A stretch of 63,986 nt of DNA, filler included, from Klebsormidium nitens (taxonomy: Eukaryota; Plantae; Klebsormidiophyceae), in assembly GCA_000708835.1 (NCBI GenBank). It is 8 parts of 8 records of this genome, joined end to end, with 100 filler letters (N's around TTAATTAATTAA, not from the genome) between each part and the next. Parts side by side here need not be neighbours in the genome. Positions count along the whole stretch, not along the records: positions 32,427 to 49,452 come from DF238011.1; 7 more parts are not named here. One strand, given 5' to 3'. The notes under the pieces are model-generated. The model was given only the letters and a program-made list of their open reading frames with translations, was not told the DNA's origin and searched no databases. The position numbers and the translations under genes were made by a program. This document shows, one piece after another, positions 1 to 63,986 of the stretch (the stretch's first letter is position 1; each line of letters starts with the position of its first letter).

Positions 1-181
1 GGGGCGCTGACTGTGACAGTGACAGCAACAATGGGGTGGTGGCTGAGAGGGGGGGCGGTGAGTGGCACACGACCGCCCGCCTCTTGGTGGGAGGCCCGAG
101 GGGCAAGCATCCTGATTTCGTCGGCCAGTTTTTGTGATTCTCGAGAAGTATGGTGCTAAGATCAGCTGATGAGGCGGTCGC

Positions 182-1928
182 ATGTCGTCCCTTACCCAGC
201 TCTTGCACGGAAGAACGTGCCGTGTGGCAACATGTCTGGTGTTTAGCTCAGCGTGGCCGGAACTGATTGCTGGAGGCCCGCAAGAGAATGCAAAGTCCAA
301 TGCTTTAAATTCTTTTCTTTTTCTCTTCCAGTTGCTCGCTCTGTGTGCTACCGTTGCTGTCCTCCTGTGTGCTCCCTCCGGTCCGCATTTCCGGCTTGTG
401 ATCGACGCCTCCTTCGGCCAGGCAGCAATTCAAGCAGACGGGCCAGCCCTCGCCCCCCTCATTGTGCTGACGGAGGCCGCCCAGCAGAGTGGAGCGGTGT
501 GCTTAGATGGCAGCCCCGCAGCCTACTACTTCCAGCCAGGCACAGGGGCAGGCGCACACAACTGGATCATCCACTTTGAAGGTGGGCAAGCACGTGCAGC
601 GCCAAAGCTGTCGGGAATTTCAGGCTTACAACCTCTGATAAACGACAGGGGGGACGAATCTTGATGACTCCAGCTAGCCCGTCTGCTTGTAACGTTTGTG
701 CCACTATAATGAAGGGATCCCCTTGATTCCTGGTTGTGATCAGCTGTGGGTCCTTGGCTTGCAAGCTTAGTCACTGGAAGATGGCGCTTCCTTTTCCCCC
801 AAGGTCCCATCTTAATGCATTGACAAGTTTTAGTAGAGTGCTTAGAAACATGCGCTCCCTACTCAGTGCATGTGTCCCACAGCCTGCAGTGCAAGCTCCG
901 TCTCATTAACGAGTTACCCCTGTGGTTGCCCACATGCAGGTGGGGGCTGGTGCACCAGCCTCGAAGACTGTGTGTTGCGAGCAGGGGATTCCCTAGGGTC
1001 CAGCCATGGGTGGCCACGCACACGCCATCTGACGGGTCACCTCAGCCGGGACCCCGCCGTCAACCCTGACCTGCACACCTGGAATGCCGCCTACCTGCCC
1101 TACTGCGACGGCGCCAGCTTTGCCGGCAATGTGTCCCAGCCGCAGAGCAGCGGGGGCCAGAGCGTCTTCTTCCGGGGGGCCGCCATCCTGGATGCAGTGC
1201 TGGCAGACCTGATGCACAGGGGCCTCCATACGGCGCAGCGGGTGCTCGTCACTGGCTGCTCGGCAGGGGGGCTGGCCGCCTACCTGCACTGTGACTACGT
1301 GGCAGCCAGGGTGGGAGGGGGCGCCGTGACCAAGTGCATGCCGGACGCGGGGTTCTTCATGGATGCCCCCGACGTGTGGGGGCAGCGCCGCATGGAGGGC
1401 CTGTTCCGGGCGGCGGTCGAGATGCACAACGTGTTGGGCAACGTGAACGAGGCGTGCGTGGCCGCGCTGCCGGCACGTGATGCCTGGAAGTGCTTCTACG
1501 CGCCGTACAGTGCGTCCTTTGTGCAGGCCCCGCTCTTCATTGTGAACCCCCTGTTTGACACGTGGCAGATTGCCAACCTTGTGCTCGGTGGCAGGGCAGC
1601 CCCGGAGTGGGACGGTTGCCGGTACTCGCTGGCCGGGTGCACGCGCGAGCAGGGTGCCGTGCTGCGCGCGTTTGCGGACCAGCTGGCGGCGCGAGCGCTG
1701 AGCACGCTGGCAGCGGCCAGCGGTGACGGCGCGTTCCTCTTCTCGTGCTTCCTGCACTGCCCCAACCTGGACAACGACGACTGGTGGCAGCAGCTGACCA
1801 TAGGCGGCACCGCGCTGCGAGAAGCGGCGGCAGACTGGGTGCTAGACAGAGGCGGAGACCACTTCCATGTTGACAAGACAAGTGACTACGAACGGGGTAC
1901 GAACCCGAGTTGCGGCATCAGTGTTTAG
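182..1928 (+). CDS. PAE: Pectin acetylesterase / Notum-like alpha-beta hydrolase (CE13 family), spliced; start codon and first exon uncertain
   Basis: The GT-AG intron 582-939 joins CLDGSPAAYYFQPGTGAGAHNWIIHFE-G to GGWC, rebuilding the family motif FEGGGWC. The last exon 940-1928 has YCDGASF, nucleophile GCSAGG, NPLFDTWQ (Asp) and SCFLHC (His). A hydrophobic signal-like stretch LLALCATVAVLLCA starts at 332. Confidence 0.88.
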
Positions 1929-3853
1929 GTCGAGGTGGGTATCGACGTTACCTTTTGATAAGCACCGACAAAGGTTGCTGTGTACAGACTGGCTTGGATC
2001 AGCACACGGCAGCAATTCTTCCGATCCGTCACTAGCGGCAGGCCTGTTGCAAGAACGGGATATTTTGAGCAGCTCACAACAAAACGCTGATACCAACTTC
2101 TCCGACAGAAGCTTGCTGACGCCACGGCACTTAGCTGCATAAAGGCGATTGGTAGCGACTACGCTTACAGCTGTCTACCTCAATGACTATGGCCTCCGGC
2201 TTTGAGGCCTATTCGAAAATCTGGTGCAGCAGTCTCAAATTTGCTCTTCCAGCCTTTGCAAGCATCTATGATTGGAGCCCAACGTTTTCGCGGACTGTGG
2301 TTGTCGTGCAACTCACGTTCGTCTTTACAAGTAATGTAGGCTGGAAAGGGTTACCAAGAATGGCAAGCCCGGAAGATTTGCGCACCCCTCCTTGCATGGC
2401 AACCGCGTTTAATGTATGTGGCGCAAAGCATACATAGACAGATCAAAGTACATCATGGTTGGCACTAGTAAGTGGAAGTACATGGACGGTTGATTGAAAG
2501 GCGTACGCACATGGTGATTGTATAACTTCGTCCAACACTAAGTTCGTCATTAGCTGAAAACTTTATGTGCGACTCGACAGTATATGCAGGTTGTGTACCT
2601 GACGGTTGCGACTGGAGGAACTCTACATGACTTTTCAAAATCCGATCCTAGGTGCGGGCTACATCTGAGATGTACGTACTCTGCCGCAGCTTCATCGAGC
2701 TAGCCTGTAGAATCGCGGAAGGTCCATGCCCCACTCGCGCCTCCGACGCAATCATGTGTACGGTACCCGGCCGTTGTTCTTCAGTTGACTGGACCATTCA
2801 CATGATTCAGTTGCGTGCCTCCTACATGGGCAGCAATAACAATGTATCCATCTAAAATATTGCAAAGAGCCCGCCGTAGTTCAGTGGTCCGTAAGCTAGT
2901 GCATGGATATACGTCCAGCAAGAATGTAGCTCGGCCTACCAAAAGCCTCTGCACTTGGGCTACATAGTAGTATCTCAAAAGATTTCGAAGAGGTCCTAAC
3001 GTCCTTAATCTAGATTCTTAAAAGTCTGCAAAATTAGTACCAAATTACACGATCGGAGGCCACGCCACAATTTGTCCTCTACACAATGGCATGTTAATTA
3101 GGGACGAAAGTGTTGGCTTTCAGAAAGCCTCACTTCTGGCGGCGATAAGCATCCTCGTCCCAGGAAGTAACCCGTCCTCGAGCAGAATTCGATGTTTGAA
3201 TTCATCGTTCGAGGCCAGTGGCTTTGTCAGAGGATCTTGACGCGTGCCAGTGGCTCTATATCGAGATACCCTGCATGACCTGCAGCCAGATTACGGCCTA
3301 AGATCAGCATCAAGAGGGTGCACCAGTCGAATCTCCAAGTCTCAGATTTGCTCGTGATGTCGTGATCTTCCCGACAATACCCTGTTCTGCTTGGTTGACG
3401 CAAGGGTGGAGTTTATTCAGATGGACGCGAGCCAAGTTTGAATCCATTGCCTTCTGCGTACCGCGGTCGTATGCCGAGCTGCTCTTATCGACACTGTACG
3501 ACGCCGCAAGGCGGTGCCCGCACATCGAGGTGCTAATGAGGGCTGGCTCTCAAGCATAGACTGTCAACAGTACAGATGTCAACGATGACGATAGGTCGAA
3601 ATCAAGAAGTACCGTATAAGTAGATGCAGTTTCCTTGGCGCGAAACTCATTCAGGGAAGACCGTCTCGAGTCGTCACTTGACCTGAACAATTTCAGAGTC
3701 CAAAGTGCAAGTCTGCCCATGCACGAAGCAGGATGCAGCTCTAGCGTCCATCGCAACACAAGAAGCAGCACCATAAGAACGCTTAGCTAGACTTTGATGT
3801 AGAGCAGGCGGCAGCGGAGGGCATAAGAAGGAAGCGCGGACGGCGGAAGAACG

Positions 3854-6800
3854 ATGGCAGGCGGTCCCAGCTCCAGTGGCCTCATCGGAAATGGGCGGTG
3901 GGAGATGGGGGCCAGGATTGCTCGGCACGATGAGGTGAGGGGGAGGCTCGGGGGCAGAACAGATTGTGTCCTGAAAAGCATGCATCCTGCCTGTGGCGCA
4001 AAGAAAGCTTTGAAGTCTGCGAAGCTAGACTCGTACCTCCATTGATAGAGTAGAAGCGAAGTCCAGAAAATGAATATCGGGGACTTCGAAGCAGGGTCAA
4101 GCTCAGATGAGCAGCAGCATGCTCCTTTGTAGATTTTGGTGGCTCACGTTGAGGAGGGTCACACCTGCGAGCAATGGACCTCTATGCTGTTCAATGTTGT
4201 GCTTTCTCACTTTGGGGCCTGATCAACGGCGCCTGGAAAGCCATGAAAACCATTGAGAAGGCACTGCTAAAAGTGTGGCCATGCATGTCAGGGATTCACT
4301 CTGGAGAGGGATAAAACTAGATTATCCTTGGGAACACGATGCCTTTGTCAACAGGGGGGAATCCAAGGGATGTTCCACAAGTCTGACAACTCGTAGTGGA
4401 CAGATTCAAGAAGGACCTGCAGAAAGAGCAAATTAACGGCCCGACGAAGTTTACCTTGGTATCTGCTCGCGCTCCACTTAGAAAGCTTCGAAGGCAATAT
4501 TGGCTGTCGTAGGTAGCAATCCGCAAAGCCCCGTGACTTTCACTCTATTCTTTGATGTTTTGATTCTGACGCAGATTGCTGTGTACGCTGCTGAAACCCT
4601 AGAGACTGGAGAGATGGTAAGAACCTGCATCTATACTCCACTCTGCCCCTGCTCTCACCTCGAAACGATTACTTGCGCAGGACCTGCTCAATCTGAAGCA
4701 GATTGTATAGCTTCTCACAGATGCTGGGAGGGATTGCGCCTTCTTCGGATTGCTGTATCAAGAAAGATGTCACTCGGTCCCTGAGCAGCAAGAGCAGGCC
4801 TGAAAATTAGGGTTTGTTCGCAGGTGGCCATCAAGTTGGAGCCGGAGACGGCGCGTAACCCGCACCTGCTGCAAGAATACAAGAGCTACCGCAAGCTGGA
4901 GAAGGAGAACATGCGTGAGCGCCAAATACAGCTTCTCTTCCTTCTCTGCCCCTTGTTTCGTCACAACATGGCGAGTAGAGCGGAGGTGCACTGCGCCTTT
5001 AACAAGGAATATCCGTGCATCTTCGAAGAACACTTGTTTTGTTGCACGCCTTCCTTGGTTGGGAACCATGGGTTTGGGCGGCTGACCTCCTCGCTGCTGT
5101 GGTCTCATTGCTTCTCTGTGATGCAGCCGGCATTCCGAGGCCTCGAGCAGGGTGAGCAACGGACCCCGCGTCCTCTGTGTCTCTATTTGATCCAGCTTAA
5201 GTCAGAGATTCCGCAACATCAAAATTTTCTGCATTTGAGCTGAGACCAGCCTAGGGCAGAATCTCACGGCGGAGATTGCTTTTCCTTTTGGAATACCAGC
5301 CTAGGACACGAACATGTAATATGTCTCGCAGTTCGGACGGCTTGTGGTGTCAACCAAGCGTCTAGGGCTATTGCGGCTCGCCTCACCGTTTGGCCTGCTC
5401 CGTGGTCGCAGGTTCAGCGAGAAGGGCTACAACGTTCTGGTCATGGTCAGTGCGGCCCCCTGCCTCTCGCCGCGGCTCTTTCTTAACCTCAACTGCATTT
5501 TCTTCAATCCCCGAAGGGTTTAGAAGCCGCCTCGTGCAGCAAGCTGTCTGCCTGTAGATGAGCCCTCGTGCTGTCAATGCCATTGCCTATCGAAAACATG
5601 ATTCGAAGCATCTTTTGATGGCACGGATTTCATTTTTAGCTCCAGAGCTCGATGCTGCTACCTGTTCGCGGCCGCGCTTGCACAAGGACAGCCTCTCCGT
5701 TGCTGAAGGGTGGGCGTGCGCTCGCAGGACTTGCTGGGCCCCACTCTGGAGGACCTGTGGATTCTGTGCAACAGGACGTTCACCCCGCGCACCGTCACCC
5801 TCCTTGCCGACCACCTCGTGAGCAATCGCCGCCCGACGCGTGCCAACCAGCTGCCGCCGAGGCGCAGGGCTCTGAGTCAGAAGTGTTTCGCCGATATTCT
5901 GCCCGTGCAGCCTGATCTGGAAAACCCATCAGGCACAAAGTGTTGTCTTCTGGAATCATCCTGGGCAGGGCTGGCAGACGTACCTCACAGTCCTCTGCAA
6001 AGAGTACTTTTGCTACTCAGGAAGCAGGTCGGAGGGGGAAGCCGCCAGTGACGCGGCTATCTTTCAAAAGTGACACCCTCCTCTCTGCTGGCTGGTGCAG
6101 ATCACGCGCATTGAGGACTTGCACAGCCGGGGCTACGTCTGGAGGGGGGTTCGGCCGGACAACTTCTGGTAGGCCCTCCGCTGATACCGTCTCATGGCCT
6201 CGGATAGCCTGGCGCGAAGAAGCTTCCGCGCCTCTCAAATGATGTGGGACATCCACGGGGTGCAGATGTGACAGAAGCTGCTCATACCTCAAAATGTCGA
6301 TCAAATGTGTCTCCATATGCCGTAGTCATCTTGCTTCTTGACGCTGCATCTGACTTTTTTGCAGCATGGGGCTTGGAGACAAGTGCTCGGAGGTGAGCAG
6401 CCCCTTCAAAAATCTCAAAACCCCCTTCGCAGGGTGTTCTCATCACTTCTGTACGTCATCGAGCACGCCGGACGAGTCTACTTTTTGACATTTTCTGAGG
6501 TCCACATGCAAAAAGGGACTTGGGGCTCGTAATTGGTTTGGGCGGTTCGAGTCATCAGTACATAAAGTATGATTCTTCTGTACAGGTGTTCATGATCGAC
6601 CTGAGCCTGTGCACTCCGTTCCTGGACAAGACGGGCGCACACGTCGAGTACAAGTGAGGATGCCAGCAACTTCGAAGTGCCTTGCCGTTTTTTCTGGTAC
6701 GAAAGGCCTCCAAGGCCTCATAGGATAAGGGAGTCGGATGCTTATTCGGATATTAGTGGTATAGGCTGATTAATCCCCGGAATGCATATTCCCGGTGGGC

Positions 6801-9112
6801 GCTTTTGGCACGTCTTACTGATGTGGGTTTGCTTCATGTGAATTTGCGGGTCGCGCGATCCTTCTCGACCTGAGAACGCGGCGCGGCGTGTGGCGCAGGG
6901 AGAACCTGTCCCCGGTCGGGTCCGCGTACTGGCTGTCCCAGAACGCGCACTTTGGCATCGAGCAGAGCCGGCGGGACGACCTCGAGTCGCTGGGCTACGT
7001 CCTGCTCTACTTCCTCAAGGGATGGTCAGAACCTCCCGCCTCATGCACCCAACGCCTTTGCTACGTCATAAACTAAACAATCCCGCGATTGCAAGCCAGC
7101 AGAGGAACACGCGTCCGAGCCAGTGCTTGATGAAGCCAAAGAACTGTTATCGATTAGGGGCTTCGAAGCCGCGTGGAAGTAAGGGCCCGTCAAGTTCTTG
7201 AAGACGCCTGTGATTTGTTGGTTTCTGTCTGTCTCTTTCCCCGCCCGTGTGCCGTGCTGCTGACCGCGGCCGGCGGCTGTGCAGGTTGCCGTGGCACGAG
7301 ATCGACAGCGCGAAGCGGCACCTGCTGCTGGAGAAGGTGCAGAACAAAAAGGTGGAGACCACGCTCGAGGTGCGCGGACCCGTCTCACCGCTCGACTCCG
7401 TACCTCGGCTTAGACACGTTGTAGCTGTCACCAAATGTTGCTTTGCACCGATTCTAGTCGGTGGCGGCACTGAATTGTGTCCCAAAACAAAGGAGCTCTT
7501 CTGATCATAATCTTCGGTTCCAGAAGTTCGTATCATTTCGCTGCCTGCAGTCTTTCATGTCATTTATCTTTTTGCTCGCTGGCCGTGACTGACCGGTGCA
7601 TTCGTCCCTGCACTTTTCCCGCAGGAGCTGTGCGAGGGCCAGCCGGAGGAGTATTTGACGTTCCTGGAGTACACACGCAGCCTGGAGTTCGACCAAAAGC
7701 CCGACTACGACTTCCTGCGCTCCCTCTTCCGCGACCTCGCAGACACCGAAGGTGAGAGCGCCAAAATGCGGAAAGAAAGACGTGGCCACTGTAAGCATGG
7801 CAGCCGTTCACTGGGAGATCCTTTCTTTCGCGTCTTCCTGAAAAGTGGCTACGGCCCGTATGTACCCAGGATGCTGTGTCTGTATTCTCAGACGGAGCAG
7901 CAGACCACTGCCAATGTTAATTGTGGGCTTTGCGCTCTGCACCGTCAAACTGGTAGCAGTATGTTGCTCGTCGTCTTCTGCTTGACCTTATTCCGTCAAT
8001 TGCAGGCTGGAAGGCAGATGGCCTATTCGACTGGCACCACTTGGACGTCCTGAAGGAGGGCGCCATCCCCGCGCCCACACGCAAGGTCAGTCCACCGCAC
8101 CGGGCTGCCATGCTGATTTTGCCGTTCGCCACCTGCTCAGATTCTTTGCCAACACGCTCTCGTTCAACACTCGAGAGGGGATCCGAGAGCAGAGGCGGCA
8201 TTCCTTTCTCTACAGTTGGTGAGGAATCCAGGCTGTGTGGGGTGCTCGGCTGCTGATCCGTCCTATTGTTGTGCACGCAGACCCATTTCACGACCAAGGA
8301 CCTGTCCAAGACCAAGCCCGTCTTCCTCAACCAAGCAGCAGGTAGGGGCGCCGTCGCCGCAAGCGGCTCCACGAATTTTGTTCCTTGTTGAGCCGCCTGT
8401 TCTTATGCAATCTGCACAATTGTAGCGGCCGTTGGCCTTGTCTTCTGTGCTCTGTTGCGCGCTTTCATGGCCGGGAAACATTAGACCATTCATTTCATAG
8501 AGCAGCGTAGGAACGTTTTCACCTGACTGCATATTTGAGCGCGAGGCGTTCTTTGACTTCCACCGCGGCCTTGTTGCAGAGACGTACTTGCTGCGCCGCT
8601 TCTTCGACGACTGCGCGCGCGTGTACGAGCGCTCCCCGAGCGGCCTGACGGACGAGGCGGGCGACCGCCACGTGTCGGGCCCGGTGCGCTACACCACCAC
8701 CGTGGCCCCGCCGCCCCCCAACAAGCCGCGAGGCGCCCGCGAGAGGAAGGACGTCCCGCCCGCCAAGCCCGCCGCACCGCCACCGCAACCGGGACAGCCG
8801 AAGCGGAGGTGGGAAACCGTGGCCCCGGCCCCCCCAACGCCGCAGAGGGGGAACACGCCGCCCATTCTGGCAGCCCAGCGGGAGAGCACTCCACCTGGCC
8901 CGGCGCCCCAATGGGGAGGGACTCCACCCGTTTCGGCACTGCAGCGTGGGGGAACTCCGCCCGTCCAAGCAGCGCAGCGGGAGGAAACTCCGCCGGTCCC
9001 GGCATGGCCGCCGGCTGCGGCCGGTGTTGCCGAGGACGCGGAAAAGAAGGAGGACGGGAAGGACGAGATGACGGCAACGGAACGGTTCCTGCTCGAGAAG
9101 TTTGGGATCTGA
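3854..9112 (+). CDS. Casein kinase 1-family protein, predicted pseudokinase, 15 exons, Pro-rich C-terminal tail
   Basis: Exons 3854-3934, 4575-4616, 4824-4914, 5127-5151, 5412-5445, 5728-5817, 6101-6168, 6365-6392, 6586-6653, 6899-7024, 7285-7369, 7625-7751, 8006-8085, 8281-8341 and 8580-9112 splice in frame with GT-AG ends. They give [45 protein letters not shown] and [14 protein letters not shown], which are CK1 signatures. Confidence 0.88.
8834..9000 (+). repeat. Five imperfect 33-bp coding repeats (11 aa, consensus xxxQRGxTPPV) in the kinase tail
   Basis: The Gln codon recurs at 8843, 8876, 8909, 8942 and 8975: [40 protein letters not shown]. Confidence 0.85.
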
Positions 9113-12100
9113 GCATGGACTTAGAGAGGGGGCGAAGAAGTACGAGAGAGGGTTATAGTGCTGAGGAGATGTCTCAAGTTCGTTGGGTGACCCAGTACTT
9201 CAAACGCTGTTGCTTCTTGAAACTGCTTTGGATGCAGTATCATTATTGCCAGGGTCCTTTGAAAGTTTTGAAGGCATCCGTGTGCAGGTGTAGCTTTGCG
9301 CAACCGATCAGGTCCTGCTTGGAAGACTGTTCTTTTCTTACTTTTTTTGTTTGCTGTTCAATGTTCCGGCCGCTCGTTATGCTTGACATTTTTGAAACCG
9401 TGGCCAATCCATCTTGCGACCTCTAAGTCGAGTGGGTAAAACAAAAGCAAACTACAAATGAGACTACGCCATCGATGACGCGATTGTACACAGCTGGCTG
9501 CCTTAGATGCGAATGGCATGACGCATCCTGCAAGGCTGCTTGTTCGCATGCAGCAGACGAGTTGAGCGCCGGCTGCGAGTCATGCATCGTCATCATTCTA
9601 CCCACAACCTCAAGCTGCATTGCGGCATGTCACTCGTCCATCATCGGATCCACTGAGTTTCTGCATTAAATACAGATCCTCAGATCAACTCCGAAGCGGA
9701 CTAGGGTACCAGCCGCATGCATTATCGACTTAGCTGATAGTCCTAGCTTGTATTATAGACGGTTGCCACCACCCTGATCCCTGCGGCGTGCACATATAAA
9801 TATCTGATATAGCGCGCTGTATTTGCACGTGCGAGGCAGTATTTCACGTGTTCATTCGGATTAAGGACAAGAACGAAATCAAGGAAAAAGACATCATTAC
9901 GTACCTAGTTGTACTCATGTCAACATGACATGCGAACGCATTGATGCTGAAAGCTTTTTCGGCAAATACCGGGCGAATCAATCAAGGGGTCAATTCCGGC
10001 AGGCCCCGGGCTGGGAACTCGAAATAACAGCATGATCCGGATGTCGCCGTTACCCCTAACCCAGACGGACCCTAGCTGCGCTTGTACATGATTCCGGTAC
10101 GTATAAGCATTTGAACTTGATCCAGAGGCGCCTCTGAACTCATTGTCCATGATACGTGTTGCGCATAATGACAAGATAAGCTGCCAAATTATGACGCAAC
10201 CACTAATACCCTTGACTTTACATGGTGCAAGGGACTGACTTTCGCAACGAACATACTTGCCTTCGAAGGTACAAGAGTTCGAATAGGTCTTTCTTTCAAA
10301 AAAGTTGACTGTCTGTGTGTGTCTAATTTCTTGGTTCAAGAGGTGCAACTGCCATAGCCGCTCAATACGACGCTGGCAGTTGTTGTTAAGGTATTCGCGT
10401 CAAGATCTGCCCCTTATTTTATCGTGTTTATACAAGACTCGATCTGATTTCAAACCCGTTGCTTGTGGTGCAAAACCAACCAGACATGCTAAGCATTGGT
10501 CGCACAGCTGCAGCACGGGCCCTCAGGGCCTTCACCCCAGCCGGTCCAACCGGGGTAGTCCTCGTTCCGCCCAGCGGCGCGCCGCTCGTCTCCCTCGATT
10601 ATCCATCGCGAATTCCGTTTGAGTCCGCTCGTCCATCGCGCGCTGCGGTTACACTCTTCCACATATACATATTCCCTCGGGGCCAGCTCGCATGTGACAA
10701 AGAGTCTATACACACATACCCTCTATATATAGGGAGGGTGTTGTTTTTTCCTAGCAACGATGCAGTAAGGATCGGCGCGGTGCTGCCGTCGCCAAAATGC
10801 ACCGCGCCGATTGCGGGGTGTTGTTCATGTTGTTCTCGTTTCGCCGACTCGCACAGTCATACGTCTATACGTGTCAGCAACAACACTGAGATGTTCCAAT
10901 CGACCATCCCGAAAAAAAGCCCGGTGACGGTCCGGACTCCGGGTGTTGTTGGATTGGATCAGTGGATCGTCGTGTGGGGCAACTTTGCGTGCTTAAGCTA
11001 CCCCCCGGCACAACTCTAAGCCTGCGCAGGGGTACATTGAGCCTTGGGACTATGCACACCTAGCTACCTGGAGGCGGGTCTCCGGGTTTCTCTTTTAAAA
11101 TGGAGCCCGGGTCTCGAAATTGACATCAGACACCCCCTTCGGGCTATGCACACTAGAACACTAGTCGGGGTCTCGCTGACGTGTCGGAGGGCCCGGGTAG
11201 ATTGTTAAGATTGAAATTTTCTAGAATCCGAGTCCCGGCTTTTTGAATTGCATGGCCGGGTTTCGATCGAAACTTAATCGGGGTCTCGGTAACGTCACGG
11301 GGGAACGATCGACGCGCCAAACGTACTTTTGCGGGCTTCGATCGATCCGTGTACAAAATGTACACGGTTCTAGGTACACAACGCATTGAGGAGCGGAAAC
11401 CCAACTCCCCGTTCAATTCTGTCAATTGCAAAACATTCCAATCACATGCTTTGCTCCTGATCCTTCTCGTGTGTGCGGACCGAGACAAACCGTTCTGCAC
11501 TCCTACACTCTCGTCCACCATCAGTGATTATCCTTTGAATGATCATAAAACCAAGCAAAGTGTTTGGCAAAGGAAGGTGAACAGGCTGAATGAAAGTTGA
11601 CATCCCTTTCATGCATGCCTTCCTCTCCTTTCACTCTCTGGATGCATGGCATAAATTCAACATGAGTTTGGCATGACACCTGGATGTGTGTTCAGTGCTA
11701 TCAATTTGTAATGATTGATGCAGCTAAACATTCACTGGGCCTGGCTAACCGTCCAATTCTATTGCCGTCTTTATGTTTGTCCGGATTGGATAAATGACAT
11801 CCGGGACCACTACTGTAGGACTAATCTAATCTGCTTATAGAAGGGGCTATGTTCTAGGGGCTCGGCTAGACCAAACTCAAGCATACGAATAAAAGCGGGA
11901 ATACTCTCTGAAAGCTATATCATGCAGCAGCCAAGCATTCTGAACATTACATTACCTGGGTGAAAGATATGCAATTTTGGATGAGTTTTCCAGCCTTTCG
12001 GAGAGCTGAACAACGTTAATCAAGATTGCCGTGCCTGAAGGGTGTTGTATCATACTTCAGGCTTGGGGGGAAGAGAAGCACTTGGTCAATCTTCTGCCGG

Positions 12101-12582
12101 CACAGGATCTTCAGTGACGAAGCCAATCAGTAGAATAAAATTGTCTTCTGTAGATGCGGGCCTCCCACTCGCCAAAAGAGTCCCGGTCAAATTGCTGCAG
12201 CTGTCAGATCAGGATGTGTCGCGACACAAAGTTTGGCCCAGCCCCTTTCGAATGCTATTATCTCGTGCTTCGTCCGAGCTCTTCACTGATTGCTAACTTG
12301 TCTTTGCTAAGAGGTCTGTGCTTTTTGTGGCGCGAGAAGAGCTTTTTGCTGTGCGAAGCAATTTGGAAATGAAAAGCAAGCTTCTTGCAGCGTCAGCTTT
12401 TGCGCTTCGGCTATGAGTCCATCGATCTCGGGACCGACGACACCTGTACGAGTCCACCGAGCGCGGACAAAGAATCTCAGCCCTCAGACTTGCGCTTGAC
12501 TCGCACCACACTGTGACGGTTGGCCAGCTTAAGCGAAGTGCTGGCAGGATAACGACGAAACACTAACGGCAGCCATGTGCAG

Positions 12583-12682
12583 NNNNNNNNNNNNNNNNNN
12601 NNNNNNNNNNNNNNNNNNNNNNNNNNTTAATTAATTAANNNNNNNNNNNNNNNNNNNNNNNNNNNNNNNNNNNNNNNNNNNN
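12583..12682. other. Artificial contig spacer
   Basis: N44-TTAATTAATTAA-N44, with stops in all six frames. Confidence 0.98.
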
Positions 12683-14284
12683 CTGTAACCATTTTGGAAT
12701 CAAAGGAACTAGTGTTATGAAATTGCGGGCGGTTGTGTCCTGGTTAAATATTGTGCCCAATGCGCACTAGGGGACGTCAGCCTGGCGTCCTTGCGTGCAC
12801 TGTGCCCGACAAGACTCTGCCTTGCAGTCTGTACCTTTGATATAAGTGAACCTTGGATATACGCGTGGCCGTGACGACGGTAGACGGTTTTGAGCGGTCA
12901 TAAGGGCTACCACCAGACCTACCTAAGCTATAGTCCGTGCTGAAGCTGAGAACAAGCGTGTTTGTGGTAGTTAGAATCAAGCGTGAGATGGATGCAGTCG
13001 TCGAAAAGGAAGTACGCAAGCCACTTCAATCTAGTACATGCAATGAAGCTACTGAGATATGCATAAAAGTTTTCAGGTCCAGCCTGGGTGCATGACTTTT
13101 ACGTGAACCAGATCAGGACTTTGTATGTCGTACTTCCAAGCAATGTAGAAGCTCAGAGCTAGGGCCCGGTAGTGCCTTCATACTAACTGGCCAACCTCTA
13201 TAAGCATCGTCTTTTGACTAGAACGGATCAATCGGCTTCGTCTTTGAGCCGAGTACGTAGTCAGCTGTATAAGCTTGCAGCCAAGGGGAAGGACTTTCTA
13301 TGAATTCTCAAATTCTAGCTAAATTAAGTTAGCTGTATCAACTTCGCCAGCCGGGGCACCAGCCTGCATGGTCCCATGACATTTGAAACTTGCTCAAGCT
13401 GTATCAGAGCCGGGCTGTAGCTCTGAAGGTAGAGCTGGCATGCGGTGGCCTTACGTGTACTCTTCTAACCTTTCTACTTGGAATTCTACTAACTTAGAAT
13501 TCCTCCCTCAGCCGCTTTTGAGATCTCGAAGCCGGCCTCAGGCTCGTCACTGGAGAGAGAGCTATCCGAGATGACTTCAGGTAGGTACGGGGTTATAGGT
13601 GCAAGAAGAGCTTGAAGAATCAAAGCGTTAATCCTCCTAGCGTGAGCGTCTACCCCTGCGGACTCGGTACTACTTCGGTAGGTACACGGAGGCCTGCTTA
13701 GCTGCTTAGGTATAAATACCGTGAGAACCCAATGACTCGCCTTAGAGAAAAGCGGAGTCAGACAACAGTAGTCCTCGAGTACAATAGCCTGCAGTGAGTG
13801 GGGTGTTGCTCGTGCGTTCGCACCTCCCAGTGAAATCGACGGCCTAAAGACGCCGCAGCCCTGCCGCTCCCGGTCCTTTCAGCTGCACGGGTACGAGTGA
13901 GCGCGTGGGATGCCGATCCAACAGTGCCTTTCTCTGCTTCTTCTAAGTTGATTCGAGCTCGAGACTGTTCTGGAACCGAAAATTCACGGCTGGAGAAGGG
14001 AGAGCGTTGTATACCAGGAGAGATCTGAGATCCGAGCACTTCCCTATGCTGTGGGACCTAAGACTCGTTTTCTCTGCGTTTCTAAGGATCCGTAGAGTAT
14101 CCAAGCCTCAAGATTTGAAGCCTTCAAGCTTTGAGCTGAGACGAGGTCGTGCGTCGTCATTAGGTCGTCAAAGCCGAGTCCTCCATACAAAGTCCACCTG
14201 TTTCCGATTGAGACAGAAAAAATGATGTTTCTTCACCATCGCTCTACTCATACCGCGGGACGATACTCAGTTGTCTAAGATAGG

Positions 14285-15840
14285 ACGCAGTTGACAGTGA
14301 CTTGTGACGTAAGCATCAAGGACCTTTTTGTGAAAGCATTTTCCGTATTTGCATTACCCACAATTAATGTCAGACTACCCGCACACCGCAGACCGCAGAC
14401 TTTTCCTCTTCGCAGGTGGGTTGTTGACACTTTTACGCCCGCGGTCTCCATGCTGTCCGGCCCCGCCTCCATGACCGGAACGTCTACCGACCACTTCTCC
14501 TTCTCTGCATTTTCCCTTCGAAGGACACGGCAAACGGTTTCCAAATCAACTGCGGACAGTGCACAGGAACGCCTCTCGATTCGGACCCCTTCCAGCCCTG
14601 CGCCAACCCGGTCATCTTAGCAAAACTCGGGGTTAGCGGACTCGGTTACCGCCCACGTCGTGATCGTGGTTCCGCTGGACGAAGCCGGCAACCGCGCGCT
14701 GACGCAAGCAGTGTTCCGCTGAGCGGAGGACAGCGGGCGCCCGTCGTTTTCGTCGTGGGCAAATCCGCCGGAAACGCGCCCAGCGGAACAGTCATCTTTT
14801 CCGCGCGCGCCAACGCGGCGTCTGCGGACTGTAACGGCTGGAACGCGTACTGCTCGCTGGACGGCTCGGCCTCCTACCCCTGCGGTGACGTCAGCAACTC
14901 CTTCCTGGCCGCGTCCGCGTTTACGAACATCAAAGCGGGGCTCCACGTGGCGACCGTTCTCTTCACAAACGCGCTTGGTGGCGCCGCTACGCTGACCTTC
15001 TCCTGGGACCGCCGCTGTCGAGATCCTCGGGCCCGACTCGCCGATCCCGCGGAATCCGTTCCCGGTTACTGTCTCCAGCTCAGCAAGGCTTGCTAGGGAC
15101 GGCTTCACCTGCGTCAGCGCAACGTCATGCGAGGTGATCGTCACCGGCGCCACAGTGCCTGACCCGGACAGCCTCTTCTATGCCGATCCGTATCAGTACC
15201 TATACGATCCAGATCGCTCTCTTAATGGGATCACGATGGGCCGATTGATTGAAGTGTTCCCCTCGGGGTCTGCTTAGACGCAGTGGGAACTTTCCAGCGG
15301 AAGCGTCCGTTATCTTCCAAGCCAAACCCCCGCAGGCGGTGCTGGCCGCAGTGGGGTAAACGCCCGTCAACGTGACATCAGCCGGTGGCGTCAGCAGCAT
15401 AGCATGGGCCACCAACGCTTTGCCACTTACGTTCAAGATTACTTTTAGCTGCGAAGTGACCGGGTTCAATCTGAGCGGAATTCTGGTGACGGGCGGCAAA
15501 GCGGAACATCTCCTCGTCGCGAGTCGCTCGACCAGCGCGGCCGCGCGTGCGTCGCCCAGCGGCTCGAACTCTCTGACTGACGTCAGCAACCTGTCTTCCT
15601 TGATACGCATTGCAGGTGCCGGGGACAGCGCCCCGAGCACCGCGTTCTCCTTTCGCGTCGTTTCGTTCGGGCGGAACGGAATGGTATCTGTCCAGATTTT
15701 GCCCGGAAGCTGTGCCGACAGTCTGGACAGCCCAAACAGCGGTTCCGACGCTTTTGAGTTTCTGTTCGACATAACGCGTCCCCAGGTCTCCGTGGCAGCC
15801 CCAGGGACAGCTTCTACGGCCTCGAGTCAGACAGTGCATA
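14285..15840 (+). pseudogene. Decayed gene for a secreted or surface protein with bacterial-type Ig-like repeats
   Basis: Pieces in shifting frames: WVVDTFTPAV, VIVVPLDEAGNRALTQAVFR*(TGA where Trp is expected)AEDSGRP, CSLDGSASYPC, DGFTCVSATSCEVIVTGATVPDPDSL, ATNALPLTFKITFSCEVTGFNLSGILVTGG, FDITRPQVSV. Several stops and frameshifts. The family resemblance (plant Ig-like-domain membrane proteins) is from motif recall only. Confidence 0.62.
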
Positions 15841-17639
15841 TTTGGTTGATATTCGGTTCAGTGAACCGGTTTACGTTTTCACAAACCGGACCGGGTCGGT
15901 GTTTGGGACCGGTTAGGTTTCGCCCATCGGGTGAAGCGTAACCAGGGTAGCACCTCAAGGCGACGGCCTCGATTCATAATGTAACGCTTGTGAGGGATCT
16001 GAAGTCCGACTTTACGGAAAGAACGGTCGGGGTGCAAGAGAGGGCGATTCGAGACGTCGCCGAGAACCCAAATCCAGCTTCGGTGATTTTGAGAATCAGC
16101 TTCAGTAAGCAAGCCTTCCTTTCCAGGGAGATTATTAGCTCAGAATCGTCCACCTTTCGAAAATCTAGAGTCCTGAAACCCTGTGAAATCTTGTAGGGAA
16201 GGACGACGGCACAGCGTTGATCTTCTGCCGTGACTGTAATTCGCGGCTTTGTTGCGGAACTCCAAGTACTGAGGATAATCTTGCGGAGAGCCTCAGTCGA
16301 GCGTCCTTGTTTTCTTGAGCTCTCCGCCAAGCTCGGAACAGAAGAACTTGAAATTGTGTTGATGAGCTCTATATTACGGAGTATTTAAGGCTTCAGGACC
16401 TGTCTAGATTCTTCTGCATGACATGAGAGATATCAAAAGCTTCACAGTTTCTCTTGAAATTTCGTTCGTGTCCGCGAACTTGGATGCCCGCCGGTGACCA
16501 GGATCCTGACTGCTTGATGCTTTCAGTAGTCAGCTGATGAACCGCCAAAGGAAGATCTATACGAAGGACTCTGGTCCTGGAGGATGTCAAACATTCTTCA
16601 ATACGGACAAACAGGACGTCGAAACCATGGAGCTGTTCTGCTCGAATGCACTCGAGAAGCGACGACCTCCTCTCTTCCGCAGCCAATTCTTTGCTCTGAT
16701 CAGGAGGAGCTTGCCTCGTAATTTATACGTTTCTCCATCCAAGACCGAAGAAACAGAACTCTGTGCCTCCTCCTTTCGGGTCCCTCCTCGCGCGCCGCGG
16801 CCGCGGCCGCGCTCGGCGGGCGGATCGTCTCCCGGGGCTTCGCAAGCACCACCGGTATTTCTCTAGCGGCGCTTCTTCCCACAACACTTCTTCAGACGGG
16901 CGACCTCCTTGGTGTCTGTGCAGGCGGCCTACCGAGCGCCGCCCCAGGCGCATTTACATTGCGCTTCGCCGCCCGGGACAACCTACTGGGAATAGTCGGG
17001 ACGGTGCAGACGTTCGCTTCGTTCCCAAAGGTGGCCATCGGCCAGTCGGCCGTGTTCCAGGAAGTGACCGGAAGCCTCGCAACGCTGGTGGGTATGCTGC
17101 CTGAGAGATAAGATTTATGCAGAAAAAGTAGCTAGACCTAAGTAAGTTGGAACTTCTGACGAAATCGTTTTTAAAGATCGCTTGTCATGCATGAGGCAAA
17201 TCGTGGTGTTTTGCTGCTTCCGCACAGAATCTGGTGAATTGAAGGACTTTGGGCAGAGTAGCCTAGATTGACTGAAGTTTCTGAAAGCAGAATTGAAGGT
17301 TCAACGTGCTTTTAATCAATCTCCAAAAGGGTCGGTCATCAGGGCATACCATCTGCTCAATAACGAAGAGTCACGAATGGCTCCCCACGGCGTTCTCCGA
17401 AGCGATGCAAAGAGGGTGGAGGAGAAAAAGTTGGGAAGCTTTACGTGTCTCCTGTTGACTTAAAAAAGATCATTAAATGAAGCTCAATCATATAAGAAAT
17501 ATTCGGTGTCAGCAGATCACAGGATGAGGAACCTTCGTAACAGAATCGGCTCTATTCCCCGCCTTCAATTGATAGCTTTGTGATATATTCTGTTATTGCC
17601 GCTTCTCAATTGCCCATCTGCTCTTTTGTATCCTCCAAC

Positions 17640-18440
17640 AGAAATCAAATTTGTGACCACAACAGCTTACCTGGAAACCCGTCCAATGACGTCACTCGAG
17701 GTCGCCTACGCTGCTGCCCCTGCATCGACACCGAGGTGGGCTTCCAGTGCCGGTTTCCGGAGGCGTCTCTTGCAGAACGGAACGGGAACGGAACCGGAAC
17801 AGGCACTCCCGACCCAGCTTTGTGTCGACCAGCCAAGCGGAAGAGTGAGGGCCATTCCAATCATCCCAAATCTGTGAGACACCAAATCGCTAGCAACTTT
17901 GACTACAGTGGTACTATCTGTTCGCCGCATGATCTGACGCTGCTTTGCGACTTGAAGCATTTAATCTCCAATGGTGGGTTCCAAAGAAAAGCGTGGTTTA
18001 TACGCTGGGGGGATCGAACTTTTTCGCTTGTTACCTGGCTCGATTATATGAGTTTCAAAGCGATAAGCATCGCATAATTGCCTGCTTCGTCTAATTGTCT
18101 GTTCACAAACTCAGCTCGATACAACCTTGAATCGATTCGAAAACTGGTTTCAGGGAACAGCTTTACGCCTACTATGAATAAAACTTCATAAGCATCCAGA
18201 CTTGACCCTGTCACCAAATTTCAGCATGGTTTTCCAAGCCCCCAGAGTCTCCGGCAACCAACTAAATCTTCCTCTCTCCTCTTGTCTCAGTTGGCTCCCT
18301 TTGAGCTCATATTCAGACGCGTTTGCATCGTCCTGTCCGCGACGTCCGTCGTCCGGACCTTGTTGGCGTACGTATGGAAGCGCATCCTCGACCAAAGCTT
18401 GCCGGACCTGCTTTTATTTGCGAGAGCTGAGCTCCAAGCG
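17640..18440 (+). pseudogene. Probable downstream exons of the same decayed gene (RRRLLQ linker and hydrophobic membrane segments)
   Basis: After the acceptor at about 17639: EIKFVTTTAYLE...AGFRRRLLQNGTG. Then FSLVTWLDYMSFKAISIA* and ELIFRRVCIVLSATSVVRTLLAYVWKRILDQSLPDLLLFARAELQ. Same strand as 14285-15840. Confidence 0.42.
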
Positions 18441-19658
18441 GGAGCGTTCTGCTTCTATCCGGTGTCCACATATAGCGTGCGCATCGCATCTGCAACGTGA
18501 TATTACGGCTAAAGTTCACAATAAAACGGTCCTTGGACAAAAAGGATGAAGATTGGTAACCTTTGCTCACAGGAATCTGGTTCAAAAGCATGGCTTTTTG
18601 CAAGGCGAATTCAAAAAACTTAGGTCCTCACAAAGGGGAAAAGACACTTGTAAGGATTCAACTACTACAGAACAAGTTAGTCTTGATCGCATGCAGTCGC
18701 ATCTGAAATGTTCTCGTGTTTTAGCAAAGAAAGAAGACCAGTGCTTAAAGGATGCGGTATTGGCACTATTGTCAGAGGTCGACGTGATCTTGAGCAGAGT
18801 CAGTCGTGCGTTTCTCTGCTACTCAACTTGAACGCGGGTGAAGTGAGACGATCGTACAGATACTATAATAAGTATAACAAAAAAAGTAAGCCCACTTCTT
18901 TACGTGACGTGGCTCCAAGATTCCTCTAGCCTCACCTCTCCTCGCACCTTTTTAATTTCCTTAAGACTACAGCCCTTCTTGGAAAGTCTTTTCTGATCCT
19001 GAACGACTCAAATTTATCTTCCCTTCTGCTGGCCACTCGATGGCACAGGCCTTTGTGGGCGCTCTACTCCTTCTGCTCATTCCGTGCTCCGCCATCGTGG
19101 CAGTCTTGGGTTTCCTTGCAACCCACAATATCCTGGCAAGCCATACTCTCCCCCCTCACGGAATACGTTAGTACTTTGAAATAGTACTAATTCTGTAAGC
19201 TGGATCCCTGTTGTCACGGCCATCGTGTACCCTTCTTAGTCCCGATTCCGTGGGGACGGACTCGAATACCCACAGAATTCGCCTGTCGCAGCGAGAATGG
19301 AGCTCGGAATGATCCATCCCAACAGTTAAGGTGGCCGTCCGAAACTGCTGGCGTCCAAGAAAAAGCTTTCTCGTCCTTCAACGTCGAGCGGAAAGCGGAA
19401 GGCACCAGCCTCAAACACGATGCAACTTTCGCAGCTTCAGTCAAGCACGGCTCCAACCAGGTTGTGCACCAAGTTTTATACATCCGTCACCGGGTTTTTG
19501 ACAGAAAATTCGCTTATTGGTCCGAGGTCCGTGCGCTCTTGTTCCTTCAACAAAAGCGGATCCAGGATTTCGCTCTCCGTGCGCCTAGGGGGACACGGAC
19601 TTCGTTCACAGGGATCGGAGGCGCATTTCGAGCCGTCCAGAGGTTGTCCGACGGCGCT

Positions 19659-21041
19659 CACGTGGCGCGGCCGCGACGCCGCCGCCTGCTTCGGCGCGCG
19701 CTGCGCCAGGCGGTGGACCGACGCGCGCCGGACGCACGGACGTCTGGTCAGGCGTTCGGGCTCCTCTTCGAGTCCTTTCGTCTTCCTATCTGCACTGGAG
19801 GAGAACACTTGTTTAAAAGAAAGATTTCAACTGCACATGACGGCACGAAAGGGCGTTCGCAACTCGTGAACGCGTGCTCGCGGAGTGGGGCAGATATCGG
19901 ACGCTTTGAAGCGTCCGACAGCGGTGTAGAAAAGATCGAACGGCCCGGATTATCTGGACAGAGTTCTCAAAGGCTGAACCCACTTCTGCTGGGGGCGAGA
20001 CTGGGTTGGCCTGTTGCGGACGGTGCGCGCGCGCTCGTCCAGATGCTGCGGACGTGCCACGTGGGCGCGCTCGTGAGGCGGACGTGCCACGTGGGCGCGC
20101 TCCTCACGAAGCGGTGGTGTTTGCGGCGCTTCTCGCGGGGAGGGAGGCGCCACGTGGCGGGCTCGGAGCCGGGTTCAAACCAAGTGGGCCACTCCTGATG
20201 ACGTCAGTAGTCTTTCCCTCCTGGCTCGTAATCGCAAAGCCTTACGTCACCCAAGCCTTGCAAGGCGTCGAGGTGACGACGGGGTTTCTCGAAGTTCTTA
20301 CTGCTGATTTTGGCGTCGCAATCTGGCCGAGCGGAGCGGAGGCGTTCCGGAGCGGACCCGCGGGTATCGGAACCTTGACGGAAGAGGAGAGGGTTTGAGT
20401 GCGGGGATGCTGGGGCTTCAGATTGTGGCCGTTGGAATGCAGACGGGGTATCAGTGGTGGGCAGCGTTTGCTGGGCTGAGAGCGCAATGGAAGCTGTGGA
20501 AGGAGAGACGAGAAGTACAAGCAGAGAAAAGAAGGTCAACTGAGATGCTCAGGAAGAATGAAAAACATTTGACGTCGAAGAGAGGACCAAGAGACCTTGA
20601 GTCTTTTTCGAGAGATAAGGAGGGGCGGGTTGCTGGAAATGGAAAAGAAGACAAGGAGGTCAGAGAAAGAGCAAGCGTGGAAGAGGCGCCAACGAGAACG
20701 GAAATGGTTGCAAGAGGACGTGGGGCGGCTCCACGTGTCAGCCACACAAGGTGGCGCAACAAAGGGAAGCGGTGACGTCTGCCACCTCCAGGAACGAGAC
20801 TGATTAAGAGACTGACTGGGGCCGTGGGGCTTCGGACGTGGACCCAACTTTAGTCCAGTGTTGGAGGAAGATTTGGAGAACAAGGGCGGGATGGTAAGCG
20901 GACCGGAACGGGTGACAGGGAATGGGAAGAGTCCTTCAGAAGAATTTGTAAGAAAAGAAGTCGAACTGAGCGTATATGTTAGGAAGATCGAATCGGTGCG
21001 CACCGTGGAGGAGAGGGAGAACGCGTGCCAAAAAGCACGTG
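19659..21041. promoter_or_regulatory. Cluster of G-box/ABRE-type ACGT elements
   Basis: CACGTG at 19659, 20058, 20088, 20151, 20732 and 21036. A 25-bp direct repeat GCGGACGTGCCACGTGGGCGCGCTC lies at 20048 and 20078. Several TGACGTC sites lie in between. Confidence 0.4.
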
Positions 21042-21310
21042 CAGCGCGCGGTGACTCCCGGGAGGGACGAAGTCGGAACTGAGAAACGGAACGGAGGCGC
21101 GGGAGGACGGAACGCACCCTTGAAAGCGGGGCGAGCAAAACTCCCGACGATCTTTCCGCAAGCAGCGGCGGCCTAGAAAAAGTCAAAACACAGCAGCAGC
21201 TGAATCGTCAAACAGGGTCTCGTCAAACGGTCCGACTCGACAAAGAGGGAGCCGGAAAGGATAGGATTCTCTCGCCCCACCGCGGTGGGCAGGAGATAGT
21301 GTCAAAGCCC

Positions 21311-21532
21311 TCAATTCGAGGGGACAACGGAAGCACCGATGCGTGCGAGCATTCCCGAGCGCATGAGCGCGCACGACGCGCGCGGCTGGGCCGGCTGAAG
21401 AGCCGGCGGCAAGGTGACGGCCACCGCCACCATGACGTACTTCGTCGTGTCCGAATCGGACGAATCAGAAGCGTCCGATGATGAGGATCGGACGGCGGTG
21501 GTGAACGTTCGAATGGCGGTCCGCCAGAACAT
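21311..21532 (-). CDS. Possible small protein or first exon with a mitochondrial presequence-like N-terminus
   Basis: GCCACC-ATG context; MFWRTAIRTFTTAVRSSSS is R/S/T-rich and acid-free, followed by YVMVAVAVT. No recognisable homology. Confidence 0.22.
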   Translation of the reverse strand: MFWRTAIRTFTTAVRSSSSDASDSSDSDTTKYVMVAVAVTLPPALQPAQPRASCALMRSGMLARIGASVVPSN

Positions 21533-22568
21533 GGTGGCCAGCTTTACATTCAAGACTGAACCGGAAGTTGTTGGCAGAGACTAATACGAATATAGATTAG
21601 AAACCCAGGGGATATGCTCCTCATTGCTGCGAAGGAGAACGGCCACCTCAATGCGATGCAAAAATGGTCATGCTATGTAAGAGGCGCGCAACAATCAGGT
21701 CCTTTCGAAAGGTTGTCCTGAGTCGATTTTGTCCAGAGTCGAACTTTGGGAGTATCGTTAATCTTGACGGTTAGTCAAGCTTATTCAACCGTCGATTACT
21801 CTTCAACGTTTTGCGTGTTTGTATCCCTGGGTAAGCACGCCCTGAAACTTTCATGCACTGGACAGACTGTTCAGGGTCAGAGCTCTGAATTGTCCACAGC
21901 AGCCGCTTACGGCGGGTACACCGCTCCTACTACCGTATCAGGTATAGTAGTAGGCCAGGCCCCGGGCAATGGGCCCAGGCTCAGAGCTTGCCAAACAATA
22001 AAAACGCAACCAGAACAAGCCAAGCTGCTCAGCTGAAGGGCCAGGCTACGCGCACAGACTAAGCAGGGACACATCTCAGTCGGCCGGGGTTTGCACAGAA
22101 AGAAGTGGATGATACTTGGCATGCACCAAGACTTTCCGTGGATTCTGTGCACAGGAATTCGGCCTCACGGTTTTGGGTTAGAGAGTTCAAAATTCAGGAC
22201 TACCGCCTCCGAGTACAGCGGCAAGGCTCGACTTAGACGTAGTTTTCGTCGAGTCACCTCAAACCAGGCTCGTATCATGCATTTACCGACGTTGCAAGAA
22301 TGCCTCATGCGTGTTACAAGTGAAATTCTTGCTCGACCACCTCCAAACCATCTTCATAGAGACGACACACGGCCAAGACGCCTATAGTATGCAGTCCGCA
22401 CAACTTTCCAACATGAGGCTTGCACGTGCACACTGACTTGGTTCCATGGCAGAATGACGTACACCCAGCGTACATCTGTGATTATTGTTTGTAAGGCACA
22501 TGAAAGAATCCTGATCTCAGATGCAGTCCTTCTAACGAGCCGAAGGCAAATTCTTTCATCGCTCGCAC

Positions 22569-22668
22569 NNNNNNNNNNNNNNNNNNNNNNNNNNNNNNNN
22601 NNNNNNNNNNNNTTAATTAATTAANNNNNNNNNNNNNNNNNNNNNNNNNNNNNNNNNNNNNNNNNNNN
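22569..22668. other. Artificial contig spacer
   Basis: N44-TTAATTAATTAA-N44. Confidence 0.98.
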
Positions 22669-22779
22669 CCTAAAACGCTAAAACCCTAAAACCCTAAAAT
22701 CCTAAAACACTAAAGCCCTAATATTCTAAAACCCTAAAGCCCCTAAAACCCAAAAAAGGGTTGAAAACCCTAAAACCCT
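22669..22779 (+). repeat. Degenerate telomere-type repeat (CCCTAAAA)n / (TTTTAGGG)n at the contig start
   Basis: cctaaaacgctaaaaccctaaaaccctaaaatcctaaaacactaaagcccctaa...; the C-rich strand runs inward from the contig end, as at a left chromosome end. Confidence 0.75.
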
Positions 22780-24016
22780 GAGCTCCGATTTGAAATTTTT
22801 TGCAGATCCTGAAAGCGCATTATTAGTGTGACCCAAATTTATCGCGTCAAGCCGATTCCGTACTCCAAAACCTTCTCCTTTCCCCTGAAAAACGCAAAGA
22901 TGACGTCGTTTCCGAAAATCCGGGAAAACTCAAAACCCTAATATGCAAAATTTGTTCAAAAATCAAGATGTTTGCGGCCCTAGCGTGCTGCTGATAAGGC
23001 AAATTTGTTGATTAACCGCTAGGCGCTAGCTCATTAGCCTCCAAGGCTCGAGCGGGCTTATACTATATAGTCCCATATGCTGCTCGAGCTAAGAAGAATC
23101 TAGCTATACCCGGCTATAGACAAGATAACTTTTTTAATGCTATAAGTAGCTCCCGGAGTCCACCGGCAAGTATATATACGGCCGGTATGACAAAGCTAGT
23201 CGATCAATTTTGCAAAGCCGCCGGCGAGCTACCATGCATTCAGATCGATCGAAGTCCCGGTAGGGCCGGCGGCTGTGCGCGCTGCAGTGCAGCCAGGAGC
23301 AACTTAGCACAGCTCATGGCCGGGCCGCTGTGCCAATCTGCTTGCTGGGTACCAGACTACCGTACTGGCAAGGAACTTATGTTGCATGGTGACGGTGTAT
23401 GTCGGATTGTCGGGTTGCAAAGCATGGTCGTCAAACCGTGACATGCATGGTAGCTCATGTGCCAGGCCACAGCCGGACCACCCGGGCCACTCTAGTGGCT
23501 ACTCAATAAACAGGCTAACCATGCATGTGAATCTTCAGTATTAATAGCATTGTTCGAAGCTGTCTAGCTCATTTATACATCATACATTATCACTAAAAGC
23601 CTGGGTACATACCATACACTGACGGTTTCGGTATTGGCGACGCAGCCCCTTCTAGCTCTCCAAATTGCATTCAATAAAGCAAGCGACTCGCACATTCAAC
23701 CAATCTGCTGTACATTTCTTCGGACACATGCACCAATAGAGTATGCGACATAAAGTTGGCAAGTCCGAGCTAGGAAACGTCTGGCAACATGACGCGCGAG
23801 AGGCCCCGTGCACAGCTTTGCGATCACCAGCCGACTTGAGAAGAGTGGAAACAGAACTTCAGTGGAGGACATGATTTGCGTCTCCACGACACAAGCAGCC
23901 GCCAGGGCGGTCACTGTCTATACAAAGGATTGGCCCACAATGTTACCCCCTCGTTCTGAAACCAAGACCGTCGACACAGATCCGTGGAACAAACTTTACC
24001 CTTAATCTTACATCAT

Positions 24017-25423
24017 TTATTCTTTTGCAGCTTGCTCGAAATTTTCACCTGCAAGGGAGCAAGTCACAATTGAGAACACTCACAAGTTGAAAAAAACTGA
24101 TTCCATAAGCCAACTACAGAGTCTTTCCTATAGGCCGACTACGCAGTAACCCCTCTTACCGAGGGGAACAACCGCTGTCGAATACCAAGGCTTCAGTATC
24201 GGCATGCCTCCCTGTTGGAGATTGAATTCCAGGATGCGGCACCGGGGGCTCACCCTCAACGAGGTCGGGCACGTCGTCGTCGTCATCGTCATCGTCAGCA
24301 GCGTCGCCGGCGCCGGCCTGGCCCTGGTACTGCGACGCCAGCTTCTTCAGGTTGGCCAGGTTATCGGGGCCCAGCTGGTTGATGATCCCGGGGAGCAGGT
24401 CCTGCAGCTCTGCACGCACAGGGCAGGGCGACAGCGGTGAGGCGCGGCAGCGAGCATGGACAGGTGGGGGCAAGCGGGGGGGCCCTGAGCCTGGTGGGCC
24501 CATGTGGTTGGCCCTCTGCCTCAGCGTGTGCACGCCAGCGACACAAGGACGTTCATCGCAGCACCAAAGCCCATCCGCCAGTGGGCCACTGCTGTGCACG
24601 GCTGATGGTTCGCTCACTCTTTGTTTGGGAGGTCCCGCTGACGACGTAGGTGTTGGCAGCGATGGAGGCTTGGACTGCGCGGACGCAGGGAGCAGCAGGT
24701 CAGCAGCACGTCAAGGGGAACAAGAATAGAGTCAAGCAAGGGCGGGTCCAACTCTCCAGTCTACTCTACAATAAATGCTCAACGAACACCGGGCCTGTCT
24801 CTCCAGTAGGCAAGGGGATTCTTCTCACCAACAGTATAAGCTTCATATGTCAAGGAACATTGATGTGGCAACATGAGGACTTACCCTTTGGGTTGACGAA
24901 ATGAATGACAGTCTCGTCCTTGAAAATGTTGACTTCTTCAATGCCCGGTATTTGATTCACTCCTAGTCTTTTGAGCGTGTTTTGTAACCTCTTGTCGTCT
25001 GTTGTGGTTGTCTTGTGGATAGCCTTCTTCTTCCTGTCCAGGTAAAGAAAGATATGCGGTTCAGCCCCACCCCTTTTCCACCTGCCTGTCATGCAGTCGG
25101 CCGTTTCTAGAGGCACAAAAGGTCCGCACATGTTTTTCCACCCAATATCTGTGTGCGACGCACCAAAGTTGGCCCAGCCACCCTGACCACCCAACCCCAG
25201 TCGGCCCACATTTGCTGCAAGGCATCCCATGCGCCCTGTGCCGACGCTGTGATTGCATACATGCATACATTGGTCATGCTGGGACAGCACCAATGCTCCT
25301 CAGCACCGTTGGCAATGAAGAGCGGTTGCCAGTCCCTGCTTCTTCACGCGCTCACCTCCTGACACTGCCCTTCCCCCCCGTCCTAACGGAGCTGGCCATC
25401 TTGGCGAGCTTCTCCCGATTCAT
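24017..25423 (-). CDS. BTF3: Nascent polypeptide-associated complex beta subunit (BTF3), 5 coding exons
   Basis: Spliced product [86 protein letters not shown]...[25 protein letters not shown]...[18 protein letters not shown]. Exon 1 is 25423-25356 and exon 2 is 25033-24885, both GT-AG bounded. Confidence 0.96.
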
Positions 25424-26830
25424 CTGCAGCAAGCAGCCCAGCCACAGTGCGTTCAGAATACCTTACGGAGTGGCCGTTGCCAGCGTAACAGAGACACTGC
25501 CCAGGTCACCGCTGTGCAGCCGGGGATTGGCCATGGAACGAACTAGCTGTGCCAATTATTCGCACAAACTCTGCATAGGTTTCTCAGGTCCACAACTTGC
25601 AGAGCCAAGATGCAGAACGTACTAGAGGCAGGTGCACCCGATTGTGCGCTGCAAAGCCCTGGATTCTGCTATGCTATTAATGCTCAGTCTGCTTCGCAAG
25701 CAACCAGCTAGGCCCCCCCTACAAGACAAAAACTAAAGCCCACGGGCATGCTTTTCTGGTGTTGGCCCTCACATCTGAAGAGAAGCTTCATTTGAAAAAC
25801 ACACTCAAGCCAGTCTAGTGTGATGCTGTGACCATTACCAGACTAGCTCAAACCAATCTTTTCAATCTTCTGTACTCAAATAGCAATTGCCAAGTTTGCA
25901 TAGCCACCTCAGCCCGAATAACACCAATGAATGAGGACACAGAAATTTACACAAACTGGGTCGTTCATTGGGTCGTTCAATAGGCAGTGGGTAATGCTCC
26001 TCGCATATAACCAAGCACCCCTGTATCTTAAAGTCAAAGAATCTTACACTCGGAGAACTGAACATTCTCATTGAACTACAATCACCCAAGGAAGGACGAT
26101 GCACTGAGGAAACTCTCATACATCCCAAAATGTAATGAGCACACTATCTTGCCCCACATAGCCCCATACACACCTGAGCAAGAACGCGGGTTCATGTGAC
26201 AAGCGTGCTTACCTTGTTAGCTCAACCCTTTCACAGCCTCTTCGGCTTGTCCAGGGTTCTCGCCCGGCCTGCCGTCCTCCCACTTTCACCAGTTTTACGA
26301 AGAACAGCAACGCGCAAAGTTGCCCCACAGAATCTGTGACAGATTGGCACAATGCCATGCAAAGTTGCTGATTCACAAGGTGGCCGGCCGTAACTAGACA
26401 TGCGTGCCAATATTGGCTTTGCAGCGGAAAGTTCCCAACGGGCCGGCTGTTCGAAACCATTCCCATTCGTAATGATCGCGCCGACCGTGACAGAGATCTG
26501 CCTGGTGCAGCGGATGCATTAACCAGTTTCTTGCGCCGTTGGCATTGCTCTGGAGCAACATTTATTAAGGTGGAGCAAGCGCCCGGCTTTCGACTGGTGA
26601 GTGAGCTCGCTTTCTGGGGCTTCCCACCATTGAGCATTGCTTTGGTTGATCTTCGCCGATATCCACTAGTTTCTCTTTCTGTTCATGCCTGCCCGTATTG
26701 TGAGCAGCGGAGCCTTGTTGCGCTGATTGCTGCGCCCCCCCATCATTGCGCTGCTCCTCCCCCGCTTGTGCATTTGCTGCGCTGCCTTCCGCCTGCCCCC
26801 CCCTCCCGGGTCCGGGCCAGTCGCGCCGCC

Positions 26831-29800
26831 ATGCCTCTGGCGCAGCGCAGCGACGATCCCAGCGAGAGCCGCTACTGTGGTGTGGAGGCGGCCTACAGCG
26901 CAGATGTGGCCCACACGCTGCACTCCAGCCTCGATGCCGGTTTTGACTTTGTCGTCGCCCCACTGGTGAGCGCACCGCCACCGCGAGCTGTGCCCGCCTG
27001 CTGTGGCTGTCACCGGCTGCCACTGCACGCCATATTGTGCTGGACTGCCCGTCGTGGGGCAGGCTGTGTGGCTGCGTGCCTGTGCGCGCCCTGGCTCATG
27101 TGGTGAGCGCTACTCCTCCTGCCTGCAGGTGGACCCGCTGTACCGCCCCAGTGCGGTGGAGCGCAGCCCCGATGGCAGTGCGCCCCGCATCCCCTTCGCC
27201 GGCAGCGACCTCGACCTGGCGCCCAGCCAGTGGAGCAGCCACGTCGTAGGTCAGGACCCCGATTTCGCTGTCTGCCACACGCTTGGCCCATGTTTGTCTC
27301 TTGTTGCCTGCTGCGATGGTCGGGGTGGTCGCATCCTGTCCGCTGTACCCACGCGGGTGCTGCTGTGGGTGCAGGCAAGGTGGCGCCGTGGTTGGACCTG
27401 GACGGGGGGGACCCCGGCGTGGCGCGCGACAGCGAGACGGCCCTCAAGCAGCAGCTCAGCTGGGCCACGCACCTCTCCCTCCAGGTACGCCTCTGCACTG
27501 CAAGGCATGCCGGCAGCCGCCCTGTATGCTCGGGCCTAGAGGAGGCTTGTCCGCAGCAGATCCTGGATGCCAGAGGGGGAAGAGTGTTGGGGGAGCCTCT
27601 CTGTGTGAGATGGGGCCTGCAAGTCTCACAGCATCGACAGTTGCTGTTAAGGGCCACTGCAGCAGGCGGGGAAGGAGTCAGTGGGGCTCCCATCGTGCTC
27701 TGCATTTGGCGCATCTCTGCCACGGGCTCTTGTTGGGCGCCCCTCGGATCTGACTTGCCCGTATATTCTGCCCCGCACCCCCAGGCCGTGCTGCTGCCCC
27801 CCCCGCTCCCGCTGCGCTGTGGCAACTACGCGCGGTGCGTGAACCAGGTGCTGCGCGGCAGTGCCACCTCCGCCACGCAGCTCTGGCTGCGCATCCCCGC
27901 GCTGGCGCCCGACCTGGAGGCGGCAGAGGGCACGCGCCACGAGGACGCCGCGGCGCAGGTGACCCCCCCTCCTCTGCAGCAAGGCGCCACGAGGTGGCTC
28001 CTGCGCGCTGTGCCTGCTGTGCCTAATGTTCCGGCTGCCAAGCTTCGTGTCTCTCGCTTGTCCCTAAATGGTGACCCTGTGCTTTTGGGCGTCGCGCTGC
28101 AGCAGCGTGAGGCGGTGTCGGGGAGGCGGGTGAATGATTCGTGGGAGTGGTGGGACCACTTCCGCACGCTGTGCGAGCACCACAATCAGCTCTCGGTGGC
28201 GCTTGACTGTGGGTGAGGCTCTCTCTCACGTGCTGTGTATAGCTTGGCGGGCGGTCAACGGCGTGCTTGATACATTCGGGGTATTTCATTGTCTGCTCAA
28301 GTTGTGTGGTCTTTGGGCATGTCACCGGGATGTAATGGCATGCCTACGTGTCCTTTTCGGATCTTACTATGTCTTGCGTTGGACCAGGTCGACTTTCACT
28401 CCACACTTCCCTTGCGGCGATGGAAGGCTGGCGGTCCCTCTGTCGGTCAGCCTGCTCTCCTCCCCCCCGTCCCCCACCCTCCCCGTCTGACCCTGCTGCT
28501 TGCGTTCAGGTCGTCTTTGCCGTCGGCGTCTGCCCTGGAGCGGTGGAAGGGCGAGCCGATGCGCGCGGTGCTGCTGAGCAGTGGCGCGTTCCTGAGCAAC
28601 AAGCGCGGCTTCCCGTGCCTGTCCAAGCGGCACCAGCAGTTCCTGGCCACCTGCTTCCGCCACAACATCCAGGTCGTGCTCACCGACCCCGACCCGAGCG
28701 CCTCTGCGCCCGCCGGCGCACCGCTGGACGTAGAAGGCGATACAGCACCAGTGGGGCCACCCAGTACGGCAGAGGACGGGAGCAACGGTGGGGGAGTAGT
28801 GGACAACAGCAGCAACGGAGCTCCTCGACTCAGTCTGACATCGATATTACAGTTGTACATGTGTGGCATAGGGTCAGCTTGGGAATCCGTTTCACAAAAG
28901 TTTGGCTCCTGCAAGTTCCATACTGTTGTCCTGGCGATGCCCGTTTCCAATTGCGGCTGTGGCGTGAACCCGCACCTGCTCGCCCAGGCTGACATAGCTG
29001 CGGTATGTGCGCAGGCCATGTCACCATTCCCACGCGCCATCCGCTGCGGCTTCACTTGGAGTACATTGCCCACCTGTACCAGAAGATCCCCCCGCCATCG
29101 GAACAGGACCGCTTCGAGGTGAGGTTGCATCGCAGCACAGTCGACCTGCCGACGTGGCTCTTCCCCTCCCTCCCAGAGTCTCGTTTGGCTGTCAACACCG
29201 GTGTGTGTGGGTCGTGCCCGCTGACAAGCCTGCTTGGGCCTCGATGCGGGCAGTGTGGAGGAGCAGCGGCTCGCTCCTGCAGCGCTTTTTCCCTTCGTGA
29301 CGACGTGCGGGATGGCGGCTCGTGCAGGCTGGGTACCGCGACTTCCTGCAGGCCCCGTTGCAGCCGCTGATGGACAATCTGGAGGCGCAGACGTACGAAA
29401 CATTCGAGAAGGACGCTAAAAAGTATTCCCAGGTTAGCGCCCCCCTACGCCAGCTGTGCCTGTAGGCCCCTGCCTTGTGTGCCCCTCCCTCCCTTTAGCG
29501 AGCCCGGTGGTCTGCATGAGATTGCCAGTCACGGCGCCGATCAGTAAGTCCGGCTGAGGCTGAGAACGCCGCGGTGTTGGTGCGTGCAGTACCAATTGGC
29601 GGTTGCGGGCGCACTGCGGGACCGGGTGCCGGAGGAGCACGCCGCAGCCACCACCACGGTGAGCACCAGCAGCATGAGCGGGAGCTGGGAAGGCCGCAGC
29701 GCCGTCCTGAATTTCGGTTATAGCAGGCTGTCCACTTCTACCCAGTATCTCTCCTTGAAACGCCTCGTCTTTTGTGGGTGTGCGCTGACGGCGGGCCCTG

Positions 29801-31821
29801 CGCGGTGGGGCAGGTTGTGATGGTGGTCGGCGCTGGCCGCGGCCCGCTCGTGCGCGCATCGCTGGCCGCAGCCCACGAGACGCAGCGGCGGGTGCGCGTG
29901 TATGCTGTCGAGAAGAACCCCAACGCCGTCGTCACCCTACACGTGAGGCCCTCTGAATGGCAGCGGGCTCCCTTTCATGGTGTGCCCTTGCCACCGCCAT
30001 TCCGTGTCTGTAGCCCGCCTGTTGTGTTGTCGTGCTCCTTTTGCCATCCTGCAGCAGCTCTCGCGTCGCCTCTCACCGTCTTCTCTCCCCCGGTTGGCGT
30101 GCAGCACCTGGTGGCCCTCGAGGGCTGGCAGGACTCGGTGACCATTGTGTCGTGTGACATGCGCGCCTGGGACGCCCCCGAGCAGGCGGACATCCTGGTG
30201 AGCCCGCCACCCGCTCCGCCCTCTGCGGGCTGCACTGTCCCAGCTCCACATGCTGAGTCGAACGGATCGTTGCTGCCTTGTCCACTGCCGCTTGCTCGTG
30301 TGGCCCGTTGCTCTCGCTCTTTGCCGCTGCGGTCCTTTGCCGGCTCTGGGTTGCCCCTGCTCCGTGGTCCCCACCGTCCCTCCTGTTTCCCTATGGGCTG
30401 CAGGTGAGCGAGCTGCTGGGCTCGTTCGGCGACAATGAGCTGTCCCCCGAGTGCCTCGACGGCGCGCAGCGCTTCCTCAAGCCGGACGGCATCTCCATCC
30501 CCGCAGAGTGAGCCCCGCTCCCCCCACGCCGCGCGCATGCCCCGCGCACGGCCACCTTGCCCATGTCCCTCCCCGCGAGAGGCTGCCCCGTGGCTGCCGC
30601 CCTGCTGCTGGCTGACGGTGCGTGCATGCGCAGGTACACGAGCTACCTGGCGCCCATCACTGCGGCCAAGCTGCACGCGGACGTGCGCGCGTACAACGAC
30701 CTGGAGCACTTCGAGACGGCCTACGTCGTCAAGCTGCACTCCGTCGCCACGCTCTCCCCGCCCCAGCCGGTACGGGCGCCCACCGAGGCGCGGGCCGCAT
30801 GGGCGCCTGCACGGAAGCCCGTACGCATCACTTGGTCGCGTGCTCCCCTGTTTACTGGACCTGCTGCGGTCGAATGTTGTCTTCGGGCCCGCCCTAACGA
30901 CGCGCCCGGATGCGTTGCAGGTGTTCACTTTCGCCCATCCGAATCGTGCTGCCGTCATCGACAACCGGCGGTACACCAAGCTCGTCTTCTCTACTGACGA
31001 GGACGCCGGGTCTGCCACTCTGCACGGTCAGCTCTCCGGCTGTCCTCGCTAGAGCGCCGCCCGGCTCTCGTCGGCACCGGCTTGGACAGCAGCAACCTCT
31101 GTCCGCCAGTGGAGGACACGTGGATGTTGGTAGAACAATCCCTGCCTGTGTGTTGGGTCCCTGCTAGCTGTTTCTCTCGCCGCGGCTGGCCGTGCTGTCT
31201 CTGACGCGGCGTATGCCCGGTGTGGTGGCAGGGTTCGCGGGCTACTTCGACGCGGTGCTGTACAAGGACGTGCACCTCGGCATCGAGCCCGCCACCGCCA
31301 CCCCCGGCATGTTCTCCTGGTCAGCGTAATCGCCTCCGTAGCCTCCACCGCCACCTCGTGCACTGGCCCGGGCAGGGCGGACAGTATTGCAGGCCACCCG
31401 CCGGCCAGACGTTGGTAGAAGCAGTTCTTTCGCTGATGTTTCTGTGCCGTCCGTGAAATCTGTGCTTGGCTGAGCATGTGCGGTCCAGCTGACTCAGCGA
31501 GCGTACGTGTGCAGGTTCGCCATCTTCTTCCCGCTGCGCAGCCCGCTGTACCTGCCGGCCGGGGCCGACCTGGAGGTGCACTTCTGGCGCTGCGTGGGGC
31601 CCACCAAGGTGACGCCCTCCGCCAATGCGCTGCGGGGCAGCCAGCACGTCAATACCACGCTACTCTGTTTGTGCAATTGTTGCATGCCCCGACTGCAATT
31701 CCTGAATCTTCTTAAATGTTGAGTACCTCGGTGGCAGGTGTGGTACGAGTGGGGAGTCACCGCTCCAACAGTGTCCTCCATCCACAACCCGAATGGGCGC
31801 TCCTACTGGGTGGGGCTATGA
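26831..31821 (+). CDS. PRMT5: Type II protein arginine methyltransferase 5 (PRMT5/SKB1), multi-exon
   Basis: Plant-like start [17 protein letters not shown]; [27 protein letters not shown]; SAM motif [10 protein letters not shown]; AVEKNPNA; [20 protein letters not shown]; PGMFSWF; terminal [12 protein letters not shown] (TGA 31819-31821). Confidence 0.96.
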
Positions 31822-32326
31822 CACAGGGAACGCCTCAGCCTTCCGTGATCAGACTGGACGTATTTCGGAGGACCGAATGACTCATAACTGTGCTAGGTAG
31901 GTTGGCATTTACATCAAGCACAAGCAATAATGCCGCTGCGCTTAAAAAGGGAGACTACATGAGTCCGGAGCGGCACAAAAGCAGCAGTGATGAATTATGC
32001 AAGGTGCAAGGTGCATCACAAATGTTATACCAATCAATTGAATAAATGCATCTGGTGATTTAGCCCGGGCTTGTGTGCGGCCTGTGTGCATCGTTCGATT
32101 TCTTTTTGTATCTACTTTGTTCTTTCACAACGCACGTCCACTTAGCGGGCGGTTTGTCGGTCACTAACGGACGTTAGAGGTCCAATCACTTGCACTCCAT
32201 CTCAATCTCCAATCAAGCAGCTCCCGGGCCGAAGCAGCCATGAATTGTGTCGCGTACGGTGTCACAGCATGTACGGTACTATTGTATATTGTATTGCGAT
32301 TGGCCTCCAATCTCCCCAGACTCCGC

Positions 32327-32426
32327 NNNNNNNNNNNNNNNNNNNNNNNNNNNNNNNNNNNNNNNNNNNNTTAATTAATTAANNNNNNNNNNNNNNNNNN
32401 NNNNNNNNNNNNNNNNNNNNNNNNNN
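32327..32426. other. Artificial contig spacer
   Basis: N44-TTAATTAATTAA-N44. Confidence 0.98.
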
Positions 32427-32632
32427 CAGCAAGATATCTGCTTGACTGCATCGAACGGCAGAGCCGAACGAAGATCCACCGGAATGGTAGCAACGGCAAA
32501 GAAAGCCGTTCCATCCGGGAAAGCATCACAGATAGACAAGACCAGGTCGAGTCATCTGGATAGAACGCCGTATATCAACGGTCTCACAGCGCGCCGTTAA
32601 GACGTAACCGCTGTCGTTTCGCTAACAAGCAG

Positions 32633-34596
32633 CTAACGAAATCCTGACGAGAACGAGGTTAGGCTTAACCAGACGTAATCGTCACATGGGAGCCATAATA
32701 GCTGTTTCACGGGTATTGAGTGCGGCGCGGAGAGATGCCCAGATGGCTGGCTGTAGCCACGGGGCAGACGCGGCATCCTTAGACTGTTCGATGGGCATCG
32801 TGCTGGGTTTGGCGGCAGCCGCAGAGGAGCCCCAAAAATCATTGACCGCAGCGCCCGTAACCAGGCGAGTAGAGTCGGCCGGGTGCCGCATGAGGGCAGG
32901 AAGGGCCGTCGAAGCATTCTTGTGGACGAAGTGCAAAGCTCGACGCTCGCGAGAGTTGGGCGGAGCTGCGTAGGCATTTTCACGACGGTGGACAAGCCAG
33001 GATTGCTTGGCAGTACGTAAGGCATCGGTAAGGCGCCGGCACCAGAGATGCTGGAGCTCTAGGGTGCGGTCCCAGGCGATCTGCCAGGAAGCGAGATCCC
33101 AATTCGAGCGGGGTTGAAGAGGTAGGAGAGCAGACAGATGCGTACGAAAAAGGGAACTTGTGTCAAAATCGTGATAAATGCGACGAACAGTGTTGCGAGG
33201 GCCTTTTGTCAGATTACGGTGGCCCCAAGTATGGGCATCATGGAAGTGGCGAAGGGCCAAACGATAGCGACGAAGCCAGACTACAATCGCCTGAGCTTGG
33301 CCTGCTTCACTGGTCTTGTAGATGCTGCGGCGCGGTTCAGGCGCGCCGGTCGAAGCCAGCAATGAGCGGGGGATGTCGACACATAATGTAAGAAGATGGC
33401 TGTAAATGTCGGACAGGAGGGTGTCAGAAATGGAAGCGGCAGCTTGTGGTCCGCTGGTGGGGGTTGACAGTAGTAGTGCAGAGACAGAAGGGAGCAAATT
33501 GATCTGCCATGAAGAAATCTCCGAGGAAATAGTTAACGGGTCAATCGTTTTAAGTTTGTCAATGTTAATGAGAGGGGGGGAGCGGAAAGGAACAGATGGA
33601 TACGCGATCCATCCATGACCAAGAGAGGCAAGGCTGATACTTGAGAGAGTAGCACGATGATCAGAAGCCCCGACAAAATTGTATTGATCCCAGTCAAGTA
33701 CGACTGTGGGTTCCATGTGCTGCGGAGCAAACGAGATGAAGATTTTATCCAGGATCGAGCGGTATGTGAAATTAGCATTGGCGTATGTGTAGTGGATAGG
33801 GGCAGTATACTGTGAGCTTGAAAGGGGGTTAAAAAGATGGATCGAGGTAGCTCGTAGGTCCTCGATGAAACGGCGAAGAAATGTGCCATGCTGGTTGTCC
33901 GGGGAGTTACTTGTAGAGGACACCGGCACAACAAGAGAGGGAGATCGGAAGATATCTCGCGAAGGATCCAGGTAGCTATTGCAGTCGCCCCCCAACAGGA
34001 TGTGCGGGTGGGATTCAGAACGAACAGATGGCGCCGCCGATTTCAGGTGTTGAGCAAGATCTGTCCAGAAAGATGCTTTTTGTTGCTGGTTGGCAGGAGC
34101 ATAGATTCCAAATATGTGAAGGATAAGGGTACTGTCAGTGGGGCCCCGCAGGGTGGGTGCACCTTGTAGGAGACGAGATTGCAATTTGTGGGGAACTGGA
34201 GCTGGTTGGAAAGCAAGCCCGTCTTTTACGGCTAGGCAGACTCCCCATTTGCGTAAGCGGGGGTCCAGGTAATTAGATGCGGCGGTTGAGTCTACATGAG
34301 AAGAACTTGTAAAAGGTATAACCCTCAAGATTAGTAGAGGGAGCGGACGGCGAAGACCGAGAATGGACCCGGCGTGTGATAAGGATAGCAATGTGAACGT
34401 TATGCAAACGAAGGAAAGTTGGGAGGCGGGCTAATTTGCCGTCAATGCCACGAAGATTCCAATTGAGAATGCGGAGATGGTCGGTAACAACGATAGAGGG
34501 GACATCAATGGGAGAGGCAGCTGGGCCCGTGTTAGGATGTATGTCGCCGCAGAGTAGGAGCAAGCACATTAATAAAACAAGACGTGCGAGCTGCAA
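32633..34596 (-). mobile_element. Non-LTR retrotransposon (LINE) ORF2 fragment: APE-type endonuclease and linker, frameshifted; RT not present in the contig
   Basis: LRILNWNLRG, GVCLAVK, IFGIYAP, ILLGGDCN, YTY...SILDKIF and SDHRA are EEP/APE motifs. There is a frame change near 34370-34390 and a stop at about 32682. Confidence 0.85.
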
Positions 34597-36841
34597 TCCA
34601 TGAAGAGGGAACCATGCATAGATGTGTCGATAATGATCCTCTCGGGGAGTTATGAAGTAAGTTCCGCAAGTGGCGGATGCGGTGATTTACTATTGTGTTG
34701 GAATTATGCACGATAGGATGGCAGAGTGCAGGCATCACATGATATAATGAGGTGGGATCACTGTTACCAGACAGGAAAAGAACAAAAGTACCATGGATGT
34801 ATTGCAGGTATGAGAGCTGGCGGTATGCACGACGCAGCCGATGGCAACATGCACGGAATCGACGGTGCCGGCGATAGCGGCCTTGAAACATAAGAGAGGT
34901 GGCAGTTGCCCATATATGTTCTAGCATGAGAGTGTGAAGATGGAAAGCAAACCACACAAAGGTGATCAAAGCAAATAGGCCAAAAGTGGATGCAGAAGGA
35001 TAGCAAGCATGGACAATATGAGGATAAAAAAAGCAGAAACCCGAATAAGGAGGTTGGGGATAGGGGAGGGGAGAAGAGAGGGCTCACAGTCAGGTAGATC
35101 AATAAAAGTGCTATAGGCCGAGTCCGATGCCCGCGAAAGACCAAGGAAACCTGGAGAGCCCTGCATGAATTGGGCAGCATTTCCCCACTCCTGAGAGGGT
35201 ATACCGAATGGGGACGAAAGCAAAAGAGAAGGGGAGGAGCAAGGCTCCACAGAAGAGATCTGCAATGAAACCCTAAATAGAGGTGAGGCATAAATGCTGG
35301 TGATCAAGCAAGGTCGGCCACCGGGATCCCAGATGATAGAGCCACCCGGATCCCAAGTAAGGGGGGAGGAGACGATAAGAGAAGCGAGGTCGTAACAGCC
35401 ACTGGACACCCCGCTGTAAGGGGAAAGAAGCGGTACGCTCGGAGAGGAGGCCATGACAGATGTTGGATAGCCCTGGGAAGACGGCAACCAAGCTCCCAAT
35501 ACTAGTCTGTGCTCAAGCAAGGTGCATCCAAGCAGAACCCTGAAAAATGCTAGAGAAGTAGAGATATCAAAAGAGGCCCTATGGCAACCCGTGGTGCAAG
35601 ACTCCGTGGGCAGACCGATGCAAGGCGACGTACAACCCCGACTGAGGGCATGTGTACGTCTAAGATGACCAAGATCACATTCTGCCCATGAGCGGAGGAA
35701 TGTACGGGTGCCAGCAGGGGATATCTCTACAACAGCATAAGATCCACTGGAAGAAGCCTGAAGCAAGAAGCAGACACTGGAAAGCAGGAAGCGTACCACA
35801 TGGGAGTGGGTGGGCTGCATACCTGGCCTTGGAGTGAGCACGTGATGGTGGTGTGCTGATGGTGGAGCGAGTTGGCAGCATCACCATGCACGAATCTCCT
35901 GTCGAAGCGCCCTGGAATCTGAGCGCCAGTTCGTCGACAGGCTACCGCGGGGAATGACAGAGGGGAGAGTGATGGATCTTGTGGCAGCTGTCACGCTGTA
36001 GAGGCTCGTTGCCGTGGCTCATCGGAGCTGCGCGCGCGCGCGAGTTGTGAGCCGTTGATATTAGGGCTCGACCCGATCAGACGGCTGTAGGTTGCTGCAG
36101 TTTGTAGTCTACTGTGTGTAGACTCGAATGCTGAGTGACTGCGGCCAGCCCTATAAGCTTGACCCCAAAGTTGCTGATGCAACTTTCTGTACGTTGCTCT
36201 GAGAAGGAGGAAGGCGCGCTATGGCTGCATAGTGAGACTTCCATAGGCAGCTTTTCTTCATGAGTGCCAAAGCAGAAGTTCCCTGAGCACATGTGTTTGT
36301 GCTCTTGTATGTGGTGCGTGTTGCGGTGTGCGACATGGCGGCGTGGCGGTGTGCCACTTGACATTCCATCATAAGCGGGGTGCTTATATTTACGTACAGA
36401 AAGTTTAGAGTCTTGTTTCCTGTAAGGCTCGTTCCAGTAGTGGAGGAGTTCATCGGGGGGGCAGCTTGTGTGTTCAAGCTGCTGCAGACGAGGAGGGTGA
36501 CCGAAAGAACTTGCCGAGTGCAGCTTGTTGTTAGGTTGAGGAAAGGCACAAATGCTGTGAATCAGCCTGGTAGTGTGGTCCGGCTTGTTGGGGGCAAAAC
36601 TGTGGAGCGGCAAGGCAGCCCTGTGTGGGCTTGCAAGCAAAGAGGCGAGTGCGCTTCGTCGTGGGTGCGCAAGACGGGGGCGTCAGCGCATCGTGGGGGT
36701 GTGTGGTTTTAGGGTTTCACCTCAAGTTATGTGTTTGAGCTGGAATTGGAGGTTTTGAGCTTAAAGCAGGCGTGCTTGAGCTGAGGGGAGACAGAGTGGA
36801 GTGCATTTGAGCTGGGGGGGGTGCTTTCTAGCCAAGATGGC

Positions 36842-37332
36842 TGTCGCGATCCTACCCGGGGATCTCTCACTAAACCCAGCTACGCCAGGCACCTAGACAC
36901 ATGTCAACGCAATACAAATGTCACACTCTAGAATGATTACTTCAATCACAGATCACCTTCGCCTAGTCACAACATACACATAAGCACAGTCTACTTATGT
37001 GGAGACTCTCTGCTGGCCGTCATGCAGCATAACTGGGGGACAATGGTTGCTGGTAAAAGCCGCCCTTATATGCCTTAGAACGAACAAAGAGAGAATGAGC
37101 TACAAGCAGCTCATTCTCCTACTTAGCTGTTCTGTACGGTAATCATGCTACGATCAATGCATTACCGGACTTAGCTAGTTACGGCTGACTCTAGCTTAAC
37201 GACCGGGTTGCGAGATAACCCGGTCGCGAGGCAATCTGGCGTGACAGCTGTCGCGATCCTACCCGGGGATCTCTCACTAAACCCAGCTACGCCAGGCACC
37301 TAGACACGTGTCAACGCAATACAAATGTCACA
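36842..37332 (-). repeat. 3' terminal repeat block: B1 (37249-37332), gc, A2 (36931-37246), 5-nt junction, B2 (36842-36925)
   Basis: B1 and B2 are 84 bp with 1 mismatch. A2 matches 48768-49083 over 316 bp with 5 substitutions. Confidence 0.92.
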
Positions 37333-37344
37333 CTCTCCCCTCCT
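37333..37344 (-). other. Polypurine tract
   Basis: Minus-strand AGGAGGGGAGAG lies directly before TGTGACA, 33 bp after the pol stop codon. Confidence 0.88.
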
Positions 37345-37376
37345 GAACCGTGCACCCCCAACGTCCTAAACACGGT

Positions 37377-38757
37377 TCACTCTGCTGACCCGACTGGGCC
37401 AACCAATGCCTGGGCTGCCTGACACCTGGGGCAAAACCAATCACCCTCAGGAACCGCCGCCAGCGGAGGAACCAGGCATCGCGTGTGCCACCCGGCCCCA
37501 CACCCGTCGCACAGCAGCATCGAGGCCTCGTCATCAGCCCGCCGGCACCGCGTGCACGCGAAGTCGACGGTGGGTCTCGCCAGGCGCGCATCCTGCCGGT
37601 CGTCGATGTCAGCTCTGTGACAGGGAGCGCACCGCTCCATGTGCACCCGGACCGTCCGCGCATCCGCCCCCTCCAGCTCCAAAACACCCCCGACCCTCAC
37701 ATGCTTAACCCGCAGAATCCGCGGGCCCGCCCGACTGTCCAGGGTGTTCAGCATCTCCCGCTGCAAGTACACGTAATCACCGACCGCGTACCTGAGGACT
37801 TGGGGTTTCCAAGCCCCACTGCGGGTTTTGGCATACCGTAACGTGTCGCGATGCTGCGCGATTTGCAGGTTTTCCATGGCCATGGGAACCCACCTGCGGA
37901 ATAGTGCCGCTCGCTCCGCTACCAGCGCGACCAACCGGTCCGGCCGGTCCAAGTCCAACGGCTCCTCGATGGCCACCCGAACCGTCCCCGGAATCACCAG
38001 CTCCCGTCCGTACAACAGCATGTACGGGGAAAACCCGCTCAGGGACGCCTGCGTGCTAAACCGGTACCCCATTGCAACCCACGGCAGGTACACATCCCAT
38101 TGCTCAGCTGCGTGCCCAAGGCACCACTTTCGCAACGCCCCCTTGACGACCCCCACTATCCGCTCACTGAGACCGTTCGCCTGCGGGTGATAGGACGAAG
38201 TCGACCGATGGTCGATGAAGGACTTGTCGAGCAGCTCCTGAAAAGCACCCCCGAACTCGCCCCCCCTATCTGTCACCACCTCCGCGCAAGCCCCGAACGT
38301 CGTGAGCACCTCCCGGGTGAATGCCTCCGCCACCGTCTGCGCCTCCTTGTCTGCCGTGGGCACGAAAACCACGTGCTTGCTGAAGTGCTCGACCATGACG
38401 AGCACGAACTGATTCCCACGGCTAGACTTGGGCAACGGCCCTGCAAAATCAAGTCCCCACCGGTAAAACAACCCCTTGATCGGGAGGGGCTGCAACACCG
38501 GGTGCACGGAGTTGAAGGCTGCCCTCACCCGATCACACGCCTCGCACTGGCGCACCACCCTCTGCACATCCGCTGCCAGCCCCACCCACCAGTACTGAGG
38601 ACTCAGCAGAGACACCGTCTTTTTCACCCCGAAGTGCCCGCAGCGCTCGTGCACGTCCCGGATCAGGGCTTCCCTCGCTTCTGGCCGCGGAACTACCCGC
38701 ACCTCACCGTCTGCCCCCCAATGCACCAGATGATCCCGCCGCCACTCGAAGCTGCGC
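37377..38757 (-). CDS. Integrase (HHCC zinc finger and DDE core) with C-terminal PHD finger
   Basis: HERCGHFG...CEAC; WGLDFAGP, TDRGGEF, HPQANGLSER; PHD C4HC3 CTRC...LLCDGC...WHTRC...WFCPRC at 37422-37556. Confidence 0.93.
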
Positions 38758-39279
38758 NNNNNNNNNNNNNNNNNNNNNNNNNNNNNNNNNNNNNNNNNNN
38801 NNNNNNNNNNNNNNNNNNNNNNNNNNNNNNNNNNNNNNNNNNNNNNNNNNNNNNNNNNNNNNNNNNNNNNNNNNNNNNNNNNNNNNNNNNNNNNNNNNNN
38901 NNNNNNNNNNNNNNNNNNNNNNNNNNNNNNNNNNNNNNNNNNNNNNNNNNNNNNNNNNNNNNNNNNNNNNNNNNNNNNNNNNNNNNNNNNNNNNNNNNNN
39001 NNNNNNNNNNNNNNNNNNNNNNNNNNNNNNNNNNNNNNNNNNNNNNNNNNNNNNNNNNNNNNNNNNNNNNNNNNNNNNNNNNNNNNNNNNNNNNNNNNNN
39101 NNNNNNNNNNNNNNNNNNNNNNNNNNNNNNNNNNNNNNNNNNNNNNNNNNNNNNNNNNNNNNNNNNNNNNNNNNNNNNNNNNNNNNNNNNNNNNNNNNNN
39201 NNNNNNNNNNNNNNNNNNNNNNNNNNNNNNNNNNNNNNNNNNNNNNNNNNNNNNNNNNNNNNNNNNNNNNNNNNNNNNN
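38758..39279. other. Assembly gap inside pol
   Basis: Run of N with no spacer motif. Confidence 0.97.
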
Positions 39280-41242
39280 CTGCAGCAGTGCCAAAACTGC
39301 CGAATCCTCCCACACATCCACTGCGGGCCGCGCCACCGCCCGCTGACGCCCGTTCTCCCCGGGCGAGTCTGTTAGGGCCCACGCCAACGCAGCAGCTGCT
39401 GACCAGCAAGGCGCCAGCACCTCCCCCAAGTCCCCCTCCTGCCGGACCCCTGCTGTGTCCTCGTCGGACTCCTGGGGGTACCGGCTAAGGCAGTCCATCT
39501 CGTTTTCTTCCCCGGGGGTGTAGTCGACTTCCATGTCGAACTCGCTCAGCATCATGGCCCAGCGAGCGAGCTTACCCGTCAGCTTCGTGTTGGTCAGGAT
39601 CCATTTGAGTGGTCTGTGGTCGCTCTCCAGCCTGAACTGCTCCCCGTACAGATAGTTCCTCCACAGCCGCACGAAGTAGACCGCCGCCAGCAACTCCCCC
39701 TCGAAACTGCTATACCGGGACTCAGCCGGGTTGCAGCTCCGGCTCTCGTAGGCAATCACCCGGTCCTCCCCCGCCTCGTCAGCTTGCAGCAGGACCCCGC
39801 CTACCCCCTTCTTGCTCCAGTCGCAGCGCACTTTGAACTTGCGCCCACGCACTGGCAGTGCCAGCACCGGCTCGTTTTGCAGCGCCTTTTTGAGCGCCAG
39901 GAACGCCCCCTCCTGCTCCTCACCCCAGCGCCACTGCACCGCTTTCTTCGTCAACTCGTTGAGTGGCCCCTGCAGCCTGCTGCACTCCGGGATGAACCTC
40001 CGATAATAATTCACCACCCCGTTGAACGCCTTGACAGACGTGACGTCGGTCGGTCGCGGCAGGGCCTCAATCGCCGCCACTTTGGCCACCACCGGCGACA
40101 CCTTGCCTGGACGCGGCCACATCCCGAGGTACTCCACCGAATCTGCCCCGAAGCAGCACTTGTCGGGGTGACATTTGAGCCCCATCTCTCTCAGCCGGTT
40201 CAGGACCCGCTGCACCAGCGCCATGTGCTCCTCCAGCGTGTCCCCTCCAGCCACCAGCACGTCGTTGATGAAGCTCCGCGCGAACTCCTCCAGACCCCTC
40301 AACGTCCTGTCGATCGCCCGCTGGAACCAAGCGCTGGCGTTGCGCGCCCCGAACGGACACCGCTTCCAGCAGTACAGCTTGGTGGACCCCCAGAACGCCA
40401 GCTTGCGCCTGTCCTCCTTCTTCACCACCAGCTGATGAAACGCTCCTCTGATGTCGATCGTCGAGTAGAACTTTGCGTGCCCCAGCGCGTCCAGCACCTC
40501 CTCCGGCAGCGGCATCGGGTAGCGATCCTGCGCCGTCTCCAGGTTAACCCTGCGCAGGTCCGTGCAGAACCGGTCCAGCTTCCAGTTCCCCTCCGGATCC
40601 TTCTTTGCTGCGAGCACCGAGTTGGCAGCAAAATCGCTGTCCGTCTCCTCGATGATCCCCGCCGCCTCCAACTCCGCGCACCGCTGATCGATCAACTCCC
40701 ACTCCTTCACGCTGTGTTTTCTTCGCCGCTCGAAAATGGGCCTCTCTGTCTTCAGCGTCAACTCCACTTCGAACAGCTTAAACTCCCCAATTTCCTCTAA
40801 GCTGTTCGCGAACACGTCCCGGTTCGCCTCAGCCACCGCCGCCGCATACCCCTGCTCCTCAGGCGTCAGCTGACTCCCTACCGACCACCCCCGACACTTC
40901 CCGGCCACCGGCCCTCCCGGTTTTTCTGCTTTCACCGACTGCTCCTGCCCCACCGGTCTTCCAACCCCATCTTGCCCCGGTCGGATCTGCTCCCCCGACC
41001 CACCGACCTCCTTTCCGTCCGCAGCCGCCCGCAGCCCCCTCCCCGTATTCATTCTGAGCTGCTCCCCAGGCTGACCGCCCATCCCCTGTTCTTCCTTGGC
41101 CACACGCCCAGGCGCGCGCGCTCCTGACGCACCCACTCCTGCGGCGCCACCTGGCGCATGCGCACGCGTTCTTGGCGCGCCCACACCTGCGGCGCCACCT
41201 GGCGCCAGCGCGCGCCCTCCTGGCGCACCACCAGCCGCCGCG
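39280..41242 (-). CDS. Reverse transcriptase and RNase H (gypsy-type); the RT YxDD box reads FIND
   Basis: FCTDLRRVN, YPMP, FYSTIDIRGAFHQL, CPFGARNASAWFQR, SFINDVL, EYLG; RNase H CDWSKKGVGGVLLQ, GELLAA, SDHRPLKW. Confidence 0.93.
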
Positions 41243-42134
41243 NNNNNNNNNNNNNNNNNNNNNNNNNNNNNNNNNNNNNNNNNNNNNNNNNNNNNNNNNN
41301 NNNNNNNNNNNNNNNNNNNNNNNNNNNNNNNNNNNNNNNNNNNNNNNNNNNNNNNNNNNNNNNNNNNNNNNNNNNNNNNNNNNNNNNNNNNNNNNNNNNN
41401 NNNNNNNNNNNNNNNNNNNNNNNNNNNNNNNNNNNNNNNNNNNNNNNNNNNNNNNNNNNNNNNNNNNNNNNNNNNNNNNNNNNNNNNNNNNNNNNNNNNN
41501 NNNNNNNNNNNNNNNNNNNNNNNNNNNNNNNNNNNNNNNNNNNNNNNNNNNNNNNNNNNNNNNNNNNNNNNNNNNNNNNNNNNNNNNNNNNNNNNNNNNN
41601 NNNNNNNNNNNNNNNNNNNNNNNNNNNNNNNNNNNNNNNNNNNNNNNNNNNNNNNNNNNNNNNNNNNNNNNNNNNNNNNNNNNNNNNNNNNNNNNNNNNN
41701 NNNNNNNNNNNNNNNNNNNNNNNNNNNNNNNNNNNNNNNNNNNNNNNNNNNNNNNNNNNNNNNNNNNNNNNNNNNNNNNNNNNNNNNNNNNNNNNNNNNN
41801 NNNNNNNNNNNNNNNNNNNNNNNNNNNNNNNNNNNNNNNNNNNNNNNNNNNNNNNNNNNNNNNNNNNNNNNNNNNNNNNNNNNNNNNNNNNNNNNNNNNN
41901 NNNNNNNNNNNNNNNNNNNNNNNNNNNNNNNNNNNNNNNNNNNNNNNNNNNNNNNNNNNNNNNNNNNNNNNNNNNNNNNNNNNNNNNNNNNNNNNNNNNN
42001 NNNNNNNNNNNNNNNNNNNNNNNNNNNNNNNNNNNNNNNNNNNNNNNNNNNNNNNNNNNNNNNNNNNNNNNNNNNNNNNNNNNNNNNNNNNNNNNNNNNN
42101 NNNNNNNNNNNNNNNNNNNNNNNNNNNNNNNNNN
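41243..42134. other. Assembly gap within a GC-rich repetitive linker between DNMT and RT
   Basis: Run of N flanked on both sides by CCTGGCGC-containing repeats. Confidence 0.95.
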
Positions 42135-43567
42135 GCCAGCGCGCGCGCTCCTGGCGCGCTCCAGACTGCAGCGACATCTGGCGCGGGCGTGAGTTCTCCT
42201 GGCGCGCCACCAGCACCTGGCGCCTGCGCTCGCCTCACTGTCCCGGCCGTGCCCACGTTTGGCCCTGCACCCTGGCCGTTGCCGTTCGACACTTCCGACC
42301 CCCCTCCTAACGGCACAACAGTAGCTACTAACGGCTCTTCGGCCGCCTCTGCGCAAGCCGCAAACAGCCACATCACCGTGTTGAGATCCATGGCTTGGCC
42401 CAAGAGCTCCCGTCGAGTGGATTCTGACAGGCCGGGGGCTGCAGAGAAGCCCCGGGGAAACCCCATGGCTAGTTCCCGCTCGTCTGCTGTGGGCTCACCA
42501 TACGTGACTGATCGGCCGTTCTCCACCTGGAGGACTCCACCGCGCGTGTGCGAAAAGGCGTGGGACCCGTTGTAACTCACAAATGTCGGCAGCGCACGCC
42601 TTGGCTCCCCGGGTACCTCGACTTTGGCCCACGGAGCCTGTCCCGAGCCCCGAGGGACCATCGCACTGCGCCCCGGGCCTAGAATCTGATGGACAAACAG
42701 TCCGGGGGGGCGAACCTGTGCAGAGACCGCAGCGCGCAAGACCGCCACGTCAGCGAGATTGGTCCACCACGCGCGCAGACGATGCGCGTGGGAACCCAGC
42801 TGTGCCGCGTCCACGACCACTTCCGGCCCCAGAAGGCTGCGTACCTCAGCGAAATGGTCCCGTACCCGAGGCCGGCGGTCGAGCCCAGCCGCAACATGCT
42901 CAATTACGTACGCCAACGGGTGCCCCCACTCCCTGTGGGACGCCTGCAGGTGGTGCAACACCCGCACCAACTCACCGACCAATCCCGACCGAGGATCATC
43001 TAACCCACGCCCAAGCCCCGCGGCACTGCTGCCTTGGCACGGCCACCCCGCCACCACTACGTCCAGCGGGCCGAGGGAAAGCAGGTGATCTGCGCCGACC
43101 AGCTGGATGTCCTGGGGCAATCGGTGGTGCAACTGCACTCCCGCCCGTTCACCGATCCTTCCGGGAAACTCCGCGCTCAACTGCGCAACCGCCCACCTGT
43201 GCAGCTCCCGGGCTGCGCCCCGCTTCTCACACGCAATTACTTCCCCGACCGTATACCCTAGCCGGACCAGCGTTTGGGTTGCCGTCCCCACCCCGGCAAA
43301 CAGCTCAAGAACCCGCAGCGGCCTGTCCCTTGGCAACGGTCCAACTACCGACCAGTCCAACGGCAGCAAACCCCTGAGTTGACTCAACGGGACTTGTCGA
43401 GGCAACTCACTTTTCGGCCGTTCCCCCGCCAACGCACTTCGCACTGCGCGCACTGCCTCCGCCTGCACACTCAGTGACGGCCCCCGTGGCCACCTTCCCG
43501 TCTCTTCCGACCGCCTCCTCCGGCCGGCCCCCTTGGGCACCAGGCGTGAGTCCTCCTCCATACCCAC
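42135..43567 (-). CDS. C5 cytosine DNA methyltransferase domain (about 42380-43320) inside the retroelement
   Basis: Motif I LRVLELFAGVG, motif IV VAGWPCQG (catalytic Cys), motif VI VIEHV, motif VIII HRLRAWW, motif IX ERELAMGFP, motif X LLGQAM. Confidence 0.9.
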
Positions 43568-43582
43568 GCCCGGTGCCTGGCG

Positions 43583-46500
43583 TCACTGCGTGGCACTGCA
43601 GGCGAGCGCGACGCCTGCTGTGCCGGTGGGTGCTCCATTCTCCGAACCGCGCACCGCCCGCTGACCCACTGGCTGGCGCAACCGCATGGGTATGCTCGCT
43701 ACATGCTCTCCCCGCGAGCGCCAATCTACGCGGTACGTACCCCTTTCCGACCACCGATCAATGCTCAGCCCGATTGGGTAAGCTGCCCGGGTCTCAATAA
43801 GCAGGTCATAGCCCGTCGACTCGGTGACAGCTAAGTGCTCATACAGAGTGAGCTCTGCCGGGGTGCCGGCATTCAGCACAATCGGCACCGGATCTCGCGT
43901 GAACCCCTTGCCCAACGGCTCTACCTTTCCCAGCGCCGTTTGCACCTTGCACAGCACCCCGTTGCTTTCCACCGGCAAGCCGAGCTGAGGGGCCAACCGC
44001 GCCCCCGCCATGGAGTAGAAACTGCCCCCGTCAATCAGCACCCGCAGCGGCGCTTTAAGCCCCGCAACCGTCATCACCTTGACGGCACCATCTCGATTTT
44101 CCACCCAGTCCGGGGTGCCGACCCAACGGCTGCGCTCAGTGGGTGGGACTTTGGGCAGCGCTTCCGCAAAAGCCGCTAATGCGTGTGACGCTTCCCACGC
44201 CTCTGCCGTCCCCCCCCGTTCTGCTTCGCCGGACCCCTCGACACCGTTGACCCCCAACTTCCCCTTGCCCTTATCCTTGCGGGAGACCATCTCCCACCTT
44301 CGTGGATTTGTCACCGTTTTAACCGGCCCCGCTTGCGCCCTTAGCGCCGTCGCGGAGTCGACCCCCACAGACCGCGCCTCCTCAACGAGCATTTCCAATG
44401 CTAATTGCTTGTCCGCCTCCTCCGTCTTTGACCGAATCTGTGCCTGCCGCAGGCAGTCCGCCCTAGCCTGGGCCATCCACGAGCTTTCCGGGTCTGTGTT
44501 AACCCCGGGGTTAATCGTGCTGGTAACCCGCACCTGGTTGTGCTCACCGCGCGGTTCTTCTGCTCCCGGACCCACCTCGGCTGCTTCCCCGGGCATTACT
44601 GACTCACCCGACCCCACTACCTCACGGCTGGCCCTCGCGCTGAGCGCGCGTGCTGGCACGGGTGCTGACACCGTTGCCCCAAGACGGACGTCTGCGATGG
44701 GCGTCGAGCCGCCAGCGCCACCTGGCGCCATCTTCTGCGCTGCACCGACCGCGCCACCTGGTGCCACTCTGCTTGTGCCACCTGGCGCCGCTCCTGGCGC
44801 CCTTCCTGGCGCCACGCTGCGTGCGCCACCTGGCGCCGCTCCTGGCGCCGCACCGACCGCGCCACCTGGCGCCGCTACTGGCGCAGCGCCGCCGGCGCCG
44901 CCTGCTTCTCCGCCTGTGGGTCTCCGAGCCTCACTCTCCGGCCCCCCCGCTGTGGCAACCGCTCTGCGCATGACTTCTCTTGGGTCGAGCTGCGGCTGTG
45001 GTGCACCGACCCCTCCCGTCATGGCCACTACCTGCTGCAGTGACAGCCCCGCGCGGTCAGCCAATTGCAGAAACGCCTCGACGTCAACCGTGACCTGCCC
45101 CAGCAGGATTGCCGCTCCCCCCGTTCTCACCTCCTCTGCCGGATGTTCAATCACCACAACCGGGGGCGCTGCCCCGGCCACCTTTCTCGTCGACGTGGCC
45201 ACTCCCTGGATCACACCCTGCTTCTCCGCCTGTGCTGAGGCCCCCGGAGTCCCCTCCGTCCTAATGCTGAACCCCTGCGGGAGCCGATGCAGGCCCTGCG
45301 CCGCCACCTCCCGTCCCTGGTCCGGAAGCTTCGCCATCCGCTCCTTCAATGCTGCTTTGTCTGTGCGGGCTCGCAGCTGTCTCAGAGCCTCAACCGGGGC
45401 CTTGCGCTCAAGCGCAGCGGTCCCCACAGGCTGCCCCGTCGCCGGACCGACCACCTGCCGCGGGCGCGTGCCTGCCCGCCCCTGCTTTCTGGGCTTCAAC
45501 CGAGGCCTGATCGCCCGCGCCTCTTTGCTTGGGGCATCCGCTCCTGCCGATGCGCGCGTCGCCACAGCCCCAAGCTCGCACAACGAAGTGGGGCGCCAAC
45601 TGACATCTCCCCCCGTCGGCAACGCAGCTGCGCCCAACTCGTACTCATCCCCGTCCCAGCTGGCAGTGTCGTCATCCTCCAAACTCAGCGCTGCCGCCGC
45701 CTGCGCCGCTGCTTTCCACGCCCGGAATTCCTCCACCTCCGACATGCTCAGCCCTGCTGCGGCCAGCTCTGCACCACCACCACCTCCCGCGGGGACCGCT
45801 GCCGCTGCCGGTGCCACGTGCCTCTGCGGGCACTGGAAAGACAGGTGCGCTGGGTCCCCGCAGACGAAGCAGATCCGCGGTCCCCGCGCCCCCCGACCTG
45901 GACCGGACCTGCCGGTGCCTCTCCCCGGGCCACCCCGACCTGACCCTCCGCCCCTCTGCGGGCACGTGTTTCGGTAGTGCCCCATCTCCCCGCAAGTGTG
46001 GCACGCGCCTGACCCCGCTGACCCAGCCGTCATCACAATCGCAGCTGCTGCTGGCTGCACCTCAGGGACGGCCGCGTGCGCGACCGGCGCACGCCCGCCC
46101 CACCTCGGTCTGACCTCTGCCGGCCTAGGAGTCATCTCCCTGGCGATCCGCAACCTGGAGGCCATCTCACTCACCCGCACAGCTGCGTCGTAAGCGTTGT
46201 CGAGCGTGTATCCCCCGTCCCCGCTCGAGGCTGCCGCCAGCGCGTGCGTGTTGACGGCATCCCCCAACCTCTTGTCCAGCGCAGCCACAAACTTGGTGAC
46301 GAGCTCAGGATCTGTCAACGGCTTCTTGAGGTCCCCCGCCAGCCCCTGCAGCCGGAACAGCAGCTCCGGTAACTCCTCGCCTGCCTCCCGCCTGAAGTTG
46401 ACCCATTCCTGCGCTTTACCCTCGTTCCTCTCACCGAAGTGGCGTTTGAGATTCGCCAAAAGCTGCTTCACCGGCTCCTCCTTCGTGTTGCACTCCTTGT

Positions 46501-46921
46501 ACGCGCGCAAATGCGCCTCCTTGGCGGGGTTGTCCATGTGCTCCCCCAAGTGCACGCAAAAACGCTTCTTGAACTCGGCTCCTTCGACCGGCCTACCCAA
46601 GTCTTTCTGTAGCTTGGTGAACCGGTCAAGGATGCTCCCCTCAACTTGGAGCTCAAACTGCTCCAGAGTGAGCCCCTCGTTCTTCCTCCCCGAAAACCGT
46701 TGCTTCCCCTCACTGACCGCTGCCATGTCTGCCCAATCTTCTTCTTCCCACCAGAACGCAGACAGACTTGCCCTCTCCGGCCTGTTCACAACTACCCCAC
46801 TGCTCGCACTAGCGGTGTCCTCACTGCCCTCCGCTGCTGCAACTTGGCTGTACTCAGTCGCCGCAGACACCTCGAAAATGGAGCCGTATATCGTCTGCCG
46901 AGCTCGTGTTTCTACGGGCAT
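43583..46921 (-). CDS. Gag (two CCHC zinc knuckles), Ala/Gly/Pro-rich spacer and retropepsin protease
   Basis: CHTCGEMGHYRNTC and CFVCGDPAHLSFQC; retrotransposon gag-like FRREAGEELPELLFRLQGLA; protease VLIDGGS...YDLLIE. 1112-aa ORF. Confidence 0.9.
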   Translation of the reverse strand: MPVETRARQTIYGSIFEVSAATEYSQVAAAEGSEDTASASSGVVVNRPERASLSAFWWEEEDWADMAAVSEGKQRFSGRKNEGLTLEQFELQVEGSILDRFTKLQKDLGRPVEGAEFKKRFCVHLGEHMDNPAKEAHLRAYKECNTKEEPVKQLLANLKRHFGERNEGKAQEWVNFRREAGEELPELLFRLQGLAGDLKKPLTDPELVTKFVAALDKRLGDAVNTHALAAASSGDGGYTLDNAYDAAVRVSEMASRLRIAREMTPRPAEVRPRWGGRAPVAHAAVPEVQPAAAAIVMTAGSAGSGACHTCGEMGHYRNTCPQRGGGSGRGGPGRGTGRSGPGRGARGPRICFVCGDPAHLSFQCPQRHVAPAAAAVPAGGGGGAELAAAGLSMSEVEEFRAWKAAAQAAAALSLEDDDTASWDGDEYELGAAALPTGGDVSWRPTSLCELGAVATRASAGADAPSKEARAIRPRLKPRKQGRAGTRPRQVVGPATGQPVGTAALERKAPVEALRQLRARTDKAALKERMAKLPDQGREVAAQGLHRLPQGFSIRTEGTPGASAQAEKQGVIQGVATSTRKVAGAAPPVVVIEHPAEEVRTGGAAILLGQVTVDVEAFLQLADRAGLSLQQVVAMTGGVGAPQPQLDPREVMRRAVATAGGPESEARRPTGGEAGGAGGAAPVAAPGGAVGAAPGAAPGGARSVAPGRAPGAAPGGTSRVAPGGAVGAAQKMAPGGAGGSTPIADVRLGATVSAPVPARALSARASREVVGSGESVMPGEAAEVGPGAEEPRGEHNQVRVTSTINPGVNTDPESSWMAQARADCLRQAQIRSKTEEADKQLALEMLVEEARSVGVDSATALRAQAGPVKTVTNPRRWEMVSRKDKGKGKLGVNGVEGSGEAERGGTAEAWEASHALAAFAEALPKVPPTERSRWVGTPDWVENRDGAVKVMTVAGLKAPLRVLIDGGSFYSMAGARLAPQLGLPVESNGVLCKVQTALGKVEPLGKGFTRDPVPIVLNAGTPAELTLYEHLAVTESTGYDLLIETRAAYPIGLSIDRWSERGTYRVDWRSRGEHVASIPMRLRQPVGQRAVRGSENGAPTGTAGVALACSATQ

Positions 46922-46930
46922 CTGCAGCCC

Positions 46931-47980
46931 CTAATCAAGCTCACTGATCCCCCCTGCTGCCGACCCTGCGTCCACACTCTCGCCCGTCTGTGCCCCCGCA
47001 CGCGCTCGCCTCTCCTGTTTCTTGCGCCTGCGCTTCTCCCGTTTGGCGGCCGCACGTTGCTCCTCGCTCGCCTCCACGCCCCTCGCCCGCTGCCTGATGG
47101 CCTCCTCCGCCGCAACCTCTACGATCCTAACCACCTCCTGCAGCCGGGCGTTTCGCGCCTCCTGCTCCCTCTTCGCCTTGGCGTACCACACGCTAGCTTC
47201 CACCAACGCATGCGCCTCCCTCCAGGCGATCACCCTTGCCCCCAATGTCTGAAAGCGCTCGCAAACGGAACAGTCAACTGGGCACCCCAGCTTAACGGCA
47301 GGTAGGTGCTGCGCAGGATCAGGCACTTGCCCAATGCAGGCCGCCCCAGACGCGTTGTTAGCCACAAAGGCAGCGTACACCTTGCCTCGGGGAAACTCCT
47401 TGTGCCGCAGCTCAAACGCGCGCCACTCCTTGATAAACTCCTGCGCACGACGAATCGCCCTGGCCACCGCGGGATCAGCCGCCGCCCTGCGCTCAAGGTC
47501 CTCCTTCACCCGCTCGACTTCCCGCGCCTCGCGCCTGCTACCCTCAGGCGTGCTGACTTCCCTTGCAAACTCTGCGTCCTCCTGTCCCAGCCGAAGCCCC
47601 TCACTCACAGCTTCCCCTAACTCCCCCACTGCCTGCTGCTGGCGCGCCCACCTGCTGGTGCTGCTCTCCTCCGCCCCTGCCGCCTCTGCCGCCTTTTCGT
47701 CACAAATGACACAGCGAGTCACGCAGGCGCTGAGCTGCACCGGCCAGTGATCCTCCCTGCGCGCTTGGATTCCCAGCAGCGCCGCCCCTGACTGATTATT
47801 GGCAACGTACGTCACCCAGCTGCCACTCTCCTCCGAGACCCCCGCCACTAGCTCAGCTAGAAGCAACTGCCACCCCTGTATAAACTCATGCGCCTTCCAG
47901 AACTCGCGCTCACGCTCCTTCCCTCCAAGCTCACACAGCCGCCTCAGGAGCTCCTGGATGTCAGGTGCTCCTGGCGCCAT
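46931..47980 (-). CDS. Accessory ORF0 upstream of gag with an internally duplicated Cys/His module
   Basis: Open for about 350 codons from ATG 47980. Two copies: KAHEFIQGW..YVANNQSGAALLG..HW..CVTRCVIC and RAQEFIKEW..FVANNASGAACIG..HL..CPVDCSVC. Confidence 0.75.
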   Translation of the reverse strand: MAPGAPDIQELLRRLCELGGKEREREFWKAHEFIQGWQLLLAELVAGVSEESGSWVTYVANNQSGAALLGIQARREDHWPVQLSACVTRCVICDEKAAEAAGAEESSTSRWARQQQAVGELGEAVSEGLRLGQEDAEFAREVSTPEGSRREAREVERVKEDLERRAAADPAVARAIRRAQEFIKEWRAFELRHKEFPRGKVYAAFVANNASGAACIGQVPDPAQHLPAVKLGCPVDCSVCERFQTLGARVIAWREAHALVEASVWYAKAKREQEARNARLQEVVRIVEVAAEEAIRQRARGVEASEEQRAAAKREKRRRKKQERRARAGAQTGESVDAGSAAGGISELD

Positions 47981-48754
47981 GCTCCATACGCAACAGCTGG
48001 TGGGCCACTGAAAACTTGGCGGACAGACGCCTGCATGGCGAAGAAGACATGGCTGAGACACGCATCCCACCTCGCCCCCAACTGCCACCACCAGCGACCC
48101 CTGACCTGCTCAGCCCAGCTGCCACCAAACCTGAAACCAACCGCCCGCCTGACCCGCCTGCGCACGCCCAACAGCTGACAGCCCTGAGCATGCAGCTTGC
48201 AGCTGCCACGCCTGCGCAGGCTCAGCAGCTGCCAGCTCTGCGCCTCCGCGCCAGGCTGACCTGCCCACACGCACGCCCACTCTACGCCCCCCACAGCCCA
48301 CAGCTGCAAGCAGGCGGGGTCTCACAGACCCCCACTAACACTGGCCCTGGACCTTATCCCCCAGAACAGGCACCCTCTGTGAGCTGCAGTCTAGCTCACA
48401 CTTTGGCCAGGTCAGCTCGACCTGCCAGCCCTACCACTCCAGGCCCCCCAAGCCTTAACACCTGCTGCCCTTGAACTCACTGAAACTCTCAGCACTTCGC
48501 AGCCGCCCTCCGTCAGGGACTTTGTCACAGCTGGAGACCTTATTCTACCCTGGGTCAGTCTCCACACTCAGCGCCTCTCCAAGCTGGGACCTTGGGACAA
48601 CGCACTCAGCTCATGCTTTCTCCACAAGCACACAACTTCCACTCAGAGTCACTCTGACTCACCACTGCACTAAGGCAGCATCGCCAGCTGTCCACCGTGT
48701 TCCACCCGGGTGCCCCGCCACCTGGATCGCTGGCGGGTCCTCGCTGTTCCGCTG

Positions 48755-48764
48755 ATTCTCTCTT
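48755..48764 (-). other. Non-tRNA primer-binding site, complementary to an LTR segment (candidate self-priming)
   Basis: No TGG after the LTR end. 48755-48767 (ATTCTCTCTTTGT) is the exact reverse complement of 48921-48933 (ACAAAGAGAGAAT). Confidence 0.65.
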
Positions 48765-49083
48765 TGTGAATGATTACTTCAATCACAGATCACCTTCGCC
48801 TAGTCACAACATACACATAAGCACAGTCTACTTATGTGGAGACTCTCTGCTGGCCGTCATGCAGCATAACTGGGGGACAATGGTTGCTGGTCAAAGCCGC
48901 CCTTATATGCCTTAGAACGAACAAAGAGAGAATGAGCTACAAGCAGCTCATTCTCCTACTTAGCTGTTCTGTACGGTAATCATGCTACGATCAATGCATT
49001 ACCGGACTCAGCTAGTTACGGCTAACTCTAGCTTAACGACCGGGTTGCGAGATAATCCGGTCGCGAGGCAATTTGGCGTGACA
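48765..49083 (-). repeat. 5' terminal repeat (segment A only, 319 bp, TGTCAC...TTCACA on the minus strand)
   Basis: Matches 36931-37246; segment B is absent at this end and is replaced by host sequence carrying the TSD. Confidence 0.92.
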
Positions 49084-49452
49084 TGGCGAGCAAATACGTT
49101 GATTTTGAGGTTGCGGAGGCGCGCGGGGGAGAAAGTGACAATGGGTGTTCGAGGACTGTGGAGAAGGAGCTGCTTGCAGGCGAGTCCTTGCAAGAGTTGT
49201 TGAGCATTTCGGAGCGGGAGGCGCTCCATGTGTGTCGACGAAGGAAGCGGGTCAAGTGGGATCCAGGGGATCGAGGGGAGGATCAGAATGGTGCTTGAGG
49301 TTGAGAGTAGGCTGTGCCGAGACGGCACTGCCGAGTAAGGGGGGGGTAGCCAGCTAGTTTTGTTGTTGTTGGATTAGCATGATGCAACGTGTAGATGATG
49401 CGGAAGAGATGCTGGTGCCGAGGCGCTGCCGCAGCGATAGAGTACCGCATGA

Positions 49453-49552
49453 NNNNNNNNNNNNNNNNNNNNNNNNNNNNNNNNNNNNNNNNNNNNTTAA
49501 TTAATTAANNNNNNNNNNNNNNNNNNNNNNNNNNNNNNNNNNNNNNNNNNNN
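49453..49552. other. Artificial contig spacer
   Basis: N44-TTAATTAATTAA-N44. Confidence 0.98.
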
Positions 49553-50157
49553 TTTTCGGACTTACTAGGTGACGGTCCACTGAGCCTACTAGGCTAGAGT
49601 GTAGACCTAAAGATAGGCCGTGACTCGGAACACTCCATATACATTGTGTGAACTTGATTGATTGAATATCACTTCCAACAACGCTGTGTTTCAACAGCCT
49701 CATTATTAAGTTGTACGATACATGCTGAACTGGCCGACCACCTTCTCGTAGCGCACCTATGGCGCCTAAGTTAGGCGTTATATTCAAGTCGCTCCACATG
49801 CTTCTCCGGCCTATCAGCCGGACAAACTCACTATCTTCTTAAATGTGATCAAAATAGCTGTAAGGCTGGTGGTATTGCACCATCAAATCCTATCTGCAAG
49901 GCAGTCCAATCATGCAATTAGAAGCGGGGTTATCGAACCCCTTGCTCTCACATTCAATCTACGGCGCTTGTTGAAACTCAAGGTGAGGGACTCGTCATCG
50001 GATCTTACCATGTTGGCCGGCACCCATGCTCATCGCTCATTGATGGCAGCCATGCATCTTAAAAGGAACACACGAAGTGCCTCACAAGCGGCTTCCTTCT
50101 CTTTACAGACCTCTCTAAGAATGATATATCACATGAATATTTTCCACCACGAAGCCC

Positions 50158-50358
50158 TACGGGTCTCTCCCCTTCCAGTACGCTTGCTAGTCTACTCGGC
50201 TCACTAGCCAAACTCACACACTACTAGGCTCACTAGCCTAGCTCACAGTCACATACAATCTTAACCCTTGATATCATTATCTACGGCTGAGACTGACGAT
50301 CGCTCTCAACCGCCTAACCTTAAACCGCCTATCGGTTTAACCGCCCAACCGCCGTGCA
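50158..50358 (+). repeat. Dispersed repeat, solo-LTR-like, homologous to 62075-62406
   Basis: Shared collinear blocks ACGGGTCTCTCC, CTACTAGGCTCACTAGCC, CTAACCT-AAACCGCCTA, GTTTAAC and CCAACCGCCGT(G/A)CA. Confidence 0.6.
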
Positions 50359-50380
50359 GGTCTCACAAAGCCTCCCCCGA

Positions 50381-50935
50381 CTATCTCCTCTGGCCACCGC
50401 TGGTTTCCGGATCCCGATTATAGGGCGTGCTGACAAGCACCGCTGCCCGCTGGTAGACTTTTTGGAGGGAGTTCTTCTGTTTGTCGAGGTCGAGGCAAGC
50501 GTAGTCAGAGAGGAGCGCCTCGACCTCCTTCTCCAGCTTCGCCCCCTTCTCCAGAAAGAGCAATGTGCCGCCGTCCTCAACTACCCGGCCCCCGCTGGTC
50601 CGCACCTCTACTTTGGCCCCATGCGGCGCGTCCCGCACGACAACCGACAAGTCGTTCCCCGTCTTCGCAACATACTGACCGTCAGCTCCCGTATGCCCCA
50701 TGACTCCGAGCTCCTCAAGAACATCCGTCCTGATCAACACCATGGGCGATAGCTCCTGCTTCTCGACGACCTCCTGCCACAACGCCCGCCACCCGGAGCT
50801 CAACCTGTCCTTCAACTTATCCGCCGCTCCATCGTCGTCCTTCATCTAATCCTTGCTCGGCACCATCATGGCAACCGCCTCAAACTCCCGACGATCGTCG
50901 TCGGCACCGCGGCTCCCTATGTGAAGTACGGCAAT
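50381..50935 (-). pseudogene. Coding-like fragment of unknown origin with an internal TAG, ending next to the dispersed repeat
   Basis: GC3-rich open frame ...AVAMMVPSKD*MKDDDGAADKLKDRLSSGWRALWQEVVEK...LEKEVEALLSDYACLDLDK; no recognisable motif. Confidence 0.35.
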
Positions 50936-52739
50936 CATTCGGCTGACGACACACCTTCATACCGCTTGGAGTCGAGACGTACCGGTGTTGTCCAAAAAAG
51001 TGTTTCTAGGCACTTGTGCTACACGAGCGGCAGAGTTTAGGATGGGTGGCCTGGATTTTCGCCCATTGCGTTCAGATTGCTTTGCTACTTCTGGCAGCGA
51101 GTCCAAATTAGCTAGCATATCCAAACCCGAGCAGTTCAACATAGAGCCGCACAGGCGATCAAGAGGTCGACTGGGCTTAGAGCTCAGGTAGTTCAGGTTG
51201 GCCGCGTTCGTACAGCAGACTTGCACACTTGTTTAGGGTAGAAGAATCTCTCCCAGACCGGATTCAATATTATCGGACTGTTGGCTTTACCGAACCATTG
51301 TATTGCCTCGTGCCTGTGTGCGTCCTCTTTGCAGTCTGCAGTCTACAAGCCTGCACTACACAGTCTAAAAACCCCATTATAAATTTTGAATCACGCGCAG
51401 ACGTCCGATTGGGTTTGAACCCTGATATCGACGACCCATGTCAGTGCATGCGTGCAGCTCTAATGCACTACGGCTCTGCGGCCCTACGGCATGACAAACG
51501 GGTGCCTTCGTTGAGCAAGCGTTGACGGAAGTACAGAGCCATCCCCGGCTGCCAACTTCCCCGCTCTGCGTTCCAGTGGTTCAAGTCGTCGGGAACAGAG
51601 CGGAGGAAGGCTAGGGGTTCTAGGGCTTGCTCCATTGTAAGACCAGTAGGGCCATCTGTGTTGCAGCGCAAGACGAATATAAGCGCTTCTCCACTTCGGA
51701 GGGTTGGCCGCAACGCCCGCCGGATTGCTTTGTGGTCAAAGTAAATGCTTTAGGCGGAAGCTATAAACCCTACCATCCTTGATTTGCGCAGAAACTCGCG
51801 GCGACCACAGTGCTACTATATGTTTTGGCAAAAGTAGACATGTTGCAGTCGAGGATCGCACCCGCGACTTTGGTAACTGTGCACTAGCCACTAGACTACC
51901 GCCGACTCGCTGCAGTGTCGCTTGGCGTTCAATGTATGTATTGTAACGGACGCTTTTCCCGATCGAGCAACACGGGTGTAAGATTGGGTGGGGCCGGTAG
52001 GTAATTCGGGTGGATTGGGTAGGTGGGGGGGTACGCCAATACCCCGAGAGTGTGGGGCTGGTCGCCGATTAGATTAAAGTTTTAATTAGGGTAGTTGGGG
52101 CATCATGGCACCTCTTTAGACGTTTTACGGGTTAAGGCTACGAAAATCCTAGGTTTCTAGACAAAATATGCTTGTCACAAGCTAGACTCTAACCGCCCTT
52201 ACGCAATAGGCGCCTTCACAAAGAAGCGCCTTTCTCTCTTCAAGCATCTCTTTAGACTGAAATATCATCTCATGACATTGGTTCAAAGTCACTCCAAACC
52301 CGTAGCTAGGTGTACTCTGGCCTAGGGCGGGTCTGTTTCCACCACCCACTAGTCGGTTCAAGTATATGGATTCCTTTCCATCAACCAATCACTCTACCAC
52401 TCACAGTACGAGCTATAAGTACGAGCTATATTCCACTCAGACTGTGACCCAAGCACTATACCACTAGTGGTCGGGGTACTATACTTTTCGAGTCGACTCA
52501 CGTTTAACAATTTTCAAGCCAAGTTAAGACGCAATTCGACGGCCGATACTCAACGATACGCGAATTTTCAACGTTACGGTCGATATCACACGACACGAAA
52601 TCACAAGCCTAGTCGAAATTACACGACCCAAATTACGATTCTGCGCTCAAATCTATCGAGCCTAACCCAACAATGTGGCCGTCAATCGAATCCGTTTGTC
52701 AACACTCCCACGTGAACAAATGTCCCGTTCACACCTAGC

Positions 52740-52995
52740 CTCTTCTAACCGCTCTCTTTTTGGACCTTGGCATGATCCACCCCCTCTCGGTCGGCGTCTC
52801 CCAAAAGTTCCCCGGTGCCGCTTGCGCTCGATCCGAATACCGTTTGCCGTCCGTGTCTGGCGACACGAACTGCTCTGTCTCCTTCAAAGCTATCTCCGCC
52901 CGTGCTACCACGGCTTCTGTTGCGGCTCCCACGGCTTCCGTTGTGCCGTGCTCCTCGGTCTCTTTCTCCACCGGGTGGACCTCTTCCGACGTCAT
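52740..52995 (-). mobile_element. Small Ty1/copia IN-RT linker remnant in the opposite orientation
   Basis: KRYSDRAQAAPGNFWE resembles RRYPARARRAPGEWY in the adjacent plus-strand copia remnant. Confidence 0.4.
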
Positions 52996-53009
52996 CGTGG
53001 GTGAGCGTG

Positions 53010-54445
53010 GGCCCCGTGATCGTTGAGCTTGGCTCCGATCCGGGGAAGGAGGAGGGGGTTGCTCGCGGCCCTAGTCGTGTGAACCCCCCGACTCGGATGG
53101 GTGTAGGGGCTACCCCTACGGGGGAGGCCGACACTCGGCCCGGTGCAGGGGCTACCCGTACGGGGGAGGCCGACACCGGGAGCGAGGAGACCGTTGAAAT
53201 GGATGGAGAAAAGACGGCGGAGCGAAGATACCCCGCTAGAGCGAGGCGAGCGCCCGGGGAGTGGTATCCGGCGAAAACGGGGGAGCACCCCAAGGGATCG
53301 GGGGAGCATCTAAACCCGCAAACGTATCAGGAACCGTAGGGGAGAAGAGAGTGAGCTTTGGCGAAACTCAATGGACGAGGAGACGGGACGTGGGAGCTCG
53401 TCGAAAACCCGGGAGGGGTGAAGCCGGTTCCCATGAAGTGGGATTACAAGATTAAGCGGGATAGCTTGGGAACGTGGAGCGGTATAAGTCTCGGATGGTA
53501 GCGAAAGGGTACTTGCAAAAGCAATGAATTGACTTCGAGGAAGTATACGCCCCGGTAAGCAAGCACACAACTTTGCGGGCGCTACTAGCGGTGGTTGCGG
53601 AGCGCGACTTGAAGTTGCACCAGTTGGACGTCAAGACGGCGTTCCTCAACGGTGAGCTCGAGGAGGAGATCTACATGAAGCAACCGGAGGGGTACGAGCA
53701 AGGCGGGCCCAGCGTGGTTTGCCACCTCAAGCGCACCTTGGACGGGTTGCGCCAAGCGCCGCGTGCATGGCACACGCGGTTGAAGGAGGAGCTCGGGAAC
53801 TTCGAGTTCGTGGCGTCCAGTGCGGATGCTGCGCTCTTCGTGGGAGAGGTGAACGGGGGGCGGCTTTACCTCTCGTTTGGGTGGACGACATCCTTGTCGC
53901 GGCCCGGGGAGCGGTGCGAATTGCGAAGGTGAAGGCGCGCTTGGCGGACAAGTTCGACGTGCGGGACTTGGAGGAGGCGACATACTTGCTCGAGATTGAG
54001 TTGGCGCGCGACTGGGAGGCGCGAACTTTGAAACTCACGCAAAAGAAGCTCACCAGAGAGCTTGTTGGGCGGCACGGATTGGCGGGCGCACGGGCGAGCT
54101 CGGTCCCCAATAGTGCGGGGGAGAAGTTGACGAGAGAGGGTGAGCCGCTGACACGGCGAGAAACCCCTACAGCGAGCTCATTGGGAGCTCTCTACTTGAG
54201 CGTGTGCACGCGGCCCGACATTGCTCAGGCCTTGGGGGCATTGGCACGCTACGCAAGCGCGCCAACGGAGGCACATTGGGCGGCGGCGCTTGGGGTCATG
54301 CGCTATTTGGTGGGGACCGCGGAGGACGGAATAACCTTCGGGGGGAGCGGTGAGGTCCTTGAGGCGTATGCAATGCGGACTTTGCGAGGGACGTTGATAC
54401 GAAGCGTTCCACGACCGGGTACGTCTTCTTGATGTAAAGGGGATG
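53010..54445 (+). mobile_element. Ty1/copia RT and start of RNase H, decayed (stops and frameshifts); no gag, integrase or LTR seen
   Basis: TWELVE, PVPMKWDYKIK, YKSRMVAKGY, IDFEEVYAPV, HQLDVKTAFLNGELEEEIYMKQPEG, GLRQAPRAW, WVDDIL, CTRPDIA, KRSTTGYVF. Confidence 0.92.
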
Positions 54446-54483
54446 TGCCGGAAGTTTAGCATGATCTCCGGTCCCACATTTTG

Positions 54484-54588
54484 TTGGAAGTACGGACCGT
54501 GCTGACGTCACGCCCAGTTGGTGGCGCGCTTGGTTTAAGTACGGGACTTGTGACGTCGGCGTGACGTCGGCATGGTCCGTACTTCCAA
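54484..54588. repeat. 31-bp inverted repeat (foldback; MITE-like or hairpin RNA)
   Basis: 54484-54514 pairs with 54558-54588 with only two G-T mismatches; 43-nt loop. Confidence 0.75.
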
Positions 54589-54635
54589 ACACCACCAGTG
54601 GGGTAACTGCTAGTGCGGTAACTGCCTGTTGAAAC

Positions 54636-54735
54636 NNNNNNNNNNNNNNNNNNNNNNNNNNNNNNNNNNNNNNNNNNNNTTAATTAATTAANNNNNNNNN
54701 NNNNNNNNNNNNNNNNNNNNNNNNNNNNNNNNNNN
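54636..54735. other. Artificial contig spacer
   Basis: N44-TTAATTAATTAA-N44. Confidence 0.98.
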
Positions 54736-54839
54736 TCGCATGGTTTCCGCACATGTGAAGTAGACAGGCAGCGTGTGACCCTGTCCAACCGTCACAGTGT
54801 CCCACAAGGAGGGCAGACATTCCTCGGTGTGAAACAGAG

Positions 54840-57800
54840 TTGCAGAAGCTGTTTAGCGAGGCGTGCTCATTAGCACAGGTCCGTCAAGTAGGTTCAAATG
54901 AGTTGAAGCATCTGTTGGCAACCTTTGTGGCGTGGGAAGAGGCTCTTCGCAAAGTGAAGGACGAGCTTAAGCGCCGCACTTCAGAAGAGAAGAAGTGGAA
55001 GGCGGCAGCACTGGAGCTAGCTCCAGCTGGCCAATGGTGGAACTTGGCGGCCAACCGCAAGCACGTCGAAGCGTGGGAAGCGGCCCTCAAGAACCGCAAG
55101 GGTCAGTTTGAGGAGTGTCTCCAGGAGATGTACGATTCTGTCCTGGAGGAGTTCAACGCCGGTGCTGACATGATCAAATACAAGTGCACCTTGTCCGCAA
55201 GGTAAGCAACCAAACTATCTGTATATAGTTGTTGTTACGTTCAAAAGACCCTTAAGGTACCAGTGACAAGTGTGATTATGCTTGCAGAATAAATGTCTTG
55301 CTCAAAACTGAGAAGTTGGGCTGAGGTTGGTCTGATGTGCATGACGGTGTCCCGTGCTTCAGCAGGTTGAAACATCATCATGCTTCAAACTGTGAACTTT
55401 GTTGGTCTGGTCTGGTCTGGTCTAGTCTTATCTGCTGTGGGTTGCATCATGCTTAACTGTTAACAGCTACTATCAGCAGCATCAAGCATTGGGGTCAAGT
55501 TTTCCAGGCCTGCATATGCAGCATTCTGGTACAGTGCAAACCAGCAATCGTGAGGGAGCACTTTTGAGCGATTAAAGATCTTCTTCCTGCTCAATCACAC
55601 TAACTTCAGAAAGACGGGATCTATCAATAAAAGCAAGATTTGATATGTTGTTGATTCTGCTTCCCTTGCGCAGGAGCATTCCGGTGTTCGTCGCACAGAA
55701 GAAGCTGATCGACAAGCAGCTAGAGGATCTGCAGTTCTGGATTCGTCAAATGCAGCGCGATGAGGCGCGCTACCTGCGGCAGAAGCAGACTGAGGCTGCC
55801 AAGCGGAAGCATGGTGTGGCATTGGGGGAGGATGAAACCCCAGTTGAGAAGAGGATGCGCGCGGTTCGCGAGTTTAGGGGAAAAGCAGGCAAGGGGCAGC
55901 TGGACATTGGTCTGGGTGAAGTGTTGTCCCTCCTCCCATAGCAAGATGAAGCGGTGGTATCAAAAGGGTGGTATCGGGTGCAGAATGGAGGAGGGGGCAG
56001 AGGGGCTTGCTCCGGTGGCTTGGTTGAGGGAGAAAAGCTTGTCCCCGCCCCGAAGAGCCGCCAGCCCGGAAGCTGGCGGAGGAGAAGGAAGTGTGAGCAC
56101 AGCGCCTGAGCTTGCTCCCGGCAGCAGCCCTCCCCTTACAACTGGTCTACCTGCAGAGCGGCCCACCCCGATGTCGCGCCGGGTTTTGGAGCATGCAGAT
56201 TCAGTTCCGGAGGAGGAAGTGGGAAGAAGCCCAGAAGCAAGAGCTGGTTCTGCCGTCGGGACTGAGGGGGACGAGAGAGAGCAAGAACTTGAGGGGTCAC
56301 AGGCAGCATCAGATCTCAGGCGGAGGCAACAGAGCGGAGACGAACGTGGGTCAGGTCACCCGAACCTTCAGCTCTCAGATTATTCGTTATGAAGCGAGGA
56401 TGTTGGTCCTGCCGGGGCATGGGGATTGGCGGGTGCTAAGACCTGGGGTGCAGAGAACTCGGGGGCCATGAGCGGGAATGGCATTGGAAACACTGTGGGC
56501 GAGGACAGCGGTGGAGCAGATCGTTGTGGGGCTGAGAGCAGCTTGGGTGTTGCTGCTGGGGGGTCAGAGCACGATGGCGTTGCGAGCGAGGAGCTGGGGG
56601 CGTCAGACGGGAGGCATTCTGGTGACCACGGGGGTCTAAGCGAGGACGAAGAGAGCGGAGGGCAGGAGCCTGGGTCCTGGCTTGGGGAGCGAGTTGCGCA
56701 ACTGAGCGAAGGTTTGTTTGTGTCTAAGGCTCCTATGGAGTGGGCTCAAGCAAAGATTCAACTCCGGAAAGCGGTCAGTGATGCCAAGTTTAAGAAGCAA
56801 GGTTGGTGGAAAGGGTGCCGGCTTGACAACATGAAAGGCGCTCTAGAGGCAATGGAGTTGTTGGACTGTTCAAGCTCAAAAACGCTGGGTCTTGCGGAAG
56901 CATGGGAATGTTTGAGGTCCGTGGGTGGTCAAAAGGGGGTGACTTCAGGAAGCAAGATCGAGGGAACTGTTGGAAGGTGTTGCTGTCCAATGGCCCTTTC
57001 ATTGCCGTTGTGATTTCAGGTAGTGAGGACACAAGCTCGCATAGGACAGTACTTCTTCCTCGCAGCGGCGAGGTGGAAGTTGTCAAAGAATTGCAGCAGC
57101 ACTTTAGGAATTCAGTAGAGCTTGACACCGCTAAAAGGTTAGCTAGGGTTGCTGGCCTACCGCTGAAGGATCTCCAAATGCTAGCAGGTTCTACGCAAGC
57201 GTCCAAAGTAGTAGACTATGCAATAGGACAGATTGTAGGAAAGAAACAGTTTGCCAAGCAGCATGATGGAATCAGTCTTCGCACGCTGCGGTCTCATGCT
57301 AAGCAGACAGAGTGTGCTCTTGATGCCATGCCGGGCATTCTTGAGCAGGTAGTGCAGGAGGTAAGTGTCGAAAAGGAGAAGTTTCTGAAGGTAGCGGAGC
57401 AGGCTGCGAGACGTGCGCTGGAAGCGCAGGATCAAGGGAGGGGTGTCCCTGCTGAGGTCTTGCGAACAGCAGCGGCTGTAGCGCAGAGGAAAGAAGAGAT
57501 TAGGGAAGCGGGGAGTAAGGCGTGGAGGGCGCTGGTGAGGCGAAGGTTCAAGAAGCGGTTGGAAAATACACCAGAACTGAGGCATGTTGCTCGGGGTCAC
57601 CAGGTGAGCATTCCTCGGCTTCTATTCTTTCTTGGCAGGTTGGAAAGCTGGCCCGGGGCACCATCTCTTTGTTCCATTCTAGGGCCACAATTTATCAAAT
57701 TAGATACGACTGACTTCTGGTGAGGGTTTAGATTGCCAGGTTATCGGTACCTGTCGCTGGTTACATGATTTGGTAGCGGTAGTCACGGATCCTTTAACAA

Positions 57801-58527
57801 GCCTGTCCGTAAGTTTGTTCTGAAGCAATTGAGCATTGCAGCTTATGCTACATATGAACCTTGCATCAGTATTCCTGCTTGCGGCGCATCCATTCAGATT
57901 TGAGTTAGCATGTGCCTGTGTTGAATGACCAGGCTCCATTTCATGCTGGTCACAGTGATACTGTTCACAACGTATCTGGTGGATACATAAACCCCTAGTT
58001 TCGGTTCCAAGTTCAGATAGCCCTTGATGCAGGTCCGAATCAAGCAGATGCGCAATCTCTTTTGCACGTTGCACCCGTCAGAGCAATCCGTGCTAATGCT
58101 GTCCGATCTTGGGCCACGTTGCGCGGATTGCTCGTTTAGGGCTTTGTATTCCAAGGTCTTTTCATCAACGCCGCGGGCGTCTTCATCTGATCACAACATT
58201 CTTTCTTCTTGAAGGTGGCCATCCATGTCAAGTACCCCCACTTCAAGTCCGGAGTGGAGCAGCTCGTCATGCACATGAATGGTGGCCGCGCTGACGCCAA
58301 GCGGGCGTCCGTTTCCATCTACATGGGGAAGAGCACCTGGAAGGTGGTGGTCAAGAAGCTTGCTGACGAGGCGGCCATGGGCGACCTTGGCGGAGCAATC
58401 CGAGTCTCCGAATCGACTCTGAAGAAGCACCGGAAGCGGGCGGAGCGGTCTTGCCAACCTAAAATTGTAAACCCGGCTGGTCAACTGGACCTCTCTTCTC
58501 GTAAGGTTGCCAAGATTCTTCTACCCA
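54840..58527 (+). pseudogene. Spliced gene of unknown function, disrupted by stops and frameshifts, truncated at both contig ends
   Basis: Coding-like exons at about 54840-55201 (GTAAGC donor), 55673-56390, 56420-57603 (GTGAGC donor) and 58213-58527; helical or coiled-coil character; in-frame TAG at about 55939 and further frame changes. Confidence 0.5.
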
Positions 58528-58627
58528 NNNNNNNNNNNNNNNNNNNNNNNNNNNNNNNNNNNNNNNNNNNNTTAATTAATTAANNNNNNNNNNNNNNNNN
58601 NNNNNNNNNNNNNNNNNNNNNNNNNNN
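58528..58627. other. Artificial contig spacer
   Basis: N44-TTAATTAATTAA-N44. Confidence 0.98.
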
Positions 58628-61615
58628 GGACTTTTTGGTAGGCTGATGATGTAGAACGGGTTTACTTTCCACCCCGCTTGTCGCAGCCATGCCAGTTCCG
58701 CGTCATTCAGGAGAGTCCCCTCGAAAATTACCACCTCGTTCCCCTTTTCCGGCGTCGTCTTGTCCACGAGACTTTTGTTGCTTCCTTGGCGACTGTCGCA
58801 CGGGCCGTCAATGCACATCTTCGCGTAAGACATGTATTTCATGCCCGTGTTCTCGTACTCTCCCTGCCTGTTTTGTAGGCCGAAGTGGCGAAACGCTTGC
58901 CTGTGCAAAAAAAAGCTTATACGTTCAGGCATCGCATCCTCCATGTGATGCTTTCGAAAGTCATGTAGCCGAGGATTCGACAAAGATAAAAGGAAGTACA
59001 CCAAATTGCAAATAATGATCAAAGCGAGATACATGTTTTTGCCTCCAAATTTGTTGCCGCGATATGATCAACCGGTCGAGTACCTTGTTCGCATCTGGAC
59101 TTTCAAATACTAAGCACTATAGCTTCGAGGCCACGCACTCACCGCATCAACACCAACACCCCCGAAGCTCCGTGATACCTCTTGGCTTCAAAGCTCGTCG
59201 TTTCGCATCTTCCGCCGCCAATTCTTACCCCGACGCACCCTGAGCCATCTCCTTTCTTCAGTCGACAAACCCCCCATTCTCCTTCCTCGTATTTCTCGTC
59301 CCCTGGCAGTGCCACGCTCTCTGACCCCGTCTTCGTACCCCCTCCTTTCGCACCCCCCCTTTCCGAGCCCTCAGCTCCGAATTCATCCGACCAGGACGCC
59401 TTTCTCGCCATATTTTTTTCTCGCAGCCGCTTTACTGCTCTTCTCCGGATTAGCTCTTCTTCGGCGTCATCATCCACCTCTATCGCATCCGTACTTCTTT
59501 CTCCACCCTCTCCCATCACCTCGTCCTCGTCCTCTCTTTCATACTGTCTAGGCCCAGCTGCCTCCGCTTCTCGCGGCTCATCTTCCCTTCTAGGAGCACT
59601 AGGGCCAGCTGCTTCTGCAGCCTGACCCCCAGTCTGCTGCGTATTTGCATTACTTGGGCCCGGTGTCTCGGCTGGTTGCGGTCTTGCTCCCCCCGCCCCC
59701 CTAGCTGCTCCAGCGGCAGCCATCCTCTGCAATTCAATTACACGCTCTCTCTCTTCCAGCGGTAGATCTTCCAGCTTCTTTTTCCCCTCCGAAATTTCAA
59801 TTGCTAGCTCCTCGTAATATCTGCTGCCCTTGACCCCTCCGTCCTCTCCACCCTCCTCTGCTCCGGATTGCTTCCCTTTTCCCTTCTCCCTCGTTCTGTC
59901 ATCCACTTCCTTTAAGACCCGATCATGTCTGTGCGTGCTTTCCACCCCCGCGGAACCTGGACTTGATGCCGCCCACGCCGTTTTTGACACCACGTTCCTC
60001 ACCCCACCCCCAACCGTCCCGGTCGCTAGACCGGCCCCTCTTGCCGCATCTCCTAAGGCTGCTCCTGACATTCGCCGAGCGTTATCCCGTTGCGTTTCCA
60101 CGCTTTTTCTCCTCTCTTCCCCCCTCGCTCGCAAATCTTCTAACGTCGGGCCCTGCTCCGTGTAGCCCGTCTCCTCGAATTCCACTGTTCGCGCGATTTG
60201 CAACACGCCACCCGTTCCCTCGTTCAGAATCACCTCCCCCCTTGGTAGATACGGCCCTTTCCCTCCCACCAAGAACCAGAAGATGGCGTTTACGATCTCG
60301 GCCAAATTAGCGGACGGATTCACTGCCACCCACTCCTCCTCCAGAAATTTCACGTTCTCAGGCATCGACCACGCCTTCAGCTCCTTGGACCTGAAAGTTG
60401 GGTTTGGAAAAGAATACCAAAGTCAGCGCCCATCACGACAAACATACCACCAGCATCGTACTCAACATGGAACACCCGTTGCATCCTGCAGCTCGGAGTA
60501 ATAATATCCGGTGTTGGACAGACTCTTTTGAAAACCTCATCGTACCTAAATGTACTAAAACGAACTTTATACTTGGGTATCTTGGCTTATTCATAACATT
60601 CGGATTCTCCAAGTCAGATCATACAACATATTATCTACCTTTCAAGAGCAAAGAAACATCTCCGTTAACAAACATTCCTTACAGACGGAAGAGCCTGATG
60701 AGTGCTGGACCAACATACACAGATCGTTGAGTAGTATACTCAGGGAATAAGCCGCTGTCTAAATCGTACTTACTTGAACCTCCAGAATGCCGCCCAGTTG
60801 CACATTTTCCTTTTCGCCGTTTTGTTGCTCTGTAACTTTGCTTCGTGCCAGTCCAGCAGAGCGTGGAACCTCGACTTCCACTGCTCGTCCATCTCGGACA
60901 CCAACCACATCCTCACCAAGGACCTGTGGTGACCTCGCAAGTCCTCCGGCAGGTTTTGCTCCGCATTCCTCAGGTCATTTTTAAAGTGCATCTTGCATTG
61001 GACGAGCGCCCCCCGACCTTCCCCGCTAGAGACAACCGCTCTGTACGCTGCCGCAGGCCCCTCCGCAGCGTCAGAGCACAACCTCCAGAAATCCAGCGCG
61101 AATGGCGCGATTGCCTTCCAGAAACCCTCCCCATCTTCCCCTCCCGCAGGCGAGCCGGTAAGGCAGATCTTTTTCAGCTCCTTCATGAACGCAACCATGT
61201 TCTTCTTGCTCTCCGACTCTATCAGCGCCGACGCGATCGTTAGCATCCTCCTCTGGACGTGGGAGTACGTGCTTAACCGCGTCAACACCTCGTCTTCCGC
61301 GGTGACCTTTTGGGCGTCCAGATAAGCTGTTCTAAAGTACAAGTCGCTCCCCGGAACGCTCATCTCTCTAGCGACGTGCAGGCCTGACCCCCGGCCTTGT
61401 ACTGTCATCATGAACACCATTGGGACCTCCGACGTCGGCTGCAACCGCTGTTCCGCGAGGAAAAGCTTGTGTACGAAGGGAAACCCCAACTTCTTTGCAA
61501 TATCTAGACCCGCGTACTTGCTCCTCGTGTTTGCCCCGGCTAGCACCCTGCCCTTCGCCATAGTCCTCCTTATTTTGTCCATCCGAGCGAGCGGCTGCAC
61601 GCTTTTTACTAGACT
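58628..61615 (-). mobile_element. Mutator-like (MULE) DDE transposase gene with introns, partial
   Basis: Exon 61615-60774: YLDA (D), IASALIESESKKNMVAFMKEL, FALDF (D), GPAAAYRAV, LVQCKMHF (CxxH). Intron 60773-60391 is GT-AG. The next exon continues in frame to SANLAEIVNA (E) and an acidic low-complexity tail. A further coding-like exon lies at about 58630-58975. Confidence 0.72.
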
Positions 61616-61648
61616 GTATAAAAAAACAAACATGCCTGGTTAATGTAC

Positions 61649-61698
61649 GAGTTGTGCTTTTGGTGGATCAAAAGAGTTGTGCTTTTGGTGGATCAAAA
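61649..61698. repeat. Perfect 25-bp tandem duplication
   Basis: GAGTTGTGCTTTTGGTGGATCAAAA x2. Confidence 0.9.
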
Positions 61699-61917
61699 CA
61701 AACGTCCAACAATCGGACCCGTACATAAATAAATTTTACGATGATACCCAAGTCTACAATAAAAGCATGCAATCATTTTGGGTATCTCAGTATCTTCATT
61801 CAAACATCACAAACAAGGTGTAGTCAATGACACCGGTTTTTCAGATTTCTTGTGACGGGTCAAAGTCCAAGAGACAGTTTTCAACAAATGGTTGTTGTGC
61901 AGCCAAAACGGGAACGA

Positions 61918-62017
61918 NNNNNNNNNNNNNNNNNNNNNNNNNNNNNNNNNNNNNNNNNNNNTTAATTAATTAANNNNNNNNNNNNNNNNNNNNNNNNNNN
62001 NNNNNNNNNNNNNNNNN
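61918..62017. other. Artificial contig spacer
   Basis: N44-TTAATTAATTAA-N44. Confidence 0.98.
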
Positions 62018-62074
62018 GGAAGAAGCTCAGATCGGTGCGGACGGATTGGAGGAAGGAGTACGTACCACTATAAG

Positions 62075-62406
62075 TGTCACGGGTCTCTCCTGTTCCACTA
62101 GATTTACTAGCCTACTAGGCTCACTAGCCTACATCTTGTCCCGATCAACCTGCCAGTTTTCGTGAAATAATTAGAATAACTTAGTCAGTCTGTTGTTGAG
62201 TGAAATTAGTCAAATTTAGATTACACTGAAACTGGCAGGTTGATCGGGAGAAGCTGTAAGTCAAACGCTGCTAGCCTCACTAGCCTAGCTTACAACCACA
62301 CTCAAACTTAGCCTTCGATATACTCGTTTACCGCTTACACCGACGGCCGCTCTTTACCGTCTAACCTCAAAACCGCCTAATAGTTTAACTGTCCAACCGC
62401 CGTACA
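62075..62406 (+). repeat. Solo-LTR-like repeat (TGTCACGG...CCGTACA) interrupted by a MITE
   Basis: TG...CA ends; homologous to 50158-50358 once 62132-62258 is removed; no TSD found. Confidence 0.55.
62132..62256. mobile_element. 125-bp MITE, Tc1/mariner type
   Basis: Perfect 21-bp inverted repeat core TCCCGATCAACCTGCCAGTTT (62139-62159 / 62229-62249), extending imperfectly to CA...TG ends; TA on both sides; AT-rich interior; absent from the homologous repeat at 50158-50358. Confidence 0.78.
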
Positions 62407-63986
62407 CGAACGCCCGCGCTCGCTAGTGCACCCTACTTGGGTCGAACCCTAAACACACGGTAATCCGGCTGAATTTAATCACCGAATTCGAAAACCGGTA
62501 ATGACGTCCTCAGCGCCAAAACCAGAAACAGATTCGGCACCGCGCGCCCGTTCACAATCCGAAATGACCAGTGGAAACCCGCAGTCGGATCACTGTGGTA
62601 AGCCTCTGGCAGCTTCCTCAAGAGCACGGTTCTCCAAGTCGTAAATGTTGCCTGCAGCCGGCTCTAGAGGCGGACGTAAGGCAACTAGTGCGTGGTCGAC
62701 TTCTTGCAATGCGTGCGCTGTGTCCATTGGGGCAATTGGCCCATAAATGACATCCTGTTGCCGTGGATCGTCTAATGATAGCTCCTGAAAGCCCTAGGGC
62801 AAATCACGTTGTTGTGGTGGTTCTCTGAGCTGCGCTCTGGTGTTTCTATTGTGAAAGAGAAGAGGGGAAAGCTGAGCCGATTTGCTGTTGCGCGTGCAGA
62901 TTCTGGGGATGCTCAACGTCTTTTTAAGCAATTTCCTTTTGCTTTACTTTAGCCAGCGCGGTAACTTCCGGCACGGCTGTTGAAGCGGAATTTGGCTTTG
63001 CGCATTGGCCGACTCGGGAGGCTCGGATATTGAGTCGGATTGAAAGCCCTAGTAAAATCCTCAGGAAGAAGGTCTTGCGGCATGTAAGCAAGACGGCCGC
63101 GATGTCGTTCGTTCTTAGGGGCTTGTCGTGTCAAGACAATGTGCAGCTTAGACGGGCCCTGGGGTGAGGCGGCCGCCCTACTTACTGGATGCTGCTTGCT
63201 CATTCTAGTTGCTGCGCGCAAAGATATGATGCAAGGGCAATCACTTGTGAGGCGCCGTAGCAGGCGTCCCAGAATATTTGAAGCTCCTTAAGCGTGGCTT
63301 CGGCCAAGTTCCCGGACTCTAGATTTTATGGTGTCGGGGCCTGCGTGGCTCTGACGGCGCCCCATACTGGAGGGCCTTCAATGCATTCAGCTGTATCATG
63401 CGTACTGAAGTTGTGATGCGTGCACCATTTCTTTGGCGCACCCCCAGATGCCTGCTCCTTAGCGCACTTTTGCGCAGACTGCGCGGATTAGTGCCCATTT
63501 CTTCTATATCTGCTTTCACCCATTGTCGAGCCGTCGCGCTCCGTCGCATCGGCCACATTGGCCCAGACGAGTGGAGCAATGTGGCCCTTCTACGATGGCA
63601 ATCTGCCTCAATATGGCATGCTTTACAGCTACAGTCGTGGCAGGAGGTGCGGTTGTCAACGGCCTAGCAGCGCCAATCGAATCAGCGGTAGAACCGCAGC
63701 CGGAGTGACCAGAGCGGTGCTCGGCTCGGTAGCGAAAGTCCAAAGCGCTTCTGTGCAGCGCTTCCTTTTATGGAAAATTGCCACGTTGTTGACCTAATCG
63801 ACTTTTGGATCGTCTTCGCCTGTGTTTTTGGCTCACCCGCATCGAGGAGCCTCTAGGCGGCCATCCCCTTTAATGACTATAAAGGAGCCATCGAGCATCT
63901 GTATTCTTTGAGTGGGGCTCGACATGCTCGCGTTCGGTTGCATTCGGAAGTCTTTGTAGTCGTTGATCGCGGCGCATTCTATCCAC

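Follow-up and report, generated by a model that had tools for sequence, protein, structure and literature searches.

The window, as we call the whole 63,986-nt stretch of Klebsormidium nitens DNA that was analysed (assembly GCA_000708835.1, eight parts joined end to end), carries on its minus strand a retroelement with gypsy-type genes, in the part taken from DF238011.1. Its repeats are described here in two parts, A and B, of the LTR as defined by reverse transcription (RT). The features of the locus, listed in ascending coordinates, are as follows.

36838..36841, no strand: target-site duplication on the 3' side of the element, TGGC on the plus strand and GCCA on the element strand
36842..36929, minus: B2, the 88-nt 5' part of U3 in its second copy; the 3' terminus of the element is the final base of B2 (...GCGACA), with CA beside the flank
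36930..36930, minus: one extra base at the A2/B2 joint (T on the element strand)
36931..37246, minus: A2, the 316-nt 3' part of the RT-defined LTR (U3 remainder, R, U5), starting TGTCAC
37084..37096, minus: 13-nt LTR-internal site complementary to the primer-binding site (PBS), A2 copy, a candidate self-primer immediately 3' of a small hairpin
37243..37252, no strand: internal att-like palindrome GACA/GC/TGTC at the B1/A2 boundary, spacer at 37247-37248
37249..37336, minus: B1, the 88-nt 5' part of U3, beginning directly after the polypurine tract (PPT)
37337..37345, minus: core of the PPT, CAGGAGGGG on the element strand
37380..48091, minus: gag-pol coding region, in one part, with two assembly gaps and two in-frame stops
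37422..37556, minus: PHD finger at the integrase C-terminus (PF00628, E = 6e-11)
38184..38462, minus: integrase catalytic core, rve (PF00665), with D,D35E at D103, D163 and E198 of a 459-residue piece
38523..38684, minus: H2C2 zinc-binding domain of the integrase (PF17921, E = 4.5e-16)
39538..39927, minus: RNase H domain of the RT-RNase H type (PF17917 and PF17919)
40120..40590, minus: reverse transcriptase domain (PF00078, E = 1e-21)
42899..43315, minus: C5 cytosine DNA methyltransferase domain, N-terminal part of the profile (PF00145, E = 1.1e-8)
43919..44071, minus: possible aspartic protease, a weak match below the curated cut-off (PF13650, E = 0.13)
45821..46006, minus: two gag zinc knuckles, CCHC (PF00098, E = 4e-6)
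48755..48767, minus: PBS, ACAAAGAGAGAAT on the element strand, complementary to 48921-48933 and 37084-37096
48768..49083, minus: A1, the sole LTR part at the 5' end of the element; its first base, 49083, is the 5' terminus (TGTCAC...), with no B upstream
49084..49087, no strand: target-site duplication on the 5' side of the element

When checked at base level, the order on the minus strand is A1, PBS, genes, PPT, B1, GC, A2, joint, B2, as the earlier note on this DNA had read it, and the 4-bp TGGC duplication (36838-36841 and 49084-49087) brackets the whole element from A1 to B2. The element does not end in two complete direct LTRs: A alone stands at the 5' end and B-NN-A-B at the 3' end. The two copies of A differ at 5 of 316 positions (311/316 identical) and those of B at 1 of 88 (87/88 identical). 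The repeat parts contain no N, both N runs being internal to pol (gap 1, 38758-39279; gap 2, 41243-42134). Relatives that have no gap align collinearly across gap 1 and put the missing sequence at about 290-410 bases; gap 2 lies within a tandem-repeat stretch. An A...B element inserted beside a solo A-joint-B unit was considered as a composite origin and ruled out because the duplication flanks the whole composite. On one side of the element 365 bp of flank remain; ORFs in the flanks gave no Pfam match, and an Rfam search of the piece holding the element found nothing.

No frameshift was detectable in gag-pol within its sequenced parts. The order of the Pfam domains of pol on the minus strand, RVT_1, RT_RNaseH, Integrase_H2C2 and rve, is that of Ty3/gypsy elements, and the integrase residues D103, D163 and E198 are invariant in the seven sequences compared, the window copy among them. 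The H2C2 domain, the rve core with its D,D35E residues and the PHD finger support the DDE-integrase gypsy element that had been proposed for this locus. The methyltransferase domain was also found in relatives. A C5 methyltransferase inside a gypsy pol, together with DIRS-like repeats and in the same host group, characterizes KnitGypsy-Dnmt3 (de Mendoza et al. 2018, Nat Commun 9:1341, PMC5890265), and the window copy belongs to it. In that paper the RT tree puts KnitGypsy-Dnmt3 in Gypsy (Suppl. Fig. 14a), the methyltransferase is described as Dnmt3-type, and the legend of Fig. 4c gives "repeats as in DIRS, domains as in Gypsy". The A / B-A-B arrangement is already in print for this group; the main text and supplement of the paper say nothing of termini, target duplications, an att site, PBS or PPT placement or a mechanism, and no mention of KnitGypsy-Dnmt3 was found in the other papers of the literature searched. 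The present analysis adds the structure of the ends and a proposed mechanism to a family that was already known.

The palindrome GACAGCTGTC occurs once in the window (37243-37252), with 0.02 occurrences expected by chance. The ends of the element had been interpreted as the two halves of this internal CA/NN/TG palindrome, flanked by a target-site duplication, and this holds in the window and in its relatives: 13 insertions have as their termini the halves of an LTR-internal ...ACA / 2 nt / TGTCA... site. TG...CA termini are present but at this internal site, not at the tips of two complete LTRs. The flank stands directly against TGTCA in all seven readable 5' ends, and 12 of the 13 3' ends finish in CA. 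The internal site is deeply conserved, the spacer being followed by TGTCA in 14 of 14 sites and preceded by ACA in 12 of them (two lineages), and it lies about 90-170 nt from the start of U3, varying by lineage. A 4-bp duplication was found in all four complete copies, the only ones with both ends readable; it is perfect in three (TGGC/TGGC, AAAA/AAAA, AACC/AACC) and matches at 3 of 4 positions in one (ATAA/CTAA). A column-conservation profile over nine RT-defined LTRs was moderately informative (mean share of the commonest base, 0.70), and the direct table of sites is the better evidence. A 7-nt spacer in the moss-metagenome family was discarded after re-alignment, which gave the same 2-nt spacer with decayed bases beside it and a perfect AACC duplication.

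The layout PPT, B1, ACA/NN/TGTCA, A2, joint, B2, flank was found in 13 independent insertions: four from K. nitens GCA_000708835.1 (the window copy, L001, L003, L004), six from N-free JGI contigs (L002, L007, L008, L028, L029, L030/31) and three from moss metagenomes (L020, L021-23, L024/25; integrase identity 42-46%). The sample is small, and the relatives were found through their integrase ORFs; the best protein matches to the window copy are from K. nitens, with up to 91% identity. Six soda-lake loci (L010-L014, L017) and a heavily nested Calypogeia locus (L009) stand outside the classified set; L018/19 and L027 are truncated at the 3' side and L005/06 inside A2. One soda-lake locus, L013, is a head-to-tail dimer with a period of 8,847 bp. 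A scan of viral_contigs found no relative. None of the 13 copies had the mirror order (A, joint, B, NN, A, PBS ... PPT, B), and about 400 kb of retrieved loci contained neither an A...B form without redundancy nor a solo A-joint-B unit. The earlier note had proposed either a one-off event or a family-wide route, and had suggested classifying the termini of genomic copies. Independent insertions proved to share the layout and the internal-site ends, with 4-bp duplications in the four complete copies, and, with 13 of them in at least two deep lineages, the family-wide alternative stands and the one-off alternative falls. The best explanation is that permuted repeats are the normal integrated form of the KnitGypsy-Dnmt3 group and not an accident.

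The tract that forms the PPT in the window lies directly before B1 in most Klebsormidium-type copies in which the start of B1 was read; in L028 it reads CAGGAGGG, and the moss-metagenome lineage has a longer G-run before B1. In every relative the repeated unit B starts directly after the G-run of the PPT. The bases AGAG at the A2/B2 joint, formerly read as retained PPT bases, are the start of U3, and the ACA thought to have been lost from A belongs to the 13-nt PBS stretch and not to an LTR end; the joint is therefore no imperfect, nibbled circle junction, as the earlier note had it, but a near-exact U5/U3 abutment plus one T. Likewise, the RT-defined unit starts with ATGG, ATAG, AGGG or ATAC in relatives, so that the TG...CA ends of B-gc-A, from which a classical LTR had been deduced, are coincidental. 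The PBS adjoins U5 and the PPT adjoins U3. The PBS is of a self-complementary type: it exactly complements an LTR-internal site over 12-17 nt in five Klebsormidium-type copies, with compensating changes between families, and folds were also computed. It looks self-primed as in Tf1, both this reading and the U3/R boundary being putative.

In the copies compared, the final U5 base meets the base that follows the PPT at the joint, either directly or with a single extra nt between them: T in the window, none in L001 (the closest relative), A in L007, C in L008 and none in L029. As far as sequence can tell, these differing bases fit a joint made anew at each insertion, and single extra bases could instead be later mutations. 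As the PBS follows A1 and the PPT precedes B1, neither B2 nor the joint would be copied from the RNA, and both would be re-created in each cycle.

In the textbook account, LTR elements and retroviruses insert the linear reverse transcript through its two tips, and 2-LTR joined forms are regarded as by-products. For the window family we propose, with a probability of about 60%, integration with an att site inside U3 via a form in which U5 and U3 are joined end to end and which is opened at the site in the 5' LTR. Reverse transcription would define one LTR, running from the PPT through B, 2 nt and A and ending at the PBS. In the linear reverse transcript (LTR, body, LTR), U5 and U3 would then be joined, as a 2-LTR circle or an equivalent. 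The DDE integrase would treat the halves of the inverted U3-internal site (...GACA / 2 nt / TGTCA...) as ends and would nick 3' of CA on both strands at the internal site of the 5' LTR; the 2-nt spacer, left as 5' overhangs, would disappear, and insertion of the molecule would involve a stagger of 4 bp. The product would be A1, PBS, body, PPT, B1, NN, A2, joint and B2 between 4-bp duplications. With the att site inside U3, integration would need U5 and U3 to be joined. We infer the joined intermediate from the chromosomal product; the agent of the joining and the reason why the 5'-LTR site is the one used are likewise conjectural. A symmetric 2-LTR circle with its two identical sites would give the mirror form equally often; under 50:50, a ratio of 13:0 is expected about once in 8000, and this bias means that some asymmetric step is missing from the model. 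For the PHD-finger-integrase gypsy clade as a whole (Klebsormidium and moss metagenomes), we lean slightly towards a move of the att site from the LTR tips into U3 that made end-joined integration obligatory.

Without any joining before integration, a product alike in architecture, termini, duplications and near-exact joint (0-1 extra nt) would result if the integrase cut the linear transcript at the site inside its 5' LTR and inserted both halves, a short B fragment and the main body, host repair then sealing the U5 and U3 ends, or if a plus-strand end-to-end template switch made the joint. Such a course could be asymmetric: the internal site is 88 nt away from the U3 end but 316 nt away from the U5 end, and of the two LTRs the 5' one would be the first to become double-stranded, which would fit the 13:0 bias. 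The sequence does not separate a cut linear transcript from a circle. We know of no DDE retroelement integrase documented to bring two unlinked DNA pieces into one target site, and we consider this course unlikely. A DIRS-like replication appears quite improbable; here the transcript would run from A1 to B2, the internal B1-NN-A2 would template the termini and the joint would be inherited. The layout is indeed that of PAT, Ngaro and other DIRS-order elements (PMC4157794, PMC7192593), whose permutation is likewise fixed, and B1-NN-A2 is formally equivalent to joined element termini. However, the PPT adjoins B1 and the PBS adjoins A1 in every copy, and priming from them as in standard LTR replication would never copy the joint or B2; moreover, the joint is exactly the U5 end against the U3 start, with single-base differences between related copies.

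Integration by a tyrosine or other unrecognised recombinase, encoded in unassigned ORF parts or acting in trans, as in DIRS/Ngaro elements, is already largely refuted. The roughly 1,100 residues upstream of the methyltransferase, with the zinc knuckles as their sole confident domain, could accommodate such an enzyme, and elements with a tyrosine recombinase are otherwise the only ones known to have split direct repeats. Yet no ORF piece of the window copy or of the gapless copy L005 gave a Pfam match to Phage_integrase even at E<=5, PDB sequence searches of two unassigned ORFs returned no recombinase-like protein, an intact and conserved DDE integrase is present, and 4-bp duplications and TG...CA termini are not products of tyrosine recombinases. 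The rescue of a dead-end 2-LTR circle at this locus only, compatible with the window copy taken by itself, is refuted by 12 further insertions that have other flanks, families and lineages and the same layout and internal site. Hardly any weight is left for an assembly artefact, the misassembly named in the earlier note as a refuting case, whereby short-read scaffolding of a repeated element would have rotated the LTR. There are two N gaps within the window element and one inside A2 of L001, but no gap falls in the repeats of the window copy, identical junctions with unique flanking DNA recur in N-free contigs of two other assemblies and in different families, and the target duplications match across both ends.

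The chromosomal copies can hardly be explained without U5-to-U3 joining first, yet they show the hallmarks of a DDE integrase (CA termini, 4-bp duplications). An element with split direct repeats need therefore not be one that uses a tyrosine recombinase. If integration of the end-joined form at a U3-internal site is correct, the family would represent, among elements with a DDE integrase, the natural counterpart of DIRS/Ngaro, and no earlier retroelement group would be known to use the supposedly dead-end joined form as its productive substrate. Genome sequence here gives natural access to what becomes of end-joined retroelement DNA in this family, and the layout bears on the origin of DIRS-type architectures from gypsy-like ancestors. 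LTR-finding software would mis-annotate such copies, taking A1 and A2 for 316-nt LTRs with the wrong ends and no duplication.

Elements of the DIRS order (PAT, Kangaroo, TOC, Ngaro, VIPER) share with the window family the order A1, body, B1, A2, B2 and a permutation that does not vary, and for both a circular or end-joined intermediate is presumed. They encode a tyrosine recombinase and have neither a DDE integrase nor target duplications, whereas the window family has both, its duplications being 4 bp long; its termini are TG...CA, its RT-RNase H is of the gypsy type, and its PPT and PBS are clear. Self-priming is a trait of Tf1/sushi-type Ty3/gypsy elements, whose PBS complements element-internal RNA and not a tRNA. 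The PBS of the window family likewise complements an element-internal segment (12-17 nt, with compensating changes), but Tf1/sushi elements have ordinary LTRs and termini. The complementary site of the window family may be the RNA 5' end. Retroviral integrases cut CA-containing palindromes at the LTR-LTR junctions of 2-LTR circles (PMC1905944, PMC1180852, PMC4372172), and the proposed route resembles this in that a DDE integrase acts on a joined form, cleaving each strand of a short palindrome 3' of CA and so producing ends competent for integration. In retroviruses that palindrome is the U5/U3 junction itself and its cleavage restores the normal linear genome, as a side route. In the window family, by contrast, the site is inside U3, the U5/U3 joint is kept in the chromosome and the product is permuted, and the joined-form route appears to be the only one.

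The repeats of the element, a gypsy retrotransposon copy, were delimited by a direct-repeat search and base-by-base comparison, which confirmed the permuted order A1-PBS-genes-PPT-B1-GC-A2-joint-B2 with a 4-bp duplication described in the earlier note. Here A is the 316-nt 3' part of the LTR (rest of U3, R and U5), B the 88-nt 5' part of U3, PBS the primer-binding site, PPT the polypurine tract and the joint the A2/B2 boundary. The features are as follows:

49084-49087 and 36838-36841: 4-bp target duplication, identical bases beyond both ends
49083 down to 48768, minus strand: A1
between A1 and the PPT, minus strand: primer-binding region, then about 11 kb of coding sequence
37345-37337, minus strand: polypurine tract
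37336-37249, minus strand: B1
37248-37247, minus strand: dinucleotide spacer GC
37246-36931, minus strand: A2
36930, minus strand: extra single T
36929-36842, minus strand: B2

The two copies of A have 5 mismatches over 316 positions, and those of B have 1 over 88. At the boundary of B1 and A2 lies a 10-bp palindrome that occurs once in the window, compared with 0.02 occurrences expected by chance. On the plus strand the adjoining flank (32427-36837) has a strong excess of G and mostly also of A, with a GC skew of +0.1 to +0.35; its long minus-strand ORFs (up to 569 aa) had no Pfam match and could result from base composition or belong to an unrecognised repeat.

The sequenced parts of the coding region can be read in a single frame; two stops interrupt it and no frameshift was detected. 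A stop may mark the gag/pol boundary or a defect. Two N runs lie within pol, distant from the repeats. The first is 522 N long where gapless collinear relatives imply about 290-410 missing bases; the second is bordered on both sides by a tandem-repeat stretch. Pfam domains follow the gypsy order: two gag zinc knuckles, a weak aspartic-protease match, a C5 cytosine methyltransferase, reverse transcriptase (RT) and RNase H, and an integrase made of an H2C2 domain, the rve core and a C-terminal PHD finger. The D,D35E residues of the integrase are present and invariant among seven relatives, and a Pfam search of the window copy and one gapless relative gave no tyrosine recombinase match even at E<=5. 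PDB sequence searches of ORFs without an assigned domain returned nucleocapsid-like knuckles only. The best protein matches are from Klebsormidium nitens (up to 91% identity), and the element is a member of the group published as KnitGypsy-Dnmt3 (PMC5890265), of which a C5 methyltransferase domain in pol is a hallmark (PMC5890265). In the window this domain (42899-43315, minus strand) lies between the gag-protease part and RT, and it is also found in the relatives L002, L005, L007, L027-L029 and L031 (L numbers denote fetched loci or contigs encoding related integrases). The PHD finger ends the integrase at 37422-37556 (minus strand), the place where chromoviruses carry a chromodomain; in protein searches, numerous matches from green algae, a liverwort and many metagenomes had this H2C2-rve-PHD make-up. 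The gag ORF contains in-frame tandem repeats of 12-48 nt and 48-nt repeats adjoin the second gap (positions 44700-44904, 41112-41229 and 42139-42208 for these repeats together), and arrays of 60-102 nt occupy the equivalent place between methyltransferase and RT in relatives (L005 8509-8862, L007 8461-8855).

Contigs with related integrases were fetched and their ends compared. The same 3' architecture (PPT, B1, ACA, 2 nt, TGTCA, A2, joint, B2, unique flank) was present in 13 independent insertions including the window: on other scaffolds of the K. nitens assembly (L001, L003, L004), in N-free contigs of the JGI samples 3300060284 and 3300060285 (L002, L007, L008, L028, L029 and the pair L030/31, a single insertion), whose LTRs are unrelated or distantly related to those of the window, and in moss-associated metagenomes (L020, L021-23, L024/25), where the integrase is only 42-46% identical. 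Three further copies, truncated at the 3' end, are outside the 13. A one-off rescue of a circle, envisaged in the earlier note, does not account for the 12 further insertions, and a misassembly is contradicted by the recurrence of the arrangement up to unique flanks in the N-free contigs. All seven readable 5' ends pass from flank to TGTCA with no B upstream, and 12 of the 13 3' ends finish in CA. In the four copies with both ends, the target duplications are TGGC/TGGC (window), AAAA/AAAA (L007), AACC/AACC (L023) and ATAA/CTAA (L002); three perfect 4-bp matches and one 3/4 match are far beyond chance. Such duplications combined with TG...CA termini are what a DDE integrase leaves and a tyrosine recombinase does not.

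At the internal site, TGTCA follows the spacer in 14 of 14 cases and ACA precedes it in 12, the remaining two being copies that are old and decayed. Nine sites have GC as the spacer, three have AC, a family variant (L007 about 12618-12621, L028 11684-11685, L030 6093-6094), and two have GT or AT. The AC copies indicate that the centre of the palindrome is not essential, the adjoining CA and TG being kept. Elsewhere the LTRs of the Klebsormidium-type and moss-metagenome lineages cannot be aligned, so conservation of the internal site far exceeds that of the sequence around it.

Other arrangements were seen in the fetched contigs. L029 carries at 826-1135 (minus strand) the 5' end (A1 and PBS) of a second, oppositely oriented element, close to the expected 5' end of the main element, whose own A1 was not found in this contig. 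In L013 (286-12650; also L012), from a soda-lake metagenome, a related element occurs twice, head to tail, with a period of 8,847 bp and no detectable LTR-type internal repeat; this may be a tandem dimer, a loop in the assembly or a circular form. In L009 (Calypogeia fissa) a unit of about 470-615 bp with an AAGTC microsatellite at its start is inserted around the liverwort relative at several places (207-821, 3062-3527, 4979-5467, 11768-12255, 12785-13272), and a duplicated segment gives the empty site for at least two insertions (e.g. 3062-3527 against 19335); this small mobile element is unrelated to the gypsy copy, whose 3' region it interrupts.

The joint had been described as an imperfect circle junction with retained PPT bases (AGAG) and an LTR end that had lost ACA; neither detail held. 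In every copy B starts directly after the G-run of the PPT. Its first bases are AGAG in the window and in L001; the other Klebsormidium families have ATGG, ATAG or AGGG, and the moss lineage has ATAC. B2 opens with the same bases, so AGAG is the normal start of U3. Downstream of A1, a 12-17-nt stretch is the exact complement of a site that lies some 150 nt inside A, just 3' of a small hairpin; in the window, 48755-48767 is complementary to 48921-48933 and 37084-37096 (minus strand), beside the conserved hairpin. Between the window family and the others, several positions have changed on either side of this pairing in a compensating manner, and in RNA folds started at the complementary site the first 13-14 nt pair with the PBS. 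Such complementarity is the pattern of self-priming gypsy elements, and the compensating changes suggest that priming is by the element itself and not by a tRNA. Downstream of the complementary site there is a TATA-like motif, which makes the true transcription start uncertain. By the self-priming pattern, ACA belongs to the PBS. At the joint, then, the last base of U5 meets the first base of U3. This abutment is exact in six or seven copies and, judged by comparison with the related L018, probably also in L020; L024/25 is outside the tally. A single additional base occurs in the window (T), L007 (A), L008 (C) and possibly L030 (A).

With the PBS after A1 and the PPT before B1, ordinary LTR replication yields a linear DNA with B-NN-A at both ends. 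The joint and B2 are never copied in this way and would have to be re-created in each cycle. A conserved CA is missing from the tips of this linear DNA, and the CA/TG pair that is conserved lies inside U3. The simplest reconciliation comprises three steps: the U5 tip would be joined to the U3 tip, as a 2-LTR circle or an equivalent, integrase would nick both strands 3' of CA at the site inside the 5' LTR, the resulting 2-nt 5' overhangs being lost, and the ends would be inserted with a 4-bp stagger. The core of the circle-opening reading was right and extends to the family; the circle itself is what we infer, and it leaves the uniform permutation of the copies unexplained. Because a symmetric circle has two identical sites, two permutations are expected. 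All 13 insertions have the same one (about 1 in 8000 under 50:50), and no mirror form (A, joint, B, NN, A, PBS ... PPT, B), A...B element without redundancy or solo A-joint-B unit was seen among the fetched loci. An asymmetric step is needed in the model: the 5' LTR may become double-stranded first, the site lies 88 nt from the U3 tip compared with 316 nt from the U5 tip and this might matter, the plus strand may switch end to end, or integrase may cut a linear molecule whose free tips are sealed later.

The repeat arrangement is already in print, as the legend of Fig. 4c in de Mendoza et al. 2018 gives the K. nitens elements a DIRS repeat structure with Gypsy domains (PMC5890265). The text and supplement of that paper contain no termini, duplications, internal site, PBS/PPT placement or mechanism, and literature searches on the family name, split direct repeats with an integrase and circularly permuted LTR elements found nothing further. 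The odd repeats of this family had thus been noted and never dissected; the element would be of gypsy type and integrated by a DDE enzyme from an end-joined, permuted form. Retroviral integrases cut CA-containing palindromes at LTR-LTR junctions (PMC1905944, PMC1180852, PMC4372172); there the cleaved site is the junction, whereas here it is not, and the junction survives in the chromosome.
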